This document shows, piece by piece, positions 1-64,000 of a stretch of 64,000 bases of DNA. The stretch covers positions 71,488 through 135,487 of the forward strand of contig JAGORG010000001.1 in assembly GCA_018062965.1 (NCBI GenBank). The letters run 5' to 3'. The notes under the pieces were generated by a model. That model was not told the DNA's origin. It worked only from the letters and a program-made list of their open reading frames with translations, and ran no database searches. A program made the position numbers and the translations under genes. The stretch is from Minisyncoccota bacterium (lineage in GTDB: Bacteria > Patescibacteriota > Minisyncoccia > Phycocordibacterales > UBA5272). How positions within the stretch are numbered: position 1 is the stretch's first letter; every line of letters starts with the position of its first letter.

Positions 1-673
1 CTGAAGTACTGTCTGGGTCGCCTACACAAAAACGACTATAAAAATAAGCCTTACGAGCCTCAAACTCCACAGCGTCAAATGGTCTTCCTCCTGCTATTAC
101 ATCTTCCGTAGCTAGTTTTGTTAAGTAATCTTCGGCACATACTCTTTGTTGAATGGTTGCTGGTAGTGATGAACGAACAAAACCTTTTACTTTTGTCGAA
201 GTGTCTGAGTATGTGTACCGAGTGTTAAGAAGTAGGTTTTTGTAAATACTCTCACTGTAAATACTTTTTTGGGCAGCAACGTCTCCAATCCAAGATTGGA
301 CAGGGCCAAGTGTTTTATTTTTAAAGTACTGCTCCGGGTTTCGCACTAAGAGCGGATCAAGCCCCGTTGCTCCAAGGACTAGATTTTTTATGTTGTCCCC
401 TGATTTTAGTATGGAGATAATAGTGAGCGCATCTCGCATTGGTATAAGAACAGTGTTGTTCACTGTTTCAATCGTTTGTTGAGCCGCAGTAATAGTTGTT
501 TGGGATGCTGTTATGGTGTCTTTTCCATACTGAAGACCCTGTCGTACGTAATCGATTAGCTGCTGTGCAATCGTCGAACAGTTAACACAGAAAGTAGTTA
601 AAGCATAAACATTGCTCGTACTTGATGTGTAAATGATACAAGTTAGAAATAGAGAAATAAATAGTTTTTTCAT
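1..673 (-). CDS. Secreted hypothetical protein, N-terminal signal peptide, 5' partial (continues beyond window start). Weak resemblance to VirB5/TrbJ-like N-terminal regions.
   Basis: Minus-strand ATG at 671-673, 9 nt downstream of the stop of the 682..1608 gene. Translated by eye: MKKLFISLFLTCIIYTSSTSNVYA... (hydrophobic signal-like N-terminus), then a Q/T-rich region. Open to the window edge, which is why it is absent from the ORF track. Confidence 0.45.
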   Translation of the reverse strand, partial: MKKLFISLFLTCIIYTSSTSNVYALTTFCVNCSTIAQQLIDYVRQGLQYGKDTITASQTTITAAQQTIETVNNTVLIPMRDALTIISILKSGDNIKNLVLGATGLDPLLVRNPEQYFKNKTLGPVQSWIGDVAAQKSIYSESIYKNLLLNTRYTYSDTSTKVKGFVRSSLPATIQQRVCAEDYLTKLATEDVIAGGRPFDAVEFEARKAYFYSRFCVGDPDSTS

Positions 674-681
674 GGTGTTCA

Positions 682-1608
682 TTATTTAAGAGTATACCCC
701 ACAGTAAAGACATACCCAGGTTCTTGTGAAGAAAATACGACACCTTGAACGTCAAAATACCCCGCAAGGTTATCATAGATGCGAAGTGTTTGAACCGTTG
801 TGTCTGGATATGAACCAACAGAAATACTTGCGCGAAGTGGATCAGATGCTGCTTTGGATAAGTTTGATACGAGATCTCTGTATTCTGCGACGCGATTAAC
901 AGCGCTTAGGTGGTATGTTGCTGCAGATAAAGGTATCGGAAGGGTGAGAAGTTTTTTTAAGCCTGCATCTATCTTTACTAACTCTTTTTCAATAAGGGTA
1001 ATATCCTCAGGGTCGTTTGTCTCTGTAAATGCTTGCATGCCAAAAGAAATATTAACAAGAGACGCTTCGTTGATAATGGTATCCAGGATAGGAGCAACAG
1101 CATTGCCGTACTTTTTCATAGCAGCTTTTGTTTCTGGTTCTGTCGTAACGATATCCTTTAGACCGTATATTGTAGGTTGCAGCTTTATCGCCTCCTCTTC
1201 TATAAGGCGGTTAATAACTTCTTGCTCAGCTTGGGCATTGTTAAGATTGTTTTTTGCTAGGTAACTTGATGTTACATAGAGGTTTTGTGAAAATGATGCT
1301 GTTAGGTTGTTTGGATCATTTAAATCTGCGATAACTTTTGGATCCGGTGTCCCCTGTGGAAGCGTTTCATCCCCTGCATTTGCGAGAACAAACTCCTTCC
1401 AGCTTATGGTTCCGTCTGTATCTGTATCAGGTATAACGTCGCGAAGAGTTGCTTCTGTAAGATTTATTTTTGTATAGCTTGGTTGAAATGGTTGTATGCC
1501 AAACCATGATGCTGGTAAAAAACCAACAAGAAGTGTTAGGCCGATAACAGAAAAAAGTATAAAGAGTTGCCTATGTTTGAAGTTTGAAGCCTGAGGTGTG
1601 GTTTCCAT
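682..1608 (-). CDS. Membrane-anchored hypothetical protein (N-terminal TM) with an EF-hand/dockerin-like DxDxDG motif
   Basis: N-terminus LFILFSVIGLTLLVGFL is a TM segment. Motif DTDTDGTISWKEF matches a Ca-binding DxDxDG loop. Co-oriented and tightly spaced with ksgA upstream. Confidence 0.6.
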   Translation of the reverse strand: METTPQASNFKHRQLFILFSVIGLTLLVGFLPASWFGIQPFQPSYTKINLTEATLRDVIPDTDTDGTISWKEFVLANAGDETLPQGTPDPKVIADLNDPNNLTASFSQNLYVTSSYLAKNNLNNAQAEQEVINRLIEEEAIKLQPTIYGLKDIVTTEPETKAAMKKYGNAVAPILDTIINEASLVNISFGMQAFTETNDPEDITLIEKELVKIDAGLKKLLTLPIPLSAATYHLSAVNRVAEYRDLVSNLSKAASDPLRASISVGSYPDTTVQTLRIYDNLAGYFDVQGVVFSSQEPGYVFTVGYTLK

Positions 1609-1659
1609 ACTATAAAGTATACGACACTACACACACTTTCTTTGGTATGTAGTTCACAG

Positions 1660-2448
1660 CTAGCAAAGTCTTTTAGATATCTGTACCCAGGTGGTGATAT
1701 CGATGTTCTCAGCTCGTTCCTTTGGGTGTATTCCAAGTTCTTCAAATAGCGCAATAATATCAATATGTAAGAAAACCTGCTTGAGATTTGAAGCTAGTAG
1801 TTTTCGTTTGTGGGCAAAACCAGCATGAATAACCTTGAAAAACATAGATTCGTGATACGTGTTATCAAAACGATGTTTAGAAATGTTGCTAATCTGTAGA
1901 ACCGCCGAGTCGACGTTTGGAATGGGGTTAAAACTTCCTCGAGAAACACGATATACAACTTTTGGCTCTCCGTATGCTTGTATGGAAAGCGACAGAAGAG
2001 ATTCTTTTCCGTCTTTTGCACATGCACGCTCAGCAACTTCTTTTTGGATGAGTACAACCATGCACGATGGTGATGCAACTTCTGCAAGGAATCGAGAAAT
2101 AATAGCCCCGGTTATATAGTATGGAATATTAGCTATGAGCTTGTACTTACCGGCCTGCAGGTTGTGTGCTTGAGGGTTAAAGGTTAAAACATCTCCTTCG
2201 ATAAGTGTTAGTCGCCCCTTCTCTAGCTCGCTGTTAAATGTCTCAGATAGCACAGGGATCAAATCACTATCTTTTTCAAGAGCAACAACATGTGCGCCCG
2301 TATCTAGAAGTGCACGTGTCAAAAACCCTTTCCCTGGACCAACCTCAAGAACGGTATCTGTGGGTGTTACATTTCCAGCTTGCACAATAGCCATTCGCGC
2401 AGGAATAGATGTGAGAAAATTTTGTCCAAGAGATTTTTTTGGTTTCAT
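1660..2448 (-). CDS. rsmA: 16S rRNA (adenine1518/1519-N6)-dimethyltransferase RsmA/KsgA
   Basis: N-terminus KKSLGQNFL...VLEVGPGKGFLT is the canonical KsgA SAM-binding signature. Length 262 aa. Confidence 0.92.
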   Translation of the reverse strand: MKPKKSLGQNFLTSIPARMAIVQAGNVTPTDTVLEVGPGKGFLTRALLDTGAHVVALEKDSDLIPVLSETFNSELEKGRLTLIEGDVLTFNPQAHNLQAGKYKLIANIPYYITGAIISRFLAEVASPSCMVVLIQKEVAERACAKDGKESLLSLSIQAYGEPKVVYRVSRGSFNPIPNVDSAVLQISNISKHRFDNTYHESMFFKVIHAGFAHKRKLLASNLKQVFLHIDIIALFEELGIHPKERAENIDITTWVQISKRLC

Positions 2449-2452
2449 GTGG

Positions 2453-4384
2453 TTAGATATAGACTATAGCACCTCCACCCTGTTTGTAGTACAGGTCATT
2501 ATGTTGTGCCACCTCCTCTGGTACATCTTCCAAGAATTCACTCGGTGCATTGATTTGCTTTTGACCAAAAATCGTTCGCAACTCCGCATAGCATAAATAC
2601 AAGTGTTTTCGTGCACGGGTTACTGCAACATAAAATAGTCTGCGCTCCTCTTCCTCTTCTTCGACGCTTCGTTTTCGGTTGCCAATGTTTTTATGGGGGA
2701 ATAAATCTTGCTCAAGTCCAACGATGAACACATGGTCAAATTCCAACCCTTTTGATGCGTGTACTGTCATAAGACGTACCCCGCCTTTGTCTTTTGTGTC
2801 ATTATCCTGATCTGATTGAAGTGCTGTTTCTTCAAGGAACTGGGTTAATACATCCATACCAACACTCTCGTCATATCGTACTGTAAGAGATACAAGTTCT
2901 CGTGCATTTTCCAATCGTTCCCTGTCTTCTGATGAACCTTCTAGCATTTCCTTTTCCATACCTGAGTCAACGATAATCATCTGCATAACATGAGATAACG
3001 GCTCAGTCGCCAATCTTTCCATAATGAGATCAAGAAACGAATACACTTTTTCTACTTTTGCAGTCGCTGCCGCTGGTATCTCCATGTTTGAAAATATCTT
3101 CGCAACAGTTGTCTTCCCTATCCCCTTTTTTGGCGTCTCAAAAACACGTTTCAGGTCTGGTTGAGATGAACGGTTTACCGCTGCGCGCAAGTAACTCATA
3201 ACATCTTTAACTTCTTTTCGTTCGAAGAACTTTGTGCCAAGGAGGTTGTACTGCACGTTTGCTCGGATGAATGATTCTTCGAGTGCTCGAGACTGGAAGT
3301 TTGCTCGATACAGAACGGCGATTTCTTCAGATGCTACGCCTTCTCCTATAAGTGTCTTACACTTCTCCGCAACCCATTCAGCCTCAGAGAGTTCATCCCA
3401 TGTGGGAACGATGTCGATAAGATCACCCTCTCCTTGAGAGGTGAAAAGATTTTTTTCTTTACGTACTGTATTTTTTTTAATTGATGTGTTTGCAAGAGTG
3501 AGAATATTTCCAGTTGATCTATAGTTTTCTTCAAGTAACACTGTATGTGTTCCAGGGAAGTCATGTTCAAAGTTCATGATATTACGTACGTTTGCTCCAC
3601 GCCAACTATAAATATTTTGATCTGTATCCCCCACTGCGCAAATATTATTGTGGTGAGGATTCACAAGTAATTTTACAAATTCATATTGTGCTCTGTTGGT
3701 ATCTTGATATTCGTCGACGTGCACATACGCAAATCGTTTCTGATACGCCGCACGCACGTCTTCGTGATTCTCAAGCATGGTCACCGTTCTACAAATAAGG
3801 TCGTCAAAATCAACAGCCTTTTGTTGCTTAAGTTCTTCTTCGTAGAGTCTCCATACATTTGCAACTACGTCCATCTGTGCACTGACCACTTTTTCTCTAT
3901 ATGTTGCTACACTCACAAAGTCACTTTTCTCGCGACTGATAATCGAGCGTATTTTTGACGGATCATGCATCTTTGGGTCTATGCCAAGTTTTTCTACTGC
4001 GTTTTTGATAATAGACAGTGAGTCACTTGAGTCAAGAATAGTTGGGTGTTTATGTAACCCAAGACGGTCGCCATATTCTGAGAGAATCATCAGTCCAAGT
4101 GAGTGAAATGTTTTGATAACAGGTGTGTGACGGTATGGGTTTTCTGTTTCTATAACACGCTCCTCTTCTAGACGGTGAACGATACGTTCGCGCATTTCTT
4201 TTGCAGCTTTGTTGGTGAATGTAACTGCGAGTATTGCACGTGGATCCGTACCTTGTTTTACGATGTGCACGATACGTTCTGTTATCGTTTTTGTTTTACC
4301 AGCTCCAGCTCCAGCCAAAATAAGAAGCGGCCCTTCTGTATGAAGAACAGCTTCTTGTTGGCGAGCGTTAAGCAAAACCGTCAT
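2453..4384 (-). CDS. uvrD: ATP-dependent DNA helicase, UvrD/PcrA/Rep family
   Basis: LNARQQEAV...LILAGAGAGKTKTITERI Walker A at the N-terminus. Superfamily 1 helicase motifs present (DEYQDTN, VGDTDQNIYSWRGA, TVHASKGLEFDHVF). Confidence 0.92.
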   Translation of the reverse strand: MTVLLNARQQEAVLHTEGPLLILAGAGAGKTKTITERIVHIVKQGTDPRAILAVTFTNKAAKEMRERIVHRLEEERVIETENPYRHTPVIKTFHSLGLMILSEYGDRLGLHKHPTILDSSDSLSIIKNAVEKLGIDPKMHDPSKIRSIISREKSDFVSVATYREKVVSAQMDVVANVWRLYEEELKQQKAVDFDDLICRTVTMLENHEDVRAAYQKRFAYVHVDEYQDTNRAQYEFVKLLVNPHHNNICAVGDTDQNIYSWRGANVRNIMNFEHDFPGTHTVLLEENYRSTGNILTLANTSIKKNTVRKEKNLFTSQGEGDLIDIVPTWDELSEAEWVAEKCKTLIGEGVASEEIAVLYRANFQSRALEESFIRANVQYNLLGTKFFERKEVKDVMSYLRAAVNRSSQPDLKRVFETPKKGIGKTTVAKIFSNMEIPAAATAKVEKVYSFLDLIMERLATEPLSHVMQMIIVDSGMEKEMLEGSSEDRERLENARELVSLTVRYDESVGMDVLTQFLEETALQSDQDNDTKDKGGVRLMTVHASKGLEFDHVFIVGLEQDLFPHKNIGNRKRSVEEEEEERRLFYVAVTRARKHLYLCYAELRTIFGQKQINAPSEFLEDVPEEVAQHNDLYYKQGGGAIVYI

Positions 4385-4415
4385 AGTAGAGTCAGTCTAC
4401 CACGGCCATATTTTT

Positions 4416-4718
4416 TTATTCAGATGAGGCGGCTCCTTCTTTAAAAGCATTGATAATCCTCTCGCGTGCAGCTATAAACACTTCCTCATAATTCGGCAAG
4501 AGGTGTTTGAGCGATGTTTCGTAGAACTCATTTCCCATTGCAACAGAGGCTTCAAGTGCTTGGAACTTCTCGTCCCCTAGTATGTGTAGTACGTCCAGTA
4601 GAAATTCTTTGTGAACACTTTTTGCAAGGCTCATCAAAATAGCGTCCCGGTCTTCTTTTGCTAAACCTCCTAGGTTTAGTTCTTGTATGAGGTCGTTGTA
4701 GATTACTTCAGGGTTCAT
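4416..4718 (-). CDS. Hypothetical small protein
   Basis: 100-aa ORF, compact spacing between uvrD and the large gene upstream. No recognisable motif. Confidence 0.5.
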   Translation of the reverse strand: MNPEVIYNDLIQELNLGGLAKEDRDAILMSLAKSVHKEFLLDVLHILGDEKFQALEASVAMGNEFYETSLKHLLPNYEEVFIAARERIINAFKEGAASSE

Positions 4719-4726
4719 AGTGTTTA

Positions 4727-7700
4727 TTATACTTGGTATGGGCTATCTTTCTTTTGTAGTTGCGAAGTAATTGCTGCCTGTACACGCTCAAAGTATTCTT
4801 TAAAAGATTCATCTTTCTTAGGTTCAACCTTTGGAAGTTCAGGTTGCACACCAAGCCCAACGCTGTCTTGTGCTTTGATAAGTGCTTTTATTGCACCACA
4901 AAGGTTGTTACGGAAGTCATACGGCACGTTGTCTACTTGAGCGTATGTCTCAGGAACCACAGCTCTTTCTGTGTCACAGTATGCTGCGTAAGGAACGTTT
5001 GCTTTCAAAGCGAGAGTGTTAAATATCGTGTCGTATGTTTGGGTATTTGTTGTAGTCTTATCTTGCGTCTTTGGGCCCATGATAAAAGGTTGTAAATATT
5101 CCTTACTGTTTGTGCGTCCAATCATGCGAGCGATATCTTTTTCTTTAGATTCGCTTACGTTTTGAAACCATTCAGGGTGATTCCACTGAGTTACTTTTGA
5201 AGGGTCTGCCGCTGTTTTTGTAGCTACTGGCGGTGTTGCTGCTGCAGAAACTTCCTTTTCTTGTTTATTTTTAAATCCAAAAACCCCTAGCATTACCGCT
5301 GCTGTTACTGCGACGGTTCCAATGGTTGTCCCAAGGACTCCCCACTTTTTGCGCACACCTTGTTCTATGTTGTTTGCCACTGCACCCGCTCGTTCTAGGT
5401 CTTTCTGAGAAGGTGGCTCTTGTCGCGGTGACTGGTTGCCGCCTGGTTGTTTGGTGTGGGTATATGTAAATGTAGGAGGAGCTTGTATGGCATTAATGTC
5501 TGGTTTTTGTAGATGTTCGTCTATAGCCTTGAAAACCTGTTCAGTTACAGCTGGTATTTCATCAATCAATTTTTGTGTACCAGAAAGAGTCTGTATGAAA
5601 CGTACAGATTTCACTCGCTTGTCATCATCAATCGCAAACGTCCCGTTGGCGCTTTCTCTAAAGAAATCTTCATATGTTTTTGCATATGAAACATAATCCT
5701 CCACGCGTCTATGTAATTGTTCAACAACATTAAGAAGATCACGCTTAATGATATTTGCGCGTATTATTTTAACCGCGTAGTGTGAGTGTGTTAATGACAG
5801 CTCTTGTAAATCTTTTTTCAATCTGTCCACCTCTTTCTGCGCCCATTCCTGAGTCTCGGCTAGTTTTTCGTATACAGCCTCAAAAGCACTCGGCATGCCA
5901 TCAGGTCCCATCTCAGGAGCTGCCTCAGGTTTTTTAGGCTCTTCTGCTTGCTTTTCTTGATTTTGTTGAGTGGTGAATGGTTCGGCTTCTTGTATTGCTT
6001 TTTCTAGTCGTTCCAGTTGGTAAGCGTCTCCAGCTGCACTATAACCACTAACTAAAGTCTCAATATTATTTCTGTCTTCTTTAGATTTAGTTGTTGTCTT
6101 GCCACTTAGTATTTTTGCAAGGGTTACTATATTCCCTTCGAGTTCGGTTTCTACACGTATGCCAGGAATATAGTTTTCATTTCCATCAAGTTCTAGTATT
6201 TTCTTGTATGCTTGCAAGAGTTTCTTGGTGCTTTCGATTTGTTCAACGCTTACAGCTAAGTTGCCATTTTTTTCTCGCATCTGGTCGATAAGTCCGCTTG
6301 CGATATATTTACTGTCCCATTCAACATACAGTTCATAAAGAGCTTTTCTGTCTTTTCTGTTTTCGTTAAAAATTTTAATAAGCTCCCCTACTGGTGGGTT
6401 AGAGAAAAACTCCTTTTTGTTATCAGGATTTGCTTTCCATTCATTTGTTGCTTCTATTCCAGCGAGCGCTTCCTCAAGAGTTAAACGAAGACTATGAGCA
6501 CCATCTTTGCTCTTAAGATAAACACGAGTCATGTCTTTGTCTTGAGAAATCGACTCAATAATCCAGTTGTGAGGTGCAGTTTTTGTTTTGTTAAGCAAGC
6601 TAATAGTGTCTCCCACCTTCAGCCCTTGCTTGTCTTCCTTCTGTTCCTGTGCAGGTTTTTCTTCTGCCTTAGGTTCTTTTTTTGGTTCAGTTACTGTCTT
6701 CTGTTCCTCTTCAGCACGTAAAGCATTTTTGTAGTAAAGATTTGTCTTGAGGATTTCTCGGAGGCTATCTATTGATAGGTTTTGTTCTTCTTTTTCACCA
6801 CCGTCTTTTTCGCGTTCAATAAAAGCAACACCGTTTTCTATTTTTGAAACAGTCCACTTTGCTATTTCAAGACTTTCTTTGTCTTGCAGTGTTATGACTT
6901 GCCCAGGTTTAATAACTCCAATATCTGGAAGGTCTTCAGCTGTTTCTGGTCTTTGTATATGTTCAGTTGGCTTGATAAAGTTACCCTTTCCTAAGTTTTG
7001 TTTCTTTCTCCACTGCGCACGAAGAATGGTGCGAGTATTTTGCTGTGGCTCTTCTTGTACAACTTCTACCTCTGCTGTTTTTGGAGATAGTGCATTTTCG
7101 TAGTACGCATTTAACCGCATGATATCTTTGATGTTTCCTGCCCCGTATGTGCGTACCTCCTCTTTTCCGTTAATTATTCGCTTCAAATGTACTCTACCGT
7201 TTTCAAGACTCTCTATTGTCCAGGTATCAACTTCCCCGGTATCAGCATTTTGAAGCAAAACCTCTTGACCAGGTTCCATATCTGGAAGATATGGTAAATC
7301 TTTTCTCGACTCTGGTCGTAGGATGTGCTCGCTTTTTTTATAAAACCCTTGTTCGTTTAGGTCTGGGTTGGTTGGGGTTTGTATAACCCCCAAATCCCCA
7401 CCCTCAGCTTTTGTTTTTTCTATTGCATCAACAAGAGCGCCTCCAAGCGAAGTGTCTGGGGTTGTTGCTGTATCTTTTGTATTTTTTTCAGCAGGTGAAG
7501 TATTTGACGTATGAACTTGAACAGGGGTAATTTGTGTCAGTTCGTTTTCTAGCGCAGAAACAAAGTCAGCCTTAGCTTCTTTGACTGTATCCGTTTCTTC
7601 ACTTTCCCCCTCTTCTACTATTTTTGATAAGCTCTTCGTTACCATAGTTTCAATGTCTGGACGCTTTATCTCTTTACCAACAAACAAAGAGTCGGTACGT

Positions 7701-8188
7701 TTACCGGAATAAATTTCTCGCTGTGTAGCCATTCTATCTGCTTCGGCACTTTTGGTCCTATCAAGTGCTCTTTGTAGATTCGCCACTTGTTTTTTAAAGT
7801 GTGTATCTAGATCGTTTTTTACAATCGTCGCGATTTGAGCATTTGGAGAGTCTGGGTCTTCTGTTATAACACTGTTTAATGCTTGGTGATATGTATCAAG
7901 TGCACTTTGTGCCCGCTCGCGTCTGTATTCCGGAGAAAGGTAGGTAAAGGTCCCCGGGGTTGGTCTAATTTTGACTCCATTTTTTGTGACTTCTTCAATT
8001 CTTTTTGCTTGAGCGATTCGTTCCTCTTTGGATGCTGGCATATCCACCATCTTGGGTGTCCCGTCAACAAAAGCCTCTTTGGGTACAGTGTCCCCACGTT
8101 TTTCTGCTGCTTTAGGTAGCGGAGGATTCATAGTTCTTGTAGCCCAGTATACGTTATTTTTCAAAGGAAATGCGAGGTTTCTCCACAT
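4727..8188 (-). CDS. Large hypothetical protein (1153 aa): E/K-rich low-complexity regions, three internal ~80-aa repeats, one TM segment near residue 930, and a Cys-containing C-terminal domain
   Basis: Repeats: ILRPESRKDLPYLPDMEPGQEVLLQNADTGEVDTWTIESLENGRVHLKRI..., IQRPETAEDLPDIGVIKPGQVITLQDKESLEIAKWTVSKIENGVAFIERE..., and KVGDTISLLNKTKTAPHNWIIESISQDKDMTRVYLKSK. TM segment WGVLGTTIGTVAVTAAVMLGVFGF. Confidence 0.7.
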   Translation of the reverse strand: MWRNLAFPLKNNVYWATRTMNPPLPKAAEKRGDTVPKEAFVDGTPKMVDMPASKEERIAQAKRIEEVTKNGVKIRPTPGTFTYLSPEYRRERAQSALDTYHQALNSVITEDPDSPNAQIATIVKNDLDTHFKKQVANLQRALDRTKSAEADRMATQREIYSGKRTDSLFVGKEIKRPDIETMVTKSLSKIVEEGESEETDTVKEAKADFVSALENELTQITPVQVHTSNTSPAEKNTKDTATTPDTSLGGALVDAIEKTKAEGGDLGVIQTPTNPDLNEQGFYKKSEHILRPESRKDLPYLPDMEPGQEVLLQNADTGEVDTWTIESLENGRVHLKRIINGKEEVRTYGAGNIKDIMRLNAYYENALSPKTAEVEVVQEEPQQNTRTILRAQWRKKQNLGKGNFIKPTEHIQRPETAEDLPDIGVIKPGQVITLQDKESLEIAKWTVSKIENGVAFIEREKDGGEKEEQNLSIDSLREILKTNLYYKNALRAEEEQKTVTEPKKEPKAEEKPAQEQKEDKQGLKVGDTISLLNKTKTAPHNWIIESISQDKDMTRVYLKSKDGAHSLRLTLEEALAGIEATNEWKANPDNKKEFFSNPPVGELIKIFNENRKDRKALYELYVEWDSKYIASGLIDQMREKNGNLAVSVEQIESTKKLLQAYKKILELDGNENYIPGIRVETELEGNIVTLAKILSGKTTTKSKEDRNNIETLVSGYSAAGDAYQLERLEKAIQEAEPFTTQQNQEKQAEEPKKPEAAPEMGPDGMPSAFEAVYEKLAETQEWAQKEVDRLKKDLQELSLTHSHYAVKIIRANIIKRDLLNVVEQLHRRVEDYVSYAKTYEDFFRESANGTFAIDDDKRVKSVRFIQTLSGTQKLIDEIPAVTEQVFKAIDEHLQKPDINAIQAPPTFTYTHTKQPGGNQSPRQEPPSQKDLERAGAVANNIEQGVRKKWGVLGTTIGTVAVTAAVMLGVFGFKNKQEKEVSAAATPPVATKTAADPSKVTQWNHPEWFQNVSESKEKDIARMIGRTNSKEYLQPFIMGPKTQDKTTTNTQTYDTIFNTLALKANVPYAAYCDTERAVVPETYAQVDNVPYDFRNNLCGAIKALIKAQDSVGLGVQPELPKVEPKKDESFKEYFERVQAAITSQLQKKDSPYQV

Positions 8189-8363
8189 GTGTACACATTT
8201 TTGTGGAGTGTGTACTTGTGGAAAAACCTAGCCCGGTATGCTAGGATAAGATAACACCAGAAAGATCTCTACCTAGCAAGGTAACATCTTGACGGGACTC
8301 TATACCGATTGTCCGATATGCCCCATATAGGGGCATTGCCCGCGCCCATGTCACAAGCCAAAA

Positions 8364-9416
8364 ATGGCTCCCCCTACTATAGTAGTAGCTAAACCCACAC
8401 AACCACTTGTATTTCATATCGTTGCCGTTGCTATCGCTTGTAGCTTTGGTATTGTTCCTGCTAGTCTAAACGCTAGTATTTTTTCAGATTTTGCCGCTCG
8501 TATTAGGTCAGCTATTTTGCCTGCACCAAAAGATATAGAAGAAGCCACCCCCACGATGTCGACAATGAATATCATGAAGCCAGTTGTTGTTGACGAAGAC
8601 GTAACACAAAGCGCCCTTGTTGATGCTTCCTCAAGTCAGGATGCTCTTCAGGTAACAACAGGTACGCTGCGTGTTTCCACCGAAGACATAGACTTTCCTT
8701 TGAATGATGAGATCAATGTGTATGAAGTAAAGAAAGGTGACACGCTTTCTGTTATCGCAAGTAAATATAAAGTTTCAAAAAACACTATTATTTGGGCAAA
8801 TGATTTGAAGTCAGAAAAGCTGACTCCCGGTACAACACTCATTATTTTGCCGATGACGGGTATCAAGCATACGATTAAAAAGGGAGATACAGTTGCAAGT
8901 CTTGCAAAGAAATACAAAGCAGACGTCGATGATATTGCAAAGTTTAACGGTATTGCAAAAGATGCAGAGCTCGCTATTGGAGACATAGTCCTTGTTCCAG
9001 ATGGTGAAATCGCAACAGTTGCTCCGCGTGTTGCGTCTACACCGTCACGTTCATACATAAAAACTGCTCCTGCCGGATTCTTTGTTCGTCCACTTGTTGG
9101 AGGAAGAAAGACACAAGGAATTCATGGAAACAATGGAGTCGATATCGCAGCCCCTCAAGGAACTTCAATCGTTGCTGCTGCAACCGGTCGTGTCATCAGC
9201 GCTCGTATTGGTGGATACAACGGTGGATACGGAAATATGGTTATTATTTCTCACGATAACGGTATCCAAACAATCTATGCCCACATGCGGGATGTGTATG
9301 CTGTAACGGGTCAAACAGTTACTCAGGGTCAGGTTATCGGTACTGTTGGAAATACAGGACGATCAACTGGACCACATCTTCACTTTGAAATTCGTGGAGC
9401 AGTGAATCCATTCTAA
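8364..9416 (+). CDS. Peptidoglycan hydrolase with two LysM domains and a C-terminal M23 peptidase domain (start may be at a downstream Met)
   Basis: LysM-like segments KKGDTLSVIASKYKVSKNTIIWAN and KKGDTVASLAKKYKADVDDIAKFN. M23 motifs HNGVDIAAPQGT...HMRDV...GNTGRSTGPHLHFEIR. Confidence 0.88.
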   Translation: MAPPTIVVAKPTQPLVFHIVAVAIACSFGIVPASLNASIFSDFAARIRSAILPAPKDIEEATPTMSTMNIMKPVVVDEDVTQSALVDASSSQDALQVTTGTLRVSTEDIDFPLNDEINVYEVKKGDTLSVIASKYKVSKNTIIWANDLKSEKLTPGTTLIILPMTGIKHTIKKGDTVASLAKKYKADVDDIAKFNGIAKDAELAIGDIVLVPDGEIATVAPRVASTPSRSYIKTAPAGFFVRPLVGGRKTQGIHGNNGVDIAAPQGTSIVAAATGRVISARIGGYNGGYGNMVIISHDNGIQTIYAHMRDVYAVTGQTVTQGQVIGTVGNTGRSTGPHLHFEIRGAVNPF

Positions 9417-9424
9417 TCTGGTTA

Positions 9425-9467
9425 AAAAGAAATCACGGGGGCCGTACGGCCCCCGTGATTTCTTTTC
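9425..9467. terminator. Bidirectional intrinsic terminator between convergent genes
   Basis: Perfect inverted repeat aaatcacgggggccg-tac-ggcccccgtgattt flanked by A and T runs. Confidence 0.7.
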
Positions 9468-9469
9468 GA

Positions 9470-11029
9470 TTACACCTTGTCTTCGTAAAGTCGTGGTCGA
9501 TATTGAAACGCTTCCAAGATGTGACGTTCTTCTACAGATGGAGAGTATTCAAGATCTGCAATAGAACGTGCAACACGAAGTACTCTGTGATATGAACGAG
9601 GAGAAAGAGCGTATTGTGTTGCTATGTTTTTCATAGAAGCAAGCGCCTGAGATGATAGTTGCGCATGAGCATCTATATCATGTGGAGGTATTTCCTTGTT
9701 TGAATGTATGTGAGAAAGTCCCAATGCTAAGAACCGCTCTCTTCCAAAAGCACGCGCTTTTTGTACGCGATCACGAATAACATCACTCCCCTCACCGACA
9801 TGAGCATGAGAAAGTGTGTCATAGTCTACATGAAGCACAGGCACCCATATATCGATACGGTCAACAATTGGACCTGAGAGTTTGCGTGCGTAGCGTTCTA
9901 TGTCTCCTCGGGTGCATGTGCAGCGTTTAACTTTACTCCCCATGTATCCGCACGGGCATGGGTTCATTGCTGCGACAACAGTACAAGATGCAGGAAATGT
10001 ATATGTTCCTTTTGCTCGTGAAACAACGATCTGCCCACCTTCGAGTGGTTCACGAAGAGATTCGATAACGCGTTTATCAAATTCTGGAAACTCATCCAAA
10101 AAAAGCACACCACGATGAGCAAGAGTAACTTCGCCAGGGCGTGGGTTTGCTCCACCACCGACAATAGAAACATAAGAAGACGTATGATGTGGGCTTCGAA
10201 AAGGCGGGTGTGTAATGATGGCTCCTCCTCCACGTGTTACAGAGTGAATACGAGTTACTTCTACTACCTCTTCTTTTGATAACGGTGGAAGTAGCCCAGT
10301 GAATGCTCGAGCAAGCATAGTCTTTCCTGTTCCGGGTGGTCCATACAAAGCTATGTTATGTCCCCCAAGAGCAGCTATCTCAAGAGCTCGTTTTGCATGT
10401 TCTTGTCCGCGGATGTCTTTGATATCAAGATAAAAATCTGGGCGAACGTATGCAACCTCTTCTTGGGGCGCAACCAGAAGTTCTCTATGTGGAGATGTGT
10501 CATCATCGAGTAGTCCATTAAAATGCTTAACCACGTCACGTAGATTGCGGCAGCCGTATATAGTAAGTCCCTCGACCAAGAGCGCTTCGCGAACATTGTC
10601 TTCTGGGATGTAGAGTGTGCGTATACCGTGCTCACGTGCAGCGCTTGCAAGTGCGAGCATACCTCGCATCGGGAGTATATCTCCAGTGAGAGAAAGCTCC
10701 CCTACAAACCATGTATCAGATGGTTCCCCTACAATTTGTTTTGTTGCAAAGAGGTACGCGAGTGTAATAGGAAGGTCAAAATATGAACCCTCTTTTTTAA
10801 CATCTGCTGGAGCGAGTGAGACAGTTACTTTATGGTTTTCTGTTTTTGGATTTCGTAGTCCAGTATTTTTAAGGGCAGCTACGATTCTGTCTTTACTCTC
10901 GTCGATTGCTTTATCTGGAAGTCCAACAATGGAAAATGAGTAGAGTCCAGGAGATACATCTACCTCGACACGAACAGGTTCACCGTGAAGGATATTAATA
11001 TACGCGCTTCGTACTGTTGTTACACTCAT
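9470..11029 (-). CDS. comM: YifB/ComM family Mg-chelatase-like AAA+ ATPase
   Basis: N-terminal Lon-protease-like region, AAA+ Walker A LYGPPGTGKTML, and a C-terminal region typical of ComM/YifB. 519 aa. Confidence 0.9.
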   Translation of the reverse strand: MSVTTVRSAYINILHGEPVRVEVDVSPGLYSFSIVGLPDKAIDESKDRIVAALKNTGLRNPKTENHKVTVSLAPADVKKEGSYFDLPITLAYLFATKQIVGEPSDTWFVGELSLTGDILPMRGMLALASAAREHGIRTLYIPEDNVREALLVEGLTIYGCRNLRDVVKHFNGLLDDDTSPHRELLVAPQEEVAYVRPDFYLDIKDIRGQEHAKRALEIAALGGHNIALYGPPGTGKTMLARAFTGLLPPLSKEEVVEVTRIHSVTRGGGAIITHPPFRSPHHTSSYVSIVGGGANPRPGEVTLAHRGVLFLDEFPEFDKRVIESLREPLEGGQIVVSRAKGTYTFPASCTVVAAMNPCPCGYMGSKVKRCTCTRGDIERYARKLSGPIVDRIDIWVPVLHVDYDTLSHAHVGEGSDVIRDRVQKARAFGRERFLALGLSHIHSNKEIPPHDIDAHAQLSSQALASMKNIATQYALSPRSYHRVLRVARSIADLEYSPSVEERHILEAFQYRPRLYEDKV

Positions 11030-11650
11030 TTATTTCAGTATACCACTGCGTAGTACGAGCAACCCTTCGGCTGTTGGTGAGATAAGCAATGTGTTTGTTC
11101 CAACAAAACCATACACTACAGTTGTAGAACCAAGTGTTCCAACGCGCATGTTTTGATTTGATTTTGTGAGGTCACTAAAAACAAACATGTCCCCTGGGTT
11201 AGGTTTAAGTATTTTCATACCAAATGATTCTGCGATATTTTCTCCAAAGAGTGCCTCGTTTCGAATGATGTAAGCAAGCACAGGAGAGTAATCACTTATG
11301 GTTATGACATATCCAGGTTCTTTCTTTTCTGTTTGTATGACAAATCGCCCAATTGCATCTTCAAGTCCAGGAAATACTCCGCGAAATGTTGTTGTGGTTG
11401 GTTGTTCTACGACTTGAGTTGGTGGAATATATGCGTCTTTTTGGAAAACATAATAGCCATACCCAAGTCCGATAAGAAGAATAACTATACCAATACCTGC
11501 TATCAAAAATGAGGCAGACTTTTTTTCTTCTGGAACGGTGTTAGTGAGTTCGCCTCCTGTTGCAGCGATTGTTGTGATGTTTGCCTCTTTGCGTTTTATC
11601 TCTTCAGAGATATCGTGTTCAAACGTTTCTATTTTAGGTGTTGCGTCCAT
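11030..11650 (-). CDS. Hypothetical single-pass membrane protein
   Basis: 206-aa ORF whose stop abuts the comM start. TM segment FLIAGIGIVILLIGLGYGYYVF. Confidence 0.55.
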   Translation of the reverse strand: MDATPKIETFEHDISEEIKRKEANITTIAATGGELTNTVPEEKKSASFLIAGIGIVILLIGLGYGYYVFQKDAYIPPTQVVEQPTTTTFRGVFPGLEDAIGRFVIQTEKKEPGYVITISDYSPVLAYIIRNEALFGENIAESFGMKILKPNPGDMFVFSDLTKSNQNMRVGTLGSTTVVYGFVGTNTLLISPTAEGLLVLRSGILK

Positions 11651-11725
11651 CTATACAGTATAGCAGGAGGTTTTTGTAGGTATAAAGAAACAGGAGCGAT
11701 GTCGTAGACATCGCTCCTGTTTCTT

Positions 11726-12331
11726 TTATTCTCCAGGAACTATTCCTAGGTTTTCATCCGAGTATTCTTCGACATGTGGCTGCTTTTTGCCGCTACGAAC
11801 TTTTTTGATCGGGCGACGAGTTCTGTAACCAATGAGGAATTTTTCAGGGTGGTCGCACATATCGATAAAGTCTTCACACGCTTCTCGAAGTTTTGTAGAA
11901 GATGATCTTCCAAAAGAAATAACTTCTACCTGCACACCAAAGTGCTCTTTGAGAAATGTTACAAGAGGCACAAAGTCTCCATCCCCTGTTGCCAGGATAA
12001 TGGTGTCTACTTTTGGTGCGAGACGTATTGCGTCCACCGCAAGTCCCACATCCCAATCTGCTTTCTTTGCTCCGCCATAAAAGATTTGAAGGTCTTTTGT
12101 TTTGGTTTCGATGCCGATTTTTGTAAGAGCTTCAAAGAATTGTGTTTCATCCCCCGCTTCTGTGGTGATTACATACGCAAGTGCACGAATGAGTTTTCGT
12201 GTCCCTACAGATTCCTTCATGATCGCTCCGAAGTTCACTTTTGAATTATAAAGATTTTTTGCACTGTGATACAGATTTTGTGTATCGATAAAAACTGCGA
12301 CGCGCTGGTCGTTGTGTTTGATAACTGACAT
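11726..12331 (-). CDS. NYN-domain (LabA/DUF88-like, PIN-related) protein
   Basis: VAVFIDTQNLYHSAKNL...IILATGDGDFVPLV matches the NYN/LabA nuclease-fold signature. Confidence 0.75.
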   Translation of the reverse strand: MSVIKHNDQRVAVFIDTQNLYHSAKNLYNSKVNFGAIMKESVGTRKLIRALAYVITTEAGDETQFFEALTKIGIETKTKDLQIFYGGAKKADWDVGLAVDAIRLAPKVDTIILATGDGDFVPLVTFLKEHFGVQVEVISFGRSSSTKLREACEDFIDMCDHPEKFLIGYRTRRPIKKVRSGKKQPHVEEYSDENLGIVPGE

Positions 12332-12445
12332 ATTGATAGGTGATAGGCACTAGTTTGTAGTTGATAGTGTATATACAAAAATGCAACAACTACTGCCTTT
12401 TTAAAATTAAAAAATAGAAACCTATAGTTAGTATAGCGTACTACT

Positions 12446-12480
12446 AAAGTAAAGAGCGCCTGTTGGCGCTCTTTACTGTT
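12446..12480 (-). terminator. Hairpin immediately 3' of rpsO
   Basis: gtaaagagcgcc-tgtt-ggcgctctttac inverted repeat adjacent to the rpsO stop. Weak T-run. Confidence 0.4.
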
Positions 12481-12482
12481 GA

Positions 12483-12746
12483 TTACTTGAGTCCGAGCTT
12501 TGTAACAACAGCTGTATATCGCTTCTTGTTACTTGCTGCTAGATACTTGAGGTGAGTTCTGCGGTCAGCAACCATTTGGATAAGTCCACGACGAGAGTGA
12601 TTATCCTTCTTGTGTGTCTTCAAATGGTTTGTGAGTTCTGTAATTTTCTTCGTCAAAAGAGACACCTGAACCTCAGGAGATCCAGTATCTTTTTCGTGAA
12701 TTTGAACGTTTTTGATGGCTGTTGCCTTTTTTCGTGCCGAAAGCAT
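12483..12746 (-). CDS. rpsO: 30S ribosomal protein S15
   Basis: 87 aa. TGSPEVQVSLLTKKITELTNHLKTHKKDNHSRRGL is the conserved S15 core. Confidence 0.95.
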   Translation of the reverse strand: MLSARKKATAIKNVQIHEKDTGSPEVQVSLLTKKITELTNHLKTHKKDNHSRRGLIQMVADRRTHLKYLAASNKKRYTAVVTKLGLK

Positions 12747-12860
12747 AGTAGTGCTATTGATTAACTATAAAATATATTGTATCACACATCTCCAGAAAAA
12801 GCAAGCCCTCTTTAGGTTTTATATATCAAGTAAGATCTTCCCAGGATAACCTTGTAAATA

Positions 12861-12888
12861 TTGACATATTTGTATATTATAGTATAAT
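12861..12888 (+). promoter_or_regulatory. Consensus sigma70-type promoter (TTGACA-16 nt-TATAAT) for the HTH/GHKL gene pair, followed by CTAG-type palindromes
   Basis: TTGACA at 12861-12866 and TATAAT at 12883-12888. Downstream inverted repeats TCTAGTTTTTACTAGA and TTCTAGAA lie before the ATG at 12968. Confidence 0.55.
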
Positions 12889-12967
12889 GCAAACTAGGAT
12901 CTAGTTTTTACTAGAACTGGGTTTCTGTACATTTACAACCTCATTGTTCTAGAAAGGACAATACATC

Positions 12968-13705
12968 ATGAGTTCAGTAAAGATCACTGGTCCGTTTGTG
13001 GACATTTTGAAGCAGTTTTCACTGGAACATCGCCTTGGTCACGGGGAAGCTGGCAATAGCGAGCGTCTCGCGGTCTTGTGTAATGTGTTGGACGCTCCGC
13101 GCTCAACAGTTGAAAACTGGTTCAAAAACGACATCACACCCACCTCTGGAAATATGCGCAAAGTTGAACTAATGCTCTCTTTGTGTGGGTATGAATCAGA
13201 AGAACGAAGAAGTTTTTCCCCGATGATTCGCCTCTTTGTTGACACACTTACCACTACGGTTTCTATTGAAGAAGCCGCCCAACAGTTGGGTGGCACTTCG
13301 GAGAATATCAAGAACTGGGTTCGCGGCACAAGTCAACCCAAAAATGTGCAAGACATCATTGCTTTCAACGACTTGCATACCAGTCAACGTGTCGCCAAAG
13401 TCAAAGAGTGGCGTCGTTGTCTTGAGGATGGTGGCTTTATTGTTGCGGTATCGAAAACCGAAGAAGTAGTTTTGGTAAAAGCAACTTCGGTTCCTGGTGA
13501 GAACGAGAAAGTCGACATGCAACAAATTGATCAAGCGATTGCTCACCAAGCGAAAGCCTTGCTTTCGATGATTCGTTCCTCTGACGTTCTTGCGAACGGC
13601 GCGAGAAAAAAAACCATCCGCCAAGCTGTCGGTTACGACGACTTGGCAAAGCTTGTTGGGGATCTTCAACGGATCTCTATGGCAGACTTCAACTTTACAA
13701 ACTGA
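12968..13705 (+). CDS. Hypothetical protein with two HTH-like segments, the upstream partner of the GHKL ATPase
   Basis: Segments LAVLCNVLDAPRSTVENWFKNDITPTSGNMRKVELML and AAQQLGGTSENIKNWVRGTSQPKNVQDII resemble XRE-type HTH (my reading, not profile-verified). GC is elevated compared with flanking genes. Confidence 0.55.
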   Translation: MSSVKITGPFVDILKQFSLEHRLGHGEAGNSERLAVLCNVLDAPRSTVENWFKNDITPTSGNMRKVELMLSLCGYESEERRSFSPMIRLFVDTLTTTVSIEEAAQQLGGTSENIKNWVRGTSQPKNVQDIIAFNDLHTSQRVAKVKEWRRCLEDGGFIVAVSKTEEVVLVKATSVPGENEKVDMQQIDQAIAHQAKALLSMIRSSDVLANGARKKTIRQAVGYDDLAKLVGDLQRISMADFNFTN

Positions 13706-13716
13706 GGAGAATAGTA

Positions 13717-15375
13717 ATGAACCAAAAGCGACAACAAGTTACATCAGCTGTACTCCGTCCCCATCGTATGGGGTTGGTGTTCAAATCTGTTGCGGATACG
13801 TACCCAACCCTCCGACTCAGCATTCAGGAGCTTATTCAGAACTCTATTGACGTTGACGCCAAAAACATCGAAGTCATCATTAACGCGCAAGGCAACTTCG
13901 TGGTTGTGCATGACAACGGTTCTGGTGCAACGAAGAATGACTTCAATCAAGCACTGCAGTCTGTCCTCAAGTCAAGCAAAGACAAAGACAAGTTCGGCCG
14001 CTTTGGTCGTGGTACCATCTCCCCACTTACAAAGTGCAGGGAGTTTACCTTTATGTCACGCGGCAGGACGGGCCCCTCCCACAGATGGACGTTCCATTGC
14101 AAGGAGATTCTGGAGTCAGAAGACTTTCCTCAGATCCCTTGCGAAGACGTTGGTTCTGGGGGTGGTCAGTGGTGGCGTACGGAAGTACAGCTCAAAGGGG
14201 TCAAGTTTTCTGAAGACGCCGTAAAATACGCGGTTAACCTTGAGGAACTAAAGAATGCCGTTCTGGCAAGCTTTGCGACCCGCATGCGCAAGCTGGGAAC
14301 TGTCGTCAGAATGGCTTATCAACCCGCAAGCGGTAAAGTGCAGGAGCTAACATTTTCTGCCAAGTCCTACGGCGGTGAGAAGCTTCCTGTATGGGTGTCA
14401 GAAGACGAAACGCCCGCTGGGAAAGTCTGCATCAGTCTTTATCTGAACACGAAAGGAACTTCGCCTATACCGATTACTATCGGGCAAACGAGTGATCCTT
14501 TCCGGGTGGACTGGAAAACCTTCTACGCTTCGGTTAACTCGTTTGCAAAACAAAACAAGCGGGTGACCTTCGATACAAGCGGTAAAGAGATCAACGACCT
14601 TTTCAGGTCCGGTCTGCTTACTGGTGAAATTGAGTGTGAGAACATCACGATTCATCCTGAACGTGAGAAGTTCGAGCGCAATGAAGCACTCGACTACTTC
14701 GTGATGATCCTCGAAGAGTGGTTTCAGAAAGTTGGTAAAGATATCTACGCACAAGCGCAGATTCGAGCAAAATCAACCCTGTACCAGGAAGCGGCGCTCG
14801 AAGCAACTAGACGCATCGAAAACCACCCGCTTGTGGCTGAGTTCCTCAAGATGGTGAAGTTTGGTACTGTTGGCAAGGGACACGCTTCGGTGAACGCAAA
14901 GCCGGTCGGTGAAGTTACTTCTTCGTCGGTCAACCTTGGTCGCGATCAAGGTAAAGGCACAAGTGTTCCTGAGGAAGGTTCTACGGTCAACGGTCCGAAC
15001 GATAAGGTCACACGGCCGGGCCAAGTCCCTCTTGTGGTCGACGGACCTGAAGGTTCCAAGCGTACGATTGTGCGCGGGGAAAGCAAAGGGCTGCGTATCG
15101 CTATCGAACCTTTCCCAGGGTTTGGTGGAGTTGAAGCGCCGCTCTTTAAGATGCAGGTGGAAGCTGGGCTTGTAATCATTAACCAGCTTGCTCCTTCCTT
15201 CAACTCTTGTGCAGACCGAGGCAAAAGCCCTTTGCATCGTTACATCGACATGGTCATTGTGGCTGCCCTGCAGTCGACGGTTGCTATGGACCCCACAAGG
15301 GTTCAGAGTGATCTCGAGCAGTACATCCGCTATACCAATACCGCTTTTTTGCGGGGTGACCAGAGAGAACTGTAA
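13717..15375 (+). CDS. GHKL-superfamily ATPase, MORC/HATPase_c_3-like (Bergerat fold) with a large C-terminal region of unknown function
   Basis: N box ELIQNSIDVDAKNIEV, G1 box VVHDNGSGATKNDF and G2 box GRFGRGTIS occur in the canonical order. About 55-58% GC in sampled 60-nt windows against about 40% in nearby host genes. Confidence 0.7.
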   Translation: MNQKRQQVTSAVLRPHRMGLVFKSVADTYPTLRLSIQELIQNSIDVDAKNIEVIINAQGNFVVVHDNGSGATKNDFNQALQSVLKSSKDKDKFGRFGRGTISPLTKCREFTFMSRGRTGPSHRWTFHCKEILESEDFPQIPCEDVGSGGGQWWRTEVQLKGVKFSEDAVKYAVNLEELKNAVLASFATRMRKLGTVVRMAYQPASGKVQELTFSAKSYGGEKLPVWVSEDETPAGKVCISLYLNTKGTSPIPITIGQTSDPFRVDWKTFYASVNSFAKQNKRVTFDTSGKEINDLFRSGLLTGEIECENITIHPEREKFERNEALDYFVMILEEWFQKVGKDIYAQAQIRAKSTLYQEAALEATRRIENHPLVAEFLKMVKFGTVGKGHASVNAKPVGEVTSSSVNLGRDQGKGTSVPEEGSTVNGPNDKVTRPGQVPLVVDGPEGSKRTIVRGESKGLRIAIEPFPGFGGVEAPLFKMQVEAGLVIINQLAPSFNSCADRGKSPLHRYIDMVIVAALQSTVAMDPTRVQSDLEQYIRYTNTAFLRGDQREL

Positions 15376-15399
15376 TCGGCGCAATGCCAGTTACCAACA

Positions 15400-15430
15400 A
15401 AACGCCAGTGCAATGCTGGCGTTTTTTTTA
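15400..15430 (+). terminator. Intrinsic terminator after the GHKL ATPase gene
   Basis: cgccagtgcaatgctggcg hairpin followed by an 8-T run. Confidence 0.7.
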
Positions 15431-15479
15431 TTTTCTACCCACACAGTATTGTGCGACATTCGTAGTACACTTTATAGTA

Positions 15480-16424
15480 ATGAACAGTCTCGGCAGTTTA
15501 AAAGCAGATTTTCTCCAATATATCGAAATCGAAAAGGGTCGCAGTGCGCTCACTGTGCGAAATTATGACCACTATCTAACGCGTTTCCTTGAATTTGTAC
15601 AAGTAGAGTCCCCTGCTGATGTAACTGAAAGCATGATGCGCGAATATCGTGTTTATTTGAACCGACATCCGGCACGCGCTGCAAAAAAAGGTCAACCAGT
15701 GGAAACACTCGATAAAAAAACACAAAACTATCACTTGATTGCTCTTCGTGCGTTTCTCAAATATATTCGTAGACGAGGTGTGCAAGGATATGACCCTGAA
15801 CGCATTGAGCTTGCAAAAACAAGTGCACGAGAGCTTGATCTCATTTCTGAAAAAGAACTCACAAACCTACTAAACGCACCAGATACGAGTACAATCGTTG
15901 GTTTGCGTGACAAGGCAATACTTGAGCTCTTTTTCTCAACCGGGCTTCGTGTGTCTGAGCTGTGCTCACTTGATAGGGATACTGACTTCCACACAAGCGA
16001 AATCTCTGTTCGTGGAAAAGGTGGCAAAATCCGTGTTGTGTTTATTTCAGAAGCAGCAGCACAAGCGGTAAAAAAATATCTACAAGCCCGTGTTGATATC
16101 GATGAAGCGATGTTTGTAGACCACTCCCCTCGTGCAGCGGCTCGCATGGTAAAAGAAGAGTCTATTCGCCTAACACCGCGTTCTATTGAGCGTATGGTAG
16201 AAAAATGTGCGACGCTCGCTGGTATTTCTAAAAAATGCACTCCGCATGTGATACGACACTCGTTTGCGACAGATCTTTTGTACAATGGTGCAGACTTGCG
16301 TACGGTGCAGATGATGCTTGGGCATGCGTCCATTGCAACGACTCAGATTTATACGAATGTGACCAACAAGTTTTTGCGCGACCAATTTGAAAAATTTCAC
16401 TCAAAGCGAGGTGCAAAGGAGTAA
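15480..16424 (+). CDS. xerD: Tyrosine site-specific recombinase (XerC/XerD-like integrase family)
   Basis: C-terminal catalytic signature HVIRHSFATDLLYNGADLRTVQMMLGHASIATTQIYTNV (R..H..R..Y). N-terminal core-binding-like region. Start placed at MNSLGSLKADF (in frame with the 15384 ORF). Confidence 0.82.
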   Translation: MNSLGSLKADFLQYIEIEKGRSALTVRNYDHYLTRFLEFVQVESPADVTESMMREYRVYLNRHPARAAKKGQPVETLDKKTQNYHLIALRAFLKYIRRRGVQGYDPERIELAKTSARELDLISEKELTNLLNAPDTSTIVGLRDKAILELFFSTGLRVSELCSLDRDTDFHTSEISVRGKGGKIRVVFISEAAAQAVKKYLQARVDIDEAMFVDHSPRAAARMVKEESIRLTPRSIERMVEKCATLAGISKKCTPHVIRHSFATDLLYNGADLRTVQMMLGHASIATTQIYTNVTNKFLRDQFEKFHSKRGAKE

Positions 16425-16536
16425 GTTGCTGATTTTTCTTGTGGTGATAGTATACGATTACGCCCGCTTTCTTTTCCGTGCTACAAGGTATAGTAGAAGG
16501 CTATGCAGTACAAACGTTTTTATGCGGAACTGTTAA

Positions 16537-16953
16537 GTGTGGCGTCCATATACACAAAGGAGATTATCTATGGATACTTCATGGTCTCACACCGTGGAAC
16601 AAATGGATGCTCTCCGTGACATTGGTCTGAAGCATCTTGATATCGTTAAAGTGTGGTCGATGTTGCCGGGGTTTGAAGAGCGGTTTGCTCTCCGGGGTAA
16701 AACTCGTCTCATGGCATTGTGTCGATTCCACAATGAAAAGACACCATCACTTCGTATTTGGCCAAAGAGTCGACGCTTTATGTGTCATGGGTGCCAGGAG
16801 ACGGGCGATGCGCTTTATCTGCTTAAAGTTTTTGAGAAATGTTGCATTGATTCAGAAGAGCTGAGACATCTTTCTCCTCTACGTCGCCAAGAAGAAGTCA
16901 TGTTCTTTAAAAATACACTTGAGAAATATCTCAGGCGTCGCATTTTTCTCTAA
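16537..16953 (+). CDS. Stand-alone CHC2 zinc-finger protein (DnaG primase N-terminal zinc-binding domain-like). Start may be the downstream Met at 16570.
   Basis: ALCRFHNEKTPSLRIWPKSRRFMCHGCQETGDALYLL matches the CPFH-EKTPSF...C-GCG zinc-finger pattern of primase N-termini. Confidence 0.6.
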   Translation: MWRPYTQRRLSMDTSWSHTVEQMDALRDIGLKHLDIVKVWSMLPGFEERFALRGKTRLMALCRFHNEKTPSLRIWPKSRRFMCHGCQETGDALYLLKVFEKCCIDSEELRHLSPLRRQEEVMFFKNTLEKYLRRRIFL

Positions 16954-16976
16954 AAGCCCATACGGGCTTTTTTTTA
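16953..16976 (+). terminator. Intrinsic terminator
   Basis: aagcccatacgggctt hairpin plus a T-run. Confidence 0.65.
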
Positions 16977-17024
16977 TTTGAAACAGATTGAAGTAGTATT
17001 GACACATGTAACATATGTATGTAG

Positions 17025-17040
17025 TGTACTAGCTAGTACA
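17025..17040. promoter_or_regulatory. Perfect 16-bp palindrome TGTACTAGCTAGTACA overlapping the putative -10 of the 17067 gene (operator-like)
   Basis: TTGACA at 16999-17004, 17-nt spacer, TAGTGT, then the palindrome. The ACTAGGA motif is shared with the 12890-12905 region. Confidence 0.45.
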
Positions 17041-17066
17041 AGTTCTTATTTACTAGGAGTTTTTCC

Positions 17067-17468
17067 ATGAACATGACCGCCACCCCCACTGAAGACGAAC
17101 TTACTCTTGTTGCAGCAAAGTTTTTCAACATGGTCACGCTGCTATTCCTTTTGGGTAAAACACCAGAAGAAATCAAGGAAATGTGTGAACACTACTTTGA
17201 TCTTGTTATGAAGCATGCTGACACAGCAAAAGTGCATGTGTTTGTTGATGAAGCAGGGCGTCAACTTAAAGAAGTGTACGTCTCTTTCTCAGATGAACAG
17301 ATGAATGCGGTCAAGGAGTCGCTTGAGTCGTTTAGCCAAAGGCACCCAAACATTCTCGCGCAAGGTGACGCCTTTTTAACAACGAGCTTTGCTCAGTTTA
17401 ACGAGGCCTATCAGTCGTCTTCAGTGCTTATTCAGTGGGTTGATCTACCAGACTTTTCTGGAATCTGA
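17067..17468 (+). CDS. Hypothetical protein
   Basis: 133-aa ORF with the promoter/operator above and an SD-like aggag before the ATG. Confidence 0.5.
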   Translation: MNMTATPTEDELTLVAAKFFNMVTLLFLLGKTPEEIKEMCEHYFDLVMKHADTAKVHVFVDEAGRQLKEVYVSFSDEQMNAVKESLESFSQRHPNILAQGDAFLTTSFAQFNEAYQSSSVLIQWVDLPDFSGI

Positions 17469-17531
17469 TACCATCTGATTTTCCAAAAAGCGTACCCATG
17501 TGCGCTTTTTTATTTTGCTATACTAAGGTGT

Positions 17532-18296
17532 ATGAAACTCATTTCTTGGAATGTAAACGGTATACGCGCAGCACATAAAAAAGGTGCGCTTGATGAGTTG
17601 TTTAAACTGAAAGCCGACATAATCGGTATTCAAGAAACGAAATGTACGCCGGACCAACTGACAGAAGCAGTCACGTCTCCAGCGGGGTATATGTCTTATT
17701 TTGATTCTGCAAAAGAGCGCAAAGGGTACTCTGGTGTTGCGGTGTACACAAAAGTGCAACCAGAAAAAGTAGAGTACGGGCTCGGAGATGATGAGTACGA
17801 CACAGAAGGTAGATGCCTCACGTTACACTTCAAAGACTTTGCATTTGTTACCTGTTATTTTCCAAACGGTGGGCGTGATGCAGAACACTTCAAGTACAAG
17901 ATTCGTTACTATGAAAAGTTTTTGGCACATGTGAAACAGCTCGAAGAAGAATATGGGAAAGTTATTTTTTGCGGGGACTTAAACGTTGCTCACAACGAAA
18001 TAGACCTTGCTCGTCCAAAAGAAAACGCCAACTCAATCGGGTTCCTCCCTGTTGAGCGTGCATGGGTTGATCGTGTTCAAGAATCTGGATTTATCGATAC
18101 GTTTCGTGCACTTCACCCTGAAACTGTCAGGTACAGTTGGTGGGATCAAAAGACAAGTTCCCGAGAGAGAAACGTTGGATGGAGAATTGATTATTTTTTT
18201 GTTAATGAAGCTCTGTTTGGAGATATTAAAAAGGCAGATATCTTGACGGATGTATATGGGAGTGATCATGCACCAGTGCTGCTTGAAATGAAATAA
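17532..18296 (+). CDS. xth: Exodeoxyribonuclease III (AP endonuclease)
   Basis: MKLISWNVNGIRA...IQETK...GDLNVAH...GSDHAP are the Xth/EEP family motifs. Confidence 0.9.
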   Translation: MKLISWNVNGIRAAHKKGALDELFKLKADIIGIQETKCTPDQLTEAVTSPAGYMSYFDSAKERKGYSGVAVYTKVQPEKVEYGLGDDEYDTEGRCLTLHFKDFAFVTCYFPNGGRDAEHFKYKIRYYEKFLAHVKQLEEEYGKVIFCGDLNVAHNEIDLARPKENANSIGFLPVERAWVDRVQESGFIDTFRALHPETVRYSWWDQKTSSRERNVGWRIDYFFVNEALFGDIKKADILTDVYGSDHAPVLLEMK

Positions 18297-18332
18297 AGAA
18301 AACGAGAGGCCGTAGGCCTCTCGTTTTCTTTA
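18297..18332. terminator. Bidirectional intrinsic terminator
   Basis: aaaacgagaggcc-gta-ggcctctcgtttt with flanking A/T runs. Confidence 0.7.
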
Positions 18333-18347
18333 TTTGTATAGGGCTTT

Positions 18348-18968
18348 CTATCGTGAAAATAGTGCTCGCAGGCTTTCAAAGTGAGCTTTGATTGCTTCTC
18401 GTAAACCTGTTGGTGGAGCAACTGGCTCTGGCTGTTTTTCTGCAACCATAGCTCGCATCATAGTTGCTTGTGCTGGCTGTGCAAGTTCTTTTTCTGCGGG
18501 TGCTGCAACTGATTCTGCATTCATCACGCTTCGTTTTTCTGAAACAGTGTTGATTTCAGTCTGAACTTGAACATCTCGCACTGTCTCTCGACATGCTTTA
18601 GTATCTGCTTCAAATGTGTCCCATGCATTTTTTCTATACTTAGTTAGAGCATCTTGGGCGTTTTTTGTTAGTGTTCTGTATTCATCAGCTGCTTCTTTCT
18701 TTGCATCATCTTGTTCATCGATATCTACGATACTCAGTGCAGCTTTTACGGCTTCCTTGCGAACATCAAGAGCTACCTTCATGGCTTCGTTGTATTCTGT
18801 GCGTGCAACACCGATTGCTGTATCACGCTTTTCTACCGCTGCCTGTTGGCATGTGGTGAAGGTTGATTGTGGGGGTGCAACAACGACAGACGTCGTGCTT
18901 GTTTGCGCGCCTGCAAATGTAGGAACAAGGAGTGCGCTTAGGAGGGTGAGTGTAAATACGGTTTTCAT
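18348..18968 (-). CDS. Secreted hypothetical protein (signal peptide)
   Basis: MKTVFTLTLLSALLVPTFAGAQT signal peptide. Mostly alpha-helical, charged. Confidence 0.6.
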   Translation of the reverse strand: MKTVFTLTLLSALLVPTFAGAQTSTTSVVVAPPQSTFTTCQQAAVEKRDTAIGVARTEYNEAMKVALDVRKEAVKAALSIVDIDEQDDAKKEAADEYRTLTKNAQDALTKYRKNAWDTFEADTKACRETVRDVQVQTEINTVSEKRSVMNAESVAAPAEKELAQPAQATMMRAMVAEKQPEPVAPPTGLREAIKAHFESLRALFSR

Positions 18969-18997
18969 ACTGGAGGGGTTAGTGGTTGTGTATGCTT

Positions 18998-19333
18998 TTA
19001 TTGTACCAGCATACTCTGGTAATCCATTTCGTTTATCCCCGATTCAAATTGTTCGACCTGAATATCAATTGCTTGGAAGTAATCCATGTCCGCCGGATGT
19101 CTAATGACTCCTGGGACCATGATTGCAACGAGGAAACAAAGTGAGGCAAGTTGAGATATGCCGAGCCATATATAGGGGGAGCGTATCGCTCGCCTAGGGA
19201 GATTACTGTACTTTACGTGCTCTGGTAATTCACGCAAAATATGTTCAAGTCCCCCACGTGGTGGCGACACGGTCTCCATATACATAGCGAGTGCTCGCTC
19301 GATTGATTCGTTGGTTGGTGTGTTAGTTTTCAT
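18998..19333 (-). CDS. Single-TM protein downstream of the ECF sigma factor, a possible anti-sigma factor
   Basis: Start overlaps the sigma gene stop (19323-19333). TM segment WLGISQLASLCFLVAIMVPGVI. Confidence 0.4.
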   Translation of the reverse strand: MKTNTPTNESIERALAMYMETVSPPRGGLEHILRELPEHVKYSNLPRRAIRSPYIWLGISQLASLCFLVAIMVPGVIRHPADMDYFQAIDIQVEQFESGINEMDYQSMLVQ

Positions 19334-19913
19334 ACAAGTGGTTGCTCAAGATACGCAATTTTTTGAGTGCGCGCTCTTTTAGTTTACGAACATGACTCTC
19401 CTCTTTGTCTAAAATAGAAGCAACTTCTTTGTGAGAAAGCTCGCTAAAATAGTGCAGACGGATAACATCTCCCTCGTCATCGCTTAGTTGCGGTAGAAAT
19501 GTTTCTATTTCCTTGGCAAGTAGGCGTATGTGCGCATCGTCTAAAATGGAAACATTTTCATCTGAAAACGTCGCCATCATTTCCTCGTCAATTTCCACAG
19601 GTTTGTGTTTTATTGAAAGGTTGATAAGGAGACGCTTTGCTATGGTGAAAAGGTACGCAAGTGGGTGTGTCTCTGGTTCGTAACGAGGCAATGCCTCGTA
19701 AAATCGCATAAATGTATCTTGGCAAATATCTTGCGTCGTCTGGACATTACGCGACCTAGAAAGAACGAATCGGTATAGCGGAGTATAGAGGTTAGTGTAG
19801 ACAAGCTCAAATGCCTCCTTATCGCCTTGTTTGGCTTTGAGGATAAGCTCTGTAAGCTTTTCTCTATCCTCCGCATCTTCTATAACACCCTTAGTGTGAT
19901 TTTGTGACAGCAT
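19323..19913 (-). CDS. RNA polymerase sigma-70 family, ECF-type sigma factor
   Basis: Region 2 FELVYTNLYTPLYRFVLSR...QDTFMRFY and region 4 LSHKEVASILDKEESHVRKLKERALKKLR. Confidence 0.85.
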   Translation of the reverse strand: MLSQNHTKGVIEDAEDREKLTELILKAKQGDKEAFELVYTNLYTPLYRFVLSRSRNVQTTQDICQDTFMRFYEALPRYEPETHPLAYLFTIAKRLLINLSIKHKPVEIDEEMMATFSDENVSILDDAHIRLLAKEIETFLPQLSDDEGDVIRLHYFSELSHKEVASILDKEESHVRKLKERALKKLRILSNHLYEN

Positions 19914-21030
19914 CTATACCAGGCAGTGTACCAGAAGCTAAATAATCAAGCATCGCCCCACCCCCAAGTGAGACGAAACCTATCTTGTTTATGGCACCGA
20001 TTTTGTGTGCCGCCGTAACCGTGTCCCCTCCTCCTATATACGTTACTGACTTCGGGCGTGTACCCATTTGCGAGAGAACATGCTCCGTTCCGTGAAGCCA
20101 TCCTTGTTCGTACAAACCAAGAGGTCCGTTCATAATAATTGTGTGAGCTTTTTCTATGTCTACATCAAGGAGAGCAAGTGTTTCCTTTCCGCAGTCTACG
20201 ATGATTCTATCCTCAGGTACTTCGTTTACCGGCACTGTTTCTCCAGTGTCCAAGACAACATCAATAGGGGTGATGATATCTGGATGGTAGATAATATCTT
20301 TTGGGATGGCGACGTCTTTATCGTAGAGACTGTTTCCGATACCTATACCGCGAGCTTTCAATATAGCGTGCACCATCGCTCCTCCTACAAACACATGTAC
20401 ACCTTGATCGAGATAGCGGTTGATAAGAGGAAGCTTTGTACTTATTTTTGCGCCTCCAATGATAAGAAGTGTTGGGAGTGGCGGAGTAAGTGCTTTGCTT
20501 AGGTGAACAAGCTCTCGTTCACATGTTGGTCCAAGGTATGAAAGTATGTATCGAGGTATCCCTGTTACGCTCGCGTGATTTCGGTGTGAAACCGAAAAAG
20601 CATCGTTGATATAGATATCTCCAAGCTCTGAGAGGCTTCGTGCAAAAGATGGCAGATTGTCAATTTCTCCTTGCCAGCACCTGATATTTTCTAAAAGAAG
20701 AGCTTCACCATACGGAATAGTTCCTAGTGTTGTTCGTACATCAGACAGGTCTGTACTTGGTGAAAAATGTACAAACGAAAGTCGTTTCATGAGTTCGTTT
20801 GCAACAATCTGTAACGACTCACCTTTTTCTCCAAAATGTGAAATGAGAATCATACGTGCACCAGCAAATGACATTTGTGTTAGAAACCCAGTAATAGCGT
20901 CTAGTCGTGATGTGTCTTCGATGATGCCGTTTGCTACGGGAAGGTTTAAATCAAGGCGAATGATTACATTTTTTTGCTTGCAGACGCTGTAGTCGCGAAG
21001 CACATGCTGTTGCCAGGAAACATTGATCAT
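19891..21030 (-). CDS. pgk: Phosphoglycerate kinase
   Basis: C-terminal IGGGDTVTAA...GGGAMLDYLASGTLPGI and N-terminal substrate-binding region. 379 aa. Confidence 0.9.
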   Translation of the reverse strand: MINVSWQQHVLRDYSVCKQKNVIIRLDLNLPVANGIIEDTSRLDAITGFLTQMSFAGARMILISHFGEKGESLQIVANELMKRLSFVHFSPSTDLSDVRTTLGTIPYGEALLLENIRCWQGEIDNLPSFARSLSELGDIYINDAFSVSHRNHASVTGIPRYILSYLGPTCERELVHLSKALTPPLPTLLIIGGAKISTKLPLINRYLDQGVHVFVGGAMVHAILKARGIGIGNSLYDKDVAIPKDIIYHPDIITPIDVVLDTGETVPVNEVPEDRIIVDCGKETLALLDVDIEKAHTIIMNGPLGLYEQGWLHGTEHVLSQMGTRPKSVTYIGGGDTVTAAHKIGAINKIGFVSLGGGAMLDYLASGTLPGIDAVTKSH

Positions 21031-21034
21031 AGTG

Positions 21035-21802
21035 TTATGCGCTCAAAGCTTCTTTGATAATAGCTGAAAAAGAGCTCACATCAGTTGATGCTCTGCCTAC
21101 TAACAAACCATCCACCCCACCCTCTTTCAAAAACTGAATCGCATTTTCTTTGTTTACGGTGCCACCGTACAAGATGCTCACCTTTTTTGCATAATCAATA
21201 CCAACTAGTGATGCGAGTGCGCGTCGCAAAGCTATTGCTACTTCGAAGCATTCTTCAACTGTTGCTGGAGTTTCTTTACCTATTGCCCACACTGGTTCGT
21301 ATGCAATAGTCAGATACGAAAATAGAGATGTATCAATATGTTCTAAGTGTGCTTTTAATTCAGCTTCTAGTTCTACCAAGTAGTTTCCGTGTTTGTCTCG
21401 CTCTTGTTCCCCAACACAGAGTATGACCTGCACACGTTCCATGAGTGCTAGTTCTAGTTTTTTAGTTATGGTTTCTGTTGTTTCTCCTTGCGCGCGGACT
21501 TCACTGTGTCCAAGTATTGAAAATAATGCTCCGCTACTTTTGAGCATTCCTGGCGTGCTTTGCCCTGTTGTTGTCCCGAGGATGGTGCCAGATATGTTTT
21601 GTGCACCTATGACTCCTTTGTTTATTTCCTTTGCGAGTCCTTGTAGATATACATCAGGTACAGCCAGATAGTATGCATCTTTATATTTGGTGAGTGTTCC
21701 TACTTTTGTGTCGAGTTTTTTTATAAAGGCGAGCGCCTCTTTGTATGTCCCAGGAAATGTTTTCCAGTTTCCAACAATCATAGGAAAAGAACGTTTTTTC
21801 AT
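21035..21802 (-). CDS. tpiA: Triosephosphate isomerase
   Basis: ILCVGEQ, AYEPVWAIGKE and YGGTVN motifs. Confidence 0.92.
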   Translation of the reverse strand: MKKRSFPMIVGNWKTFPGTYKEALAFIKKLDTKVGTLTKYKDAYYLAVPDVYLQGLAKEINKGVIGAQNISGTILGTTTGQSTPGMLKSSGALFSILGHSEVRAQGETTETITKKLELALMERVQVILCVGEQERDKHGNYLVELEAELKAHLEHIDTSLFSYLTIAYEPVWAIGKETPATVEECFEVAIALRRALASLVGIDYAKKVSILYGGTVNKENAIQFLKEGGVDGLLVGRASTDVSSFSAIIKEALSA

Positions 21803-21864
21803 GAGTAAAAGTATATCACGCTACCATACGAGACTCTTAATAACTTTCACCGCGCGTAGCATCT

Positions 21865-22878
21865 TTGGTGATAGACTTACAGGTAATGAATAACCTGATA
21901 CACACAATTCGCGCTCGTGCGCTTGAACATGCAACTGAACATGCGATGGTGTATGTAGGTATTGTGCTAGCGGCGAGCGCTTCTGTGTACGCAGGAACAT
22001 TACATACAGGTTCTGAAAATGTATCTACAATTTCTCCGCGTGTAGCCCCTATCGTTGAAACTGTTTCTCTACAAGGGTTATTTTCTCCTTCATCACCACA
22101 CGAGATAGTTTCGCAAAGAGAAGGAACTATTTCATATATAGCTATCAAACAAGGAGATGTTGTTGCATCTGGGGATGTCCTCGTTGCCTATGACATGACA
22201 GATACATATGTAGAGCGTGCTTCGCTAGAGAGAGATCTTGAAACCTACGAACAAGCATATCAGGCTTTACTAGCACAGCGGATTCAAAGAGATGTGGATG
22301 TTCAAATCCTACAAACAGAATCTCGTTTACGAAGAATACAAAAGGAATTGGTTCGTGTTGATGAAGAGATTTTTCGGGGACAAGTACGAGCTCCTTTTGG
22401 TGGTACTGTTCAAAAAGTCCTTGTAGATAGAGGCGATAGTGTTTCTCCACAAGATGTTTTGGTGGTTATGCAACCAACAAGTACGTATGAAGTGGTTGCA
22501 GCAATTGAAGATGCAAAGAAAATATCTATTGGAGATGCTGCAAATATCACACTAGCATCAGGTAAAGCTCTCCCTGTAACGGTTATCAAGAAAGAAACGG
22601 CGACACCTGATGCTTTTATCACTGTGGTCCCTCAAGAAGATGTTTCAAATAGTAAACAAGGAGATGCTGTGCGAGTGGAGGTTCTTGTCGCTACGCGTGA
22701 GCATGCTTTGACTATTCCACGTGAATATATTTCTATGTTAAATGATACGTATGGCGAAGTTCGCATCAAGCATGGTGATACATATGTAGTGAGACTTGTC
22801 GAAATTGGTGTTGTTGGAGATGACGGACAGGTTGAAGTTGTCTCGGGATTGCGGAAAGATGATGTGGTTGTAAAGTAG
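21865..22878 (+). CDS. HlyD-family membrane-fusion / efflux periplasmic adaptor-like protein
   Basis: N-terminal TM, coiled-coil middle, beta-barrel-like VRAPFGGTVQKVLVDRGDSV. Lipoyl-like GDVVASGDVLVAYD. Confidence 0.6.
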   Translation: MVIDLQVMNNLIHTIRARALEHATEHAMVYVGIVLAASASVYAGTLHTGSENVSTISPRVAPIVETVSLQGLFSPSSPHEIVSQREGTISYIAIKQGDVVASGDVLVAYDMTDTYVERASLERDLETYEQAYQALLAQRIQRDVDVQILQTESRLRRIQKELVRVDEEIFRGQVRAPFGGTVQKVLVDRGDSVSPQDVLVVMQPTSTYEVVAAIEDAKKISIGDAANITLASGKALPVTVIKKETATPDAFITVVPQEDVSNSKQGDAVRVEVLVATREHALTIPREYISMLNDTYGEVRIKHGDTYVVRLVEIGVVGDDGQVEVVSGLRKDDVVVK

Positions 22879-22914
22879 AAATCCCCCGCGCCGTAGGCGC
22901 GGGGGATTGGTTTT
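22879..22914 (+). terminator. Intrinsic terminator
   Basis: atcccccgcgcc-gta-ggcgcgggggat hairpin plus a T-run. Confidence 0.7.
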
Positions 22915-23095
22915 AAAATGTATCGGAGCCCACTTCCCATCTTCTGGTAGATCTTTGCAACCAAATACTTGCTATTTTTCAATATAATGGTATACTGTAT
23001 CTATTATCAGGTGTGTACATGTGAGTCGGCCATTGGCCGGCCATTTTTATTGAAAAAATACAAAATAATAACGATTTAGTAACCAAAATACCATT

Positions 23096-24406
23096 ATGTT
23101 AGACATTAAAGCCCTCAAAATTGCTCTCGAACAGCTCGAAGCAGAAAAGAAAATCGCTCACGAAAAAGTTGTTGATGCAGTAGAAAAGTCTCTTGCAGCG
23201 GCGTACCAAAAAGAATACGGAAAGCGCGGACAGATTGTTCGTTGTGCTATCGACTTTGAAACAGGAGAAACTCGTTTTGAACAAGTAAAAGTTGTTGTTG
23301 ATGAAACAACAGTTCGTATGCCAGTTGAAGGAGAAGACGAAAACACTCCAGAACCTATTGCAGCAGAAGGAGAAGAACTCCTTCCTCGCTACAACGAAGA
23401 ACGTCATATGTTCTTGAAAGACGCTCGTCTTTTCAAGAAAAATGCAGAACTTGGAGAAGAAATTGTTTTCCCGCTTGATAACCAGGATGACTTCGGACGT
23501 ATTGCTGCGCAAACTGCAAAGCAGGTTATCGTTCAAAAGCTTCGTGAAGCAGAACGAGAATCAATCGTTGGTGAATTCCATGACAAACAAGGAACAATCG
23601 TTTCTGGTGTTGTTCAGCGTGTTGAACGCGGTGTTGCATTTATCGACCTCGGTCGTACAACTGCAATCATGCCTATGGAAGAACAGATTCCATCAGAACG
23701 CCTCCGCCCTGGAGAACGTATCAGAGCATACCTCTTCTCTATCGAAGAAGGTTTTCGAGGGCTTTCAATCAGACTTTCACGTACACACCCAAAGTTTTTG
23801 ATCGAACTCTTTAAAAATGAAAGTGCAGAAATCGCACAAGGAACAGTAGAAATCGTAGCAGTTGCGCGCGAACCAGGTAGTCGCTCTAAGATTGCTGTTA
23901 AGTCAAACGACGAACGCGTAGACCCAATCGGAGCATGTGTTGGTCAGCGCGGTGTTCGTGTGTCTGCTATCACAGATGAGCTTTCAGGTGAAAAGATTGA
24001 TGTGATCGAATGGTCAGATGATGCTCGTCGTTTTATCGCAACAGCGCTTTCTCCTGCAAAGGCTCTTTCTATCGAACTTAACGAAGAAGATAAAAAGGCA
24101 ACAGTTACTGTTTCTGCACAGGAACAATCTCTTGCTATCGGTAAAGGCGGACAAAACGTACGTCTTGCAGCAAAGCTAACTGGATGGAAAATCGACATTA
24201 TTTCTGATGGAGCAACAATCGCAGAAGCAACAGAAGAAGGTGTTGTAACAGAAGACGCCCCTATCGTAAACGAAACACTCGAAGAAGAAGTTGATGCTGT
24301 TATTGAAGATCTTACTGTAACAGAAGAAACAGCGGTAGAAGCCGTAGCTGAAGAAACGCCTGCGGAAGTATCACCTGAAGAGGTTGCAACAGAAGACACA
24401 AAATAG
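23096..24406 (+). CDS. nusA: Transcription termination/antitermination factor NusA with acidic C-terminal tail
   Basis: NusA N-terminal domain, S1 and two KH regions (GQNVRLAAKLTGWKIDI). Confidence 0.9.
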   Translation: MLDIKALKIALEQLEAEKKIAHEKVVDAVEKSLAAAYQKEYGKRGQIVRCAIDFETGETRFEQVKVVVDETTVRMPVEGEDENTPEPIAAEGEELLPRYNEERHMFLKDARLFKKNAELGEEIVFPLDNQDDFGRIAAQTAKQVIVQKLREAERESIVGEFHDKQGTIVSGVVQRVERGVAFIDLGRTTAIMPMEEQIPSERLRPGERIRAYLFSIEEGFRGLSIRLSRTHPKFLIELFKNESAEIAQGTVEIVAVAREPGSRSKIAVKSNDERVDPIGACVGQRGVRVSAITDELSGEKIDVIEWSDDARRFIATALSPAKALSIELNEEDKKATVTVSAQEQSLAIGKGGQNVRLAAKLTGWKIDIISDGATIAEATEEGVVTEDAPIVNETLEEEVDAVIEDLTVTEETAVEAVAEETPAEVSPEEVATEDTK

Positions 24407-24438
24407 ATATCTACACTAGTAATTAATTACATATCATT

Positions 24439-24969
24439 ATGAATCTACTTCACGACATTACTCCTGGATCGAATGTTCCAAACGAAATCAATGTTATTGT
24501 TGAAATCAACAAAGGCTCAAAGAATAAATACGAGCTCGATAAAGAAACAGGTATGATCAAACTCGATCGTGTTATGCATACGTCACAAGACTTTCCATTT
24601 GATTATGGTTTTGTACCACAATCTCTATGGCATGACGGTGACCCGCTAGATGTTGTTATCGTTGCTACATATCCACTTATTCCTGGTATTTTGGTTACTG
24701 TGCGTCCTGTCGGTGTGATGGATATGATTGATGGTGGAGAAAGTGATGCAAAGATCCTAGCTGTTCCAGTTGATGACCCACGTTTTAATCATGTGCAAGA
24801 TCTTGCTGATCTAAATGCTCATACCGTGAAGGAATTTGAACACTTCTTCCTTACATACAAAAAGATTCAGAATAAAGAAGTGACTATTCCAACTATTCGT
24901 GACGCACAGGCTGCGAAAGAAGTTATCACTGAAGGACTTGCTCTCTACAAGAATTCACTCAACAAATAA
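24439..24969 (+). CDS. ppa: Inorganic pyrophosphatase (family I)
   Basis: DGDPLDVVIV and the surrounding family I PPase signature. Confidence 0.9.
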   Translation: MNLLHDITPGSNVPNEINVIVEINKGSKNKYELDKETGMIKLDRVMHTSQDFPFDYGFVPQSLWHDGDPLDVVIVATYPLIPGILVTVRPVGVMDMIDGGESDAKILAVPVDDPRFNHVQDLADLNAHTVKEFEHFFLTYKKIQNKEVTIPTIRDAQAAKEVITEGLALYKNSLNK

Positions 24970-24993
24970 TTACTCGTTTTAGGAAAGATACTC

Positions 24994-26094
24994 ATGAAAA
25001 TTAAACTAACAAAACTTCCAAAATCAGAAGTACAGCTCGATGTTGTGCTCGACGAAAAGGAATTTGCCGCATATCACGACAAGGGATTCAAACATGTTCA
25101 AGGAATGGTAGAGATTGATGGTTTCCGCAAAGGAAATGCACCAGAAAATATTATTGTCCAAAAGTACGGAGAAATGACTATCCTAGAAGAGATGGCAAAC
25201 TATGCATTGCGAGACGCATATGTTGAAGCTGTTAAAGAACACAAGCTCATCCCTGTTGCTGATCCAAAAGTAACTATCAACAAAATCGCAAAAGATAATC
25301 CACTTGAACTTACAATGATTGTTCCTGTTCTTCCTGAAGTTACGCTTCCAAAATACAAAAAGCTCGCTGAAGAAAAAGCAAAGGAACATGTCGTAGAAGA
25401 TGTGAGCGACAAAGATATCGATGATGTTATCGAAGAGCTTCGCAAGGGTCGCGTACACCAGCATGACCACGATCACAATCATGAAGGTCACGATCATCAC
25501 GATCACGAAGGGCACGATCATAGCCATGACCACGAGCATGCTCCTGTTGAAGGTGAAAAGAAAGATGTTCCCCTTCCAGAAGTTAACGATGCATTTGCGC
25601 AATCATTTGGTCCTGAATTTAATTCAGTAACTGACCTCAAAAAGAAGATTGGAGAGAATCTTAAACTTGAAAAAGAGCAAAAGACTCGTGAAAAGCGTCG
25701 TACAGCAATTGTTGATGCGCTCATCGCAGAAACAAAAGCTGATCTTCCTGATGCAATGATTGAACAAGAGCTTGATCGTATGTTTGCACAATTCAAGCAT
25801 GACATCACTCGCTTTGGTGGCACATTTGAAGACTATATGAAGCATGCAGGTAAAACTGAAGAAGAAATCCGCGCTACATGGAAAGATGATGCGGTAAAGC
25901 GTTCAATGAGTCAGCTTGTGCTTGCTGAAATCGCTCGTGCAGAAAAGATTGTCCCAACTGATGAAGAAATCGAAACAGAACTCGTTCGTCTCTTGGCTAC
26001 AGTTCAAGACGCTGATGAAGAACGCGCTCGTGCATATCTCTATCAAGCACTTTCAAACGAAAAGGTGCTTGCGTTTTTGGAGGAGAGTAAATAA
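24994..26094 (+). CDS. tig: Trigger factor (truncated/atypical, with His-rich insertion)
   Basis: N-terminal ribosome-binding domain ...DGFRKGNAPENII. Insertion HQHDHDHNHEGHDHHDHEGHDHSHDHEH at about 25440-25545. Confidence 0.8.
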   Translation: MKIKLTKLPKSEVQLDVVLDEKEFAAYHDKGFKHVQGMVEIDGFRKGNAPENIIVQKYGEMTILEEMANYALRDAYVEAVKEHKLIPVADPKVTINKIAKDNPLELTMIVPVLPEVTLPKYKKLAEEKAKEHVVEDVSDKDIDDVIEELRKGRVHQHDHDHNHEGHDHHDHEGHDHSHDHEHAPVEGEKKDVPLPEVNDAFAQSFGPEFNSVTDLKKKIGENLKLEKEQKTREKRRTAIVDALIAETKADLPDAMIEQELDRMFAQFKHDITRFGGTFEDYMKHAGKTEEEIRATWKDDAVKRSMSQLVLAEIARAEKIVPTDEEIETELVRLLATVQDADEERARAYLYQALSNEKVLAFLEESK

Positions 26095-26163
26095 CCGGAG
26101 CCAGCTGGCACAGGGCCCATCCAATATCTGCCTCGGCTGACGTGGTATAAAAATGAATAAGAT

Positions 26164-26193
26164 AAAAGCTCGACCGTCGGTCGAGCTTTTGTT
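26164..26193 (+). terminator. Intrinsic terminator after tig
   Basis: aagctcgaccg-tc-ggtcgagctt plus T-run. Confidence 0.65.
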
Positions 26194-26242
26194 ATGAAAA
26201 TAAAAAACCGCACAGTGAGGTGCGATTTTGTCGCTGTGAAGC

Positions 26243-26446
26243 TCACAGTCTGTTTGGGCTCATTTGGCCAGCACGGTACAGAAAGTACCCGTGCACAAGG
26301 ATTAGTATTCCGTAGAACGCCAATCCTGCGACCAGTGTTAACTGGTCGAAGCCCTCAGACTGAATGAAGGGCGGATAATACTGCAGGCCGTATCCAAGAA
26401 ATACGAGTACTGCGAGGCAGTACGCCGCAAGTGCAATTCTGAGCAT
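26243..26446 (-). CDS. Small 2-TM membrane peptide (67 aa), copy 1 of a duplicated gene
   Basis: SD aggagaa then ATG. Two hydrophobic helices. About 90% nt identity with 42894..43097. Confidence 0.65.
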   Translation of the reverse strand: MLRIALAAYCLAVLVFLGYGLQYYPPFIQSEGFDQLTLVAGLAFYGILILVHGYFLYRAGQMSPNRL

Positions 26447-26462
26447 GATGTTCTCCTCTGTG

Positions 26463-26518
26463 TTGTGAATGAACTGAATCTTTACAAATCCTCAAATGAA
26501 TTTGAGAACTTGATAAAG
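26463..26518. repeat. Repeat module R1 (GTTGTGAATGAAC...palindrome...TTGATAAAG) directly 5' of the 26446 gene start, followed by hairpin ggacaag-N9-cttgtcc
   Basis: One of 7 related copies. Internal inverted repeat TCCTCAAAT/TTTGAGAAC. Confidence 0.7.
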
Positions 26519-26733
26519 AGGACAAGGTAAGGAATCTTGTCCATGATGGAGGTTTCACAAACTTGCTGGCTGCAAGCTGTACAGAAACCCTTTCCCTAAG
26601 AAGATTGCCAATCATCTTCTCACCCATCTTTTCACATGCAGTAAAATGCCCTGCTTATGGTGCTCTTTCTAGCTTGGCCTTGTGCTGACCTGTCCTCGTA
26701 AGGACACCAAAATGAAGATTCTCTATGCACGAT

Positions 26734-26794
26734 TTGTGAATGAACTATTTCTCTACAAGTTCTCAAATGTTTTTTACTTGAGAACTTGATAAAG
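26734..26794. repeat. Repeat module R2 (5'-degenerate) with perfect palindrome AAGTTCTCAA-N11-TTGAGAACTT; followed by hairpin ggagaatgt...acattctcc
   Basis: No intact gene immediately downstream on the minus strand; possibly an orphan copy. Confidence 0.65.
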
Positions 26795-27042
26795 AGGAGA
26801 ATGTTCTGATCACGTGACCAGCTAACCACATTCTCCATTGCATCAATCACGCTTGAGCCGGCGGGTAGTTTCTGCGTATCTACCAGGTATGAGCAGTTGA
26901 GAGCATCTTTAGTCTTTCATGCATACTCTCTCGCAGTAGTTCTTCTTTGCCATTACAGCATCGAAGTAACTGTGCGTGGCGTTATTCGCCCTCCCCATTT
27001 ATTTATTCCACGCTGTCAGACTGGGGTTCAGCGTGTGCCAGT

Positions 27043-27393
27043 TCATGGTTTCGGGAACTTGCTTGGGTAGTTGGTGCAGCCAGTGTATCGTCCGCTTCCT
27101 TCCACCGTTCTCCATTTTCCGTTGACCAGGGTTTCCACTGTCCACCAATAGGACATGGGCCCCCATCCCATTTTTTTGTTGAATGAGAACATGAACAGCT
27201 TCCGTCCATCCGGTTCGACCTTGATGTCGTAGACACCTTTGAAGGAGTATTGGAGTCTGGGGTCGTCCTGATGAATGGTGAGATACGGGCGATCAAAACC
27301 ATATTCCATCTCTTTGTCTCCCAATGCCTCGATCTCCTCCCTGAAGTCGACCGGATTGAAACCCATTTCTACCAGCTTATTCGTGAGCGTCAT
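27043..27393 (-). CDS. Hypothetical protein (116 aa), GC-rich, divergent from TrmB-like regulator 1
   Basis: About 50% GC. No recognised motif. Confidence 0.5.
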   Translation of the reverse strand: MTLTNKLVEMGFNPVDFREEIEALGDKEMEYGFDRPYLTIHQDDPRLQYSFKGVYDIKVEPDGRKLFMFSFNKKMGWGPMSYWWTVETLVNGKWRTVEGSGRYTGCTNYPSKFPKP

Positions 27394-27607
27394 CTCTATC
27401 TCCTCAATGTGCTTTCGAATCGCCTTTGGCTTGTGCCAGTAGTGTGCTTCGAATCTGGTACCAGAATATCACGACTATACTTGACAGTAAAAAGTTAGAT
27501 TGTATTAAATTATATTTGTCGTAATAGTTATATATTTAAAGGACATTATTGTGCTCCAATATGTCGGGAAAACTTTACAAAATGTATGAAATGTGTATAC
27601 TTGAGGT

Positions 27608-28411
27608 ATGGAACTACGTAAAAACCTTTCAATTTTAGATCTTTCACGTAAGGAAGAAAAAGTGCTTTTGGCTATTATCGAAGGCTGTAGAACCCCTCTT
27701 TCTATATCAAACGAGACTAAAGTGACTCGTCCAGCTGTGTACGACATACTTCTTAAGCTAAAAAAGCGTGGATTGGTGCAGTCTAAAATAAAGGAAGGTA
27801 AAAAATCGTGGCATATCGTAGACCAACGTGAGCTTGCATCTTCTTTGTATGAAACAAAGAAAGTCTTACTCGGATTAAGTGATGGACGAGAAGAAGTGGT
27901 TGGGGTGGATGACAGCCTTATTGTGCTTCATAAAGGAAAGGAAGCGGTGAACAAAATACTTCATGAGATATTTCAATCTCGCCATCATGAACGATTCTTA
28001 GGCTTAACCGGCACCTCTCCTATTTCGGACTGGATGACCGTTATGAATGTAGACGGCATAGGCATAATCAATAGAACTATAAAGAAAAACAGTCTCATTA
28101 CCGAACTCGTTGCACCCGAGAAGTGGGTAGAAGAGCACTTTAAGGCTATGGGAAAAGAGTGGGCGGCTGACTACGAAGGTCGAACAGCATCCACTGTATA
28201 CATTGAGAAAAAATATTTTGATCACGGGGCACAGATGTTTGGTTTTAAAGACGCTTTATATCTCCTGGCGCTCGGTGATCAGCTCATTATAGAAATCCGT
28301 CACAGCGCTATTCAGAAAATGATACTTTCTATGTATGCGTTTATGAAAGATCACGGAGAGAAGATTGATGCAAATAGACTGTTACGTGAATTGATGGAAA
28401 AAGAATCTTAA
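27608..28411 (+). CDS. TrmB-family-like HTH transcriptional regulator (paralog 1)
   Basis: N-terminal pattern L..EEKVLLAIIEG..TPLSISNETKVTRPAVYDILLKLKKRGLV resembles the TrmB winged HTH. 267 aa, like the other two paralogs. Confidence 0.6.
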   Translation: MELRKNLSILDLSRKEEKVLLAIIEGCRTPLSISNETKVTRPAVYDILLKLKKRGLVQSKIKEGKKSWHIVDQRELASSLYETKKVLLGLSDGREEVVGVDDSLIVLHKGKEAVNKILHEIFQSRHHERFLGLTGTSPISDWMTVMNVDGIGIINRTIKKNSLITELVAPEKWVEEHFKAMGKEWAADYEGRTASTVYIEKKYFDHGAQMFGFKDALYLLALGDQLIIEIRHSAIQKMILSMYAFMKDHGEKIDANRLLRELMEKES

Positions 28412-28418
28412 GCAATAC

Positions 28419-28450
28419 AAAACCGGCATCGTAGATGCCGGTTTTTGTAT
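28419..28450. terminator. Bidirectional terminator
   Basis: aaaaccggcatc-gta-gatgccggtttt. Confidence 0.65.
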
Positions 28451-28487
28451 GTACTGTTGATTATAAACTATCAACCATTGACTATAT

Positions 28488-28835
28488 CTAGTGCTTTGTG
28501 TCGCAACGAATTGCAAGCATGATACCACCGATGATAGCGATATTTTTGAGAGCTGCAACGAGTTCAGTTACCTTGAAGTGAACAAGAAGTGTTGCAATCA
28601 CAGTAAACGCGATAAGTGTCCACCCAGTTTCTTTTACTTTGTATCCCCAAGCAAAAGCAAGTGCCACTGGTACTTCCACGATAATAACGAGAAGCGCAGC
28701 AAGTGTTGCTAGAGGCACATTAAGAGAATCTACAAACCCTACAGTTCCAGTAAAGTCCATAGCCTTCTGAACCCCTGCAACTACAAAGAGTAGAGCGATA
28801 AGTGAACGAGCAATCATTCCGTAATGTTTTGACAT
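28488..28835 (-). CDS. DoxX-family membrane protein
   Basis: LIALLFVVAGVQKAMDF...VEVPVALAFAWGYK is DoxX-like. Start placed at MSKHYGM rather than the ORF-track Met. Confidence 0.7.
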   Translation of the reverse strand: MSKHYGMIARSLIALLFVVAGVQKAMDFTGTVGFVDSLNVPLATLAALLVIIVEVPVALAFAWGYKVKETGWTLIAFTVIATLLVHFKVTELVAALKNIAIIGGIMLAIRCDTKH

Positions 28836-28923
28836 AAAAACGTAGAGTATAAAATACTTATAATAGCGGTGTCGCACAGTGTGCAACCCTACGCCCTCTA
28901 GTATAGCTCTTCTTCTAGCTGTA

Positions 28924-29619
28924 TTACCAGGTGGTAGCGAGTATAGATGTTAATGCAGCAACTGCGGCCGTGTCTGCTTTTAGTGTAGTTTCTGTTAATC
29001 GTAGAGATACAAAGCCTTTTTCGGCAAAAGCCCCCTCTTCCTCCTCTGTCCATCCGCCTTCAGGTCCAATCCACAGGGCGCATGTTGATATATCTGACAC
29101 AGTGTGGGTTTGTGCGCGCAAACTGGCAACAATATTCACCAACCCGCTTGTTTTTTGAAGGGCCTCATCAAATGTACAGATAGCTTCAATGATGGGTACT
29201 GTCCCCCGCCCTGATTGCTCAGCAGCTTCTGTGACGATAGCCTGCAAACGTTCCATATTAAGGTTTTTCTTTTCACTTCGCGCTGAAAGTATAGGTACTA
29301 TAGATGTAACACCAAGCTCGGTCGCCTGACGAGCAATAGTTTCAAAGGTATCTTTTTTAACAACCGCCATAACAAGAGTTATGTTAGAAGATGGAATGAT
29401 ATGTGGCTGTGTCGTTACTTGAGAGAGCGTAACTGATGTTTTTGTGTGTGAGGAAATACGATACACACTGTCTTCTCCCGCTATGTGTGGGGAAAACAAC
29501 ATAACCTCGTCACCTACTGTATATCTAAAAACATGTATCCACTGATGCACCAATTTTTTTTCCACTACAACAATCTCTTCACCAAGGGGTTTGTTTATGT
29601 AGAAGCGATGTAATCGCAT
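28924..29619 (-). CDS. rsmE: 16S rRNA (uracil1498-N3)-methyltransferase RsmE
   Basis: MRLHRFYI...GDEVMLF N-terminal PUA-like region and C-terminal SPOUT ...IGPEGGWTEEE. Confidence 0.85.
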   Translation of the reverse strand: MRLHRFYINKPLGEEIVVVEKKLVHQWIHVFRYTVGDEVMLFSPHIAGEDSVYRISSHTKTSVTLSQVTTQPHIIPSSNITLVMAVVKKDTFETIARQATELGVTSIVPILSARSEKKNLNMERLQAIVTEAAEQSGRGTVPIIEAICTFDEALQKTSGLVNIVASLRAQTHTVSDISTCALWIGPEGGWTEEEEGAFAEKGFVSLRLTETTLKADTAAVAALTSILATTW

Positions 29620-30110
29620 TACTCACTACACTACGAGTATCAAAGAGACATTGCAAGAGTGTAGAAAAGACAATCTTTATAAAGACAAATACAAACCTAT
29701 CTATATAAAAGACAGTTATCCACAGGTAAGGGCTTGCATATAAAAGACATATAAAATACAATTATGAGGTAGGTAAATGACGTTGAAATAAACCCTCCCC
29801 TGTTTAAGGGGTCACACAGATTTCTAACGACTCTTTACCCAGTATGTTCTTTCAAAAAGCGGTTCATAAAAATCATCATTCGATTGCCGCACACTCAATA
29901 CCATAGTTCGCTCTTTTATTAAGTTACCCAGGTTGTAGATAACCCATGTAGCTCAAAACTCTCGAAAATCCCCTGTATTCTGGCTGCGAAGCACCGCTTC
30001 GTATCCAGATCGCAGGGGATTTTTTTATTGTAGACCTCATATTTCATATACAAACAAATAAAAAACCGAGCGCCGTAGCGCCCGGTTGGGTTGTTGAGGG
30101 GCTAGTCCCC

Positions 30111-31352
30111 TCACTTTTTCTTTCTTTGCTGGCCCTTGCTTTTGTTCAGGTGGTTCAAAACAGCCTGATCAATGACTGCTTGGCTTGCGCCTGCTGCCTT
30201 GAGAGCCGCAGCGAGATCGGCAACGGCTTTTAATTCGCCTTGCATGAGCGCCAATTCAGTTTCAAGCCTTTTTCTTTCAGCTTCTGATCGTATTTCCTGA
30301 CGTTTTGCCTTGGCTTCCTCGATTTGTTTTTCGAGGTCTTCTTTGGTCTTCTTGGCTGGAGGGTACTTCTTGGTAAACCAATACATAATCCCACCAATTG
30401 CAAGCAAGACCGCACCCGACAAACCGATCAGAAGAGGGTATCCTAATAGACCGATTTTGTAGAGTATGAAGCTTACAAGGAACAGGCATACACCTGCAGT
30501 TGCAGCCCCTTTGGCGTAGCTCCCTGATTGTTTGTACACATGATAGCTTGCAAGGCCTACCAAAAATGCACAACCTGTCAGTATGAGCATGAGTCCGGCT
30601 TCGACCTCGTCGTATGCGAGCATGCCGCCAACAACAACCAGGATACAAGCTACCGAAACGGGCCCAAGCTTACTCAAGGCCTCGCCGACCGCAGCCTTGT
30701 TCTTGTGAGCAAAAAAACATGCAATAGCTGCAAGGATCAAGCACGCAAAGAGCGTAATGCTTTTGCTGGCAAACAGAAGAGCTGCCACAATGAGTCCACC
30801 ACCCCAGAAAATCAAGGGTTTTTGCTCGGCATGCCTGGCGACAGCTTCGCCCTGAGCTTTTGCCCAAGGTGTGGCCGTGTCCCAGGCGGCGTTTGCCCAT
30901 TTTCCTGCCGTTTCCTGCGCCTTTTCGGCTCGGTCTCGCCAGGAACTGTTGCTACCACCTTGCGGCGGCTGAGTCCCTGAGGACGTTTCGCCGTTTTTCG
31001 GGGTCACATCATCGACACTGTCAACATTCACAAACTTTCCATCGACAAAGACCCTTTTGGGGCGACTTGTGTTGGAAGATCTGGTTGTTTGTCCGCCGGA
31101 AGCAAAACTCTCTTTGATTTCCCTCCCCACCTGACGAACCTTGTTCATCAGTATGTTCACGATTGGAAACGGGAGGACTCCTGTGATAAGCAGGGCACAC
31201 GCAAGTGTTGTATCAGTTCTGCGATACATCAAGAATTGATGTATGACATAGTCAGCAACCGTATAGGTTGCAAACCAGATAGCTGCGATAGCGAGACAGA
31301 GGAGCGCAATGTGCCCCACCTTTTTCAAAATGGTTTCCATGAGGATCTCCAA
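30111..31352 (-). CDS. Polytopic hypothetical membrane protein with C-terminal coiled-coil tail, GC-rich (about 55%)
   Basis: Multiple TM segments. C-terminus EDLEKQIEEAKAKRQEIRSEAERKRLETELALMQGELKAV. Composition differs from neighbours. Confidence 0.6.
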   Translation of the reverse strand: MEILMETILKKVGHIALLCLAIAAIWFATYTVADYVIHQFLMYRRTDTTLACALLITGVLPFPIVNILMNKVRQVGREIKESFASGGQTTRSSNTSRPKRVFVDGKFVNVDSVDDVTPKNGETSSGTQPPQGGSNSSWRDRAEKAQETAGKWANAAWDTATPWAKAQGEAVARHAEQKPLIFWGGGLIVAALLFASKSITLFACLILAAIACFFAHKNKAAVGEALSKLGPVSVACILVVVGGMLAYDEVEAGLMLILTGCAFLVGLASYHVYKQSGSYAKGAATAGVCLFLVSFILYKIGLLGYPLLIGLSGAVLLAIGGIMYWFTKKYPPAKKTKEDLEKQIEEAKAKRQEIRSEAERKRLETELALMQGELKAVADLAAALKAAGASQAVIDQAVLNHLNKSKGQQRKKK

Positions 31353-31575
31353 AGGTTAAATTCAATGTTCATTATGATATAAGCATCTCTGCTCGTATCA
31401 CGGCTACTTATACTTATATAACAAAAACATACTTTTGTCAATCGTTTCACCTCAAGCATTTAATGGTATAGTGCGAATATCCAGTACGACAGAAACTCAG
31501 TATTGCTCAGTATTTTTAAAGAATTTTGTATTTGAATGTGTATTACTAGTGACTACTAATTATTGACTATCAACT

Positions 31576-32160
31576 ATGCTGATTCCAACTGTTATTGAAA
31601 AAAGCCAATTTGGCGAACGCGCCTTTGATATTTATTCACGCCTCCTCAAAGAGCGTATTATCTTTTTGAGTGATGAGGTTAATCATCACACAGCTTCTGT
31701 TGTTATTGCACAGATGCTTTTTCTTGAGTCTGAAGATCCGAAAAAGGATATTACGCTCTACATCAACTCCCCTGGTGGTGAAATCCAGTCAGGTTTGGCT
31801 ATTATCGACACTATGCACCACATCAAACCAGATGTTTCTACAGTGTGTATCGGCATGGCAGCTTCTATGGGTGCGATGATACTCTCGCAAGGTACAAAAG
31901 GTAAGCGATTTGTGCTTCCAAACGGCGAAGTGATGATTCATCAGCCACTTTCTGGTGTTGAAGGTCAGGCTTCTGATATTGAAATAAAAGCAAAACACAT
32001 CCTTAAAATTAAGGAAAAGTTGTATGCAATGCTTGCGGATGCAACAGGTAAAACAAAAGCCCAAGTTGAAAAAGATGGTGACCGTGACTATTGGATGAGT
32101 GCTGACGAAGCAAAGAAGTACGGTATCGTTGACCAGGTTCTAAAACCAAAGACAAAATAA
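31576..32160 (+). CDS. clpP: ATP-dependent Clp protease proteolytic subunit
   Basis: INSPGG...[11 protein letters not shown]...HQP are the catalytic-triad contexts. Confidence 0.95.
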
Positions 32161-32191
32161 TCCCATCCCCTAGGGATCCCATAACCTACGT

Positions 32192-33685
32192 ATGGAAAAG
32201 CTCATCATAGAAGCAGGACTCATAGCCGGCGGAGTTGGCGCTTTGGTTGGTTTCTTTGCGCGTGACTATTACGCAAAGATAAAAACAGGTAATGCAGAAC
32301 AAAAAGCAGATAGTATTTTGCTTGAAGCAAAAAAGGAGGCTCATAAAATAGAAGAAGAAGCCCTCACTCGTGCGCAAACGATACGTAGTGAGCTTGAAAA
32401 AAGCGAAGACAGGCTACAAAAACAAGAAGAGCGTATTGATAAACGCGAACAAGAGGTCGCGCGTGATCTCGAAACGCTACGAACTAAGTCCAAAGAACTA
32501 GAAACTCTTCAGGACGCTCTTGATGCACAAGAAAAAGACACAGTTCGTGCCCGCGAAGCTCTTGCAGGGATTACTCAGGAACAAGCACGTCACATGTTGT
32601 TTGAAAAAATAACTCGTGAATCTGAAGAAGACTTGAAATCTAGAATGCTCAAACTCTCTCGAGATGGAGAAGAACGCTTTATGGAGCAAGCGCGAGATAT
32701 GTTGGTAAACAACGTCTACCGTATTGCAAATGCAAACGTTTCTTCGTTTACAACGAGCACTGTTGAGATTGCAGATGAAGAGGTAAAAGGCAAAATCATC
32801 GGGAAAGAAGGACGTAATATCAAAACCTTTGAACGTCTTGCAGGTGTTGAATTGCTTGTCGATGAACATCCACAAGCAATAGTTGTATCGTGTTTTGATC
32901 CAGTTCGCCGTGCGATTGCAAAGAACGCACTCGAAATGCTCATCAAAGACGGTCGTATTCAGCCGATCAAAATAGAAGAGTATATCGAGAAAGCAAAAAA
33001 AGATATCGGTGTATTTATGAAAAAGAAAGGAGAAGAAGCAGTACTTGCGTGTGGGCTTCTTTCTATTCCAGAACCACTGATCCCTCTTATTGGTCGGCTG
33101 TATTTCCGAACAAGTTATGGACAAAATGTTCTTGATCACTCAGTTGAGATGGCACACATCGCAGGCATGCTTGCACAAGAGCTCGGTGCAGATGTGCAAG
33201 TAGCAAAAGCTGGAGCGCTTTTGCATGATATCGGAAAAGCCGTTGACCATGAGATTCAAGGTACACATGTTGAAATCGGTAGAAAGATTTTGGCAAAGTA
33301 TGGCGTGGATGAACGGGTGATACTTGCTATGCAGGCGCATCATGAAGAGTATCCATATGAAACTATCGAATCAGTGCTTGTGCAGGTTGCAGACGCAGTA
33401 AGTGGTGGACGCCCTGGCGCACGTCGAGATACTGTTGATAGGTATATTACTCGCCTTTCTGATTTAGAAGCCATTGCACTCGCATTTTCAGGCATTGAGC
33501 GTGTGTATGCACTACAAGCTGGGCGAGAAATACGTGTATTTGTTACTCCTACCCTTGTATCTGACATGCAGGCACGGGATTTGGCGCGTCAGATCGCACT
33601 TCGTATCGAACAGGAGCTTAGATATCCAGGTGAAATAAAAATAAATGTTATACGTGAGAGCCGAACGATAGAGTTTGCAAGATAA
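32192..33685 (+). CDS. rny: Ribonuclease Y
   Basis: N-terminal TM, coiled coil, KH GKIIGKEGRNIKTFERLAGV, and HD domain LLHDIGKA. Confidence 0.9.
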   Translation: MEKLIIEAGLIAGGVGALVGFFARDYYAKIKTGNAEQKADSILLEAKKEAHKIEEEALTRAQTIRSELEKSEDRLQKQEERIDKREQEVARDLETLRTKSKELETLQDALDAQEKDTVRAREALAGITQEQARHMLFEKITRESEEDLKSRMLKLSRDGEERFMEQARDMLVNNVYRIANANVSSFTTSTVEIADEEVKGKIIGKEGRNIKTFERLAGVELLVDEHPQAIVVSCFDPVRRAIAKNALEMLIKDGRIQPIKIEEYIEKAKKDIGVFMKKKGEEAVLACGLLSIPEPLIPLIGRLYFRTSYGQNVLDHSVEMAHIAGMLAQELGADVQVAKAGALLHDIGKAVDHEIQGTHVEIGRKILAKYGVDERVILAMQAHHEEYPYETIESVLVQVADAVSGGRPGARRDTVDRYITRLSDLEAIALAFSGIERVYALQAGREIRVFVTPTLVSDMQARDLARQIALRIEQELRYPGEIKINVIRESRTIEFAR

Positions 33686-33721
33686 AACAAGAAGCGCGCC
33701 CGTCGGGCGCGCTTCTTGTTT
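33684..33721 (+). terminator. Intrinsic terminator after rny
   Basis: aagaagcgcgcccg-tc-gggcgcgcttctt plus T-run. Confidence 0.7.
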
Positions 33722-33906
33722 AGACAATAGCATCTACATGTTGGTTTTGACTTTTCCACACGGTGTTGTATTATGACTTGCCAAAAAACCCAAGGAGTAT
33801 ATACTTTTTATAGCCATCACAAAGCATTCTTGCTTTGCGGTGTGAATTACAAACATCTTATCAATGTCGTGGTCCTAGGAAAACACGATATTACATTCAC
33901 AACTAT

Positions 33907-34179
33907 ATGAACAAAGTAGGCCTCGTTGAAGCAGTACACGCAGTTCTCGGTGGTACAAAGGTACAAGCTGAAGCTGTCGTAGATACAGTTTTCGATTCAA
34001 TCGTTAAGACTCTTAAGAAGGGTGACGAAGTTGCAATCGCCGGTTTCGGTAAGTTCGTAGCAAAGAAGCGTGCAGCACGCGATGCTCGTAACCCAAAGAC
34101 AGGTGAAACTGTAAAGGTTCCAGCAACAACAGTTCCAAAGTTCTCAGCCGCAAAGGCACTTAAGGATGCAGTTAAGTAA
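33907..34179 (+). CDS. hup: DNA-binding protein HU
   Basis: MNKVGLVEAV...GFGKF...RNPKTGE matches HU. Start is the internal Met of the 33835 ORF. Confidence 0.9.
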   Translation: MNKVGLVEAVHAVLGGTKVQAEAVVDTVFDSIVKTLKKGDEVAIAGFGKFVAKKRAARDARNPKTGETVKVPATTVPKFSAAKALKDAVK

Positions 34180-34226
34180 TTAACGCCATTCTCAATCAAA
34201 AACCCGCCACATGGCGGGTTTTTGAT

Positions 34227-34598
34227 TTATGCAAATCTTTCTCTTCTATAGTCTGTTCTATCAGAATCATAAAAATCACTAGTTCCTTCTATGATTGGTT
34301 TTTCTATGTCAGAGTCGTTCGCGGCTGGTAGGTTTCCATATCTTCCAAACTTTTCATCAAGGAGATGATCTTTTTGTGTTTGGAGTTCTGCTAGATCTAT
34401 ACGAGCATGTAGTAGATCTTTTGCTCGACGTTCGTTAGGTTCAGCCTTTTGCATGCCTTCAAGAGACTGAATAAAATCTTGCGCTTTCGTTATCTTATTA
34501 TTTATTTCTAGAATCTGCTCATCAAGTGGAGTAAGAGCTTCCTGTTGTGTAGGCTTAAACTCCCCCTCACCCGCAATCATTGTTTCTTTAAATTCCAT
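34227..34598 (-). CDS. Hypothetical coiled-coil protein
   Basis: 123-aa ORF with terminators on both sides. Confidence 0.5.
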   Translation of the reverse strand: MEFKETMIAGEGEFKPTQQEALTPLDEQILEINNKITKAQDFIQSLEGMQKAEPNERRAKDLLHARIDLAELQTQKDHLLDEKFGRYGNLPAANDSDIEKPIIEGTSDFYDSDRTDYRRERFA

Positions 34599-34751
34599 AT
34601 ATACAAAGTATATCTCATACTTTTGTAAAGTTGTAGGATCTGTTCAAGTACAACACGGCTGACTCATTACAGGCATGAACCGCTCCAGGTGATACATCTT
34701 CAGAATTTGAAATCCCCCAGAGAAATAATCTGGGGGATTTCAAATATTTTG

Positions 34752-34822
34752 TGCGGCGTAAGGGAATCGAACCCTTGTCCCCTGCTTGGAAGGCAGGTAT
34801 TCTACCACTAAACCAACACCGC
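34752..34822 (-). tRNA. tRNA-Gly (anticodon TCC)
   Basis: Cloverleaf folded by hand: acceptor GCGGTGT/ACGCCGC, anticodon loop CTTCCAA, T-arm GGGTTCGATTCCC. Confidence 0.85.
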
Positions 34823-34861
34823 GATAGAAGTCATTCTACTATATCTCGCTATATTTTTCCA

Positions 34862-35098
34862 CTACCTTACTTTAGTGAACCGCCCAACTGATTCCCCTGC
34901 TTCGTCGGTTAGTTTTTCTACAAAGTCCTCAAGAGGTCTGCACCAAAGTTTTTCATCGGTGAGTGCTTTGTATATAACGCATTCTTTCATGTCGAGATCT
35001 TCATGTTTCACCTGCATCTGCCCAATTCCAAGAATTTCATACTCCCCTTTGGTTTTATAATGCTGCCACACTTCCCCTGTTTTTGGTTTGCTTTCCAT
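34862..35098 (-). CDS. DUF1653-like small protein
   Basis: MESKPKTGEVWQHYKTKGEYEI...WCRPLEDF. The upstream extension in the ORF track overlaps tRNA-Pro and is rejected. Confidence 0.55.
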   Translation of the reverse strand: MESKPKTGEVWQHYKTKGEYEILGIGQMQVKHEDLDMKECVIYKALTDEKLWCRPLEDFVEKLTDEAGESVGRFTKVR

Positions 35099-35177
35099 AT
35101 ATACATAGCATACATGCAAAATCTTAAAAATGTGATAGGATATATACACGTTTCTTACGTATCGGAGTATGTAATAT

Positions 35178-35250
35178 CGGAGTGTGGTGTAACGGCTAAC
35201 ATCCTCGCTTTGGGAGCGAGTGACTCCGGGTTCGAATCCCGGCACTCCGA
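35178..35250 (+). tRNA. tRNA-Pro (anticodon TGG)
   Basis: Acceptor CGGAGTG/CACTCCG, anticodon loop TTTGGGA, T-arm CCGGGTTCGAATCCCGG. Confidence 0.85.
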
Positions 35251-35425
35251 CAAGTATATAAAGCACCCTTTGTGGGTGTTTTATATTTGTCGGGTGCAGC
35301 ACATGAACTGCTTCATGTGCGTCGGGATTCGAAAGCCGCAGCTATATTTTGCTAGCAAGCAAAATAGCGAGGAGTGGCTGATTAGTAAATCATGCCGTGA
35401 GGCCAAAGCGAGTCCTGGCAACTAA

Positions 35426-35455
35426 CAAAACCTCGTTTCATACGAGGTTTTGCTT
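35426..35455. terminator. Bidirectional terminator
   Basis: aacctcgtttcatacgaggtt hairpin with A/T flanks. Confidence 0.6.
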
Positions 35456-35844
35456 TACTCTTTATGTATATTCTCTAAAAGCTTCACTTTCCCCTCTTTT
35501 CGTAGCGGGTTGATGTATACACAAGCCAGATCTATACACCACAGTGTTTCATGTGGAACGTTTCGGTGCTTGAGATAGGTTTGAGCGCTTATGACGATTC
35601 TAGACCACTTTTTTGCTGTTAGGTTATCTTCTGGCTGAATAGCAAGATTGGCTATATCAGCAAAATCTTTGACTTTTACACTTTTAACCTCAACAAAATG
35701 CAAAGTCTGTCCTTTTTTAGCAACGATGTCTATTTCGCCGTACCGAGTAGGATAGTTTATTTCAATAATAGAAAAACCCTGTTTCATAAGAAACGCTTTT
35801 GCTATTTTCTCACCTATTTTGCCTATTTCATTGTGTTCAGCCAT
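35455..35844 (-). CDS. YraN/UPF0102-family endonuclease-like protein
   Basis: GEIDIVAKKGQTLHFVEVKS is the UPF0102 signature. Confidence 0.7.
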   Translation of the reverse strand: MAEHNEIGKIGEKIAKAFLMKQGFSIIEINYPTRYGEIDIVAKKGQTLHFVEVKSVKVKDFADIANLAIQPEDNLTAKKWSRIVISAQTYLKHRNVPHETLWCIDLACVYINPLRKEGKVKLLENIHKE

Positions 35845-36233
35845 GTATTTGATACCAGAAACGGTTTCATGTGGAACGTTTCAAATGTAAAAAGGTATTT
35901 GTTTCACGTGAAACGTTTTGTCTTATTGTCTGTACTTAACCTTTATAAAACGTCAGAGACTTCTGTAAAAGCTATATGTATCAATGCTATTTTACAATTA
36001 AGGGCAGGGGTCGTACAGTTTGCCCTCTACGTACTTTACTGTCTCTTATCCCCCATACACACAGGTTTATCCCCAGTTTTGCAAAAAATGCTTGAAAATA
36101 AAAGATTTTAGAGTGATTCAAGTATGTGTATATCTAAGACATGCAAACAACGGCGTCTTATTGTGTCCGAAAAGGGGTATATCATCTTTTAAACTGGATA
36201 TCTCTATGATAGAATAATCGAGTAAATATAGAT

Positions 36234-36304
36234 GCGGTGTTGGTTTAGTGGTAGAACACGACCTTGCCAAGGTTGAGACAGGAGTTCGATTCTCCTACGC
36301 CGCA
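36234..36304 (+). tRNA. tRNA-Gly (anticodon GCC)
   Basis: Acceptor GCGGTGT/ACGCCGC, anticodon loop TTGCCAA, T-arm GGAGTTCGATTCTCC. Confidence 0.85.
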
Positions 36305-36700
36305 CAGGAATTCAATAAAGACAAAGGCTTTATTTGTGTGTAGGAGAATCGAACTCCGAAGGTGTCTATATTTTAAAGGAGATAAGCGACTATTAAAATA
36401 AGACACTTCGAGCTGGTAACCCAGCGAGAAGATGAGAGATTCTTAGCCGTATCCGTTACACGAGAAACGTTAAGAGGGGGTCCGCCAGGATTTTCTCCCA
36501 CAAATACATTTTTGTCGTCACAAAAATGTTTCACGGTCCGCTCCTCACTGTTTTTCTTGCTAGAAAAACCCTAAAGGACTGCGGTTTCAAAAGATTGACT
36601 ACAATCTAAGAAACCGGGAGCATGTTCCGGACTTTCGAATCCTGACGCATCACACGCAGGTGTGATGCTGCGGAAGCACAATACATGCTTCGCAATATTG

Positions 36701-36772
36701 TGCTTCCGCCAGGATTCGAACCTGGAACGACGGTTCCGAAGACCGGAGTGATATCCATTTCACCACGGAAGC
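36701..36772 (-). tRNA. tRNA-Arg (anticodon TCG)
   Basis: Acceptor GCTTCCG/CGGAAGC, D-arm GTGA/TCAC, anticodon loop CTTCGGA, T-arm CCAGGTTCGAATCCTGG. One C-U mismatch closing the anticodon stem. Confidence 0.8.
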
Positions 36773-36802
36773 TTGTAGAGTAAGGTTATACTAACATAAA
36801 CC

Positions 36803-38323
36803 ATGCAAAATACCCAACAAAACACACGAGAAACTATGCAGACATTGGTTCCAAAAGAAGCGATGATGGTACTTGCTGTTCTGCAAAATGCAGGATTTGA
36901 AGCATTTTTAGTAGGGGGATGCGTCCGAGATTTGATAATGGGCAACAAGCCAAAGGATTTTGATATTACAACAAATGCAACACCAGAGCAGATTATTGCA
37001 CTGTTCCCAAAGACATTTTATGAAAACACCTACGGAACAGTAGGGGTGGTGACCTGTGGAGAAGATCTTGGTACTGTTTGTAGCGATGAAACACTTAAAA
37101 TCATTGAAGTTACACCATATCGTCTTGAAACTACATATTCAGATAATCGCCACCCAGATGAGGTTATGTGGAGTAAAGATCTTATGGATGACCTAAAACG
37201 TCGTGATTTCACATGTAACGCTATGGCCTACAATCCAATAACAGGAGAGCTCGTGGATCCATATAAAGGACAAGATGATATAAAAGACAAAGTGATTCGT
37301 GCTGTGGGCGCACCAGATCAGCGTTTCAATGAAGATGCGCTACGACTTATGCGTGCTGTGCGCTTTGTTTGCCAGCTTGATTTTGACTTGGATAGCGTTA
37401 CACGTGAAAGCATCGAGAGAAACGCTCATCTTTTGAACAACATTTCACGTGAAAGGGTGCGTGATGAGTTTATCAAGCTTGTTATGACTGATTTTCCTAT
37501 GCGCGGACTGATTCTTATGAAAGAAACAGGGCTTTTGCGGCATGTGGTTCCAGAACTTGAGCGTGGAATAGGGGTTACACAGAACCAAGCGCATATGTTT
37601 GATGTGTGGGAGCATAATCTCCGTACACTTCAGCACGCTGCAGACAAAAAGTGGCCACTACACGTGAGACTTTCTGCTATTTTCCACGATATTTCAAAGC
37701 CTGAGACAAAGCGTTTTTCAAAAGAGAAGAATGTAATTACGTTTTACGGGCATGATGTAGTAGGTGGGCGCGTTACACGTGAAATCATGGAGCGGCTCAA
37801 GTTTCCAAAGGAATTGACCGACAGAGTGTCTATGTTTGTGCGTTGGCACATGTTTTTCTCAGACACCGAACAAATAAGCATTTCTGCGGTGAGGCGTCTA
37901 ATAACGAATGTTGGCAAAGAAAACATCTGGGATCTGATAGACCTGCGTATTTGTGATCGTGTAGGGACAGGGAGACCAAAAGAAGAGCCGTACAGACTAC
38001 GTATGTATCAGTCGATGGTAGAACAGGCTCTCAAAGATCCAATCTCACTTAAGATGCTCAAAACCGACGGGAAACGTATCATGGACGTTACACAAGAAAC
38101 GCCTGGACCAAAAATCGGGTATGTTTTGCATGCGTTATTTGATGAAGTGCTTGAAAATCCAGAGAAAAACACAGAAGAGTATTTAGATGGTCGTGCGAAA
38201 GAGCTTATGAAACTCTCTGTTGAAGAGCTCAAAGCACTCGGCGAAGCAGGAAAAGAAGAAATGGAGCAGAAAAACGAGGAACAGGTGAAAGAGATTCGCA
38301 AACAATTCAAAGTAAAAGCATAA
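36803..38323 (+). CDS. cca: tRNA nucleotidyltransferase (CCA-adding enzyme / polyA polymerase family) with HD domain and K/E-rich C-terminal tail
   Basis: GGCVRDLIMG...DFDITT is the head-domain signature. HD region FHDISKPET. Confidence 0.85.
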   Translation: MQNTQQNTRETMQTLVPKEAMMVLAVLQNAGFEAFLVGGCVRDLIMGNKPKDFDITTNATPEQIIALFPKTFYENTYGTVGVVTCGEDLGTVCSDETLKIIEVTPYRLETTYSDNRHPDEVMWSKDLMDDLKRRDFTCNAMAYNPITGELVDPYKGQDDIKDKVIRAVGAPDQRFNEDALRLMRAVRFVCQLDFDLDSVTRESIERNAHLLNNISRERVRDEFIKLVMTDFPMRGLILMKETGLLRHVVPELERGIGVTQNQAHMFDVWEHNLRTLQHAADKKWPLHVRLSAIFHDISKPETKRFSKEKNVITFYGHDVVGGRVTREIMERLKFPKELTDRVSMFVRWHMFFSDTEQISISAVRRLITNVGKENIWDLIDLRICDRVGTGRPKEEPYRLRMYQSMVEQALKDPISLKMLKTDGKRIMDVTQETPGPKIGYVLHALFDEVLENPEKNTEEYLDGRAKELMKLSVEELKALGEAGKEEMEQKNEEQVKEIRKQFKVKA

Positions 38324-38388
38324 AAGACATTCAAAGGTTGAACATTGTCCTTTATAAGAGACAAAGTTGTTTCTGATATACTTTCCTC

Positions 38389-40305
38389 ATGAACTTCTCT
38401 TTGGATGATCTCCATCCACTTACATTTTCGCTTCTCAAAAAAAGGGGAGTAGAGGAAAAAGATATGATGGATTTTTTGAATCCTTCATACGAAAAGCATA
38501 TAGGGGATCCGTTTGGGATATATGGGATGGATAAGGCGGTTAGTCGTATCGTAAATGCGATTCGAAACGGTGAAAAGATTTGCGTATACAGCGATTACGA
38601 TTGCGACGGGATTCCGGGTGGGGTGCTCTTGCGAGAATTCTTTGATGGTATTGGGTACCCGGTAGATATGTATGTGCCACATCGCCACAACGAAGGGTAT
38701 GGTGTGCATATTCATGCGATAGACGCGCTTAAAGCAAAAGGGGTTACGCTTATCATCACTGTTGATTCAGGAATTACCAATATCGAAGAAGTTGCGTATG
38801 CAAAAACTGTAGGTGTTGACTTTGTTGTTACTGATCACCATTTACCAATTCATGAAGAAGGGAAGGGTCAAGTGGTCCCTGATGCTGTTGCAGTGCTTAA
38901 TTCAAAACAAGATCTCTGCACGTATCATGATGATATGTTGTGTGGTTGTGCGGTCGCATGGAAACTTGCGTGTGCGATTCTGATGAGGTTGCGTGAATTG
39001 CAAGTACGCGAAACTACGGGTTTAGATGGCACGCATACATTTTCTGCTGAAAATGTTACTCACTTTCAGCTGCCCGCTTCCGAGAGTCCATCTAAACCCG
39101 TAGTTTCGCTAGAAAATGTGATTGATATTGTTTCAAAACTTCCTGTCGGCTGGGAAAAGTGGATGCTTGATCTCGTTGGTATTTCTACTATTGCGGACAT
39201 GGTGCCACTTCAAAAAGAAAACCGCGCACTTGCTCACTATGGACTTAAGGTTTTAAGAAAAACAAAGCGCCCGGGACTTTTACATATTTTTAACGAACAG
39301 CGCATGCGAAAGGATTATCTAACCGAGGATGATATCGCGTTTACTATTGCACCCCGCATCAATGCTGCGTCTCGTATGGGCACACCGATTCAAGCGCATC
39401 ATATGTTATATGAACGTAACTCTGCGAAAGCTGAAAGCTACGCCCGAGACCTTGAGCTTTTAAACACAGAACGCAAAGCCGGAGTGAAGGATATTATTTC
39501 TACACTTTCGTTTGATCATGCGGTCTACCAAAATGATGTGATCGTAGTAGGGGATATGAGTTGGGGGCCGGGAATACTTGGACTCATCGCTCAAAACATC
39601 ATTGATGAAACAGGAAAGCCTACATTTGTATGGGGTCGAGGCGGAGCCGAGAGTTCTGAGCCTGTCGAAGAACCAAGGTCGAGGAGCGATGAGCGACGAA
39701 GAGTTCCGCAGTCAGCAGACGAAGGAACACCAGAGGTTGCCGCTAAAAAAAGTAACAACGAAGCGGTTATAAAAGGGTCATGTAGATCTCTCGGAGATGT
39801 GCATGTCGTAGAACTCATGGCGCGCGTGGGACATGACGTTCTTACTCATTGGGGTGGGCACGAAGGGGCTGGCGGATTTGCTCTCACTGTAGAAAATGTT
39901 CCACGATTGTCGGATGCATTAAATGAAGCTGTGAAGCATGTGGTGATACAAGAAATAGGGAGCCAAGAGATTGCAATTGACGCAGATTTACAGATGGACG
40001 ATGTGCACGATGTTACCTACAAAGCGATTGAGCCGCTCGCGCCATTTGGAGAGGCGAACCCAAAGCCTATATTTAGTTTTGGAAATGTAACACCACTAGC
40101 CACTAAACGATTCGGAAAGAAAAATGAGCATTTAGAAATTATTTATCCGACGACCAAAGGCGGAAAAGTAAAAGCCATCCAGTTTTTTACTAAAAGTGAA
40201 ACAGAAGAAAAAGCTGTAAAGCCCCACACACTTCTCGCTCATCTTGAAAAGAGTTACTTTGCAGGAAAGACAGAGCTGCGGTTGAGGATTGTAGACATTC
40301 GCTAA
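38389..40305 (+). CDS. recJ: Single-stranded-DNA-specific exonuclease RecJ
   Basis: DHH motifs VYSDYDCDGI...ITVDSG...TDHH, DHHA1 region, and a low-complexity insert around 39640-39760. Confidence 0.9.
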   Translation: MNFSLDDLHPLTFSLLKKRGVEEKDMMDFLNPSYEKHIGDPFGIYGMDKAVSRIVNAIRNGEKICVYSDYDCDGIPGGVLLREFFDGIGYPVDMYVPHRHNEGYGVHIHAIDALKAKGVTLIITVDSGITNIEEVAYAKTVGVDFVVTDHHLPIHEEGKGQVVPDAVAVLNSKQDLCTYHDDMLCGCAVAWKLACAILMRLRELQVRETTGLDGTHTFSAENVTHFQLPASESPSKPVVSLENVIDIVSKLPVGWEKWMLDLVGISTIADMVPLQKENRALAHYGLKVLRKTKRPGLLHIFNEQRMRKDYLTEDDIAFTIAPRINAASRMGTPIQAHHMLYERNSAKAESYARDLELLNTERKAGVKDIISTLSFDHAVYQNDVIVVGDMSWGPGILGLIAQNIIDETGKPTFVWGRGGAESSEPVEEPRSRSDERRRVPQSADEGTPEVAAKKSNNEAVIKGSCRSLGDVHVVELMARVGHDVLTHWGGHEGAGGFALTVENVPRLSDALNEAVKHVVIQEIGSQEIAIDADLQMDDVHDVTYKAIEPLAPFGEANPKPIFSFGNVTPLATKRFGKKNEHLEIIYPTTKGGKVKAIQFFTKSETEEKAVKPHTLLAHLEKSYFAGKTELRLRIVDIR

Positions 40306-40372
40306 GTTTTAAATAAAAAGAAACTGCACGTTGATGTGCAGTTCGGCCGAACTGGTTTCAGGAGTAGTGATT

Positions 40373-40651
40373 TCACCAAACCCACACACTAGTCTCACAC
40401 TCTAAACATGGCTCACTAAGAGTTCCGTTTACAGCCGGTTCAGCAGAAACCTTCCACCGCTCACCTTGCTTTTTCATGAGTTCAAAGTCTTCAGAGTTGA
40501 TAACTCCCTTGAGAATCAGTGCCCTCTCTACTCGGTCACGAGAGAAGATGGCAAAATCTCGCTGGTTTCGAACATAGAGATCTGCCATCTCATGAGTAGA
40601 CTCTCCTGTGAAAACATCAATCACGAAATAATTTATCATCTTCGTTTTCAT
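40373..40651 (-). CDS. Hypothetical small protein (92 aa), last gene of the module-2 array
   Basis: Preceded by repeat module R3 plus an SD. C-terminal CLECETS. Confidence 0.4.
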   Translation of the reverse strand: MKTKMINYFVIDVFTGESTHEMADLYVRNQRDFAIFSRDRVERALILKGVINSEDFELMKKQGERWKVSAEPAVNGTLSEPCLECETSVWVW

Positions 40652-40667
40652 TTTCTCTACTCTCCGG

Positions 40668-40735
40668 GTTGTGAATGAACTAAACTTTAAAGATTTACGA
40701 TATCATAATCATAAACCTTATAAAGTGGGCGATGT
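40668..40735. repeat. Repeat module R3 (variant spacer), followed by hairpin gggcgatgtgtttcaatcgccc
   Basis: Shares the 5' GTTGTGAATGAAC and 3' CTTATAAAG ends. The hairpin is near-identical to the one after R7. Confidence 0.65.
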
Positions 40736-40755
40736 GTTTCAATCGCCCGATCCCA

Positions 40756-41025
40756 TTAACGGGAAAGTTTGCCGCAGGCCACGCCTGCCTCGAAGAGCTT
40801 TTGGAGAAGTGCTTCGAGTGGAACCTTTCCGGTCTTGCTGGCTTCGATTGCAAGAGTGCCGATAGCCGCCAAGGCCTGGATACCAGAGTCCTTGCTTGCA
40901 AGTGGTATAAAGGCGACAACTTTTTCATCACCTTCCTTGCAGTCCCTCTCCACGTCTCTACGGCTGCCGTAATCAAAGTTGAGAGCGTGCGAGCCATCCT
41001 TCGATTGTGTTACTTGTATGTGCAC
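40756..41025 (-). CDS. Hypothetical small protein (89 aa, GTG start), GC-rich (about 55%)
   Basis: Preceded by R4 with aagggaa-N7-GTG. Overlapping alternative ORFs on both strands make the frame choice uncertain. Confidence 0.4.
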   Translation of the reverse strand: MHIQVTQSKDGSHALNFDYGSRRDVERDCKEGDEKVVAFIPLASKDSGIQALAAIGTLAIEASKTGKVPLEALLQKLFEAGVACGKLSR

Positions 41026-41041
41026 GGATATTTCCCTTCAA

Positions 41042-41098
41042 GTTGTGAATGAACTGAATCTTTACAAATCCTCAAACGAATTTGAGAACTTGATAAAG
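41042..41098. repeat. Repeat module R4, followed by hairpin gctgaagagtaacgtccttcagc
   Basis: Near-identical to R1 over 57 nt. Confidence 0.7.
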
Positions 41099-41290
41099 TG
41101 CTGAAGAGTAACGTCCTTCAGCATGACGGCGATTTCCTGACTAGGATCACGTTCCCCGAGCCTATTTTGGGATTACTGCAAAATATCAGTAGTTGTCCCA
41201 GCCACCACGCTCGAAACCGTATTCCTCAAGGAGTTTTATTGTCCTCTTGTTTCCGGTCATCAACTTTCGGTCGATCGGTGGCTCATGTTC

Positions 41291-41332
41291 TTTGAAGGTT
41301 CTCAAATATTGCTACTTAAGAACCTTATAAAG
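41291..41332. repeat. Repeat module R5 (3' half only), followed by hairpin gctgaagagtgacgtccttcagc
   Basis: Contains the palindrome half-sites GTTCTCAAAT...CTTAAGAAC and CTTATAAAG. The hairpin is near-identical to the one after R4. Confidence 0.55.
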
Positions 41333-41395
41333 TGCTGAAGAGTGACGTCCTTCAGCGTGACGGTGATTATTGAGAGGGATCACATTCCCCCAAGC

Positions 41396-41827
41396 CTACT
41401 TCGCAACCACCGCGAAATGCCAGAAGGCACCCCAGTCACCGCCCCAGCCCCAGAAGCCCATTTCCCGTTCTCCGTCAGCGTAGCTCCACAGTGCGGGGAC
41501 GCTGCCGTAGGAACGGCAGACTGGGTCTGGTGCAACGATGTGGCACTTCCTCTGCACCTCGGGGTAATTCACTCCAAAGAGCAGAAGTTCCGGGAGTGTC
41601 GCGCAACGCAGACCCTGGCGCGCGAGCTCCCCCACCACATTTTCGGAGCGGATGAGGTGTCCGAATTGATGTAGATAGGGCATTGCCACCTCACCACTAC
41701 CTTCGATCGAGTGGTTCCTTTCGGCAAACAGCTTGAGTATTATGTCTGCGTTGTTATACTTTCCAGCGAGGATCATCTCTTTCGCAGACATGTTGTAGTT
41801 GAACTGAATCATTTGAGCTTGTTCCAT
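41396..41827 (-). CDS. Hypothetical protein (143 aa), GC-rich (about 58%), paralog of 43583..44014, divergent from TrmB-like regulator 2
   Basis: Shares MEQAQ.I.F.YNM..KEMI...ATLPELLLF with the paralog. Otherwise unrecognised. Confidence 0.6.
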   Translation of the reverse strand: MEQAQMIQFNYNMSAKEMILAGKYNNADIILKLFAERNHSIEGSGEVAMPYLHQFGHLIRSENVVGELARQGLRCATLPELLLFGVNYPEVQRKCHIVAPDPVCRSYGSVPALWSYADGEREMGFWGWGGDWGAFWHFAVVAK

Positions 41828-41982
41828 TTTGAATCTCCAATCAATGTGCTTAGTTCAGAACACCTGAACTTTCTGATAACATTATGCCATTTTAAAACAC
41901 ATCTGTCAATATAAAGATGACAGTATTATATTACAAAAAGTATTGCAAATTATGAGTAATATGATATAGTGTAATATATATT
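41828..41982. promoter_or_regulatory. Divergent promoter region with two palindromes (AGTTCAGAACACCTGAACT and CTGTCA-N9-TGACAG)
   Basis: Inverted repeats at 41851-41869 and 41902-41922, between divergent start codons. Confidence 0.4.
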
Positions 41983-42786
41983 ATGACAGTTAAAAATGAA
42001 GCGTTGCTTACAAATGAGGAAAATAGCTTAGAAAATGCTCGAAAGATGCTTCTTTCATTTGGTCTTTCAGACAGTGAATCCAAGGTTTATATCTATTTAT
42101 TAGAGCGCGGAGGGGAAATCGGAGGGTCAAAGATAGCAATTGGGGCGAAGCTGCATAGACAATATGTGTATTTGGCGCTTCCGCATCTGATGCAGTTGGG
42201 ACTAGTTGAGGAAATTCCTCATGGAAAGCTCAGTAAATACAAAGCAAATGCTCCGACTGAGATAGAAAAGATTGCAAAGAAGCGAGTTGTTGAAGCAGAA
42301 GATCTCGTAAAGGAGTTACAGAAGTTTTCAAAAGTAGGACATGAGCAAGACTTTGAAGTCTATGTTGGGGACACGGCAATACAGAAATACGAGGTTAATT
42401 GGGTAAAAGGTGTCAAGGATCACGAAGAGCAGTATATTATCGGAGGAAATACGAAAGGCTTTACCGAAATGATGGGGGATGCACTTGATGAGTATTTGGT
42501 AACTGAGTCTAGAAAGAAAATAACAACGTATTATCTGGGACACACAAGCGAACGGGGATTGTGGTCAGATACGCTTCTGGCGCAGAATGATTTGCGTGCT
42601 AAGTTTTTAGATACTTTACCACTTGGCGTGTCCCACTTTGTTGTACGAAAAGGGCATGTTGCATTCTTTACGTTTCTTAAGCCATCACTTTTGTATGTGA
42701 TCAAATCCGAAGCAGTATCAGAAAACTACAAGCAATTCTTCATGATGTTGTGGGAGATGGCGAGCGACTCGGTCGCGAAGATGTGA
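41983..42786 (+). CDS. TrmB-family-like HTH transcriptional regulator (paralog 2)
   Basis: LLSFGLSDSESKVYIYLLERGGEIGGSKIAIGAKLHRQYVYLALPHLMQLGLVEEI is TrmB-type wHTH. C-terminus FFMMLWEMA is shared with paralog 3. Confidence 0.65.
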   Translation: MTVKNEALLTNEENSLENARKMLLSFGLSDSESKVYIYLLERGGEIGGSKIAIGAKLHRQYVYLALPHLMQLGLVEEIPHGKLSKYKANAPTEIEKIAKKRVVEAEDLVKELQKFSKVGHEQDFEVYVGDTAIQKYEVNWVKGVKDHEEQYIIGGNTKGFTEMMGDALDEYLVTESRKKITTYYLGHTSERGLWSDTLLAQNDLRAKFLDTLPLGVSHFVVRKGHVAFFTFLKPSLLYVIKSEAVSENYKQFFMMLWEMASDSVAKM

Positions 42787-42893
42787 ATCAGCAGATTCAT
42801 GGCTTGGCCGCAAGGAGACAGTAGTCCTAGGACGCAAGGGGATTAATTTAAAAAGAAAACCGCACATTGCTGTGTGGTTTTTTGCTGTGAAGC

Positions 42894-43097
42894 TCACAGT
42901 CTGTTTGGGCTCATTTGACCCGCACGGTACAGAAAGTACCCGTGCACAAGGATTAGTATTCCGTAGAACGCCAATCCTGCGACCAGTGTCAGATGGTCGA
43001 AGCCCTCAGAGTGAATGAAGGGCGGATAATACTGCAAGCCGTATCCAAGAAATACGAGTACGGCGATGCTGTAGAGTGCGAGCAGAATGCGAGACAT
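42894..43097 (-). CDS. Small 2-TM membrane peptide (67 aa), copy 2
   Basis: Start reassigned to MSRILL with SD ggaggaatacc-ATG. About 90% nt identity to 26243..26446 including the 3' flank. Confidence 0.65.
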   Translation of the reverse strand: MSRILLALYSIAVLVFLGYGLQYYPPFIHSEGFDHLTLVAGLAFYGILILVHGYFLYRAGQMSPNRL

Positions 43098-43113
43098 GGT
43101 ATTCCTCCGGTAG

Positions 43114-43172
43114 TTGTGAATGAACAATCTCTACAAATCCTCAAATATTTCTAGTTGAGAACTTGATAAAGA
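43114..43172. repeat. Repeat module R6, followed by hairpin cctcgacatgtgtcgagg
   Basis: GTTGTGAATGAAC...TTGATAAAG. Directly 5' of the SD of the 43097 gene. Confidence 0.7.
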
Positions 43173-43456
43173 CCTCGACATGTGTCGAGGGTGCTTGTCA
43201 TTGAACCCGAGGATCTACCGTTTAGGTTGATCGACGAGGTCTAACATTGCCTATCAAGCGGCAACGCTTGCAACCATTCAGTCACAAGAAGTGTTACATG
43301 CTCTGATTCTTCAGTTCAGATTTTCAGCACGTTTTGAGTACTTTCTTACTCGAATACATGTACCGTTAAGTTCCCATTCGTTCGGAGTTTCATTGTCCGG
43401 GGTTGTTAACTGCGACCGGTAGAGCCGACCATCTTTTGCAAGTGGATTTCTTTTTC

Positions 43457-43512
43457 GTTAGTGAACAATCTCTACAAGTTCTCAAATATTTCTACTTGAG
43501 AACTTGATAAAG
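43457..43512. repeat. Repeat module R7 (5' end degenerate), perfect palindrome CAAGTTCTCAA-N11-TTGAGAACTTG, followed by hairpin ggcgatatgtttcaatcgcc
   Basis: No intact ORF immediately downstream on the minus strand. Confidence 0.65.
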
Positions 43513-43582
43513 TAGGCGATATGTTTCAATCGCCCGGTTGAGTCCGACTTATATTCCGCGTGGACTAGAGTGCGGGTGTTGT

Positions 43583-44014
43583 TCATTTCTGAACAACGGC
43601 TAAGAACTCATCCTGTCTTAAGGAACAGTCCCCTGTGAGGACCCTCTCCTTGCCCCCACAAACTTTCCACAAGAATCCTCCTGGATATCTCCGATGGTTC
43701 ATGGGCTCCATTGTTGCAAATCTTGACAATGTAGGATTGTGCGCCGCAAAAAGAAGGAGTTCGGGCAGTGTTGCTGAACGAAGTCCTGCTCCAGCTATTT
43801 TTCCCAAAATAGCCGCCCCTTCATCCCAGCGTGTTTCCCGGCATTGGCCATAGGATTGCAAGTGAGGCAAATCTACATCAATTTCACCCGCGCCTTGAAG
43901 GACATAGTTTAAAGCATCCCTCTCCCACGTCCTATCTATGACAAGGTTTGCCTCCCCAATCATCTCTTTAATGGTCATGTTGTAGGTGAAGATGATAGCC
44001 TGAGCTTGTTCCAT
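43583..44014 (-). CDS. Hypothetical protein (143 aa), paralog of 41396..41827, divergent from TrmB-like regulator 3
   Basis: Same length and conserved blocks as the paralog. Confidence 0.6.
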   Translation of the reverse strand: MEQAQAIIFTYNMTIKEMIGEANLVIDRTWERDALNYVLQGAGEIDVDLPHLQSYGQCRETRWDEGAAILGKIAGAGLRSATLPELLLFAAHNPTLSRFATMEPMNHRRYPGGFLWKVCGGKERVLTGDCSLRQDEFLAVVQK

Positions 44015-44181
44015 TTTGTTTCCTTAATGTACATTTAGTTCGGGAACCTTTCCTGAACTTTCTGGTAATATTGTACAACTTTGAAACACATTTGTCAATC
44101 ATAAAATTGACATTATTTTATTACATTATACATTGTAAAACAATGAAAATATGGTATACTAACAATAAATAATTTGACACT
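44015..44181. promoter_or_regulatory. Divergent promoter region with palindromes (AGTTCGGGAACCTTTCCTGAACT, TGTCAAT-N6-ATTGACA)
   Basis: Inverted repeats at 44037-44059 and 44093-44112. Parallels the 41828-41982 region. Confidence 0.4.
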
Positions 44182-44976
44182 ATGGAAATTATAAAACAGA
44201 AAAAGTCTAAAAAAGAGGTAGAAAACCTGTATGTTGAGAAACTCGCGGAACTTGGTTTTTCTAAAGCGGAGAGCCTTATTTATGTATATTTATTGGAAAA
44301 AGGGTCTGAAGCGCTAGTTTCTAAGATAGCGGTCGCTACAGGTATGCATCGTCAGCAGGTGTATCTTGTACTCCCTAAGCTCGTAGAATCTGGAGTCGTT
44401 GAAGAGGTTAAAGAAGGAAAACTCACTAGATATAAAGCTAGGCCGCCGCAGAGTCTGGAAAGGGTTGTGAGGCGTAAGGTTACTCTGGCGGAAGATGTAG
44501 CTCAGGAGCTCGAGAAGATTTCAAAACTTGGTAACGAACAGGAATTTGAAGCGGTTATTGGAGAAAAAGCATATCGAGCTTACGATATAGAGCGCGCAAA
44601 AAATATGAAAGAAGGGGATGTTCAGTACATCATAGGCTCCTCCTCTGATGAATATCTGGTAGCGATGGGGGATGCGTACGAAAAGGAGTATGTTCCAATC
44701 CTTGCCTCAAAGAATGTAAAAACTTATTATATTGCGCCGGAAAGTCAAAAGTTTAGAAAGGATTATGTCAGCGAGCGTCAGCACTTCGAAGTAAGAGTTC
44801 TTTCTAAAATGAAACAGAATTCCATTACTACCATGATTCAGGGAGATAAACTTATATTCTATTCAAACGTGAAGCCGCTCAGTATCTATATTATTACGTC
44901 TAAGAAAGTTGCAGAAAGTTATAGGGAATTCTTCATGATGCTGTGGGAGATGGCAGAAGAAGCAGAAAAGAAATAA
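44182..44976 (+). CDS. TrmB-family-like HTH transcriptional regulator (paralog 3)
   Basis: YVEKLAELGFSKAESLIYVYLLEKGSEALVSKIAVATGMHRQQVYLVLPKLVESGVVEEV. C-terminus FFMMLWEMAEE. Confidence 0.65.
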   Translation: MEIIKQKKSKKEVENLYVEKLAELGFSKAESLIYVYLLEKGSEALVSKIAVATGMHRQQVYLVLPKLVESGVVEEVKEGKLTRYKARPPQSLERVVRRKVTLAEDVAQELEKISKLGNEQEFEAVIGEKAYRAYDIERAKNMKEGDVQYIIGSSSDEYLVAMGDAYEKEYVPILASKNVKTYYIAPESQKFRKDYVSERQHFEVRVLSKMKQNSITTMIQGDKLIFYSNVKPLSIYIITSKKVAESYREFFMMLWEMAEEAEKK

Positions 44977-44990
44977 TATATACTACTTAC

Positions 44991-45614
44991 ATGAAACTCA
45001 CTATTTATACTGACGGATCGTCGCGGGGGAATCCGGGGCCGGGGGGTTGGGCGGCCATTTTGGTTACTCATCAAAATGGCGAGACCACAGACCACAGAGC
45101 ACAGAACACAGAACATACGGAATACGACGAAGTGATAGAGCTTGGTGGGGCAGAACAGCATACGACAAATAATCGTATGGAACTTCTCGGGGCTATTAAA
45201 GCGTTACAAGCTGTTAGTCTTCAGCCTATAGCTGGTAGCGATACGGACTCGAATTCAGAAAAGCTACAAGCTACAAGCTACAAGCTACAATCTGTTGAAG
45301 TGTTTACCGATAGTGAATACGTAAAGAAGGGGATGAGCGTTTGGATCACAGGGTGGATTGCTAAGGGATGGAAGACGTCTACAAAGAAGCCAGTGCTCAA
45401 CCAAGACCTGTGGGAAGAACTTCATGCTGAAGAAAAGCGATTGAAAGACGCAGGGGTTGCTGTTACGTGGACATACGTGAAGGCTCATGTGGGTATCGCA
45501 CTGAATGAACGAGCGGATACTATTGCTACAAGTTGTGCGGATAGTGTTGTAGAAAATACTGCAAGTAATTTGCAACTATATCGCGGACCAAAGTCTGATT
45601 ATCCATATTTTTAA
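44991..45614 (+). CDS. rnhA: Ribonuclease HI with an internal insertion containing a heptanucleotide tandem repeat
   Basis: MKLTIYTDGSSRGNPGPGGWAAIL...TNNRMEL...TDSEYV...W..KGWK...VKAH.GI..NERAD. Start at the internal Met of the 44943 ORF. Confidence 0.85.
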   Translation: MKLTIYTDGSSRGNPGPGGWAAILVTHQNGETTDHRAQNTEHTEYDEVIELGGAEQHTTNNRMELLGAIKALQAVSLQPIAGSDTDSNSEKLQATSYKLQSVEVFTDSEYVKKGMSVWITGWIAKGWKTSTKKPVLNQDLWEELHAEEKRLKDAGVAVTWTYVKAHVGIALNERADTIATSCADSVVENTASNLQLYRGPKSDYPYF

Positions 45615-45629
45615 TCCACCTTTTGCTCT

Positions 45630-47132
45630 ATGCAGATGATACACCTACGAACAATTATTTTTGTCGTAGGTATTTTGTTTGGTATATGGGCAGGTTACGG
45701 CTCGCAGTATGCTAGCGATATAGCTCTCGTACTCGGTGCACTTTTTGTTATCCAGAGTGGTCTATGGATGTTGGGTAGCTATCTACAAAAGAATGTACTT
45801 GTACCAAGTGTGATGGCGCTATTTTCACTCGGTGTGATACTCGGTATCGTACGTGTGCAAATGGAACCCGAACCGCAAGCGCTCATATGTGAACGTGCGT
45901 GTACGATAGAAGCATACGTTGCTCGTTCGCCAGAGCAAAAAGATTCATATCAAGAACTCGTACTTGAAGTTGATGACGAACATGCACGAGTGCTCGTGCG
46001 CGCGCCACTGTATCCGGAGTATCAGATAGGGGACAGACTTTCTGTTACGGGAGTCATACGCACGCCACAGGCCATCATGCCGCACGGTGACAAACAGTTT
46101 TTTGATTATGGAGCGTATCTTCAAACACGCTCTATCGGAAGCGAAAGTTTGTATCCAAAGATAACTGTCATTGATGAAGAAGCTCACACATTCACACACC
46201 TTCTTGGTCGACTAAAAGAAGACATGGTTGCACGTATCGATAGCGCTATTGATTTACCTGCGTCATCGCTTGCATCTGGTATGTTGTTTGGAAACGCATC
46301 GATGTCAAAAGAACTCACTGAGACATTTCGTGTGGCTGGACTGTCACACATCGTTGTTCTTTCAGGATTCAATATCGCAATTATTATTTCATTTGTACTT
46401 TTGCTGTTGCGTGTTGTGCCACTGTTTGTGCGTGTGCTCATCGCATCACTTTCGGTTGTCATGTTTGTGGTGATGGTAGGAGGAGAGGCAAGTGTAATAC
46501 GTGCGACCCTCATGGCAGGAGTGTCACTACTTGCACTCGTGCTTGGGCGAGAGTATGTCGCGCGTCAGGCATTGTTTGTTTCGCTTCTATGTATCATGAT
46601 GTATGAACCGTATGCACTCTTGCACGACGTGTCGCTTCATCTTTCGTTTATCGCAACGATGGGTATCGTGTACATGAGTGGTGTACTACAAACAGTCTTG
46701 TCACGATATGTTTCATCTCGATATCTCGTTGAGATATGCGCGACAACACTCGCTGCATACATAGCTACGCTACCATACCTGATGCACACATTTGGCGTCG
46801 CATCACTCTACGCACTCTTTGCAAACATACTCGTTGTACCGTGGGTGCCTGTTGCGATGCTGCTATCATTTTTGGTAGTTGTGTTTTCTTTTATTTCGCA
46901 GACACTCACAGCTCTATGTGCGTATGTCGTGAGCATGCTCCTTGACCTGATGATAGCTGTTGCAAAGCAGGTGAGCAGTCTCCCGTATGCGTCTATTTCG
47001 GTGTCACTCTCATACAGTCAGATGATAGTTGTCTATGTTGTACTCATCTGCGTGTATCTGTATGTGAGCTCTCGTGCGAGTGATGAAACGTATCGCACAA
47101 AACCTGACGATGAAGATACCTTTATATATTAA
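45630..47132 (+). CDS. comEC: ComEC/Rec2-family membrane channel domain protein (lacks the MBL domain, which is encoded separately at 47742)
   Basis: Polytopic membrane protein with a competence-domain-like pattern (GLSHIVVLSGFNIAII). Confidence 0.7.
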   Translation: MQMIHLRTIIFVVGILFGIWAGYGSQYASDIALVLGALFVIQSGLWMLGSYLQKNVLVPSVMALFSLGVILGIVRVQMEPEPQALICERACTIEAYVARSPEQKDSYQELVLEVDDEHARVLVRAPLYPEYQIGDRLSVTGVIRTPQAIMPHGDKQFFDYGAYLQTRSIGSESLYPKITVIDEEAHTFTHLLGRLKEDMVARIDSAIDLPASSLASGMLFGNASMSKELTETFRVAGLSHIVVLSGFNIAIIISFVLLLLRVVPLFVRVLIASLSVVMFVVMVGGEASVIRATLMAGVSLLALVLGREYVARQALFVSLLCIMMYEPYALLHDVSLHLSFIATMGIVYMSGVLQTVLSRYVSSRYLVEICATTLAAYIATLPYLMHTFGVASLYALFANILVVPWVPVAMLLSFLVVVFSFISQTLTALCAYVVSMLLDLMIAVAKQVSSLPYASISVSLSYSQMIVVYVVLICVYLYVSSRASDETYRTKPDDEDTFIY

Positions 47133-47710
47133 GCTTCGAGGCGTTTAGAAATGGAGCGATACACGATGAACAAGATAGTGAGTCCGATGACGAGTGAGAT
47201 AGCTAAGAATGATGAAAGTGAAACATGTTCGCCGAACGTGTATCCGAGATAGATGATACCTGTTGCCCAGATGAGTGATGCGCTAAGAAAAATAAATGAC
47301 GTTGTATAGAGTGGTGTGCGAGACATGCCAGCTATAACAGGGATGAACGCTTTGACAGATGGAGTGAGCTTGCCGAGAAACAGCCACCAGATTCCGCGAC
47401 GAGAAAATGTGTCATGAAGTGCTGAGTGAACTTTTGAAAACGTAGCTTCGTCCATCATGAGGAGTTTGCGTGCAAGTGGTCGCTCATATTTTTTTACAAG
47501 GAGATAGGTGATGATATTTCCAACTGTGTTGCCGAGTCCTCCTGCGATGACTGCCCATGCGAAGATGAGATTTCCAGTGCTAACAAAATATCCTACGATG
47601 AGGTAGAGGATTTGAGAAGAAGGAAAATTGAAAACACCATTTGCGAGCATGAGAATAAAAATCGCAACGTATGTTCCTGAACTGATGAGTGCGTGGAGAT
47701 CCATATACAC
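47129..47710 (-). CDS. dedA: DedA/SNARE-associated family membrane protein
   Basis: GNLIFAWAVIAGGLGNTVGNIITY...ERPLARKLLMMD...RRGIWWLFLGKLTPSVKAFIPVIAG matches the DedA pattern. Confidence 0.8.
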   Translation of the reverse strand: MYMDLHALISSGTYVAIFILMLANGVFNFPSSQILYLIVGYFVSTGNLIFAWAVIAGGLGNTVGNIITYLLVKKYERPLARKLLMMDEATFSKVHSALHDTFSRRGIWWLFLGKLTPSVKAFIPVIAGMSRTPLYTTSFIFLSASLIWATGIIYLGYTFGEHVSLSSFLAISLVIGLTILFIVYRSISKRLEA

Positions 47711-47741
47711 TCAGTCTACCATTTTGAGATATCATTAGCTT

Positions 47742-48644
47742 ATGAAAGATTTCTTGGAAGAGAAATGGGAAAGCATACGAGAGATGGTTCGGTCGTATGG
47801 AAAACTTGCTAGCTCGTGTGTGTTGGTTTTTATCGCGGTGTGGTTTTTGGTGGAGAGTGCGCAGTGCTTTGTACCGCGTACACTTCGAGTGACTTTTTTT
47901 GATGTTGGACAAGGGGATGCGATTTTTGTGCAGACACCAGGAGGACACGACATGCTGATTGATGGCGGACCAAACAACAAGGTACTTGAAGGTCTCGGAA
48001 AAAAGATGAAGTACAGTGACACATCGGTTGATGTGGTGGTCGCTACACATGCGGATGCAGATCATATAACAGGACTCATTCCGGTATTTGAAAAGTACGA
48101 CGTCAGTCATGTAGTTGAGTCACCAGTGGATGGAGCATCTGCAACATTTTATGATCTTGCGCGTCATGTACAAAAAGAAGCGTCACATACTTACGTTGCA
48201 CGACGAGGAGACATAATTGATTTTGGTGACGGGGTCATCGCGCATGTGCTGTATCCGGGATCATACGTGTCACCAAAGACAGATACAAATGATGCATCAG
48301 TGTCGCTGCTACTTGTGTATGGTGAGCATTCATTTTTGCTCACAGGAGATTTGACGAGTGCGTACGAGTCACAGATAGTGCGTGATGTTGTTCCCAAGAA
48401 CGTAACCGTCTACAAAGCAGGGCATCATGGAAGCAAAACTTCAAGCAGTGAAGCACTACTCAAACGTATCAAACCAGAGTATGCAGTGATAAGTGTGGGG
48501 AAAGATAATCGGTATGGACATCCTGCGCCAGAAGCGCTCACTCGACTAGAGAAACATGCACAAGAAATACTTTCGACGATTGATCATGGAGCAATTAGTT
48601 TTGTAAGTGACGGGAGAATACTCGAAGTAGAGAGAGAAAAGTAA
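47742..48644 (+). CDS. ComEC C-terminal metallo-beta-lactamase-fold domain protein
   Basis: TFFDVGQGDAIFV...HADADHITG...GHHGSKTSS. Resembles the ComEC MBL domain as a stand-alone ORF with its own TM. Confidence 0.78.
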   Translation: MKDFLEEKWESIREMVRSYGKLASSCVLVFIAVWFLVESAQCFVPRTLRVTFFDVGQGDAIFVQTPGGHDMLIDGGPNNKVLEGLGKKMKYSDTSVDVVVATHADADHITGLIPVFEKYDVSHVVESPVDGASATFYDLARHVQKEASHTYVARRGDIIDFGDGVIAHVLYPGSYVSPKTDTNDASVSLLLVYGEHSFLLTGDLTSAYESQIVRDVVPKNVTVYKAGHHGSKTSSSEALLKRIKPEYAVISVGKDNRYGHPAPEALTRLEKHAQEILSTIDHGAISFVSDGRILEVEREK

Positions 48645-48660
48645 ATGCGAATGGATTGCA

Positions 48661-48693
48661 AAAAAAGAGCGACATCTTAGATGTCGCTCTTTC
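48661..48693. terminator. Bidirectional terminator
   Basis: agagcgacatct-tag-atgtcgctct. Confidence 0.6.
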
Positions 48694-48703
48694 AGGATTC
48701 TGA

Positions 48704-49063
48704 TCAGTAGGTGAAGAATTGATGATGGGCAACCGTGAGTATTAGTCTTGCTTTTTCTCGGGCTTCAGGTGTTTCCCATGTTCCTTCAAATACTAAAGGG
48801 GAAGTTTCCCTAAGGTTATAGAACGTCGGGCGGTGCGGCTCGTCTTTCGGGGCGACAAGAAATTTGAGAGTCCCTTCCTCCTGGTTCCATTTCCAGTGAG
48901 TAATGAGGCTGATCACTCGTTGCTCATCCACCATCTCTCCGTCACACTTCTCGTTTTGGCTATTCTGCGTTTTTTGTCCCACAACACCGTGGAACAAGAC
49001 CATATTGAAGTTCTTTTTTTCTGGATCGCTTTCTCTGAAGGTTCCATTAATAAAGATCGCCAT
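48704..49063 (-). CDS. Hypothetical protein (start placed at MAIFINGTF)
   Basis: The ORF-track extension would overlap the terminator hairpin at 49131-49170. Confidence 0.5.
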   Translation of the reverse strand: MAIFINGTFRESDPEKKNFNMVLFHGVVGQKTQNSQNEKCDGEMVDEQRVISLITHWKWNQEEGTLKFLVAPKDEPHRPTFYNLRETSPLVFEGTWETPEAREKARLILTVAHHQFFTY

Positions 49064-49187
49064 GCTGCATCCTTTTACTTTCCTGAGCAATGTGTCAGGG
49101 CTGGTTGGAATCCTATACTTTGGTGAGTAGAAAGTCAAAAGCGCGACCGAAGGTCGCGCTTTTGACTTATTGCTCATTAGAGCTTGG

Positions 49188-49391
49188 CTATAGTTTAATC
49201 TGAAGGTGAAGGCCTTTCTTCATGCAAGATGTACAGATCTTTACACGAGGACCGTTTGGAATGCGAGCCCACTGGAGGTTTGGGTACTTGCGGCGATCTC
49301 CGGCTGGGTTGAATTTTGTAGCACGAACAGAGTTGCTGTATTTTCCAACAACCTTAGAGCCTTTTTCGCACATTGGACAGATGTTTGCCAT
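49188..49391 (-). CDS. rpmB: 50S ribosomal protein L28
   Basis: ICPMCEKG...SNSVRATKF...RKYPNLQ matches the L28 pattern. Start at MANICPM. Confidence 0.75.
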   Translation of the reverse strand: MANICPMCEKGSKVVGKYSNSVRATKFNPAGDRRKYPNLQWARIPNGPRVKICTSCMKKGLHLQIKL

Positions 49392-49473
49392 AGAATTTAC
49401 GTTAGTCGTCATATCCTACCACATATACATGCGTTTCGCAACATGAAGGTCACTCGTTTGGTATACTGCTCGA

Positions 49474-50097
49474 ATGCTTGAAACACTTACCATTTCACAC
49501 GTACTATTTACGTTTCTCATTGTTATCTTCTCGATTATCCTTCACGAAATAGCTCACGGCTATGCGGCCTATATTCAAGGGGACGAAACTGCCTATCGTG
49601 CGGGTCGGTTAACCCTTAACCCACTACCTCATATCGACCCTGTTGGATCTGTGATTGTACCGTTTCTTGCGTTTTCTGTGGCGGGAACATTTTTTGGATG
49701 GGCAAAGCCTGTTCCGTATAACGTTCACAATGTGCGTGGACGGTTTGGAGAGGTGTTTGTGGCTTCAGCTGGGGTTTTGACCAACTTGGCACTTGCAATC
49801 GTTGCTGGAACCGCCTTTAAAATCTTTATGATGCAAGGATTGCTCACAGAAACGCTAGCCCAAAACATATTTACAGTTATCGCGGTCAACCTGTCACTCT
49901 TTTTGTTTAACCTCATACCTATTCCACCGTTTGACGGAATGGCTATTATCCAATCACTCTTTCCTCGTTTGCGTATTTCTTCTGCGTTTATTTACAACCC
50001 TATATACCTCATTCTCGCTATTGTGGTTGCGTCTACTATCTTTAGCGCGCTTGCACCGGTACTCTTTTCTCTTGTAAAAGACATACTTCTTTTCTAG
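49474..50097 (+). CDS. Site-2-protease-family (M50) zinc metalloprotease-like membrane protein
   Basis: HExxH LHEIAHGYAAY in the first TM region. Polytopic. Confidence 0.7.
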   Translation: MLETLTISHVLFTFLIVIFSIILHEIAHGYAAYIQGDETAYRAGRLTLNPLPHIDPVGSVIVPFLAFSVAGTFFGWAKPVPYNVHNVRGRFGEVFVASAGVLTNLALAIVAGTAFKIFMMQGLLTETLAQNIFTVIAVNLSLFLFNLIPIPPFDGMAIIQSLFPRLRISSAFIYNPIYLILAIVVASTIFSALAPVLFSLVKDILLF

Positions 50098-50159
50098 ATT
50101 AGAATAGTTTTCCCCAGGTTTGTCCTTAATAATGTCTTTTATAGGGGTATACTGTATGC

Positions 50160-50651
50160 ATGATGAAATCATCTGCAAAACAATCATCACGCACACGTTC
50201 TACGGCTTCAAAACAAAGCACGCCACGCACGCGCTCTACGCGTACGTCGCAGTCAGTCGGCTCTCGACTTGGGAGAAGTGTGAAAAAGGTTGCAAAGCAG
50301 ACATTGCGAGACATGTTGCTCTCGAAAACGTTTCATACCTCGTTTAAAGTATTGGCATGGGTCTCGCTATCTGTAGGGGTTGTGTACGGAGGATTTATTG
50401 CAGTTGATCATACGTTTGCAAATCAGGTGGTTGTTTCAAAATCTGAGATTGTACGAAGTGCAGCAAAACATATCATGCTTCCAGAAGGAGAGCCGGTAAC
50501 TGTTGTTCGTGTTCAAGATGCTGAAACTCTCAAAAAGCAACAAGGCTTTTATACCAATGTGAAAATAGGTGACTATGTCATCGTTTATCCAGATATGGTG
50601 GTTATTTATGACCTTCGTAATGACAAGATAGTCGCCACAAAGGCTCTCTAA
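50160..50651 (+). CDS. Hypothetical membrane-anchored protein with S/T/R-rich N-terminus
   Basis: TM segment VLAWVSLSVGVVYGGFIAV. Confidence 0.5.
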   Translation: MMKSSAKQSSRTRSTASKQSTPRTRSTRTSQSVGSRLGRSVKKVAKQTLRDMLLSKTFHTSFKVLAWVSLSVGVVYGGFIAVDHTFANQVVVSKSEIVRSAAKHIMLPEGEPVTVVRVQDAETLKKQQGFYTNVKIGDYVIVYPDMVVIYDLRNDKIVATKAL

Positions 50652-50735
50652 GGGTGAATCTACTCTCAAGAATCGAAGACCAGGGCTTGCAAAAAAACGA
50701 TATATTTGGTATAGTTCCAACCACTATTTACGGAT

Positions 50736-51167
50736 ATGCCAACAATCAATCAACTCGTTAAGAAGTCTCGCGCAAAGGTGATCAAGAAATCACGTTCTAT
50801 TGCTATGGGGCGCGGATTCAACGCAATCCAAAACAAGCCTAACTTTTACAATTCACCATTTAAGCGTGGTGTGTGTACAAAGGTAACAACAACAACTCCA
50901 AAGAAGCCGAACTCTGCGCTTCGAAAGATTGCCCGTGTACGCCTTACAAACGGTATGGAAGTAACAGCATACATTCCAGGAGAACAGCACAAGCTTCAGG
51001 AACACTCAGTGGTTGTACTACGCGGTGGACGTGTGAAGGACTTGGCGGGGGTACGTTATCACATTGTTCGCGGACGATTGGATGCAACAGGAGTAGATAA
51101 GCGCCGACAGGGACGATCACTCTACGGAGCAAAGCGACCAAAAGCAGGAGCTCCTGCGAAGAAGTAA
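50736..51167 (+). CDS. rpsL: 30S ribosomal protein S12 (with a short insertion)
   Basis: [10 protein letters not shown]...[10 protein letters not shown]...GGRVKDLPGVRYH. Confidence 0.95.
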
Positions 51168-51176
51168 TCTCAAAAC

Positions 51177-51210
51177 AAAAGCGGAACCGAAAGGTTCCGC
51201 TTTTGTTTTT
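51177..51210 (+). terminator. Terminator hairpin GCGGAACCGAAAGGTTCCGC (copy 1 of 3)
   Basis: Identical stem-loop also at 51696..51729 and 52021..52055. Confidence 0.7.
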
Positions 51211-51244
51211 AAAGTCTTACAACCTTTTGATATACTTCAGTTGT

Positions 51245-51676
51245 ATGCAAACAATTAAACCTTTTATTAATAACCTTAGACACGCTGGGCCTTTAGTAAT
51301 TATTTTAGCTGCACTGGCTGGGTATGTGGCGAATATGGTTTGGTACTATATTCCTTTCATTAGCAACATTTACTTTGGCGACACGGTACCTCCAACATTT
51401 GGTGCAATGCCGTTTGCTATTCTTGCTTGGTATATAGGCAACTGTATATTAAATACCATTGGGGTCGCTCTTCTCATCAACAAGAAAGGAGCGTGGAACG
51501 GTTTCTTGGTTGGTTTAATTGTTTCTCTTTTTTTCTCAGGCACAGCGTACCTTGCTTCTTATTTGGGAGCAGGAACACCACTTCCGCCTCTTGAGATTTC
51601 CCTCATTATCACTATAGGGAGTCTACTCTTTTACGCAGTTCCTTCTACTCTTATCGGATACCTACGAAAAGAGTAA
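51245..51676 (+). CDS. Hypothetical 4-TM membrane protein (paralog A) inserted between rpsL and rpsG
   Basis: C-terminus LIGYLRKE. Paralogous to the protein at 52073..52483 (C-terminus ILGYFRKD). Confidence 0.5.
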   Translation: MQTIKPFINNLRHAGPLVIILAALAGYVANMVWYYIPFISNIYFGDTVPPTFGAMPFAILAWYIGNCILNTIGVALLINKKGAWNGFLVGLIVSLFFSGTAYLASYLGAGTPLPPLEISLIITIGSLLFYAVPSTLIGYLRKE

Positions 51677-51695
51677 TCATTCAGGTTATTACTAC

Positions 51696-51729
51696 AAAAG
51701 CGGAACCGAAAGGTTCCGCTTTTGTTTTG
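51696..51729 (+). terminator. Terminator hairpin GCGGAACCGAAAGGTTCCGC (copy 2 of 3)
   Basis: Repeat of 51177..51210. Confidence 0.65.
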
Positions 51730-51768
51730 TTGGTGATAGTATTAAAGAAACTGTACAAGGAGATCTTT

Positions 51769-52014
51769 ATGGTTGCTTTTTTAAAGCAAAGAGGTGGCAA
51801 GTGGAAGTGCGTCGGTTCAAAAGAAGCGAAGCGGCGCCTTGCGGAGGCGTTGAAAAAAGAGGAGAATCACTGGAACAGTCTCACACCTGAACAGCAACAG
51901 GAGAAAAGGGGTATGTACGCCGCCTCTGCCTTAAAACTAAAGCGCGTAGTCGCAGCTCGGAGAGAATCTCTCAAAGTCGACCCCAGGTTCTATCGAACGC
52001 CGATAGATTGTTGA
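51769..52014 (+). CDS. Hypothetical small basic protein
   Basis: SD aaggag 7 nt before the ATG. 81 aa, K/R-rich. Confidence 0.5.
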   Translation: MVAFLKQRGGKWKCVGSKEAKRRLAEALKKEENHWNSLTPEQQQEKRGMYAASALKLKRVVAARRESLKVDPRFYRTPIDC

Positions 52015-52020
52015 CAGTTA

Positions 52021-52055
52021 AAAAATCGGAACCGAAAGGTTCCGCTTTTGTTTTT
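52021..52055. terminator. Terminator hairpin CGGAACCGAAAGGTTCCG (copy 3 of 3), bidirectional
   Basis: Between convergent genes. Confidence 0.65.
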
Positions 52056-52072
52056 ATAGAGTATCTACGAAC

Positions 52073-52483
52073 CTAGTCTTTTCTAAAGTATCCAAGGATT
52101 GCAGCAGGGAGGACATACTGCGCTGCTCCGTAGATGATAACAAAAAGTCCGATGAGTAGAGATGGGAGTGTTTTGTCAATCGTAGATGTGATGACATCAG
52201 AGATGGTGACGATAAAGAGAAGTGCTGCACCAATGAAAGCACCGTGTACTACGCTCTTTTTACCAATAAGTGTTGCTAAACCTACAGATTTGATGACGCT
52301 TGCTACAAGAAGTGGAAGTATTCCAAGGAAAAATGGTGCAAGCCCTGTCCATGTGGTTGTTGTTCCAGTCAAAATAATATTAAAGATATTAGACAAAAGG
52401 AACAATACAACTGCTGTTGTGATAGATGCTGTTGCAACTGATAAAAGTGACTGCTGTTTTAGGTTATGAATGAATGTTTGCAT
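52073..52483 (-). CDS. Hypothetical 4-TM membrane protein (paralog B)
   Basis: Paralog of 51245..51676. Confidence 0.5.
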   Translation of the reverse strand: MQTFIHNLKQQSLLSVATASITTAVVLFLLSNIFNIILTGTTTTWTGLAPFFLGILPLLVASVIKSVGLATLIGKKSVVHGAFIGAALLFIVTISDVITSTIDKTLPSLLIGLFVIIYGAAQYVLPAAILGYFRKD

Positions 52484-52639
52484 ATGAGTATGTTTCCAGT
52501 ATATACCGTTTTGCTTTTTCTTTATATGTATTGTAGTATAAGGCGACTTGGTAACAAGTAGAGAAGTAATTACTGAAATAACCTCTTGCAGAGTACCGTC
52601 TACTTCCGGGAACGTTTACGCAAGAACATCTATACAACA

Positions 52640-53110
52640 ATGCGACGAAAAGTTAAAAATCGAAATATGGTTAGTCCAGACGGACGCTATGACTCAACAA
52701 AAATCTCAAAGTTTATCAACTATGTGATGATTGGAGGAAAGAAATCAACAGCTCAGGAAATCGTGTACGGAGCGCTTGATGTTATTAAGGAAAAGCAAAA
52801 AGTAGAAGACCCACTAGAAGTTTTCAACCTTGCTCTCACTAACGCAGGACCTCTTACTGAAGTTCGTTCACGCCGTATCGGTGGAGCAAACTACCAGGTT
52901 CCTCGTGAAGTTCGTGAAGAACGACGCTTCATGCTCGCACTTCGTTGGATTCTCGAAGCAGCTAACTCAAAGAAGGGTAAGGCTATGAAGTTCAAGCTTG
53001 CAGACGAGCTCATCGCTGCAGCAAACAACGAAGGTTCTGCTGTGAAGAAGAAAGAAGATACTCACCGAATGGCAGAAGCCAACAAGGCGTTCGCGCACTT
53101 TGCTTGGTAA
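52640..53110 (+). CDS. rpsG: 30S ribosomal protein S7
   Basis: MRRKV..R...PD..Y.S..ISKFIN..M.GGKKS.A..IVY.A...I and the conserved S7 core. Start at the internal Met. Confidence 0.93.
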
Positions 53111-53130
53111 TTCGCTTCCGGTTCTTAATA

Positions 53131-53166
53131 CAAAAGCGCAGGTCGTAGACCTGCGCTTTTGTATTT
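53131..53166 (+). terminator. Intrinsic terminator after rpsG
   Basis: aagcgcaggtc-gta-gacctgcgctt plus T-run. Confidence 0.7.
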
Positions 53167-53227
53167 GCTAAAACGAGCTAAGTTAGCTAGTGTTTGTATC
53201 AGGTGAACTTTTAAGGAGTCGATAAAC

Positions 53228-53812
53228 ATGGAACTTCTAGCTTTTTTGGGTTGGCTTTGGTCGTGGGGCTGGAAAATTGCCCTGTGTGTTCTTGTTGCAG
53301 TTGTTCTGTTCTCCATAGTCTCTGAATTAAGGTGGCAGAAAAGGTATCGGTTCTATATCCCTCATCCAATTGATTGGCTAAGTGTCATGAATACTGAGCG
53401 GTGGGATTCGACCAGAAAACTCAAACAGCTCATGAACAGTAAGCTCAACGTAAAGCTTTTCAGGCTGTATGAAACCAAAGACTACAAGGTACTACCCTGG
53501 TATAGGTTTCTCGGTCCACATACTCCCGCTGCTTTCTACAATGACTTGGTCTGGCTTGAACAACAAGGGCTTGTTGAGTGTCGAAGAATGGTGTATGACA
53601 AAAATGGTAGAGAATGCCAAGATGTCGATTTTGCTATTCGCGATGAGCAAGGCAAAACCATTGGTTTCGACAAAGAGATGATGGGAAACTACTCTTTGCC
53701 AACGTATGAATACAAAAAAACATCATCAGGCGGCGGAATAAAAAGAAATACCGCTCACGCTCGCCAGGAAGATGGGGGGTTTTCTGGTGATTTAGAGGGC
53801 TCTCGTGCATAA
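53228..53812 (+). CDS. Hypothetical membrane-anchored protein (insert in str operon)
   Basis: W-rich N-terminal TM segment. No recognised domain. Confidence 0.5.
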   Translation: MELLAFLGWLWSWGWKIALCVLVAVVLFSIVSELRWQKRYRFYIPHPIDWLSVMNTERWDSTRKLKQLMNSKLNVKLFRLYETKDYKVLPWYRFLGPHTPAAFYNDLVWLEQQGLVECRRMVYDKNGRECQDVDFAIRDEQGKTIGFDKEMMGNYSLPTYEYKKTSSGGGIKRNTAHARQEDGGFSGDLEGSRA

Positions 53813-53850
53813 ACCAAACCGCTACTTGTAGCGGTTTTACTTTTGGGGTA
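53811..53850 (+). terminator. Repeated terminator aaaccgctacttgtagcggtttt (copy 1 of 2)
   Basis: About 44-nt segment identical to 54313..54356. Confidence 0.65.
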
Positions 53851-53887
53851 GAGTACACGTAATTTGATCTTTTTGAGGGGTTAATTC

Positions 53888-54298
53888 ATGAACACGTTTC
53901 TAATTATTCTTGTCATTCTTGTGGTCTTATGTTGCATTCCAGGTGCTTTTTTCTTAAAGAAGCACCTGATGATTCTTTCTGCGGCTAAAGAACTCGGCCT
54001 TATAGACCGTGGACTGGTAAAAAAAGAGATCTCTGAATATGGTCCTGGTGTTTGGCGTTGTTGCCTATGCAATACCCGATCGCGAGCAGGTGTTCTTAAG
54101 GAAAGTAGACGTGCTGTTAAGTGGTGCTACGTTTGTATCAGGATATATGATGGGCAAGGGGGTGGCGATGATGGCCCTGGCAGGCGAGAGGGGTTGCCCC
54201 CAGACCCTTCTCCTGAAGGGGAGCCGGCACCACCAGAAGTCGTCAAGCAAACAAGAGAAGTTTTGGAGAGGATTGGTAGGAATACCACCCCAAACTAG
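53888..54298 (+). CDS. Hypothetical TM protein with Cys-rich segment and GC-rich Pro/Gly tail
   Basis: WRCCLCNTRSR...WCYVC is a zinc-ribbon-like Cys cluster. About 58% GC. Confidence 0.5.
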   Translation: MNTFLIILVILVVLCCIPGAFFLKKHLMILSAAKELGLIDRGLVKKEISEYGPGVWRCCLCNTRSRAGVLKESRRAVKWCYVCIRIYDGQGGGDDGPGRREGLPPDPSPEGEPAPPEVVKQTREVLERIGRNTTPN

Positions 54299-54315
54299 AC
54301 TTGTCTGCTACACAT

Positions 54316-54354
54316 AAACCAAACCGCTACTTGTAGCGGTTTTACTTTTGGGGT
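54316..54354 (+). terminator. Repeated terminator aaaccgctacttgtagcggtttt (copy 2 of 2)
   Basis: Duplicate of 53811..53850. Confidence 0.65.
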
Positions 54355-54395
54355 AGTGTAAGTGGGTAAGTTCAACCAATTTGGAGATATAAACC

Positions 54396-54836
54396 ATGAA
54401 TCAACTCGTTCAACCTGCTTTTCCCGGTCTTGTGAAATTTGACGAAGATGGGGCCCCTCATCAGGTGATTGCTCCACTTGCTTCCCGCCGTCTTCTGGAA
54501 GAATGGCAAGAAACCCCGCTTCCAGCTTTCCAGGAACTGTTTTCGAAACGTGCAGGCGAAGAATTCGAGCAATATTGGCCGAAGGCAGAGTCGCTTTATC
54601 GTGAATATGGCCCTGTCTTGAGTTGTCCACTCGTTTCAGCATTTTTGTATGCCGCTGAAGACAGGCGGCTGCCGTGGTGTATTGAAGTTCTTGAACAGCA
54701 TCTGAAAGATGATCTCCACTTTCAGCACCCGGAACTTCGGGGTAGGTTGATCATCGGAGATGCCCCACAAAACCGCTCGTATCTTTTTATTGTTTACAAA
54801 ATCATCAAGGAGCTTCGTCCAAGCCTTTTCAAATGA
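54396..54836 (+). CDS. Hypothetical protein (GC about 52%)
   Basis: 146-aa ORF with a strong SD-like ggagata before the ATG. Confidence 0.5.
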   Translation: MNQLVQPAFPGLVKFDEDGAPHQVIAPLASRRLLEEWQETPLPAFQELFSKRAGEEFEQYWPKAESLYREYGPVLSCPLVSAFLYAAEDRRLPWCIEVLEQHLKDDLHFQHPELRGRLIIGDAPQNRSYLFIVYKIIKELRPSLFK

Positions 54837-54925
54837 TGTTTCATTGCCGGAACGCCGCTTTTGTGGTAGCATGTCGCTATTGCCTAAGCGGCTTTTTTAT
54901 TTCTTAAAAACACTTATTTATCACT

Positions 54926-57070
54926 ATGGCTCGCGATTATCCTCTTAATAAAACACGTAACTTTGGAGTTATTGCTCACATCGACGCTGGAAAGACAACA
55001 ACTACAGAACGTATTTTGTTTTACACCGGTGTTTCTCACAAAATCGGTGAAGTGCACGATGGTGCAACTGTGATGGACTGGATGGAACAGGAACGAGAAC
55101 GAGGTATTACTATTACCTCTGCTGCTACAACAGCGTTCTGGAACCCAACATACATGCCCGCCGCTGATGTTTCAAAGAAATGCCGCTTCAACATCATCGA
55201 CACCCCAGGTCACATCGACTTTACTATCGAAGTAAAGCGTTCTCTTCGTGTGCTTGACGGTGCGGTTGTTGTGTTTGACGGGGTTGCTGGAGTAGAGCCA
55301 CAGTCAGAAACAAACTGGAGATACGCATCGGATGCTATGGTGCCTCGTATTTGTTACATCAACAAACTCGACCGTATGGGTGCAAACTTCGACAAAGCAT
55401 ACGCGTCTATTCTCGACCGTCTTTCAAAGAAAGCAGTGCGAATGCAAATGCCAATCGGAGAAGAAGAAAACTTTGACGGTATCATCGACCTCCTCACTAT
55501 GAAGGAAATTAAGTTCACAGGGGACAAGGGTAAGGATGTGTCTTCAGTTGAAATTCCTGCTGAGCTTCTCGAAGAAGCAAAGAAGCGTCGCGCAGAAATG
55601 ATTGAAAAAATCGTTGAAACTGACGAAACACTCATGACTGAATACCTCGAAGGAAAGGAATTTTCTGTTGAAGTATTGAAGGCGGCTATTCGTAAAGCAA
55701 CAATTGCAAACGAACTCTTTCCAGTATTTTGTGGTTCATCACTCAAGAACCGCGGTGTTCAGCTCGTACTTGATGCCGTTGTTGACTACCTCCCATCTCC
55801 ACTTGATATTGCTCCTCCAAAGGGAATCGATCCAGCAACTGGCGAACAAGCTATCGTTGAGGTTTCAGATACCGCTCCATTTGCAGCGCTTGCGTTTAAG
55901 TCTATGGCTGACCCATTCGTAGGACAGCTTACATTCTTCCGTGTGTATGCTGGAACACTTGAAGCTGGTTCATATATCTATAACTCTACAAAAGAAAAGA
56001 AGGAACGTGTATCACGTATCTTGCGTATGCACGCAAACGAACGTGAAGAAGTAAAGGTTGTGTATGCTGGAGAAATCGCAGCTGCGGTAGGTCTCAAAGA
56101 TACTATCACTTCAGACACTATGTGTACTGAAGAACACCCAATCATTCTCGAACGTATTGTTATTCCAGAATCTGTGATCTCAATGCGTGTAGAACCAAAG
56201 ACAAAGGCAGACCAAGAAAAAATGGGTATCGCGCTTTCAAAGCTCGCTATCGAAGACCCAACATTCCGTGTTGCTTCAGACCCTGAAACACTCGAGACTA
56301 TCATCTCAGGTATGGGTGAACTTCACTTGGATATCATCGTTGATCGTATGAAGCGTGAGTTTAACGTAGAAGCAAATACTGGTAAGCCTCAGGTGGCATA
56401 CAAGGAAACCATCATGGGTTCTGCTTCAGGTGAAGGAAAGTATGTAAAGCAGTCCGGTGGACGTGGACAGTACGGACACGTAAAGATCAATATCCGTCCA
56501 ATTGACTACTCAATTGCAACAGAAGATCTTCCAAAGAATACAAAGCGATATGACGCATTTGAATTCGTAAACTCTCTCAAGGGAGGTGCGATTCCACAAG
56601 AATTCGTGCCAGCTGTAGAAAAAGGTCTTCGTGAATCTATGGATCGCGGTACGCTCGCTGGATTTAAGATGGTGGACGTATCATGTGAAGTGTACGACGG
56701 ATCTTTCCACGAAGTGGACTCTTCTGAAATCGCCTTTAAATTGGCTGCTGGAATGGCGCTTGCTGATGCTGTGTCAAAAGCAAAGCCTGTTATCCTCGAA
56801 CCAATCATGAAGGTGGAAATCGTTACACCAGACAAGTTCTACGGAGATATCACTGGAAACCTTTCATCAAAGCGTGGACAAATTGAAGGGATGGATGAAC
56901 GTGGACAGGACAAGGTGGTGCGCGCTATGGTTCCACTTTCTGAAATGTTCGGTTACGTGAACAATCTTCGTTCTATGACAGAAGGACGTGCGACATTTAC
57001 GATGGAATTCGGAAAGTACGATGTAGTTCCCGCAAACATTGCAAAGGATATTGCAGAAAATAAGAAGTAA
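54926..57070 (+). CDS. fusA: Elongation factor G
   Basis: [15 protein letters not shown]...DTPGHIDFT...NKLDR and full-length EF-G domain order. Confidence 0.96.
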
Positions 57071-57087
57071 TCTACTATTTCTGAATA

Positions 57088-57119
57088 GAAAAAGCGCCGC
57101 GAAGCGGCGCTTTTTTGTT
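57088..57119 (+). terminator. Intrinsic terminator after fusA
   Basis: agcgccgc-gaa-gcggcgct plus T-run. Confidence 0.7.
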
Positions 57120-57120
57120 G

Positions 57121-57333
57121 CTAACGATTGGTCGGTGCAACAGGGAAAACAAAAAGAGTAGGGTCTTCTTTTTTGAGGATATCTGTCCAGTTAAACGCCT
57201 TTTGTTCTGGTCTTTGATTAACCTCAGACCTGACTTCCCGTTTTCGTTTAGCTGCAAATCTTTTTATCTCTTCAAGATCTTGATGATATCCGTAGTCAAA
57301 AACATCAGAACTCTTCCCGTCAGATTCGTACAT
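57121..57333 (-). CDS. Hypothetical small protein (70 aa)
   Basis: ORF between fusA and tuf on the opposite strand. Weak support only. Confidence 0.3.
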   Translation of the reverse strand: MYESDGKSSDVFDYGYHQDLEEIKRFAAKRKREVRSEVNQRPEQKAFNWTDILKKEDPTLFVFPVAPTNR

Positions 57334-57473
57334 ACTTGCCTCCAGTAAGAACTAATATCCTAGACATACTAACATTTTTTATTGAGATGTTTCACCTTCT
57401 AAAATAGTTTTTTGCAAAGAGAATCATTGACATTTAGATACTTTTTACGCAGAATGGTGCCAACTGATCATTT

Positions 57474-57905
57474 TTGAAAACAGGGGGCGTCATGAATCAA
57501 ATCCACATACCCTTTTTGAACAAAGGTATACATGTCGAGGTTTCTTGGGAAATTCTAAGAGAGGTTGCTGACTTTGTTCAAAACCTGGATTGTGAGTGCA
57601 GTCCAGAAAGATTACTTGCTCGTGAGTTGAGTAGGGCGATTGAACCTTTGTGGGGTGGTGACAACTTAGGAAAAGTTGTTGTTTTCAATGCCCATGCATC
57701 TACAGGCCTTAATTACGAAGACAGAGGCAGAGAGTTTCCATTTTCTGATTGGCTTTCACAGGCGAGAGGGGATATTTTGGTTATTATGTGCTGTTTCCAG
57801 CCAAGTCTCCTTTTAACGCAAGCTGATAAGATGAGAGAAAGAGGTTTTACAAGGGCTTTCTGGACTAACCATAAAGAAACAAAGTTGATCGAATTGCCTA
57901 TATAG
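57474..57905 (+). CDS. Hypothetical protein inserted between fusA and tuf
   Basis: 143-aa ORF. SD-like gggggcg before the ATG at 57492 as alternative start. Terminator-like hairpin aacccgc...gcgggtt at about 57917-57945. Confidence 0.45.
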   Translation: MKTGGVMNQIHIPFLNKGIHVEVSWEILREVADFVQNLDCECSPERLLARELSRAIEPLWGGDNLGKVVVFNAHASTGLNYEDRGREFPFSDWLSQARGDILVIMCCFQPSLLLTQADKMRERGFTRAFWTNHKETKLIELPI

Positions 57906-58129
57906 CGCTTTCAAAACCCGCCCCCGTAAGGTTGCGGGTTTTTATTATAGGAAATAATTGCGTTTTTTTTAAAGATATGGTAAGATTGCACGTATTCGCT
58001 TAGCGTCCTGACTATATTGCTTGGCTAGGCGCGTAAGTTCAGTTTATTGTTTTGTTTACTTCATTTATTTAATATCTAATTGAGTCCAATATCTCCCACA
58101 AGGGGACGACACGACTTCTACAAAAACAT

Positions 58130-59323
58130 ATGGCAGAAAATTTCGATCGCTCTAAACCACACGTAAACGTAGGTACCATTGGTCACGTTGACCACGGAAA
58201 GACTACGCTTACAGCGGGTATTCTTAACGTACTTCACCTCAAGGACGCTACTATCAAGATGAAAGATGTTGATGACATCGACAAGGCTCCAGAAGAAAAG
58301 GCGCGTGGTATTACTATTTCGCTTTCTCACTCAGAATACTGGACAGATGCTCGTCACTACGCTCACATCGACGCTCCAGGTCACGCTGACTACATCAAGA
58401 ACATGATTACTGGTGCCGCACAGATGGACGGTGCTATTCTCGTGGTTGCTGCAACAGATGGTCCTATGCCACAAACTCGTGAACACATTCTCCTTGCAAA
58501 GCAGGTGGGTGTACCTCGAATGGTTGTGTTCCTTAACAAGTGTGACATGGTTGACGATGAAGAAATGATCATGCTCGTTGAAGAAGAAATCCGCGAACTC
58601 CTTACCAAGCAAGGGTTTGATGGTGCTAACACTCCAGTTATTCGTGGTTCAGGTCTTAAGGCTTCTGAAGCTACAGACATCAATGATCCATGGGCACAGA
58701 AGATTGTTGAACTTATGAACGCGCTTGACACTTGGATTCCAATTCCAGAACGTGACACAGCAAAGCCATTCCTTATGCCAGTTGAAGACATCTTCACTAT
58801 CGAAGGTCGTGGAACTGTGGTAACAGGACGTATCGAACGAGGAATTCTTAAGCTTAACGAAGAAATCGAAATCGTTGGTCTTAAGGATACTGTTAAGACA
58901 ACAGTTACTGGTATCGAAATGTTCAACAAGTCTCTCCCAGAAGGACAGGCTGGAGACAACGCTGGTATCCTTATCCGTGGTATCAAGAAGGAAGACATCA
59001 TGCGTGGACAGGTTCTTGCAAAGCCAGGTTCTGTAAAGCCACACACAGAATTCGAATGTGAAGTGTACATCCTTAAGAAGGAAGAAGGTGGACGTCACAC
59101 TCCATTCTTGAATGGTTACAAGCCACAGTTCTACGTACGTACAACTGACGTTACAGGAGAAGTTACACTTCCTGCTGGAACAGAAATGGTTATGCCAGGA
59201 GACACTATCAAGTTCACAGTTAAGCTCATGGCTCCTATTGCTCTTGAAGAACAAGGACGCTTCGCTATCCGTGAAGGAGGTAAGACTGTTGGTGCTGGTG
59301 TTGTTACTAAGATCATTGCGTAA
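58130..59323 (+). CDS. tuf: Elongation factor Tu
   Basis: [13 protein letters not shown]...DAPGHADY...NKCD. 397 aa. Confidence 0.97.
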
Positions 59324-59361
59324 TCTCGTTTCTCAATTAACGTTCCCAAACTATTATCTAC

Positions 59362-59751
59362 ATGGCAGAAACTGCTACAAAAACTAAAGACGCTGTAAAG
59401 GCACCTGCAAAAAAGACAACAAAAGCAAAGTCTTCTGCTGTTGAAACACAAAAGCTTCGTATTCGCGTTCGCGCATATGAAAGCAAAGTGCTCGATGCTT
59501 CTGTAAAACAGATTATCGATACTGCACGCCGCTTTGAAGCAACTATTCTCGGACCGATTCCACTTCCTACAGAAATCAAGAAGTATACGGTTAACCGTTC
59601 AACGTTCATCTACAAGAATGCTCGTGAACAGTTCGAGATGCGTGTTCACAAGCGCCTTATTGACATCATTAATCCACAGCCTAAGCTTATTGAAGCTCTT
59701 ACGAACCTATCACTACCGTCTGGTGTTGATATCGACGTAAAAATGGGCTAG
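59362..59751 (+). CDS. rpsJ: 30S ribosomal protein S10 with K/A-rich N-terminal extension
   Basis: QKLRIRVRAYESKVLD...GPIPLPT is the S10 core. Confidence 0.9.
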   Translation: MAETATKTKDAVKAPAKKTTKAKSSAVETQKLRIRVRAYESKVLDASVKQIIDTARRFEATILGPIPLPTEIKKYTVNRSTFIYKNAREQFEMRVHKRLIDIINPQPKLIEALTNLSLPSGVDIDVKMG

Positions 59752-59782
59752 TGCCGAATTCCGGTCGACTTAAACAACCTGT

Positions 59783-60385
59783 ATGAAATTTACTCTTGCA
59801 ACAAAACAACACATGACTCAGTTCTTCGCAGAAGATGGATCTGTACATCCAGCTACTGTGTTAGCTGCGTCTCCTCTTACGGTAACTGCTATCAAAACAC
59901 AGGCAACCGATGGATATGAAGCTATCCAAGTTGGTACAGGTACACAAAAGAAAGAACGTGTAGCTGCTTCAACACTTGGTCACCTTAAAGGCGTTGCTTA
60001 TAAAGCTGTGAGAGAATTCCGTACAGCACCAGGGGATCTTACTCCAGGAGCAACGATTGCATGCGATATTTTCCAGAAGGGAGATGTTGTCGCAGTATCT
60101 AGTACTTCAAAGGGTAAAGGTTTCCAAGGTGTTATGAAGCGTCACGGTATGCACGGAGGATGGCATCAGCACGGACAGAAGCACTCAATGCGAGAAATCG
60201 GTTCTATTGGTGCAACTGGTCCACAGAGAGTTTTCAAAGGTAAACGCATGGCAGGACGTATGGGTAGTGATCGTATCACACAAAAGTCAGTACAAGTACT
60301 CGACGTTGATGTTGAAAATGGTCTTATCCTCGTCAAGGGAGCAGTCGCAGGTCGTCGTGGAACACTCGTAGAAATTCGCGGCTAA
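59783..60385 (+). CDS. rplC: 50S ribosomal protein L3
   Basis: GTQKKERVAASTLGH...KGKGFQGVMKRHG. Confidence 0.95.
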   Translation: MKFTLATKQHMTQFFAEDGSVHPATVLAASPLTVTAIKTQATDGYEAIQVGTGTQKKERVAASTLGHLKGVAYKAVREFRTAPGDLTPGATIACDIFQKGDVVAVSSTSKGKGFQGVMKRHGMHGGWHQHGQKHSMREIGSIGATGPQRVFKGKRMAGRMGSDRITQKSVQVLDVDVENGLILVKGAVAGRRGTLVEIRG

Positions 60386-60394
60386 TAAACAAGT

Positions 60395-61057
60395 ATGAAA
60401 GTAAACGTCTATACAACAGAAGGAAAGGTAGCAAAAACTCTCGAACTCCCAGAGACTATTTTTGGTGCAAAGTGGAATGCAGACCTTGTATCTCAAGTTC
60501 TTTATTCTCAAGCATCAAACCGCCGCGCAGGAACTGCTCATACAAAAGATCGTTCTGAGGTAAGTGGAGGTGGAAAGAAGCCATGGAATCAGAAAGGGTC
60601 AGGACGTGCTCGTCACGGTTCATCTCGTTCTCCGATTTGGCGTCACGGTGGAGTCACATTTGGTCCACGTAATGACAAGAACTACAAGAAGACTATTCCA
60701 AAGGCAATGAAAGTGGCAGCGCTCTTTTCTATGTTGTCTGCAAAGGTTGCAGAAGGACGTGTTATCTTTGTTGATACTATCGCAGAAAATACAGGCAAGA
60801 CAAAAAATGCTGATGCAATCATGAAGAACCTCTCATCTATTGAAGGATTCAAGACACTTTGCTACAAGAAGCCAAACAATGTGTACATGACAACAAAGAA
60901 AGGTGAAGAAATGAGTAAGCGTGCTTTCCGAAATCTTCCATACATGACACTTCACAATATGGATGACCTCAACCCGCTTGATCTTGCAAATACTCGTTAC
61001 CTCGTTATCTCTGATCCAGAGGCAACTATCGAGTATCTAAGCTCAAAAGTAAAGTAA
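60395..61057 (+). CDS. rplD: 50S ribosomal protein L4
   Basis: GGGKKPWNQKGSGRARHGS is the L4 signature. Confidence 0.95.
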   Translation: MKVNVYTTEGKVAKTLELPETIFGAKWNADLVSQVLYSQASNRRAGTAHTKDRSEVSGGGKKPWNQKGSGRARHGSSRSPIWRHGGVTFGPRNDKNYKKTIPKAMKVAALFSMLSAKVAEGRVIFVDTIAENTGKTKNADAIMKNLSSIEGFKTLCYKKPNNVYMTTKKGEEMSKRAFRNLPYMTLHNMDDLNPLDLANTRYLVISDPEATIEYLSSKVK

Positions 61058-61061
61058 TTAT

Positions 61062-61379
61062 ATGGCAGCAAAGAAAACAACAACTAAAGATGTTCCAGAA
61101 GTAACAACAAGTAAGCTCATCATAGCTCCTCGTATTACTGAAAAAGCATCTGTGCAGTCAAATGCAAATGCATTTACTTTTGTTGTGGCATCACACGCTA
61201 CAAAGCTTTCACTTCGCGATGAAATCAAGAAGGAATACAAAGTAACTCCAAAAGCAATCAACATCACAAATATCCCTCGACAGTGGACATTTATCCGAGG
61301 AAAGCTTGGCCACAAGCAAGGATATAAGAAGGCGATTGTATTCCTTAAGAAAGGGGATACTATCAATCTCGCGAACTAG
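61062..61379 (+). CDS. rplW: 50S ribosomal protein L23
   Basis: ITEKAS...NAFTFVV and position between L4 and L2. Confidence 0.9.
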   Translation: MAAKKTTTKDVPEVTTSKLIIAPRITEKASVQSNANAFTFVVASHATKLSLRDEIKKEYKVTPKAINITNIPRQWTFIRGKLGHKQGYKKAIVFLKKGDTINLAN

Positions 61380-61397
61380 CCAATTAATTAAGAACGT

Positions 61398-62237
61398 ATG
61401 AAAAGTTATAAACCAACAACACCATCACGACGCAAAATGACTACGGTAACGTACCGTGGTGTTCTCACGACAAACGATCCGTACAAGCCACTTACGCGTG
61501 GATTCAAGCGTGGTGTTGGTCGTAACGCATTTGGCCGTATCACATCTCCATACAAGGGGGCAGGACACAAGCGATCATACCGCGAAATGGACTTCAAGTA
61601 TGACATCATGGATATCCCTGCAAAGGTGCAGACAGTTGAATACGATCCAAACCGATCTGGATTTATCGGACTTGTTGCATATGCAAACGGAGCAAAGCGA
61701 TACGTACTTCTCCCTAAGTCAATGACGGTTGGTAGCACATTCATTGTTTCTGAAAAAGCTGACCTTGAAGTTGGTAACCGTACACGACTTTCAAACATTC
61801 CAGTTGGTACATTTGTATACAACGTAGAAGTAAAGCCACGAGCAGGTGCAAAGCTTGTTCGTTCAGCTGGTGTGTTTGCTCAAGTTGTTGCTCACGATGG
61901 TGGGTTTACATCACTCAAGCTTCCTTCAACAGAAATCCGTAAAGTGGTAGATACATGTTTTGCTTCTATTGGTGAAGTTTCAAATGACGAATACCGCCTT
62001 CGAAATGTTGGTAAAGCTGGACGTTCTCGTCACCTTGGTCGTCGACCAAAGACACGTGCGATGGCTAAGAACCCAGTAGATCACCCATACGGTGGAGGTG
62101 AAGGTGCACAGCCTCGAGGAACTCGTCGTCCAAAGACCAAGTACGGTAAAACAACTGGAGGTCACAAGACTCGAACTCCTAAGAAATACTCAAACGTACA
62201 CATTGTGTCACGTCGAGTATCACGAAAAACCAAGTAA
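61398..62237 (+). CDS. rplB: 50S ribosomal protein L2
   Basis: GRNAFGRITSPYKGAGHKR...VDHPYGGGEG. Confidence 0.96.
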   Translation: MKSYKPTTPSRRKMTTVTYRGVLTTNDPYKPLTRGFKRGVGRNAFGRITSPYKGAGHKRSYREMDFKYDIMDIPAKVQTVEYDPNRSGFIGLVAYANGAKRYVLLPKSMTVGSTFIVSEKADLEVGNRTRLSNIPVGTFVYNVEVKPRAGAKLVRSAGVFAQVVAHDGGFTSLKLPSTEIRKVVDTCFASIGEVSNDEYRLRNVGKAGRSRHLGRRPKTRAMAKNPVDHPYGGGEGAQPRGTRRPKTKYGKTTGGHKTRTPKKYSNVHIVSRRVSRKTK

Positions 62238-62291
62238 GCGTTGACTTAAGCCGAAAAACCTGATAAAATAAGCCCCACATTAAACAATTGC

Positions 62292-62636
62292 ATGACTAGA
62301 TCACTTCACAAAGGTCCATACGTAGATGAACGAGTACTCAAAAAAGTACTTAATAAGCGCCCTGAAGATACAGGCGTTATTAAGACATGGATTCGCCGTT
62401 CAGATATCTCTCCAGAAATGGTTGGATTTACGTTTGGTGTTTACAACGGTAAGACTCACGTTGAAGTACTCGTTACTGAAGACATGGTAGGGCACAAGCT
62501 TGGTGAATTCTCTCCAACTCGCAAATTTATCCGTCACGGAGGTAAGATGCAGAAGGAAATTGACCAGAAGAAGAAAGAATCAGAAATCGCTGCTGCAAAA
62601 ACTGCAAAAGCAACAACTGATACTAAGAAGAAATAA
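62292..62636 (+). CDS. rpsS: 30S ribosomal protein S19 with K-rich C-terminal extension
   Basis: [13 protein letters not shown]...[10 protein letters not shown]...[11 protein letters not shown]. Confidence 0.92.
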
Positions 62637-62653
62637 TCAGTTTTATTTATCGT

Positions 62654-62989
62654 ATGAAAGCATCTCTCAACAACTATCGCCAAGCTCCTCGCAAAATTCG
62701 TCTTATTACGGACCTTGTTCGTGGCAAATCTGCTGACACAGCGCAGGGGATTTTGGCAACACTTATCAAGCGAGGTGCACTCCCAATCAAGAAGCTTCTT
62801 GATTCTGCTGTTGCAAATGCAGGAGTACCTGCTTCAGAACTTGTTATCAAGACTGCAACTGTAGACAAGGGGGTTGTTATCAAGCGATGGATGCCACGAG
62901 CCATGGGGCGAGCATTTCCAATCCACAAGCACACAAGCCATGTGGTAATCGAACTTGCCAAGAAAGGCGATAATACATCAGCAAAGTAA
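62654..62989 (+). CDS. rplV: 50S ribosomal protein L22
   Basis: Operon position and L22-like core ...RQAPRKIRL... Confidence 0.9.
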   Translation: MKASLNNYRQAPRKIRLITDLVRGKSADTAQGILATLIKRGALPIKKLLDSAVANAGVPASELVIKTATVDKGVVIKRWMPRAMGRAFPIHKHTSHVVIELAKKGDNTSAK

Positions 62990-62993
62990 TTTT

Positions 62994-63656
62994 ATGACAC
63001 ACGTAGTACACCCATATTCACATCGTCTTGGTATCATTCGTGACTGGAAGTCACGTTGGTTCGGCAAGAAAGACAATTTCGTAGATCATCTTCGCGCTGA
63101 CGTTCTTGTACGTGCATTCCTTACAAAGAAGCTTCGAGGTATGTACCTTGCTCTTATCGAAATCGAACGATCAGAAAAGCAGTACCGTATCATGCTCCAC
63201 ACATCACGCCCTGGTATGATTATCGGACGCGGGGGAGATGGTATCGACAAGCTCAAGGCTTCTCTTAAGAAAGAGATGGCACGACTCAAAATCATTACTC
63301 CACAGGATGTGAAGGTTGATATCGTAGAAGTAGCTAGTCCAGAAGCTGATGCTGCTATCGTTGCTGCTATGGTTGCAGAAGGTATCGAAAAGCGTCTTCC
63401 GTTCCGCCGTGTTCTTAAGATGACTATGGACAAGGTGATGGCTAACCGCGATGTACAAGGTGCTCGTATTCAAGTATCAGGTCGTCTAGGTGGAGCTGAA
63501 ATGGCTCGCCGAGAAAACATCAAGCGCGGAGGTATTCCTCTTCAGACACTTCGTGCAGATATCGACTTTGCTCGTGAAAAGGCATACATGACATACGGAG
63601 TTATCGGTATCAAGGTATGGATTTATCGAGGTATGAAGTTCGAAAAGAAAGCGTAA
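62994..63656 (+). CDS. rpsC: 30S ribosomal protein S3
   Basis: KH domain ...IERSEKQYRIMLHTSRPGMIIGRGG... and C-terminal region. Start at internal Met MTHVVHPY. Confidence 0.92.
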   Translation: MTHVVHPYSHRLGIIRDWKSRWFGKKDNFVDHLRADVLVRAFLTKKLRGMYLALIEIERSEKQYRIMLHTSRPGMIIGRGGDGIDKLKASLKKEMARLKIITPQDVKVDIVEVASPEADAAIVAAMVAEGIEKRLPFRRVLKMTMDKVMANRDVQGARIQVSGRLGGAEMARRENIKRGGIPLQTLRADIDFAREKAYMTYGVIGIKVWIYRGMKFEKKA

Positions 63657-63677
63657 TTAATTTTTTAAACCACGAGT

Positions 63678-64000
63678 ATGTTATTCCCAAAGAAAGTAAA
63701 ACACCGAAAATGGCAGACCGCACGCCTCTCAGAGGCTAAGCTCGCACGCCCTGAAACTCGTGGTATCACGGTAGCTTTTGGTTCGTTTGCACTCAAAGCA
63801 GAAACACCTGCTCGCGTTGCTTCAAATCAAATTGAATCAGCTCGTCGTGCTATGTCACGTCACGCAGGAAAGACGGCAAAGGTATGGATTCGTATTTTCC
63901 CAGATCGTCCAGTTACTAAAAAAGCTGCTGAAGTTCCTATGGGTAAAGGTAAGGGGGATCCAGATCGATACGTATTTGAAGTACGACCAGGACGAATCCT
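63678..64000 (+). CDS. rplP: 50S ribosomal protein L16 (3' partial, runs off the window)
   Basis: [17 protein letters not shown]...[13 protein letters not shown]. Confidence 0.9.

What the first reader, a model, noticed from the sequence alone, without database searches (positions are those of the whole stretch)
12780..17470. Compositional island with recombinase and primase-type zinc-finger genes: candidate integrated element between rpsO and xth
Reading rightward from rpsO: a strong promoter, the HTH/GHKL pair, a terminator, a XerC/D-like tyrosine recombinase and a stand-alone CHC2 primase-type zinc-finger protein. The zinc-finger gene runs about 48% GC. A terminator and a hypothetical gene with its own operator-bearing promoter follow. 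Recombinase plus primase-domain protein plus cargo is the typical make-up of small integrative elements. The recombinase itself has host-like GC (about 38%), so it could alternatively be the chromosomal XerD, with the cargo inserted next to it.
Basis: inference. Interest (0 to 1): 0.7.

Follow-up and report, generated by a model that had tools for sequence, protein, structure and literature searches.

The report
Variable gene cassette beside chromosomal Xer
Some strains of this tiny-genome (CPR/Paceibacteria) bacterium carry, and others lack, a 2.6-kb GC-rich two-gene cassette (a DNA-binding protein plus a MutL/MORC-like ATPase) in a gene-swapping hot spot next to the cell's own conserved Xer recombinase; it is not a recombinase-plus-primase mobile element.

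Summary
The GC-rich island is the HTH/GHKL pair (46.9% and 50.9% GC, against 43.3% for the window). The zinc-finger gene (44.4%) and the recombinase (44.2%, not 38%) are ordinary.

Near-identical metagenome contigs give an empty site. There, rpsO sits directly beside the same recombinase-ZnF-h131-xth block, so the variable piece is about 12811-15438. It has its own consensus promoter and terminator and no flanking direct repeats. A third allele carries a different 425-aa gene.

The recombinase is a full-length Xer-type enzyme. It sits between rpsO and xth in about 80 species, so it is a chromosomal gene and not an element integrase. The zinc-finger protein has only the zinc ribbon and stays in place in the empty-site strains.

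The rpsO-xer gap varies from 76 bp to 4.7 kb across species. It can hold CRISPR-Cas V-F, IS110, RNase HII or ORFans, so it is an accessory-gene hot spot.

The cargo belongs to a conserved, uncharacterised two-gene family: an HTH partner of about 250 aa plus a GHKL ATPase of about 550 aa. A defence or conflict role is inferred, not shown.

Verdict: a real but fairly ordinary strain-variable cassette. The integrated-element reading is refuted.

The parts
12483..12746 (-). rpsO (ribosomal protein S15). Conserved left flank, not part of the variable unit.
   Evidence: Pfam Ribosomal_S15, 2e-31. Present next to xer in nearly all of about 80 species.
12747..12810 (.). Conserved rpsO upstream region. 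On the minus strand it reads as a promoter (TTGCTT-17-TGATACAAT). This is the last stretch shared with the empty-site contigs.
   Evidence: 100% identical to L006 and L007 up to 12810. The promoter reading is my own inspection of the sequence.
12811..15438 (+). Strain-variable cassette of about 2628 bp; the right edge is fuzzy by about 15 bp. It contains a promoter/operator, two genes and a terminator. In empty-site strains about 27-34 unrelated bp stand in its place. In others a 425-aa gene replaces it.
   Evidence: blastn against L006, L008 and L014 (empty) and L010, L015 and L016 (alternative cargo). No flanking direct repeats. GC maximum of the window.
12861..12888 (+). Cassette promoter TTGACA-16-TATAAT, a 12/12 match to consensus.
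   Evidence: TATTGACA and the -10 box are conserved in the orthologous cassettes of L018, L022 and L148.
12892..12954 (+). 5' leader with CTAG-type palindromes (AACTAG-GAT-CTAGTT at 12892-12906; TTCTAGAA at 12947-12954). Candidate operators for the HTH partner.
   Evidence: Read directly from the sequence. The TTGTTCTAGAAAGGACAAT block is conserved in L022. Operator function is inferred.
12968..13705 (+). p245, the HTH-type partner protein of the GHKL ATPase.
   Evidence: No Pfam hit of its own. AF2 model is all-helical with two HTH-like repeats, pLDDT 60. It belongs to one family with the ORFs upstream of 19 other GHKL homologues. Some family members hit Pfam HTH_3 at 9e-7.
13717..15375 (+). 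GHKL552, a MutL/MORC/SMCHD1-like GHKL ATPase: ATPase domain, transducer-like domain, a disordered linker (381-457) and a C-terminal domain.
15399..15425 (+). Intrinsic terminator of the cassette (11-12-bp stem plus a T8 run). It is shared with the alternative 425-aa cassette and with the orthologous cassettes.
   Evidence: Unique in the window. RNAalifold gives an 11-pair stem in which one pair is kept through a change on both sides, C-G to U-A.
15446..15459 (+). Conserved xer-linked 14-mer, GTATTGTGCGACAT (consensus ATATTGTGCGACAT). It lies directly right of the cassette boundary. Function unknown.
   Evidence: Single copy per locus, always at the xer start, in about 80 species. Its orientation is flipped in the more distant group.
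15480..16424 (+). Chromosomal Xer-type tyrosine recombinase, 314 aa. Not part of the variable unit.
   Evidence: XerD and XerC profiles 236 bits over the full length; XerA_Arch 227 bits, above its cutoff of 220. Best PDB relatives are XerA, XerA and XerD. Motifs GLR155, K-rich GKGGK179, H256xxR259, H282 and Y291 are present. Retained in the empty-site contig L006. Syntenic in about 80 species.
16570..16953 (+). Stand-alone CHC2 zinc-ribbon protein, 127 aa from ATG 16570 or 116 aa from ATG 16603. Lineage-specific content of the xer-xth gap, not linked to the cassette.
   Evidence: Zn_ribbon_DnaG, 6e-12, with no TOPRIM or primase domain. Present in the empty-site strain L006 and absent from L018 and L022. 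A 35%-identical counterpart is seen only in L044. GC 44.4%.
17067..17468 (+). h131/133, a hypothetical protein with its own promoter (TTGACA at 16999-17004) and a 14-bp palindrome, GTACTAGCTAGTAC, at 17026-17039. Fast-evolving and lineage-specific.
   Evidence: No family hit. 89-91% amino-acid identity between strains whose neighbouring genes are 98-100% identical. 150-bp deletion in L016. Sequence read.
17532..18296 (+). xth (exodeoxyribonuclease III). Conserved right anchor of the xer neighbourhood.
   Evidence: Exo_endo_phos, 7.5e-31. Syntenic in most of the 80 species.

Best explanation
The locus is a conserved chromosomal xer gene with a variable gap on each side. It is not an integrase-borne island.

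The compositional island is a self-contained accessory operon of about 2.6 kb (about 12811-15438). It has its own consensus sigma-70 promoter with CTAG palindromes, an HTH-type partner gene (p245), a MutL/MORC/SMCHD1-like GHKL ATPase gene (GHKL552), and an intrinsic terminator. It occupies the divergent intergenic gap between rpsO and xer.

That gap is an accessory-gene hot spot in Paceibacteria-type CPR genomes. Conspecific strains carry it empty, with this pair, or with an unrelated 425-aa gene. Other species carry CRISPR-Cas V-F, IS110, RNase HII, ORFans, or a very distant version of the same two-gene pair.

Inferred steps:
- Alleles are exchanged or lost by ordinary homologous recombination through the unusually conserved flanks (rpsO and xer), plus illegitimate deletion or replacement. 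Xer-catalysed site-specific integration is not required.
- The pair works as one unit. The HTH protein binds DNA, probably including its own operator. The GHKL protein acts as an ATP-driven dimerising clamp or switch.
- The most likely role is a conflict or defence module against phage or foreign DNA. I put that at about 0.35-0.4. The structural part of this explanation I put at about 0.9.

The CHC2 zinc-ribbon gene and h131 are separate, lineage-specific genes of the xer-xth gap.
For: Shown by tool results:
- Empty site: L006, L008 and L014 are 98% identical up to 12810 and align again (89-98%) from 15439. The xer, ZnF, h131 and xth genes are all retained.
- A third allele carries a 425-aa gene and shares only the last 42 bp, including the terminator.
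- Metagenome contigs break at the cassette edges: L001, L003, L011, L012 and L013.
- No boundary direct repeats.
- Xer identity.
- Synteny ComM-h206-NYN-rpsO | xer ... xth ... PGK-TIM holds in about 80 species. The rpsO-xer gap is 76-4673 bp and the xer-xth gap is 10-5833 bp.
- Contents of the rpsO-xer gap: RNase HII, IS110, Cas12f-like plus Cas1 plus two CRISPR arrays, an iron permease, and many ORFans.
- Recombination breakpoint: between the window and L007, rpsO plus cassette are 98.9-99.7% identical in nucleotides. Identity then drops to 94.6% in xer and 92-96% further right.
- Independent acquisition: L080 has a Xer 82-86% identical to the window group, but its pair is only 28-31% identical. 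L111-L113 carry a 28-31% pair in the same gap in the opposite orientation.
- The pair is a conserved module. In about 19 of 23 loci the GHKL gene is directly preceded on the same strand by a 221-294-aa ORF. All 20 such partners fall into one family, and some of them have HTH hits.
- GHKL motifs are intact, and the fold is MutL/MORC/SMCHD1-like.
- The pair also sits among housekeeping genes with no recombinase nearby in L024, L105 and L107.
Against: - No function has been tested. PADLOC gives only domain-level hits (MzaB 19 bits, TmtA 17 bits). No nuclease or other effector domain is recognisable. No homologue was found on phage, plasmid or IMG/VR records.
- The polarity of the polymorphism (gain or loss) is not resolved. 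Orthologous pairs at 57-72% identity sit at the same locus in five lineages (window, L022, L018, L148, L149). That is also compatible with old vertical residence plus repeated loss.
- Across four lineages (window, L018, L022, L148) the pair's GC stays about 3-10 points above its host's and rises with it. Simple recent import does not explain this.
- The right boundary abuts a strongly conserved xer-linked 14-mer, so a role for Xer in the rearrangements cannot be excluded.
- All comparators are metagenome contigs or MAGs. Individual contigs could be chimeric, although several independent samples agree.
Confidence: 0.75

Rival explanations
1. The whole stretch 12780-17470 is one small integrative element: the tyrosine recombinase is its integrase, the CHC2 zinc-finger protein is its primase or replication function, and the HTH/GHKL pair plus h131 are its cargo.
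For: The gene combination looks superficially like integrase-plus-primase islands. The pair is compositionally foreign.
Against: - The recombinase, ZnF and h131 remain in strains without the pair (L006).
- The recombinase is syntenic in about 80 species and is Xer-like over its full length.
- ZnF is absent from L018, L022 and L148, which do carry the pair.
- ZnF has no TOPRIM or primase domain.
- There are no att repeats.
- ZnF and xer have host-like GC.
Confidence: 0.03
2. An IMEX-like capture platform dependent on Xer. The conserved 14-mer beside xer is part of a dif-like or att-like site, and the neighbouring chromosomal Xer inserts and removes circular cassettes there. That would explain why unrelated cargos, including two deeply diverged versions of the same pair, land in the same gap.
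For: - The right boundary of the cassette and the nucleotide-identity break both fall within about 20 bp of the 14-mer.
- The 14-mer is single-copy, xer-linked and conserved down to 55% Xer identity.
- Insertions recur in the same gap in both orientations.
- In L149 the pair lies just on the other side of the 14-mer.
- From my own knowledge: single-recombinase systems such as XerS/difSL keep the site next to the gene.
Against: - No second, even degenerate, copy of the motif is found systematically at the far end of the inserts.
- The conserved core is only about 14-15 bp, with no recognisable two-arm, 28-bp architecture.
- There is no match to the bacterial dif consensus anywhere in the window.
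- The occupied and empty alleles differ by replacement of about 27-34 bp, not by a clean insertion.
- In the distant group the motif simply forms the first codons of xer.
- The same pair family sits at non-xer loci elsewhere.
Confidence: 0.1
3. The pair is an old resident of this clade with a cellular job such as chromatin or repair regulation. It was inherited vertically at the rpsO-xer locus and simply deleted in some strains. On this view it is neither mobile nor defensive.
For: - Five lineages with 57-72% identical GHKL genes share the locus, and that divergence lies within the range of host genes: PGK 54-59%, Xer 82-88%.
- The pair's GC rises with the host's, from a 43% to a 55% background.
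- The L008 empty site keeps about 35 bp resembling the left end of the L010 allele, which looks like a deletion scar.
- MutL/MORC/SMCHD1-type ATPases do have cellular DNA roles (for the fold; the roles are from my own knowledge).
Against: - None of the 80 species representatives scanned carries a close copy (more than 50% identical) of the window's pair; only L080 does, at 28%. Species with equally similar Xer (L025, 88%) have a minimal 124-bp gap.
- L080 and L111 carry xenologous (28-31%) versions in the same gap.
- Strains that are about 98-99% identical in the left flank (nucleotide level) and 98-100% identical in flanking proteins differ in presence or absence, and by replacement with an unrelated gene.
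- The cassette is 99.5-99.7% identical between strains whose xer gene is 94.6% identical.
Confidence: 0.2
4. An integron-like system, in which xer acts as an integron integrase and the rpsO-xer gap is its cassette array.
For: Cassettes lie next to a tyrosine recombinase gene. Two different cassettes share a 3' hairpin. The NCBIfam model named 'XerA/integron integrase' is passed.
Against: - The integron-integrase profiles score 115 and 74 bits against cutoffs of 265 and 435.
- The cassettes carry their own promoters.
- The shared hairpin is an ordinary terminator with a T-run. Other species have unrelated terminators at that place, so there is no attC-like family.
- Only one to a few genes are present, with no repeated recombination sites.
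Confidence: 0.02

Closest known systems
Chromosomal Xer recombinases (XerC/XerD; single-recombinase XerA, XerS, XerH)
   Same: Full-length match to the XerD, XerC and XerA profiles. Best solved relatives are XerA (4a8e, 5hxy) and XerD (1a0p). The catalytic R-K-HxxR-H-Y signature is present. The gene is in a conserved position across about 80 species.
   Different: It scores below the XerC and XerD equivalog cutoffs (236 against about 330 bits). No cognate dif site was identified. A conserved 14-mer of unknown role sits at its start.
Core-genome integration hot spots and defence islands (variable accessory genes between conserved core genes, exchanged through homologous flanks)
   Same: The flanks are conserved while the content between them is highly variable, among strains and among species. 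The content includes a CRISPR-Cas system and IS elements. There is a recombination breakpoint at the cassette edge and no element-encoded integrase.
   Different: The hot spot is very small, usually one to four genes. It lies in a divergent promoter region directly beside xer in streamlined CPR genomes. The same two-gene family has landed there at least twice.
IMEX elements (integrative mobile elements exploiting Xer, such as CTX-phi, TLC and the gonococcal genetic island)
   Same: The cargo has no recombinase of its own, and a host Xer gene sits immediately beside the insertion point.
   Different: No dif or dif-like duplicate flanks the insert. The alleles differ by replacement, not clean insertion. 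No phage or plasmid relatives were found.
MutL/MORC/SMCHD1-type GHKL ATPases, including prokaryotic MORC-like conflict-system ATPases (Iyer, Abhiman and Aravind 2008, PMC2292703; cited from the reference list read, paper not read here) and the defence proteins MzaB and TmtA (Tiamat)
   Different: Only domain-level sequence similarity: MzaB 19-27 bits against a cutoff of 850, and TmtA 17 bits. It has a different obligatory partner, an HTH protein of about 250 aa. Its C-terminal domain is zincin-like in fold but lacks HExxH. No nuclease, methylase or helicase partner is present.
   Same: A tyrosine recombinase gene, a DnaG-type zinc-ribbon gene and odd cargo lie next to each other.
   Different: The recombinase and zinc-ribbon genes do not co-vary with the cargo. 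There are no att repeats and no primase catalytic domain. The recombinase is a conserved chromosomal gene.
Integrons
   Same: Gene cassettes lie adjacent to a tyrosine recombinase gene.
   Different: The integron-integrase thresholds are failed. There is no attC family. The cassettes carry their own promoters.

Membership tests
Self-encoded integrative element (genomic island, IME or prophage-like) | The integrase gene belongs to the variable segment, so it is absent from the empty site. | tested here: not met
   The empty-site contig L006 (also L008 and L014) keeps the recombinase gene (93.8% nucleotide, 98% amino-acid identity to the window's), followed in L006 by ZnF, h131 and xth.
Self-encoded integrative element (genomic island, IME or prophage-like) | Direct repeats (attL/attR) at the boundaries. 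| tested here: not met
   The repeat finder on 12600-15700 gives no boundary repeat. In the empty alleles about 27-34 unrelated bp stand in place of the insert.
Self-encoded integrative element (genomic island, IME or prophage-like) | The replication or primase gene co-varies with the integrase and cargo. | tested here: not met
   ZnF is present without the cargo in L006. ZnF is absent from the xer-xth gap of the cargo-bearing L018 and L022. It is missing from 79 of the 80 species.
DnaG-type primase | CHC2 zinc ribbon together with a TOPRIM catalytic core. | tested here: not met
   Only Zn_ribbon_DnaG is found, at residues 56-101 of a protein of 116-138 aa. The dnaG profile matches positions 33-76 of 414 only.
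Chromosomal Xer recombinase | Full-length similarity to Xer profiles and structures, with the catalytic R-K-HxxR-H-Y residues. | tested here: met
   XerD and XerC profiles 236 bits over positions 2-289/290 (below the equivalog cutoffs). XerA_Arch 227 bits, above its cutoff of 220. PDB relatives XerA and XerD at E 1e-39 to 1e-32. Motifs located.
Chromosomal Xer recombinase | Conserved syntenic position across species, independent of neighbouring cargo. | tested here: met
   80 loci from different GTDB species have rpsO | xer ... xth synteny and Xer identity of 55-88%. No second copy in the 64-kb window. Whole genomes were not searched.
Chromosomal Xer recombinase | A cognate dif site, and chromosome-dimer resolution at the terminus. 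| tested here: inconclusive
   The bacterial dif consensus is absent from the window at up to 3 mismatches. The window covers only 64 kb, and the dif of CPR bacteria is unknown. The activity cannot be tested here.
IMEX (element exploiting host Xer) | The insert lies at dif and is flanked by dif or dif-like sites. | tested here: not met
   A single copy of the xer-linked 14-mer per locus, with no systematic second copy at the distal ends of the inserts.
Integron | An IntI-type integrase above the family threshold. | tested here: not met
   TIGR02249 scores 115.6 against 265, and NF011946 scores 74.4 against 435.
Integron | Promoterless cassettes, each ending in an attC site. | tested here: not met
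   Both cassette types carry TTGACA-type promoters. The sequences upstream of the 14-mer in other species are unrelated terminators.
GHKL ATPase (MutL/MORC/SMCHD1 branch) | Bergerat ATP-binding motifs I-III. | tested here: met
   E38, N42 and D45, then D66-x-G68-x-G70, then G94/F96/G99 are invariant in the 7-sequence alignment. HATPase_c_3 at 53 bits, above its cutoff of 25.
GHKL ATPase (MutL/MORC/SMCHD1 branch) | A transducer (ribosomal-S5-like) domain following the ATPase domain. | tested here: met
   [not shown]
Known defence proteins MzaB and TmtA (Tiamat) | A whole-protein match to the family model. | tested here: not met
   PADLOC gives MzaB 19.1 bits and TmtA 17.6 bits, covering the N-terminal ATP lid only. 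NCBIfam MzaB scores 26.6 against a cutoff of 850.
Accessory-gene or defence hot spot between core genes | Different, unrelated gene content at the same core-gene junction, in strains and in species. | tested here: met
   Three to four alleles exist among conspecific contigs. The gap is 76-4673 bp across species, and its ORFs are mostly singleton clusters.
Accessory-gene or defence hot spot between core genes | Bona fide defence or mobile genes occur in the same slot. | tested here: met
   L045 has a Cas12f-like protein (1e-123), Cas1 and two CRISPR arrays. L036 and L037 have an IS110 transposase.
Anti-phage defence system (for the HTH+GHKL pair) | Protection against phage or foreign DNA on expression. 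| not testable with these tools
   Context only: a variable hot spot, a two-gene module and a GHKL ATPase. No recognised effector domain.

The most novel reading that the evidence does not exclude
The rpsO-xer gap could be a Xer-serviced capture site, marked by the conserved 14-mer ATATTGTGCGACAT, at which streamlined CPR bacteria acquire and swap small defence cassettes. That would be a new IMEX- or integron-like platform. On the same reading, the HTH plus GHKL pair, with 392 cluster representatives at E<1e-30, would be a new two-gene anti-phage or anti-plasmid system typical of Patescibacteria.
Probability: 0.1. Interest if true: 0.7.

Novelty: new member of a known kind. Interest (0 to 1): 0.35.

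Why it matters
For annotation, a tyrosine recombinase next to odd-composition genes is not enough to call a mobile element. Here the recombinase is the housekeeping Xer and only two genes are variable.

For CPR/Patescibacteria biology, these bacteria have tiny genomes and rarely carry CRISPR-Cas (abstract of PMC6509639, listed). It is therefore useful to know where their few accessory or defence genes are kept. The rpsO-xer gap is a recurrent slot across about 80 species and holds CRISPR-Cas V-F in one of them.

The HTH plus GHKL pair is a conserved, uncharacterised module. It is a reasonable candidate for functional testing as a defence or DNA-handling system.

The xer-linked 14-mer, with its orientation flip, is an unexplained cis element that may bear on how Xer is regulated or where it acts in these genomes.

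Tried and rejected
- Boundary direct or inverted repeats: none meaningful.
- Bacterial dif consensus in the window: no match.
- A second copy of the xer-linked 14-mer at the far ends of inserts: hits at up to 3 mismatches total 229 against 150 in shuffled sequence, and none is systematically at a distal boundary.
- DnaA-box clustering, to test an oriC idea raised by the GC-skew sign change near 8-10 kb: 18 hits against 15.5 expected, with no cluster at the locus.
- Rfam scan of 12000-18500: nothing near a gathering score.
- attC-like reading of the shared 3' hairpin: it is a normal terminator, and other species have unrelated terminators there.
- CapK/CapS-type kinase-repressor pair (PMC13373217): rejected. 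CapK is an HTH-STAS-SpoIIAB-like kinase and CapS is a STAS-wHTH protein, and no STAS domain was detected in either protein here.
- GHKL-Shedu (VcSduA, PMC12137116): rejected. There is no DUF4263 hit, and no invariant D, E or K in the C-terminal domain.
- tblastn of the GHKL protein against plasmid and phage records and IMG/VR: no hits.
- The word-index homologue search for ZnF found only near-identical proteins.
- The afdb50 fold library was unavailable.
- The first structure job failed and was rerun.
- The p245 model is too weak (pLDDT 60) for a fold search, so none was run.

Full report
**Observation**

The ORF map and domain scans confirm the gene list:
- rpsO, 12483-12746 (-).
- A 245-aa protein, 12968-13705.
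- A 552-aa HATPase_c_3 (GHKL) protein, 13717-15375.
- A tyrosine recombinase, 15480-16424. Gene callers on identical contigs use the 314-aa start.
- A CHC2 zinc-ribbon protein, 16570/16603-16953.
- A 131/133-aa hypothetical, 17067-17468.
- xth, 17532-18296.

These are a 12/12 consensus promoter at 12861-12888 and terminators at 15399-15425, 16952-16971 and 17485-17510. A TTGACA box plus a perfect 14-bp palindrome lies upstream of the last gene.

The composition figures are wrong. The window is 43.3% GC, the zinc-finger gene 44.4% and the recombinase 44.2%. The anomaly is the 245-aa/GHKL pair, at 46.9% and 50.9% GC with GC3 of 0.48 and 0.55. The GHKL gene is the most GC-rich 1659-bp stretch of the whole window.

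**Empty site and boundaries**

Exact-protein look-ups returned contigs from a dozen samples of the same species. Their titles name 'Candidatus Pacebacteria' MAGs.

L006, and the shorter contigs L008 and L014, are 98% identical to the window up to 12810 and align again (89-98%) from 15439. L006 carries rpsO directly beside xer-ZnF-h131-xth. The variable segment is therefore about 12811-15438: promoter, two genes and terminator.

L010, L015 and L016 carry a different gene there, 425 aa with no family hit. It has its own promoter and shares only the last 42 bp, including the terminator.

There are no boundary repeats. In the empty alleles about 27-34 unrelated bp stand in place of the insert, so the alleles differ by replacement rather than clean insertion.

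Several assemblies break exactly at the cassette edges. One sample, ERZ3602260, holds junctions of two alleles.

Between the window and L007, rpsO plus cassette are 98.9-99.7% identical in nucleotides. Identity then drops sharply to 94.6% in xer and 92-96% further right. That is a recombination breakpoint at the cassette/xer junction.

**The recombinase is the chromosomal Xer**

- It matches the XerD and XerC profiles end to end (236 bits) and passes the XerA model (227 against a cutoff of 220). The integron-integrase models fail.
- Its best solved relatives are XerA and XerD.
- The catalytic residues are present.
- A scan of one genome per species returned 80 loci with Xer identity of 55-88%. 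Nearly all have the order ComM-h206-NYN-rpsO | xer ... xth ... sigma-PGK-TIM.

**Two variable gaps**

The rpsO-xer gap ranges from 76 bp to 4.7 kb, with a minimum of about 124 bp in many species. The xer-xth gap ranges from 10 bp to 5.8 kb.

The xer-xth gap mostly holds ordinary genes: Hfq, uppS, DHODH, CTP synthase and an M50 peptidase. A stand-alone CHC2 zinc-ribbon gene occurs there only in the window's species and, at 35% identity, in L044.

The rpsO-xer gap holds very diverse, mostly orphan genes. Recognisable contents include:
- RNase HII.
- An IS110 transposase.
- An iron permease.
- In L045, a compact type V-F CRISPR-Cas locus: a Cas12f-like protein at 1e-123, Cas1 and two inverted arrays.

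It therefore behaves as an accessory and defence hot spot.

**The cargo**

The GHKL protein has only 7 relatives by word-index search. A full HMM scan of 1.84 billion cluster representatives finds 392 at E<1e-30, the best 150 of them mostly 520-630 aa.

- ATP-binding motifs I-III are invariant.
- Sequence similarity to MutL, sacsin, MORC2 and Topo VI-B is confined to the ATP lid. PADLOC and NCBIfam give only domain-level hits to MzaB and TmtA.

In about 19 of 23 loci with enough upstream sequence, the GHKL gene is immediately preceded on the same strand by a 221-294-aa ORF, often overlapping it. All 20 such partners, including p245, form one family.

The partner family has an N-terminal HTH region, a variable linker and a conserved C-terminal motif, R..LR..G....L.rLCSE.A. 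Some members hit Pfam HTH_3. The p245 model is all-helical with two HTH-like repeats.

The pair is therefore a conserved two-gene module. It also occurs among housekeeping genes with no recombinase nearby (L024, L105, L107). No relative was found in phage, plasmid or IMG/VR records.

**History at this locus**

Orthologous pairs at 57-72% GHKL identity sit at the same locus in four other lineages: L022, L018, L148 and L149. In the first three the terminator is conserved with one compensatory pair change. In the window, L018, L022 and L148 the pair's GC stays about 3-10 points above its host's; L149 shows little offset.

None of the 80 species representatives carries a close copy (more than 50% identical) of the pair. 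Species with equally similar Xer have a minimal gap.

L080 has a Xer 82-86% identical to the window group, yet its pair in the same gap is only 28-31% identical. L111-L113 carry another 28-31% version between xer and rpsO in the opposite orientation.

At least two independent acquisitions into the same gap are therefore required. Within the window's own clade, vertical descent with loss and repeated exchange cannot be separated with these data.

**Mechanism**

Shown:
- The cassette is a self-contained operon.
- It is polymorphic within the species.
- The recombinase is not part of it.
- The gap is a hot spot.
- Recombination breakpoints coincide with the cassette edge.

Inferred:
- Exchange goes by homologous recombination through the highly conserved rpsO and xer flanks, plus illegitimate deletion.
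- The HTH partner binds the CTAG palindromes in the leader.
- The GHKL protein is an ATP-dependent dimerising clamp or switch.
- The module serves in defence or genome conflict. I put that at about 0.35-0.4.

**The main rival that remains open**

A strongly conserved 14-mer, ATATTGTGCGACAT, lies immediately right of the cassette boundary at 15446-15459. It is single-copy and xer-linked in essentially all 80 species.

- Where Xer identity is 78% or more, it lies upstream of xer in the + orientation, followed by a TATACT box.
- Where Xer identity is 71% or less, it is reverse-complemented and forms the first codons ATG TCG CAC AAT AT.

It could be part of a Xer target or a regulatory site. Against an IMEX-like mechanism, no second copy flanks the inserts, there is no dif-like two-arm architecture, there is no dif consensus in the window, and the junctions are not clean. 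I give this reading about 0.1.

**Verdict**

The finding is a real, well-delimited, strain-variable cassette in a conserved hot spot beside the chromosomal xer. The integrase-plus-primase element interpretation is refuted.

Novelty is modest: a new member of known kinds, namely a core-genome hot spot and an uncharacterised GHKL two-gene family. Two loose ends are worth a specialist's look: the xer-linked 14-mer, and the persistent GC offset of the pair.

Noticed in passing
window 15446-15459; also L025-L104, about 8-150 bp upstream of, or at, the xer start: The 14-mer ATATTGTGCGACAT is single-copy and always tied to xer in about 80 species. It lies in the + orientation upstream of a TATACT box when Xer identity is 78% or more. 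It is reverse-complemented, forming the first codons (MSHNI), when Xer identity is 71% or less. A TTATCCCCA-like box often lies 3-5 nt upstream. Function unknown.
   Followed up: partly
L018:5990-6045 compared with L019:6470-6540; L055, about 7950-8000: Short tandem repeats sit in the xer 5' leader, with copy-number differences between near-identical contigs: (GAATAAC) x4 against x6, and (TTAGCCA)n in L055. GTTAGGAG-type repeats occur in L030 and L073. These may be phase-variable leaders.
   Followed up: no
L045:4238-8000: The rpsO-xer gap of this species holds a compact type V-F CRISPR-Cas locus: a 409-aa Cas12f-like protein (PADLOC Cas12_x1, 1e-123), Cas1, and two inverted CRISPR arrays (repeat about 40 nt, period about 71).
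   Followed up: yes
L010:1389-2666 (-); also L015 and L016: The alternative cargo at the same site in conspecific strains is a 425-aa protein with no hit in Pfam, NCBIfam, PHROGs or PADLOC. It has its own promoter and shares the window cassette's terminator. Sample ERZ3602260 contains junctions of both alleles.
   Followed up: partly
window 16570-17468; L016, around 1952: ZnF and h131 are the fastest-evolving genes of the neighbourhood among strains, at 89-94% amino-acid identity against 98-100% for their neighbours. h131 carries a 150-bp in-frame-sized deletion in L016.
   Followed up: partly
window 12968-15375; L018, L022, L148: The pair's GC and GC3 stay above the host background in four lineages whose backgrounds range from 43% to 55% GC (for example L022: host 50%, GHKL 60%, GC3 0.78). 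This is not so in L149. The cause is unexplained; biased gene conversion at a recombination hot spot is one idea.
   Followed up: partly
window, about 1-22000: GC skew changes sign near 8-10 kb and gene orientation diverges at rpsO|xer, which hints at a replication-related switch nearby. There is no DnaA-box cluster (18 hits against 15.5 expected).
   Followed up: partly
[not shown]
   Followed up: no
window 18291-18335 and 11684-11726: About 45-bp near-perfect palindromes, seen as self reverse-complement BLAST hits. The first lies between the convergent genes xth and h206b; the second ends at the stop of the NYN gene, in the NYN-h206 gap. Probably terminator-type hairpins.
   Followed up: no
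L036:5285-6760 and L037:5476-6948: IS110-family transposase genes (490-491 aa) sit inside the rpsO-xer gap of two species, together with several small ORFans.
   Followed up: no

What the first reader, a model, noticed from the sequence alone, without database searches (positions are those of the whole stretch)
12968..15375. Two-gene module: HTH-like protein plus MORC/HATPase_c_3-type GHKL ATPase, GC-rich, under a consensus promoter
The 552-aa protein carries the Bergerat-fold N box (ELIQNSIDVDAKNI), G1 box (HDNGSGATKNDF) and G2 box (GRFGRG) in canonical order, followed by about 400 aa without recognisable housekeeping motifs. It is preceded at a 12-nt gap by a 245-aa protein with two XRE-type HTH-like segments. 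Both genes run 55-58% GC in sampled windows against about 40% in flanking host genes, so they look horizontally acquired. Prokaryotic MORC/GHKL ATPases paired with DNA-binding or effector partners are recurrently associated with conflict and defence islands. This specific pairing is not one I can assign to a named system. It is the best candidate here for an uncharacterised defence or conflict module.
Basis: partly seen in the sequence, partly recalled or inferred. Interest (0 to 1): 0.82.

Follow-up and report, generated by a model that had tools for sequence, protein, structure and literature searches.

The report
Accessory HTH plus GHKL-ATPase gene pair
This is a real two-gene operon found only in ultra-small Patescibacteria, encoding a DNA-binding protein and a MutL/MORC-like ATPase, that has been dropped more than once into the same gap between two core genes; it is a plausible but untested new conflict or defence module.

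Summary
Two co-oriented genes, A (12968-13705, 245 aa) and B (13717-15375, 552 aa), lie between a perfect sigma-70 promoter and a strong terminator. B has all the GHKL motifs. The GC claim is overstated: A is 47% and B 51% against a 43% background, and the excess is all at third codon positions.

B is a GHKL domain plus an S5-type transducer. Its best fold matches are SMCHD1, MutL and MORC2. A long helix, a disordered linker and a C-terminal domain follow. B reaches no housekeeping family's threshold and no PADLOC system. A has tandem XRE-like HTH domains.

B belongs to an unnamed family of about 390 clusters (50% identity) with E<=1e-30. The few members that carry a source name are from Patescibacteria MAGs. 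An A-like gene sits next to B in 29 of 29 loci with enough sequence. ATPase residues are 99-100% conserved.

The pair is accessory. Of 80 related species with the same ComM-NYN-rpsO|Xer-xth block, none has this pair, and roughly 30-40 show a spacer of only ~125-300 bp. Three B lineages at most 29% identical to each other occupy this same gap, one of them inverted.

A defence function is inferred, not shown: there is no effector nuclease, and the neighbours are housekeeping genes. It is a new variant of paraMORC-like modules. Interest is moderate.

The parts
12861..12888 (+). Promoter of the A-B operon: TTGACA (12861-12866), 16-nt spacer, TATAAT (12883-12888)
   Evidence: It matches 12 of 12 consensus positions. 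The TTGACA and the -10 box are conserved in the relatives L008, L001, L003 and L012.
12892..12906 (+). Palindrome AACTAG-GAT-CTAGTT directly after the -10 box, a candidate operator for A or a 5' RNA hairpin. Further CTAG-containing half-sites lie at about 12911-12918 and 12948-12955.
   Evidence: The sequence was read. Each relative carries a different palindrome at the same position: L001 CCGGTTTTAACCGG, L012 TTCCGGAGTTTTCGGAA, L011 CCAAACTA..TAGTTTGG. The role is inferred.
12968..13705 (+). Gene A, 245 aa. It has tandem XRE-like helix-turn-helix domains (about residues 30-72 and 85-136), a variable linker, and a conserved C-terminal helical region (about 185-242).
13704..13709 (+). Shine-Dalgarno GAGGAG for B, overlapping the stop codon of A
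   Evidence: In distant relatives the stop of A and the start of B overlap or abut (L007, L099), which suggests coupled translation.
13717..15375 (+). Gene B, 552 aa. [quoted passage not shown]
15399..15425 (+). Intrinsic terminator closing the operon
   Evidence: A 12-bp stem followed by a T run.
12747..12860 (.). Left boundary of the insert. The conserved rpsO promoter lies on the minus strand (GCAAGCCC ... TTGTATCACA, about 12772-12808), followed by insert-specific sequence.
   Evidence: Comparison with 31 empty-site spacers.
15447..15459 (+). Right boundary marker: the 13-mer TATTGTGCGACAT that travels with the Xer gene. It is not part of the pair.
   Evidence: There is usually one copy (0-2 mismatches) just upstream of Xer in about 60 of the 80 related loci. 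It is inverted in the more distant group.

Best explanation
A-B is a self-contained, horizontally exchanged two-gene operon, so far seen in Patescibacteria, and most likely a conflict module (anti-phage or anti-mobile-DNA).

Proposed mechanism:
- A is a tandem-HTH DNA-binding protein. It probably represses the strong A-B promoter through the palindrome just after the -10 box, and it supplies DNA recognition.
- The conserved C-terminal helical region of A binds B.
- B is an active MutL/MORC-type GHKL ATPase. Its N-terminal domains dimerise on ATP binding, with R316 from the transducer domain completing the active site. The C-terminal domain holds the dimer together. The dimer could therefore close as a clamp around DNA and compact, trap or silence it, as MORC and SMCHD1 do.

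Shown here: the operon structure, the domain architecture, the conserved catalytic residues, the strict A-B pairing, the accessory status, and the repeated occupancy of one hotspot.

Inferred: the A-B complex, autorepression, DNA clamping, and the defence role.
For: Operon: the promoter, ribosome-binding site and terminator are all present.

B architecture: GHKL plus S5 transducer, with 286-293 residues aligned to SMCHD1 and MORC2 and 221-249 to MutL.

B activity: E38, N42, D66, G68, G70, G99 and R316 are 99-100% conserved in 153 diverse members. Ka/Ks is 0.05.

A fold: XRE-type HTH.

Pairing: an A-like gene lies next to B in 29 of 29 loci with enough sequence. This includes loci where B is only 26-29% identical, and one lineage where the gene order is swapped.

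Family size: 392 clusters (50% identity) at E<=1e-30, nearly all of the 150 listed 520-630 aa long and matched over nearly the full length. The members with a source name are Patescibacteria or Paceibacterota MAGs.

Accessory status: the window-type pair is absent from all 80 species that share the ComM-NYN-rpsO|Xer-xth block. One species, L068, holds a 26-28%-identical version instead.

Repeated acquisition: three B lineages at most 29% identical to each other sit in this same gap, one of them inverted.

Hotspot contents: other cargo in the gap includes IS110 and IS605 elements and a Cas1 gene.

Evolutionary pattern: A evolves faster than B, as specificity or regulatory subunits often do.

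Precedent: paraMORC-type GHKL-S5 proteins are known mainly from restriction- and defence-type operons (PMC2292703), and a GHKL-nuclease Shedu has been shown to be anti-phage (PMC12137116).
Against: - Neither protein has a nuclease, protease, TIR, membrane or other recognisable effector domain.
- The C-terminal zincin-like fold lacks HExxH in 150 of 153 members.
- PADLOC gives only weak hits to the GHKL N-terminus: MzaB 9e-5 and TmtA 1.5e-4.
- In 17 independent loci the neighbours are housekeeping genes with no recurring defence genes.
- There are no relatives on viral contigs, phages or plasmids.
- A perfect consensus promoter, strong purifying selection and co-divergence with the flanks inside the small clade would fit a useful host function equally well.
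- The A model is of low confidence (pLDDT 59), and the A-B complex was not modelled.
Confidence: 0.42

Rival explanations
1. The pair is an accessory host function rather than immunity. It would be a lineage-specific nucleoid-organising, transcription-silencing or DNA-repair module, in which an HTH factor targets a MutL/MORC-like ATPase to the cell's own chromosome.
For: - The best fold matches are the chromatin ATPases SMCHD1 and MORC2, and MutL.
- There is no effector domain.
- The neighbours are housekeeping genes.
- Purifying selection is strong, and Ks equals that of the flanking Xer gene.
- The promoter matches the consensus and is conserved.
- The pair is retained with its synteny in at least five related lineages.
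Against: - The window-type pair is absent from the same locus in all 80 related species.
- Three unrelated versions occupy the same gap. This indicates gain, loss and replacement, which is unusual for a chromosome-maintenance function.
- The gene context differs in nearly every lineage.
Confidence: 0.25
2. The pair is a toxin-antitoxin-like addiction module. A would be an XRE-type autorepressor and antitoxin encoded upstream, and B a growth-arresting ATPase toxin that is released when A is degraded.
For: - The layout is the classic one: a small upstream XRE-HTH gene, a larger downstream gene, tight coupling, and a palindrome at the promoter.
- The pair occurs as a solitary two-gene cassette among housekeeping genes.
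- A evolves faster than B.
- The pair sits in a hotspot together with IS elements.
Against: - B resembles no known toxin fold.
- GHKL-S5 ATPases are not known TA toxins.
- At 245 aa, with two HTH domains and a conserved C-terminal domain, A is much larger than typical antitoxins.
- The gene order is reversed in one lineage.
- No plasmid-borne members were found.
Confidence: 0.13
3. The pair is cargo of a Xer-dependent mobile element, either IMEX-like or an integron-like cassette, captured at a recombination site next to the xer gene. This concerns how it moves, not what it does.
For: - Three divergent versions of the pair lie immediately beside the same Xer gene, in both orientations.
- Both sides of Xer are variable.
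- A conserved 13-mer lies between the cargo and Xer in most loci.
- The Xer protein passes the NCBIfam XerA / integron-integrase model (226.6 bits against a cut-off of 220).
- From my own knowledge, not tested here: single-recombinase Xer systems (XerS, XerH) keep dif next to the xer gene.
Against: - No second copy of the 13-mer was found at the rpsO-side boundary of the cargo, in the window or in any cargo-bearing locus.
- The pair has no flanking direct repeats.
- Most members of the pair family sit far from any recombinase.
- Homologous recombination through the highly conserved rpsO and Xer flanks would explain the hotspot equally well.
Confidence: 0.1
4. B is a diverged housekeeping GHKL protein: MutL, GyrB/ParE, Hsp90 or a histidine kinase.
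For: The N-terminal 50-100 residues hit MutL, PMS, Hsp90 and TopoVI-B profiles. An HPxR motif in the transducer recalls the HPxK motif of MutL (together with my own knowledge of MutL).
Against: - All scores are far below the family cut-offs: MutL 31.9 against 180, Hsp90 19.8 against 455.
- There is no MutL C-terminal, Toprim, Hsp90 middle, or HisKA domain.
- The pair is accessory and rare.
Confidence: 0.02

Closest known systems
Prokaryotic MORC / paraMORC1-5 GHKL-S5 ATPases (Iyer, Abhiman and Aravind 2008, PMC2292703)
   Same: Both have an N-terminal GHKL domain with all ATP-binding motifs, an S5-fold transducer that supplies a conserved basic residue, and a family-specific C-terminal extension. 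Both are sporadic, laterally mobile and encoded in small operons.
   Different: The MORC-specific motif GhXhhpXXRhl is not conserved here. None of the defining neighbours is present: no SF-II helicase, DNA methylase, or Vsr, HNH or restriction-fold nuclease. The obligate partner is a tandem-HTH protein instead. The C-terminal domain has a zincin-like fold without the metal-binding motif. The members with a source name are Patescibacteria.
MutL N-terminal ATPase (LN40)
   Different: There is no MutL C-terminal dimerisation or endonuclease domain, and no DNA_mis_repair Pfam match. NCBIfam scores are 5-6 times below the cut-off. The gene is not core.
Eukaryotic SMCHD1 and MORC2/MORC3 silencing ATPases
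   Different: Sequence identity is 10-12%. There is no CW, hinge or chromo-like reader domain. Targeting would come from a separate HTH protein.
Shedu type I-D / paraMORC3 (VcSduA; PMC12137116)
   Same: It is a GHKL ATPase used in a demonstrated anti-phage system, where the ATPase controls the activity of the protein.
   Different: VcSduA is a single protein with a C-terminal DUF4263 PD-(D/E)xK nuclease. B has no nuclease and needs a partner gene.
MzaB (Mza system) and TmtA (Tiamat) in PADLOC
   Same: They have HATPase_c_3-type N-terminal domains. These are the only PADLOC models that B touches.
   Different: The hits cover only residues 35-116 at E 1e-4. The NCBIfam MzaB score is 26.6 against a cut-off of 850. 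None of the other Mza genes is present, and TmtA proteins are 1000-1500 aa.
Type II toxin-antitoxin pairs with XRE-HTH antitoxins (HipBA, HigBA, MqsRA)
   Different: A has two HTH domains plus a conserved C-terminal domain. B has no known toxin fold.

Membership tests
GHKL (Bergerat-fold) ATPase superfamily | Motif I (ExxxNxxD), motif II (DxGxG), motif III (GxxGxG) and a motif IV Thr, in this order | tested here: met
   E38/N42/D45, D66/G68/G70 and G94/G97/G99 are 94-100% conserved in 153 members, and T155 is 86% conserved. Pfam HATPase_c_3 matches at 3.9e-14, above its cut-off.
GHL subgroup with transducer (MutL / MORC / topo II ATPase / Hsp90) | An S5-fold second domain that contributes a conserved Lys or Arg to the ATP site | tested here: met
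MORC family proper | The GhXhhpXXRhl motif in the S5 domain (PMC2292703) | tested here: not met
   The only similar stretch is G235-KVCISLYLN in the window protein. The Arg position is L, R, K or L in close relatives and is not conserved across the family.
MORC / paraMORC restriction-type operons | A conserved neighbourhood with an SF-II helicase, DNA methylase and/or a restriction-fold, HNH or Vsr nuclease | tested here: not met
   127 neighbours, and separately 33 immediate neighbours, of 17 loci show no recurrent partner of this kind. A single HNH gene lies next to L007.
MutL | The DNA_mis_repair transducer plus the MutL_C dimerisation/endonuclease domain, with a score above the TIGR00585 cut-off | tested here: not met
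   The score is 31.9 bits against a cut-off of 180, and only residues 36-81 match. There is no Pfam match beyond HATPase.
Hsp90/HtpG, GyrB/ParE, TopoVI-B, histidine kinase | A family-specific middle or C-terminal domain (Hsp90 M/C, Toprim, transducer-H2TH, HisKA) and a score above the cut-off | tested here: not met
   NCBIfam Hsp90 scores 19.8 against 455, and TopoVI-B 11.4 against 274. There are no such Pfam domains.
Known anti-phage systems in PADLOC-DB v2.0.0 | A significant full-length match of the component proteins to a system model | tested here: not met
   A has no hit. B has only N-terminal hits to MzaB (9.3e-5) and TmtA (1.5e-4). Systems described after 2023 were not tested.
XRE/Cro-C1-type HTH DNA-binding proteins (protein A) | A five-helix lambda-repressor-like fold, or a Pfam HTH_3/HTH_31 match | tested here: inconclusive
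Zincin-like metallopeptidases (B C-terminal domain) | An HExxH (or HxxEH) metal-binding motif on the active-site helix | tested here: not met
Integrative element exploiting Xer (IMEX) or integron cassette | Cargo bounded by two copies of the recombination site (dif/attC-like) | tested here: not met
   There is a single copy of the Xer-linked 13-mer per locus, and none at the distal boundary of the cargo. There are no flanking repeats.

The most novel reading that the evidence does not exclude
A-B is the founding example of a Patescibacteria-specific immune or silencing system that works without a nuclease. An HTH sensor would load a MORC/SMCHD1-like ATPase clamp onto invading DNA. The cassette would also be captured repeatedly next to the core xer gene by recombination at the conserved 13-mer site, which would make the rpsO|xer gap an integron-like defence hotspot in ultra-small bacteria.
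Probability: 0.1. Interest if true: 0.85.

Novelty: new variant of a known kind. Interest (0 to 1): 0.55.

Why it matters
Patescibacteria (CPR) have tiny genomes, and little is known about how they deal with phages and foreign DNA.

This study defines a two-gene module with about 390 sequence clusters that no Pfam, NCBIfam, PHROG or PADLOC model covers beyond the generic ATPase domain. The catalytic site is fully conserved and the DNA-binding partner is obligate.

If the module is a defence or silencing system, it would be a bacterial counterpart of the MORC/SMCHD1 clamp acting with a separate targeting subunit and no nuclease. That would bear on the origin of eukaryotic MORC-type silencing.

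The rpsO|xer gap also gives a concrete, comparable hotspot for studying gene flux in these uncultured lineages.

If the pair turns out to be an ordinary regulator, the result is still a clean description of a new protein-family pair.

Tried and rejected
1. Housekeeping assignment of B (MutL, GyrB, Hsp90, histidine kinase): rejected. All scores are far below the cut-offs and only the N-terminus matches.

2. Known defence system: the PADLOC scan of A, B and three downstream genes gave nothing significant.

3. Core-gene reading: at first this looked likely, because the pair is syntenic (rpsO|A-B|Xer) in L001, L003-6, L008-9 and L012, and its divergence lies within the range of the flanking genes. 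It was rejected after 80 species with the same block showed no window-type pair.

4. GC as proof of foreign origin: rejected. The pair is GC-richer than its surroundings in 20 of 21 loci, by a mean of 6 points, whatever the host GC. The offset is therefore a property of the family.

5. IMEX or dif duplication, or integron-like cassette: no second copy of the Xer-linked 13-mer, and no flanking direct or inverted repeats.

6. A conserved third gene or fused effector domain: none was found in 127 neighbours, in 33 immediate neighbours, or in the longest family members and an extended 439-aa A homologue.

7. Phage or plasmid carriage: no relatives in IMG/VR viral contigs, INPHARED phages or PLSDB plasmids. 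The BFVD fold search returned only generic GHKL proteins such as topo II, rIIA and Hsp90.

8. Active protease in the C-terminal zincin-like domain: rejected, because there is no HExxH.

9. Technical limits:
- The afdb50 fold library was unavailable.
- Word-based homologue searches badly under-reported the family, finding 7 and 10 hits. Only the exhaustive HMM search showed its true size.

10. Literature: searches for prokaryotic MORC, paraMORC, HATPase_c_3 defence systems and Patescibacteria defence found no description of this pair.
Full report
**1. The observation**

The two ORFs exist as described. A is 12968-13705 (+, 245 aa) and B is 13717-15375 (+, 552 aa). B contains the quoted N-box, G1 and G2 strings in order, and it matches Pfam HATPase_c_3 at E=3.9e-14 over residues 35-129.

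A perfect TTGACA-16-TATAAT promoter lies at 12861-12888, and a 12-bp-stem terminator lies at 15399-15425. A GAGGAG ribosome-binding site overlaps the stop codon of A, 7 nt before the start of B. This is therefore a compact bicistronic operon.

The GC statement is overstated. A is 46.9% GC and B is 50.9%. The richest 300-bp window is 55%, against a window mean of about 43%. The excess is confined to third codon positions. GC3 is 0.476 for A and 0.548 for B, against 0.364 +/- 0.053 in 47 other ORFs, giving z-scores of 2.1 and 3.5. GC1 and GC2 are normal.

**2. What the proteins are**

*Protein B.* Sequence searches against NCBIfam, PHROGs, PADLOC and PDB hit only the first ~100 residues. The hits are to MutL/PMS, sacsin, MORC2, Hsp90, TopoVI-B, MzaB and TmtA, and all are far below the family cut-offs.

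In an alignment of 153 diverse family members:
- the catalytic Glu (E38), the Mg-binding Asn (N42), the DxGxG and GxxGxG motifs, and an Arg in the transducer loop (R316) are 99-100% conserved, so B is very probably an active ATPase;
- HExxH is present in only 3 of 153 members, so the C-terminal domain is not a conventional metalloprotease;
- the MORC-specific S5 motif defined in PMC2292703 is not conserved.

A profile of 26 A-family members hits an XRE regulator in PDB at E=0.002. Pairwise BLAST also shows an internal repeat between the two HTH segments.

**3. Family and pairing**

Word-indexed searches found only 7-10 relatives. The exhaustive HMM search found 392 clusters (50% identity) at E<=1e-30. 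Nearly all of the 150 listed are 520-630 aa long and matched over nearly the full length, with a sharp drop to generic GHKL hits beyond that. The few members that carry a source name come from Patescibacteria or Paceibacterota MAGs.

I examined loci recovered from assemblies and metagenomes. An iterated HMM for A found an A-like gene directly beside B in 29 of 29 loci with enough sequence. This holds where B is only 26-29% identical to the window protein, and in one GC-rich lineage where the gene order is B then A. No third gene recurs, and no member carries a fused extra domain.

Against the closest relative (L008), Ks is similar for A (0.47), B (0.57) and the adjacent Xer gene (0.60). Ka/Ks is 0.20 for A, 0.05 for B and 0.016 for Xer. 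Both genes are functional, and A evolves about four times faster than B.

**4. Genomic setting**

In the window the pair lies between rpsO (12483-12746, minus strand) and a Xer-type tyrosine recombinase. The recombinase's real start is at 15480, judging from where the homology begins. It reaches the NCBIfam XerA model cut-off.

The same arrangement, rpsO|A-B|Xer, occurs in relatives whose B is 61-95% identical (L001, L003-6, L008-9, L012). In these, the divergence of the pair falls within the range of the flanking genes.

A scan of one genome per species changed the picture. It recovered 80 loci with the orthologous Xer (55-88% identity), and where the contig extends far enough they nearly always show the same ComM-hyp-NYN-rpsO|Xer-xth block. 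None has the window-type pair. In roughly 30-40 of them the spacer between rpsO and Xer is only about 125-300 bp, which represents an empty site. About 30 carry other cargo of 0.6-4.7 kb. That cargo includes RNase HII, DUF454, IS110 and IS605 elements, a Cas1 gene and many unknown ORFs.

Two further versions of the pair occupy this same gap:
- L068 has flanks about 81% identical to the window, but its A-B pair is only 26-28% identical.
- The L096/97/98/101 lineage (Xer 56% identical) carries a third version between Xer and rpsO, in the opposite orientation.

The three versions are at most 29% identical to each other. The pair is therefore accessory, and it has entered or been replaced in this hotspot more than once. 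Elsewhere in the family the pair sits alone among unrelated housekeeping genes.

**5. How it got there**

I tested the idea that the cargo is integrated by Xer. A conserved 13-mer, TATTGTGCGACAT (window 15447-15459), lies just upstream of Xer in most related loci. In the more distant group it is inverted and overlaps the start codon.

However, there is only one copy near each Xer gene, none at the far boundary of the cargo, and no repeats flank the pair. Recombinase-mediated capture is therefore not supported. Exchange by homologous recombination through the very conserved flanks is at least as likely.

The GC3 excess is not a donor signature. The pair is GC-richer than its surroundings in 20 of 21 loci, by a mean of 6 points, across hosts of 33-60% GC. 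I have no tested explanation for this.

**6. Mechanism**

The best-supported reading is a self-contained conflict module, as follows.
- A binds DNA. The palindrome AACTAG-GAT-CTAGTT sits directly after the -10 box, and each relative carries a different palindrome at the same place. This fits an autoregulatory operator that co-evolves with a fast-evolving A.
- The conserved C-terminal helices of A would recruit B.
- B would act as an ATP-driven dimerising clamp on DNA, like MutL, MORC and SMCHD1.

The last two steps, and the defence role itself, are inferred.

Evidence against a defence role:
- there is no effector domain;
- there is no PADLOC match;
- there is no defence-island context;
- there are no phage, plasmid or viral-contig relatives.

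The rival readings are an accessory nucleoid or regulatory function (0.25), a TA-like addiction module (0.13), a Xer-linked mobile cassette (0.10, which concerns mobility only) and a housekeeping GHKL protein (0.02).

**7. Comparison and novelty**

The closest known kind is the paraMORC radiation of GHKL-S5 ATPases, which are linked to restriction-type operons (PMC2292703). One of these, the GHKL-nuclease Shedu VcSduA, has been shown to be anti-phage (PMC12137116).

This family shares the ATPase module and the sporadic distribution. It differs in four ways:
- it lacks the MORC motif;
- it lacks helicase, methylase or nuclease partners;
- it has an obligate tandem-HTH partner and a degenerate zincin-like C-terminal domain;
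- its named members are all Patescibacteria.

No paper found in four literature searches describes it. I rate it a new variant of a known kind. Interest is moderate (0.55), because the function is untested but the system is well defined and directly testable.

Noticed in passing
window 15447-15459 (+); one copy upstream of Xer in most of L013-L092: The 13-mer TATTGTGCGACAT sits just before the Xer promoter and start. It is conserved (0-2 mismatches) across Xer orthologues of 55-98% identity. In the more distant group it is inverted and overlaps the Xer start codon (ATGTCGCACAATA). It could be an operator or a recombination site.
   Followed up: partly
window 12747-12967 and 16425-17531; L013-L092: Both sides of the core Xer gene are variable. 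The rpsO|Xer gap ranges from about 125 bp to 4.7 kb, and the Xer|xth gap from about 40 bp to 6 kb. Cargo in the rpsO|Xer gap includes RNase HII, DUF454, IS110 and IS605 elements, a Cas1 gene, an iron permease and many unknown ORFs.
   Followed up: partly
window 16537-16953 (+) and 17067-17468 (+): The window's cargo in the Xer|xth gap is a 138-aa protein consisting only of a DnaG-type CHC2 zinc ribbon (Pfam 6e-12; weak PADLOC hits to DRT RT-primase models), followed by a 133-aa orphan. Each has its own terminator. L032 has a 35%-identical CHC2 protein in the same place.
   Followed up: no
window 30111-31352 (-): A 412-aa ORF with no Pfam family is the only other strong GC3 outlier in the window (GC3 0.514, GC 50%), which suggests a second atypical or acquired gene.
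   Followed up: no
21 loci carrying the pair (window, L001-L118): The A-B pair is GC-richer than its surroundings in 20 of 21 loci (mean +6 points) whatever the host GC (33-60%). In the window the excess is purely at third codon positions. This is unexplained. It might reflect recombination-linked biased gene conversion.
   Followed up: partly
window 1-13000: Gene orientation switches from mostly minus to mostly plus at about 12.8 kb, exactly at the rpsO|A-B gap. Cumulative GC skew has its minimum at about 8-9 kb. This pattern looks like a replication origin, but no dnaA gene was seen.
   Followed up: no
window 4727-8188 (-): A 1152-aa ORF with no Pfam match at E<=0.001.
   Followed up: no
window 15384-15479: The longest Xer ORF starts at 15384, but homology to all orthologues begins at Met33 (15480). 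The upstream 32 codons overlap the A-B terminator and are probably not translated.
   Followed up: yes
L007 4666-5304 (-): An HNH endonuclease gene lies convergent to, and directly downstream of, a distant A-B pair. This was seen in one locus only, so it is not a conserved partner.
   Followed up: partly
L113 1272-2591 (+): One A-family member is 439 aa instead of about 250. The extension matches no Pfam family.
   Followed up: partly

Follow-up and report, generated by a model that had tools for sequence, protein, structure and literature searches.

Introduction

Stem-loops between the cistrons of processed mRNAs are known from the RNase III sites of the phage T7 early region, the REP hairpins in malEFG, and the puf operon of Rhodobacter. 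In the ermC and aprE leaders, 5'-terminal stabiliser hairpins block RNase J in monoderm bacteria. In phage HK022, the put RNAs consist of two stem-loops one nucleotide apart and modify RNA polymerase in cis, and colicin operons carry a hairpin ahead of the lysis gene. To our knowledge, Paceibacteria make up a large uncultured share of the candidate phyla radiation (CPR), and almost nothing is known about their gene regulation. The plastid intercistronic expression elements dealt with in PMC2230500 are a further case of intercistronic stem-loops.

Here we describe a window of 64,000 nucleotides (the whole stretch of contig JAGORG010000001.1 that was analysed), in which a small membrane-protein gene, pep67, is present in two copies and a two-hairpin RNA module recurs between genes. 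The module consists of a variable GC-rich hairpin (H1), a gap of 0–1 nt, a long AU-rich hairpin (H2), an open leader, a Shine-Dalgarno (SD) sequence, and the start codon. Like the T7, malEFG, puf, and plastid elements, it places conserved hairpins between the cistrons of one transcription unit. If the transcript is processed, each of the two resulting parts would keep a hairpin, the upstream one at its 3' end and the downstream one at its 5' end, and expression rather than the protein would be affected. Unlike those elements, the module is composite and conserved in sequence (H1, H2, the leader, and sometimes an additional hairpin, H0), stands before nearly every non-first cistron, and is confined to one type of operon, that divergent from a TrmB-like gene, across a whole CPR class. 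It resembles the ermC and aprE leaders in that a hairpin at or near the 5' end precedes an unstructured leader with a strong SD sequence, and the first cistron also has a 5'-proximal hairpin; the module hairpin is, however, internal and would become 5'-terminal only after a hypothetical cleavage. The likeness to the put RNAs is one of geometry, namely the short gap between H1 and H2.

Results

The pep67 gene pair and its product

A sequence-only reading of this DNA had proposed a near-identical duplication of a gene for a 67-residue, two-helix membrane peptide. The duplication is indeed present. Both copies are on the minus strand: copy A (26243–26446) is the last cistron of cassette A, beside tig, and copy B (42894–43097) is the last cistron of cassette C, at the recJ/RNase H locus. 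A repeat search of the window matched 26227–26474 with 42878–43125 at 86% ungapped identity, and tblastn found only these two copies. Pairwise alignment of the coding sequences gave 181 identical positions out of 204 nt (88.7%), unevenly distributed, with 81.8% identity over nt 1–99 and 95.2% over nt 100–204. The identity was 79.5% in the 3' UTR and terminator and 81.8% in the H2 hairpin. The homology extends over approximately 325 bp, from the upstream hairpin to the downstream terminator (26199–26519 and 42851–43172), beyond which the identity of approximately 33% is at the random level. The module in front of the two copies had been described as identical, but this is not the case: the identity of the box and SD sequence is 66.7%, and the H1 hairpins are entirely different. 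The hairpin in the 3' flank, on the other hand, had correctly been described as conserved and is an intrinsic terminator. In cassette A, the terminator (26199–26229, minus strand; GCACC..GTGCGG and a T-run) has its stem at 26229–26204, followed by TTATTTTCAT, and is conserved in relatives. The cassette C terminator, read from the sequence at 42851–42877 (minus strand), consists of CCACACAGCAATGTGCGG and then TTTTCTTTTT, and the same hairpin is present with a perfect stem in the relatives L007 and L009.

The two proteins differ at 7 of 67 residues, which agrees with the few differences stated before. There are 12 synonymous and 11 non-synonymous differences between the genes (dS 0.29, dN/dS 0.26). 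The family-wide dN/dS of 0.06–0.37 across relatives, where dS reaches 1.6, and the two helices in the AlphaFold model show that pep67 is a real gene, and the substitution pattern marks it as one under purifying selection with both copies retained. The model (AF2, pLDDT 76) has helices at residues 2–23 and 35–61, as expected from the two-helix description. In our reading, pep67 is a small inner-membrane protein that forms a helical hairpin, probably in the N-in/C-in orientation. In the predicted topology, the outer loop is acidic and contains the aromatic motif YYPPF, and the cytoplasmic tail, YRAGQMSPNRL, is invariant and has only two arginines.

A word-indexed protein search recovered the pep67 family as 5 clusters in 5.8 billion proteins, and an exhaustive profile search of 1.84 billion representatives recovered one cluster. 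No pep67 was found in the GTDB species representatives and no relative in the viral contigs of IMG/VR. Family matches were absent from Pfam, PHROGs, and NCBIfam (E <= 0.1/0.01) and from PADLOC, and the PDB contained neither a sequence match nor, by Foldseek with the AF2 model, a fold match. Family and structure annotation of the cassette proteins with Pfam, PHROGs, PADLOC, NCBIfam, and the PDB gave nothing useful. These searches identify pep67 as an orphan family confined to a narrow clade of Paceibacteria.

Organization of the cassettes

In every relative, the pep67 operon is divergent from a TrmB-like gene. The window contains three such genes on the plus strand, encoding a winged helix-turn-helix (HTH) regulator divergent from the operon in cassette A (27608–28411; PF01978, 33.2 bits) and TrmB-like regulators in cassette B (41983–42786; 38.9 bits) and cassette C (44182–44976; 45.7 bits), against a cut-off of 25.6 bits. 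The cassette C regulator is 38% identical to that of cassette B and shows no similarity to that of cassette A. These proteins share with the TrmB family the N-terminal winged helix above the Pfam cut-off, the palindrome over the promoter, and the position divergent from the target, which is common for repressors. They differ from it in the C-terminal 180 residues, which match no known TrmB sugar-binding domain; no Pfam domain besides the HTH was found, and the NCBIfam TrmB equivalogs gave 18–33 bits against cut-offs of 500–650.

A consensus scan located strong minus-strand promoters only at 44098–44070, in front of the cassette C operon (TTGACA-17-TACAAT; 11 of 12 matches), and at 41909–41881, in front of the cassette B operon (TTGACA-17-CATAAT), and none inside the modules. 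The palindrome TGTCAAT-N6-ATTGACA (44093–44112) lies over the -35 hexamer of the cassette C promoter, is kept in L007, L008, and L009, and is presumed to be an operator. A second palindrome in the sequence, CTGTCA-N9-TGACAG (41903–41923), lies at the cassette B promoter, and the two together span 41881–41923. The earlier suggestion that the cassettes are regulated is supported by the adjoining TrmB-like genes and the palindromes over the -35 hexamers. At the tig and recJ loci, pep67 is the terminal cistron of a short operon read from one sigma-70-type promoter. We infer that the TrmB-like protein represses this promoter through the palindromic site overlapping the -35 hexamer, and induction would depend on a signal.

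The first cistron of cassette C (43583–44014, minus strand) encodes an orphan protein of 143 residues. A homologue search, made in case this protein was a lysin, matched nothing beyond the cluster to which the protein itself belongs, 'hypothetical protein KBC50_00640 [Candidatus Pacebacteria bacterium]'. In cassette A, the first cistron (27043–27393, minus strand) encodes an orphan of 116 residues and is replaced in close relatives by an unrelated gene for 125 residues. The cassette B operon (40373–41827, minus strand) comprises a paralogue of the 143-residue gene (41396–41827; 40% identity between the proteins), a putative 89-residue gene (40756–41025), and a 92-residue gene (40373–40651); it does not contain pep67 and ends with a terminator at 40321–40344. 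The 5' UTR of the first cistron opens with its own covarying hairpin, AGUUCAGG..CCUGAACU, which fits the rule of one 5' hairpin per cistron.

Anatomy, structure, and distribution of the RNA module

All seven modules of the window are on the minus strand within the three cassettes. M1 (26447–26542; 78.3 bits, z -4.46) precedes pep67 copy A and consists of H1 (26520–26542), H2 (26480–26518), the box AGTTCATTCACAAC (26462–26475), and the SD sequence (26453–26458). Its counterpart before copy B is M7 (43098–43190; 68.9 bits, z -4.37), with H1 at 43173–43190, H2 at 43129–43171, the box at 43113–43126, and the SD sequence at 43104–43108. In cassette B, M3 (41027–41122; H1 41100–41122, H2 41060–41098; 85.4 bits, z -4.18) precedes the putative 89-residue gene, and M5 (40652–40748; H1 40727–40748, H2 40685–40725; 67.8 bits, z -4.29) precedes the 92-residue gene and has an H2 stem that is largely different and yet complementary. 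The remaining three are the first modules of their cassettes: M2 in cassette A (26728–26836; H1 26796–26836, H2 26751–26794, box 26733–26746; 72 bits), M4 in cassette B (41269–41356; H1 41334–41356; H2 41290–41332 with compensatory AAGG/CCTT changes; 57.5 bits), and M6 in cassette C (43449–43566; H1 43514–43535, H2 43470–43512; 77.6 bits). M6 has an extra upstream hairpin, H0 (43541–43566), the arms of which covary. ORF-less spacers follow M2 (26557–26727, minus strand; 171 nt, no homologue outside the same strain) and M6 (43204–43448, minus strand; 245 nt). The possibility that the spacers after M2, M4, and M6 are decayed copies of genes known elsewhere was rejected, as blastn and tblastx matched the same strain only; spacer folding z-scores of -1.4 and -1.95 are not decisive.

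Across Paceibacteria, 47 distinct copies of the module were collected. It is present in 15 of the 22 GTDB Paceibacteria loci carrying this regulator, always on the strand opposite the regulator. In the H2 alignment of the 47 sequences, which was fitted to the model and thus favours pairing, 97.1% of the cells are paired and 9 of the 16 pairs are changed on both sides; a MAFFT-based alignment of 21 sequences agrees. None of 500 shuffles reached the covariation score, and the paired fraction fell to 31–56% in slid controls. The base of H2 is conserved as CUUUAU...UARAG with a bulged U. H1 forms a perfect stem of 7–12 bp in 46 of the 47 copies, with 24 distinct arm sequences. Several values point to the sense-strand RNA as the structured molecule: approximately 94 cells in H2 are G·U on the sense strand vs 22 other mismatches, the module model scores 35–91 bits on the sense strand and 15–25 bits on the antisense strand, and the folding z-scores are -4.2 to -4.5 and -0.7 to -2.4, respectively. 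The C/A/U-rich leader, AGUUCAUUCACAAC, is unstructured, and its folding energy is weaker than that of shuffles (-2.25 vs -3.41 kcal/mol, n = 29). A role of the box as an anti-SD sequence or RNA thermometer was rejected, because the pairing probability of the SD sequence was 0.61 vs 0.60 in controls and the leaders were less stable than the shuffles (n = 29).

A gathering scan of the window with Rfam 15 reported 4 tRNAs only, and scans at E <= 5 on both regions and at E <= 1 on seven relatives gave no match to the module. In the literature, we found no paper joining TrmB with Patescibacteria or CPR and none describing such a motif. The alignments and searches characterize the module as an undescribed two-hairpin RNA element that parts the genes in small regulator-controlled Paceibacteria operons. 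The sequence-only reading had implied that the module is a trait of pep67; it also precedes many unrelated genes, and its distribution identifies it as a general intercistronic element of these operons.

Relationship of the two pep67 loci

The exact copy A protein was found on 2 contigs and the exact copy B protein on 12 contigs from at least 6 independent samples. In one metagenome (GCA_020047435.1), both copies are present, on different contigs and between flanks unique to each. An assembly artefact was ruled out, because independent assemblies again contain each exact copy in its own surroundings. The host cassettes are unrelated, with no BLAST similarity between the regulators of cassettes A and C, whereas the pep67 units they carry are 84–95% identical; therefore, the pep67 unit passed between cassettes by copying or conversion. 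Patterns among strains agree with this explanation. Copy B shares 98% identity in its 5' part with the tig-locus gene of a different strain (L011), copy A is equally close (98%) to L005 in its 3' part, and the terminator loop types are swapped between the two loci. The duplication had been attributed to a recent duplication or gene conversion event. Copying or conversion is the right kind of explanation, but "recent" does not hold, given the dS of 0.29 and the fact that pep67 is already present at the tig and recJ loci alike in relatives as remote as 72–79% protein identity. Presumably, a unit of approximately 320 bp (the H2 hairpin, the leader, pep67, and the terminator) reached one operon as a copy from the other, after which recombination between the copies has kept them alike, in a concerted, mosaic evolution.

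Discussion

The reading that best accounts for the data as a whole, to which we assign a probability of roughly 0.5, is that pep67 is an orphan membrane protein copied between TrmB-controlled operons and that the module punctuates the polycistronic mRNA, the latter being the most likely function of the module. As barriers, H1 would guard the 3' end of the upstream cistron and H2 the 5' end of the downstream one, whether or not an endonuclease cuts at the junction, and the open leader would serve ribosome loading. The shared module may also provide the homology that enables cassettes to be swapped. Several observations count against punctuation. The gap of 0–1 nt between H1 and H2 leaves little single strand for cleavage of the RNase Y/E type. 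M2, M4, and M6 precede ORF-less spacers and not genes. The first-position modules have extra conserved structure, namely an H0 whose loop reads GCGGAAUAUAAA and H1 loops that are conserved, which a simple exonuclease barrier would not need. Finally, H1 with the following CUUUAU has 4–5 U in 8 nt, and one copy passed a lenient terminator scan, which makes partial termination a live alternative.

According to this alternative, which we consider improbable but worth keeping in mind, H1 and CUUUAU form a leaky intrinsic terminator, or attenuator, that makes expression fall from gene to gene along the operon. H2 would be accessory (an anti-antiterminator, a pause signal, or a factor-binding site), and transcription rather than decay would be controlled. 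H1 is GC-rich (mean 59%) with a stem of 7–12 bp, and N-CUUUAU is always next to it. The lenient scan lists the H1 of M7 as terminator-like, 1 of the 7 copies in the window, and the arrangement of two hairpins one nucleotide apart is akin to the put RNAs. However, the true terminators found in these operons carry U-runs of at least 6–9 nt, and the U residues after H1 are interrupted by A and C. Within classes, the H1 loops keep their sequence (UUGAAACAC, GACGUNACU), an unusual property for terminators. In addition, H2 forms too late to affect termination at CUUUAU, because this sequence is the 5' arm of H2 itself.

The function of pep67 is a separate question. It had been compared to holins, type I toxins, and bacteriocin immunity proteins, and it is similar to class II holins, type I toxins, and small proteolipids with two transmembrane helices such as Pmp3/YqaE in size class (about 50–95 residues), the two hydrophobic helices, and the short charged termini. 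In the corresponding scenario, pep67 would be a membrane-damaging effector, of the holin, type I toxin, or bacteriocin release/immunity kind, which is silenced by the TrmB-like repressor and held by the hairpins below the level of the soluble first gene. Its position at the operon end, its short basic termini, and the repressor-type palindrome over the operon suit such an effector, and other terminal genes preceded by the module encode unrelated small peptides with two transmembrane helices (62 residues in L010 and 68 in L012). The order of a soluble protein, a hairpin, and a small membrane protein recalls the ColE7 operon, named cea-cei-cel in PMC2896534. Nevertheless, we judge the scenario unlikely. 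Unlike the three groups above, pep67 has no sequence or profile similarity to them, no phage or lysin context, and no antisense RNA signal, and its invariant tail is not rich in charged residues. The family databases searched contained no holin or toxin match, and the viral contigs no relative of pep67. The neighbours are housekeeping genes (tig, recJ, and RNase H) and TrmB-like regulators, with no endolysin or other muralytic gene among them, and bacteriocin precursor, modification, or export genes were found neither in the window cassettes nor in those of relatives. There is also no fixed toxin, lysin, or antitoxin partner, because the upstream gene varies (116, 125, or 143 residues, or in L009 78 residues and a second small gene) or is missing (L008). 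A consensus scan found no sigma-70-like plus-strand site within or beside either copy from which an antisense antitoxin could be transcribed. The ribosome-binding site of pep67 is open, canonical, and not sequestered, and the two copies are kept under purifying selection. These negative results and the conserved sequence lead us to suggest, tentatively, that pep67 may be a non-lytic accessory or regulatory membrane subunit acting via its invariant tail, and not a toxin.

A bolder and quite unlikely possibility is that H0-H1-H2 constitutes a new class of active RNA, which would either punctuate the message by self-cleavage or by guiding a nuclease or reprogram the polymerase as put does, and which would delimit exchangeable cassettes in the TrmB-controlled Paceibacteria operons. 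If so, these CPR bacteria would have a cassette system that is punctuated by RNA and works without an integrase, and pep67 would be among the mobile genes that it carries.

The exchange of genes might alternatively be explained by assuming that the modules are recombination sites of an attC-like cassette system and that two operons received the pep67 unit, as a mobile cassette, by site-specific recombination, which we consider very unlikely. As in integron attC arrays, the ORFs are small, mostly orphan, and in the same orientation, the imperfect inverted repeats have a conserved bulged base (in H2) and a strand bias, a single promoter stands at the head, and the cassette content differs between strains. 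The 116- and 125-residue first genes occupy the same locus in very close strains with flanks approximately 95% identical, modules and spacers are gained and lost (L007 has one module where the window has two), the same genes are found in different slots of different genomes, and the homology between pep67 copies A and B begins within H2. In contrast to integrons, IntI is absent. The sole tyrosine recombinase of the window (15384–16424) scores as Xer, with 226.6 bits for XerA_Arch (cut-off 220) vs 115 for the integron integrase model TIGR02249 (cut-off 265). The arms, GTTYYYR/YRRRAAC (GTTCTCR...YGAGAAC), do not conform to the attC R-box consensus GTTRRRY/RYYYAAC, and the repeats show high sequence conservation and are tied to the ribosome-binding site of the next gene. 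The fixed distance to the SD sequence and the open leader point to a function in expression, and homologous recombination across the 60–90 nt of shared module suffices for the shuffling. The least probable idea, that the H2 palindrome acts as DNA (an operator or part of an internal promoter giving each gene its own transcription unit), draws on the long inverted repeat just 5' of each gene and on TTGAGA/TTGAGG in its 3' arm, which resembles a -35 hexamer, but no module has a sigma-70-like -35/-10 pair with a 16–18 nt spacer on the gene strand, the loop length varies by up to approximately 20 nt and the H2-to-box distance by 0–3 nt, the G·U pairs, which favour RNA of the sense strand, would read as A·C mismatches on the opposite one, and antisense folding is no better than that of shuffles.

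The duplicated pep67 is by itself a modest finding, an orphan small membrane protein with two copies maintained by recombination. Its surroundings carry more weight: a recurrent operon design of Paceibacteria, in which a TrmB-like regulator faces a divergent array of orphan genes, each behind a two-hairpin module. If the module controls processing, decay, or read-through, Paceibacteria would have their first defined cis-acting mRNA element. The module would then also be a ready marker for the accessory, strain-variable genes of this group, and the way in which these reduced genomes tune and shuffle their accessory genes would become directly testable.

Three cassettes of one design

Three cassettes (A, B, and C) share a common design in the window: a plus-strand gene for a TrmB-like winged-helix regulator (27608..28411, 41983..42786, and 44182..44976, respectively; PF01978 above the cut-off in each) and a divergent minus-strand operon. 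The cassette A operon, beside tig, comprises a 116-aa gene, M2 (one of seven copies, M1 to M7, of an intercistronic module), a 171-nt ORF-less spacer, M1, copy A of the gene for a 67-aa membrane peptide (pep67), and a terminator. That of cassette C, between recJ and the RNase H gene, comprises a 143-aa gene (annotated by NCBI as a hypothetical protein in a 'Candidatus Pacebacteria bacterium' MAG), M6, a 245-nt ORF-less spacer, M7, pep67 copy B, and a terminator. Tandem to it, the cassette B operon carries a 143-aa paralogue, M4, a short spacer, M3, a putative 89-aa gene, M5, a 92-aa gene, and a terminator, and is devoid of pep67. According to record titles, regulator homologues occur in Patescibacteria/Paceibacteria (Nomurabacteria, Lloydbacteria, Adlerbacteria, and 'Pacebacteria'). 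The longest RNase H ORF, with a GTG start at 44943, shares 34 nt (44943..44976) with the end of the cassette C regulator gene, and its true start probably lies further downstream.

On the operon strand, the only strong sigma-70-type sites are two promoters predicted in the divergent regions of cassettes C (44098..44070, minus strand, TTGACA-17-TACAAT) and B (41909..41881, minus strand, TTGACA-17-CATAAT). Each -35 element is overlapped by a palindrome (TGTCAAT-N6-ATTGACA at 44093..44112 and CTGTCA-N9-TGACAG at 41903..41923, respectively). The same -35 palindrome is also present in relatives. We presume that the palindromes are the operators of the TrmB-like regulators and that the operons would be repressed until a signal arrives, in line with the regulated cassettes proposed in the sequence-only reading. 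In the cassette A intergenic region, the search revealed no consensus promoter that would serve the minus-strand operon. A perfect 10-bp palindrome, CTGGTACCAG (27440..27470), lies between that regulator and its operon and is a possible operator.

Elsewhere in the window, several small orphan ORFs (50700..54900) break up the cluster of rpsL (50736..51167), rpsG (52586..53110), and fusA (54926..57070). Between these ORFs lie near-identical terminator-like repeats found in a repeat search: D6 (three copies; 51177, 51696, and 52022) and D10 (two copies, 98% identical; 53808 and 54313). The block 12968..17468 encodes a 552-aa GHKL/MutL-like ATPase with weak MzaB and sacsin P-loop matches, a 245-aa orphan, and a Xer-like tyrosine recombinase (15384..16424), and may be a mobile or defence island. 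Trigger factor (24994..26094) contains a His/Asp-rich insertion, HQHDHDHNHEGHDHHDHEGHDHSHDHEH, which is kept in relatives with length variation.

Extent and history of the pep67 duplication

Both pep67 copies, ORFs of 67 residues (A, 26243..26446; B, 42894..43097), were confirmed as had been read from the sequence, and both are on the minus strand. A repeat search paired 26227-26474 with 42878-43125 at 86%. Pairwise alignment extended the homology from the 5' arm of a long hairpin (26519/43172) to just past the terminator (26199/42851), giving 84.3% identity over 325 columns against approximately 33% in the flanks. Identity is 88.7% in the coding sequence (81.8% in nt 1-99 and 95.2% in nt 100-204) and 79.5% in the 3' UTR and terminator, so that the 3' flank is indeed conserved; the proteins differ at 7 of the 67 residues. 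No third copy was found in the window by tblastn. The copies show 12 synonymous and 11 non-synonymous differences (dS 0.29, dN/dS 0.26), and 11 distinct homologous coding sequences gave dN/dS values of 0.06-0.37 with dS up to 1.6. These values indicate that pep67 is a translated gene under purifying selection. The possibility of an assembly artefact was excluded, since 2 contigs encode a protein identical to copy A and 12 contigs, from at least six independent samples, one identical to copy B, with identical unique flanks in each, and both copies are present on separate contigs of metagenome GCA_020047435.1.

Duplication in itself is ordinary. In relatives, pep67 lies in a TrmB-divergent operon in every case, adjoining either tig (contigs L001-L005 and L011) or recJ/RNase H (L007 and L009, with L008 assigned by its RNase H and ComEC neighbours), which indicates that both loci are old. 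BLAST detects no similarity between the cassette A and C regulators, and the B and C regulators share only 38% identity, whereas identity between the pep67 units is 84-95%. The unit was thus transferred between unrelated cassettes, by copying or conversion, well after their divergence. In its 5' part, copy B shares 98% identity with the tig-locus gene of strain L011; in its 3' part, copy A shares 98% identity with L005. The terminator loop variants CTCACT and AGCAAT have been exchanged between the loci. This mosaic is the pattern expected of ongoing recombination or gene conversion rather than of a single recent duplication. Of the two origins originally suggested, conversion is therefore retained and recent duplication is not.

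Likely role of pep67

AlphaFold2 (7-sequence alignment, pLDDT 76) predicted helices at residues 2-23 and 35-61, and the hydropathy is consistent with them, which upholds the description as a two-helix membrane peptide. The positive-inside rule suggests an N-in/C-in hairpin, with R3, R58, and R66 inside and E31 and D34 in the loop. A word-indexed search of 5.8 billion clusters found homologues in five clusters (72-88% identity), and an exhaustive profile search of 1.84 billion representatives found one 50% cluster only. No GTDB species representative encodes pep67, no viral contig was found to carry it, and Pfam, PHROGs, PADLOC, NCBIfam, PDB sequences, and Foldseek gave no useful match. The peptide is an orphan confined to a narrow clade.

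The most striking features of pep67 are an invariant tail (YRAGQMSPNRL), a loop edge that is likewise invariant (LQYYPPF), and residue H52 of the second helix. Together with its placement under two unrelated regulators, these lead us to suggest, with low confidence, that pep67 is a useful effector under the control of two signals and, most probably, a small membrane subunit with an accessory or regulatory role. The holin, toxin, or immunity role proposed earlier found no support: pep67 matches no family in Pfam, PHROGs, PADLOC, or NCBIfam, lies outside any phage context, lacks a fixed partner gene, and has neither a detected antisense promoter nor a sequestered ribosome-binding site. A membrane-active toxin is rather improbable. 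In two other Paceibacteria contigs, a module precedes an unrelated small 2-TM peptide, and a gene for a soluble protein lies upstream (L010, 3664..3852, 62 aa, at the operon end with a terminator next; L012, about 932..1138, 68 aa), a layout resembling that of pep67.

Composition and distribution of the module

The module is the SD-proximal repeat of the sequence-only reading, and its seven copies in the window are all on the minus strand and inside the three cassettes. It consists of a GC-rich hairpin (H1) whose sequence varies among copies, a gap of 0-1 nt, a second hairpin (H2; CUUUAU, a stem of 10-13 bp, a variable loop, and UARAG, plus a bulged U), a leader that includes AGUUCAUUCACAAC, a Shine-Dalgarno (SD) sequence, and a start codon. 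In total, 47 distinct copies from 27 sources (E < 1e-5) were recovered by scanning JGI metagenomes for the pattern and by applying a covariance model based on 21 copies. The module was present at 15 of the 22 GTDB Paceibacteria loci with the regulator, always on the opposite strand to it; it has no match in Rfam 15, and no paper on it was found. It is not specific to pep67, because the genes behind it are unrelated (a receiver-like protein, a methyltransferase, many orphans, and other small 2-TM peptides); in L008 it lies downstream, not upstream, of pep67. A receiver-domain-like orphan family recurs as cargo in different slots of different genomes (L015, 3335..4027; L019, 2357..2902; L034, 2589..3293; L036, 11..547; PF00072 sub-threshold in one member). 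Three minus-strand segments of 128-245 nt, each between two modules, lack an ORF (26557..26727, 41141..41268, and 43204..43448). Contigs of the same strain from other samples carry them with 100% identity, but they have no homologue beyond the strain. Their folding z-scores reach only -1.4 and -1.95, and they may represent non-coding cargo or cassettes that have decayed.

The module as an RNA structure

In H2, 97.1% of cells are paired, with both-side changes in 9 of 16 pairs (83 cells), a covariation score reached by none of 500 shuffles. Pairing fell to 53-56% when the partner was slid by one column, and a MAFFT alignment of 21 copies gave the same result (98.8% paired). Approximately 94 cells are G·U on the gene strand; read from the opposite strand, they would be A·C mismatches. 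The model scored 35-91 bits in sense and 15-25 bits in antisense, with folding z-scores of -4.2 to -4.5 and -0.7 to -2.4, respectively. In 46 of 47 copies the arms of H1 pair perfectly over 7-12 bp, with 24 different arm sequences. Taken together, these comparisons show that the module is a structured element of the mRNA and not an operator in the DNA.

An additional hairpin, H0, is often present upstream of modules in first position after gene 1 (43541..43575 in the window; also L001, L003, L006, L007, L015, L016, L017, L019, and L034). Its arms covary (AGUCC/GGACU, AGCCC/GGGCU, AACCCA/UGGGUU, AGCUCA/UGAGCU, and AACUCU/AGAGUU), and its loop, GCGGAAUAUAAA, is conserved. Upstream, an invariant CCGC could, as read by eye, form a candidate H-type pseudoknot with GCGG of the loop, with S1 invariant. 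The H1 loops are conserved within classes.

Proposed function of the module

No sigma-70 promoter was found in the module. The box in the leader does not sequester the SD (pairing probability 0.61 versus 0.60 in controls, n = 29), and leaders are less structured than shuffles (-2.25 versus -3.41 kcal/mol, n = 29), so that the leader appears to be selected for openness. H1 is not followed by a U-run like that of the genuine operon-end terminators. Although the first cistron has no module, its 5' UTR opens, a few nt past the predicted +1, with a covarying hairpin, AGUUCAGG..CCUGAACU (minus strand, 41860..41880 and 44040..44068; also in L007-L009), which shares AGUUCA with the module box. These observations suggest a rule in which a hairpin and an open leader open every cistron and a hairpin closes every non-terminal one. 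We thus favour the module as mRNA punctuation. H1 would shield the upstream segment against 3' exonucleases, and H2 would shield the downstream segment against RNase J-type 5' decay, which is established in monoderm bacteria; cleavage at the H1/H2 junction possibly precedes protection by H2.

A simple exonuclease barrier would need neither H0 nor the conserved H1 loops, so that a more active role, for example in binding a protein, as a ribozyme, or in modifying the polymerase, is conceivable. Partial termination at H1-CUUUAU is a less likely alternative. Cassette contents differ between near-identical strains and between genomes, as a cassette recombination site would allow, but the Xer-like enzyme is the only tyrosine recombinase in the window and attC boxes were not found in the module, making such a site distinctly improbable. 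A DNA-level operator or promoter is scarcely credible beside the strand-biased evidence. The module with its cassette architecture belongs to a kind of element already known, intercistronic mRNA structure, in a form that is new. Covariation supports it well, and it is widespread in a bacterial class that has received little study.
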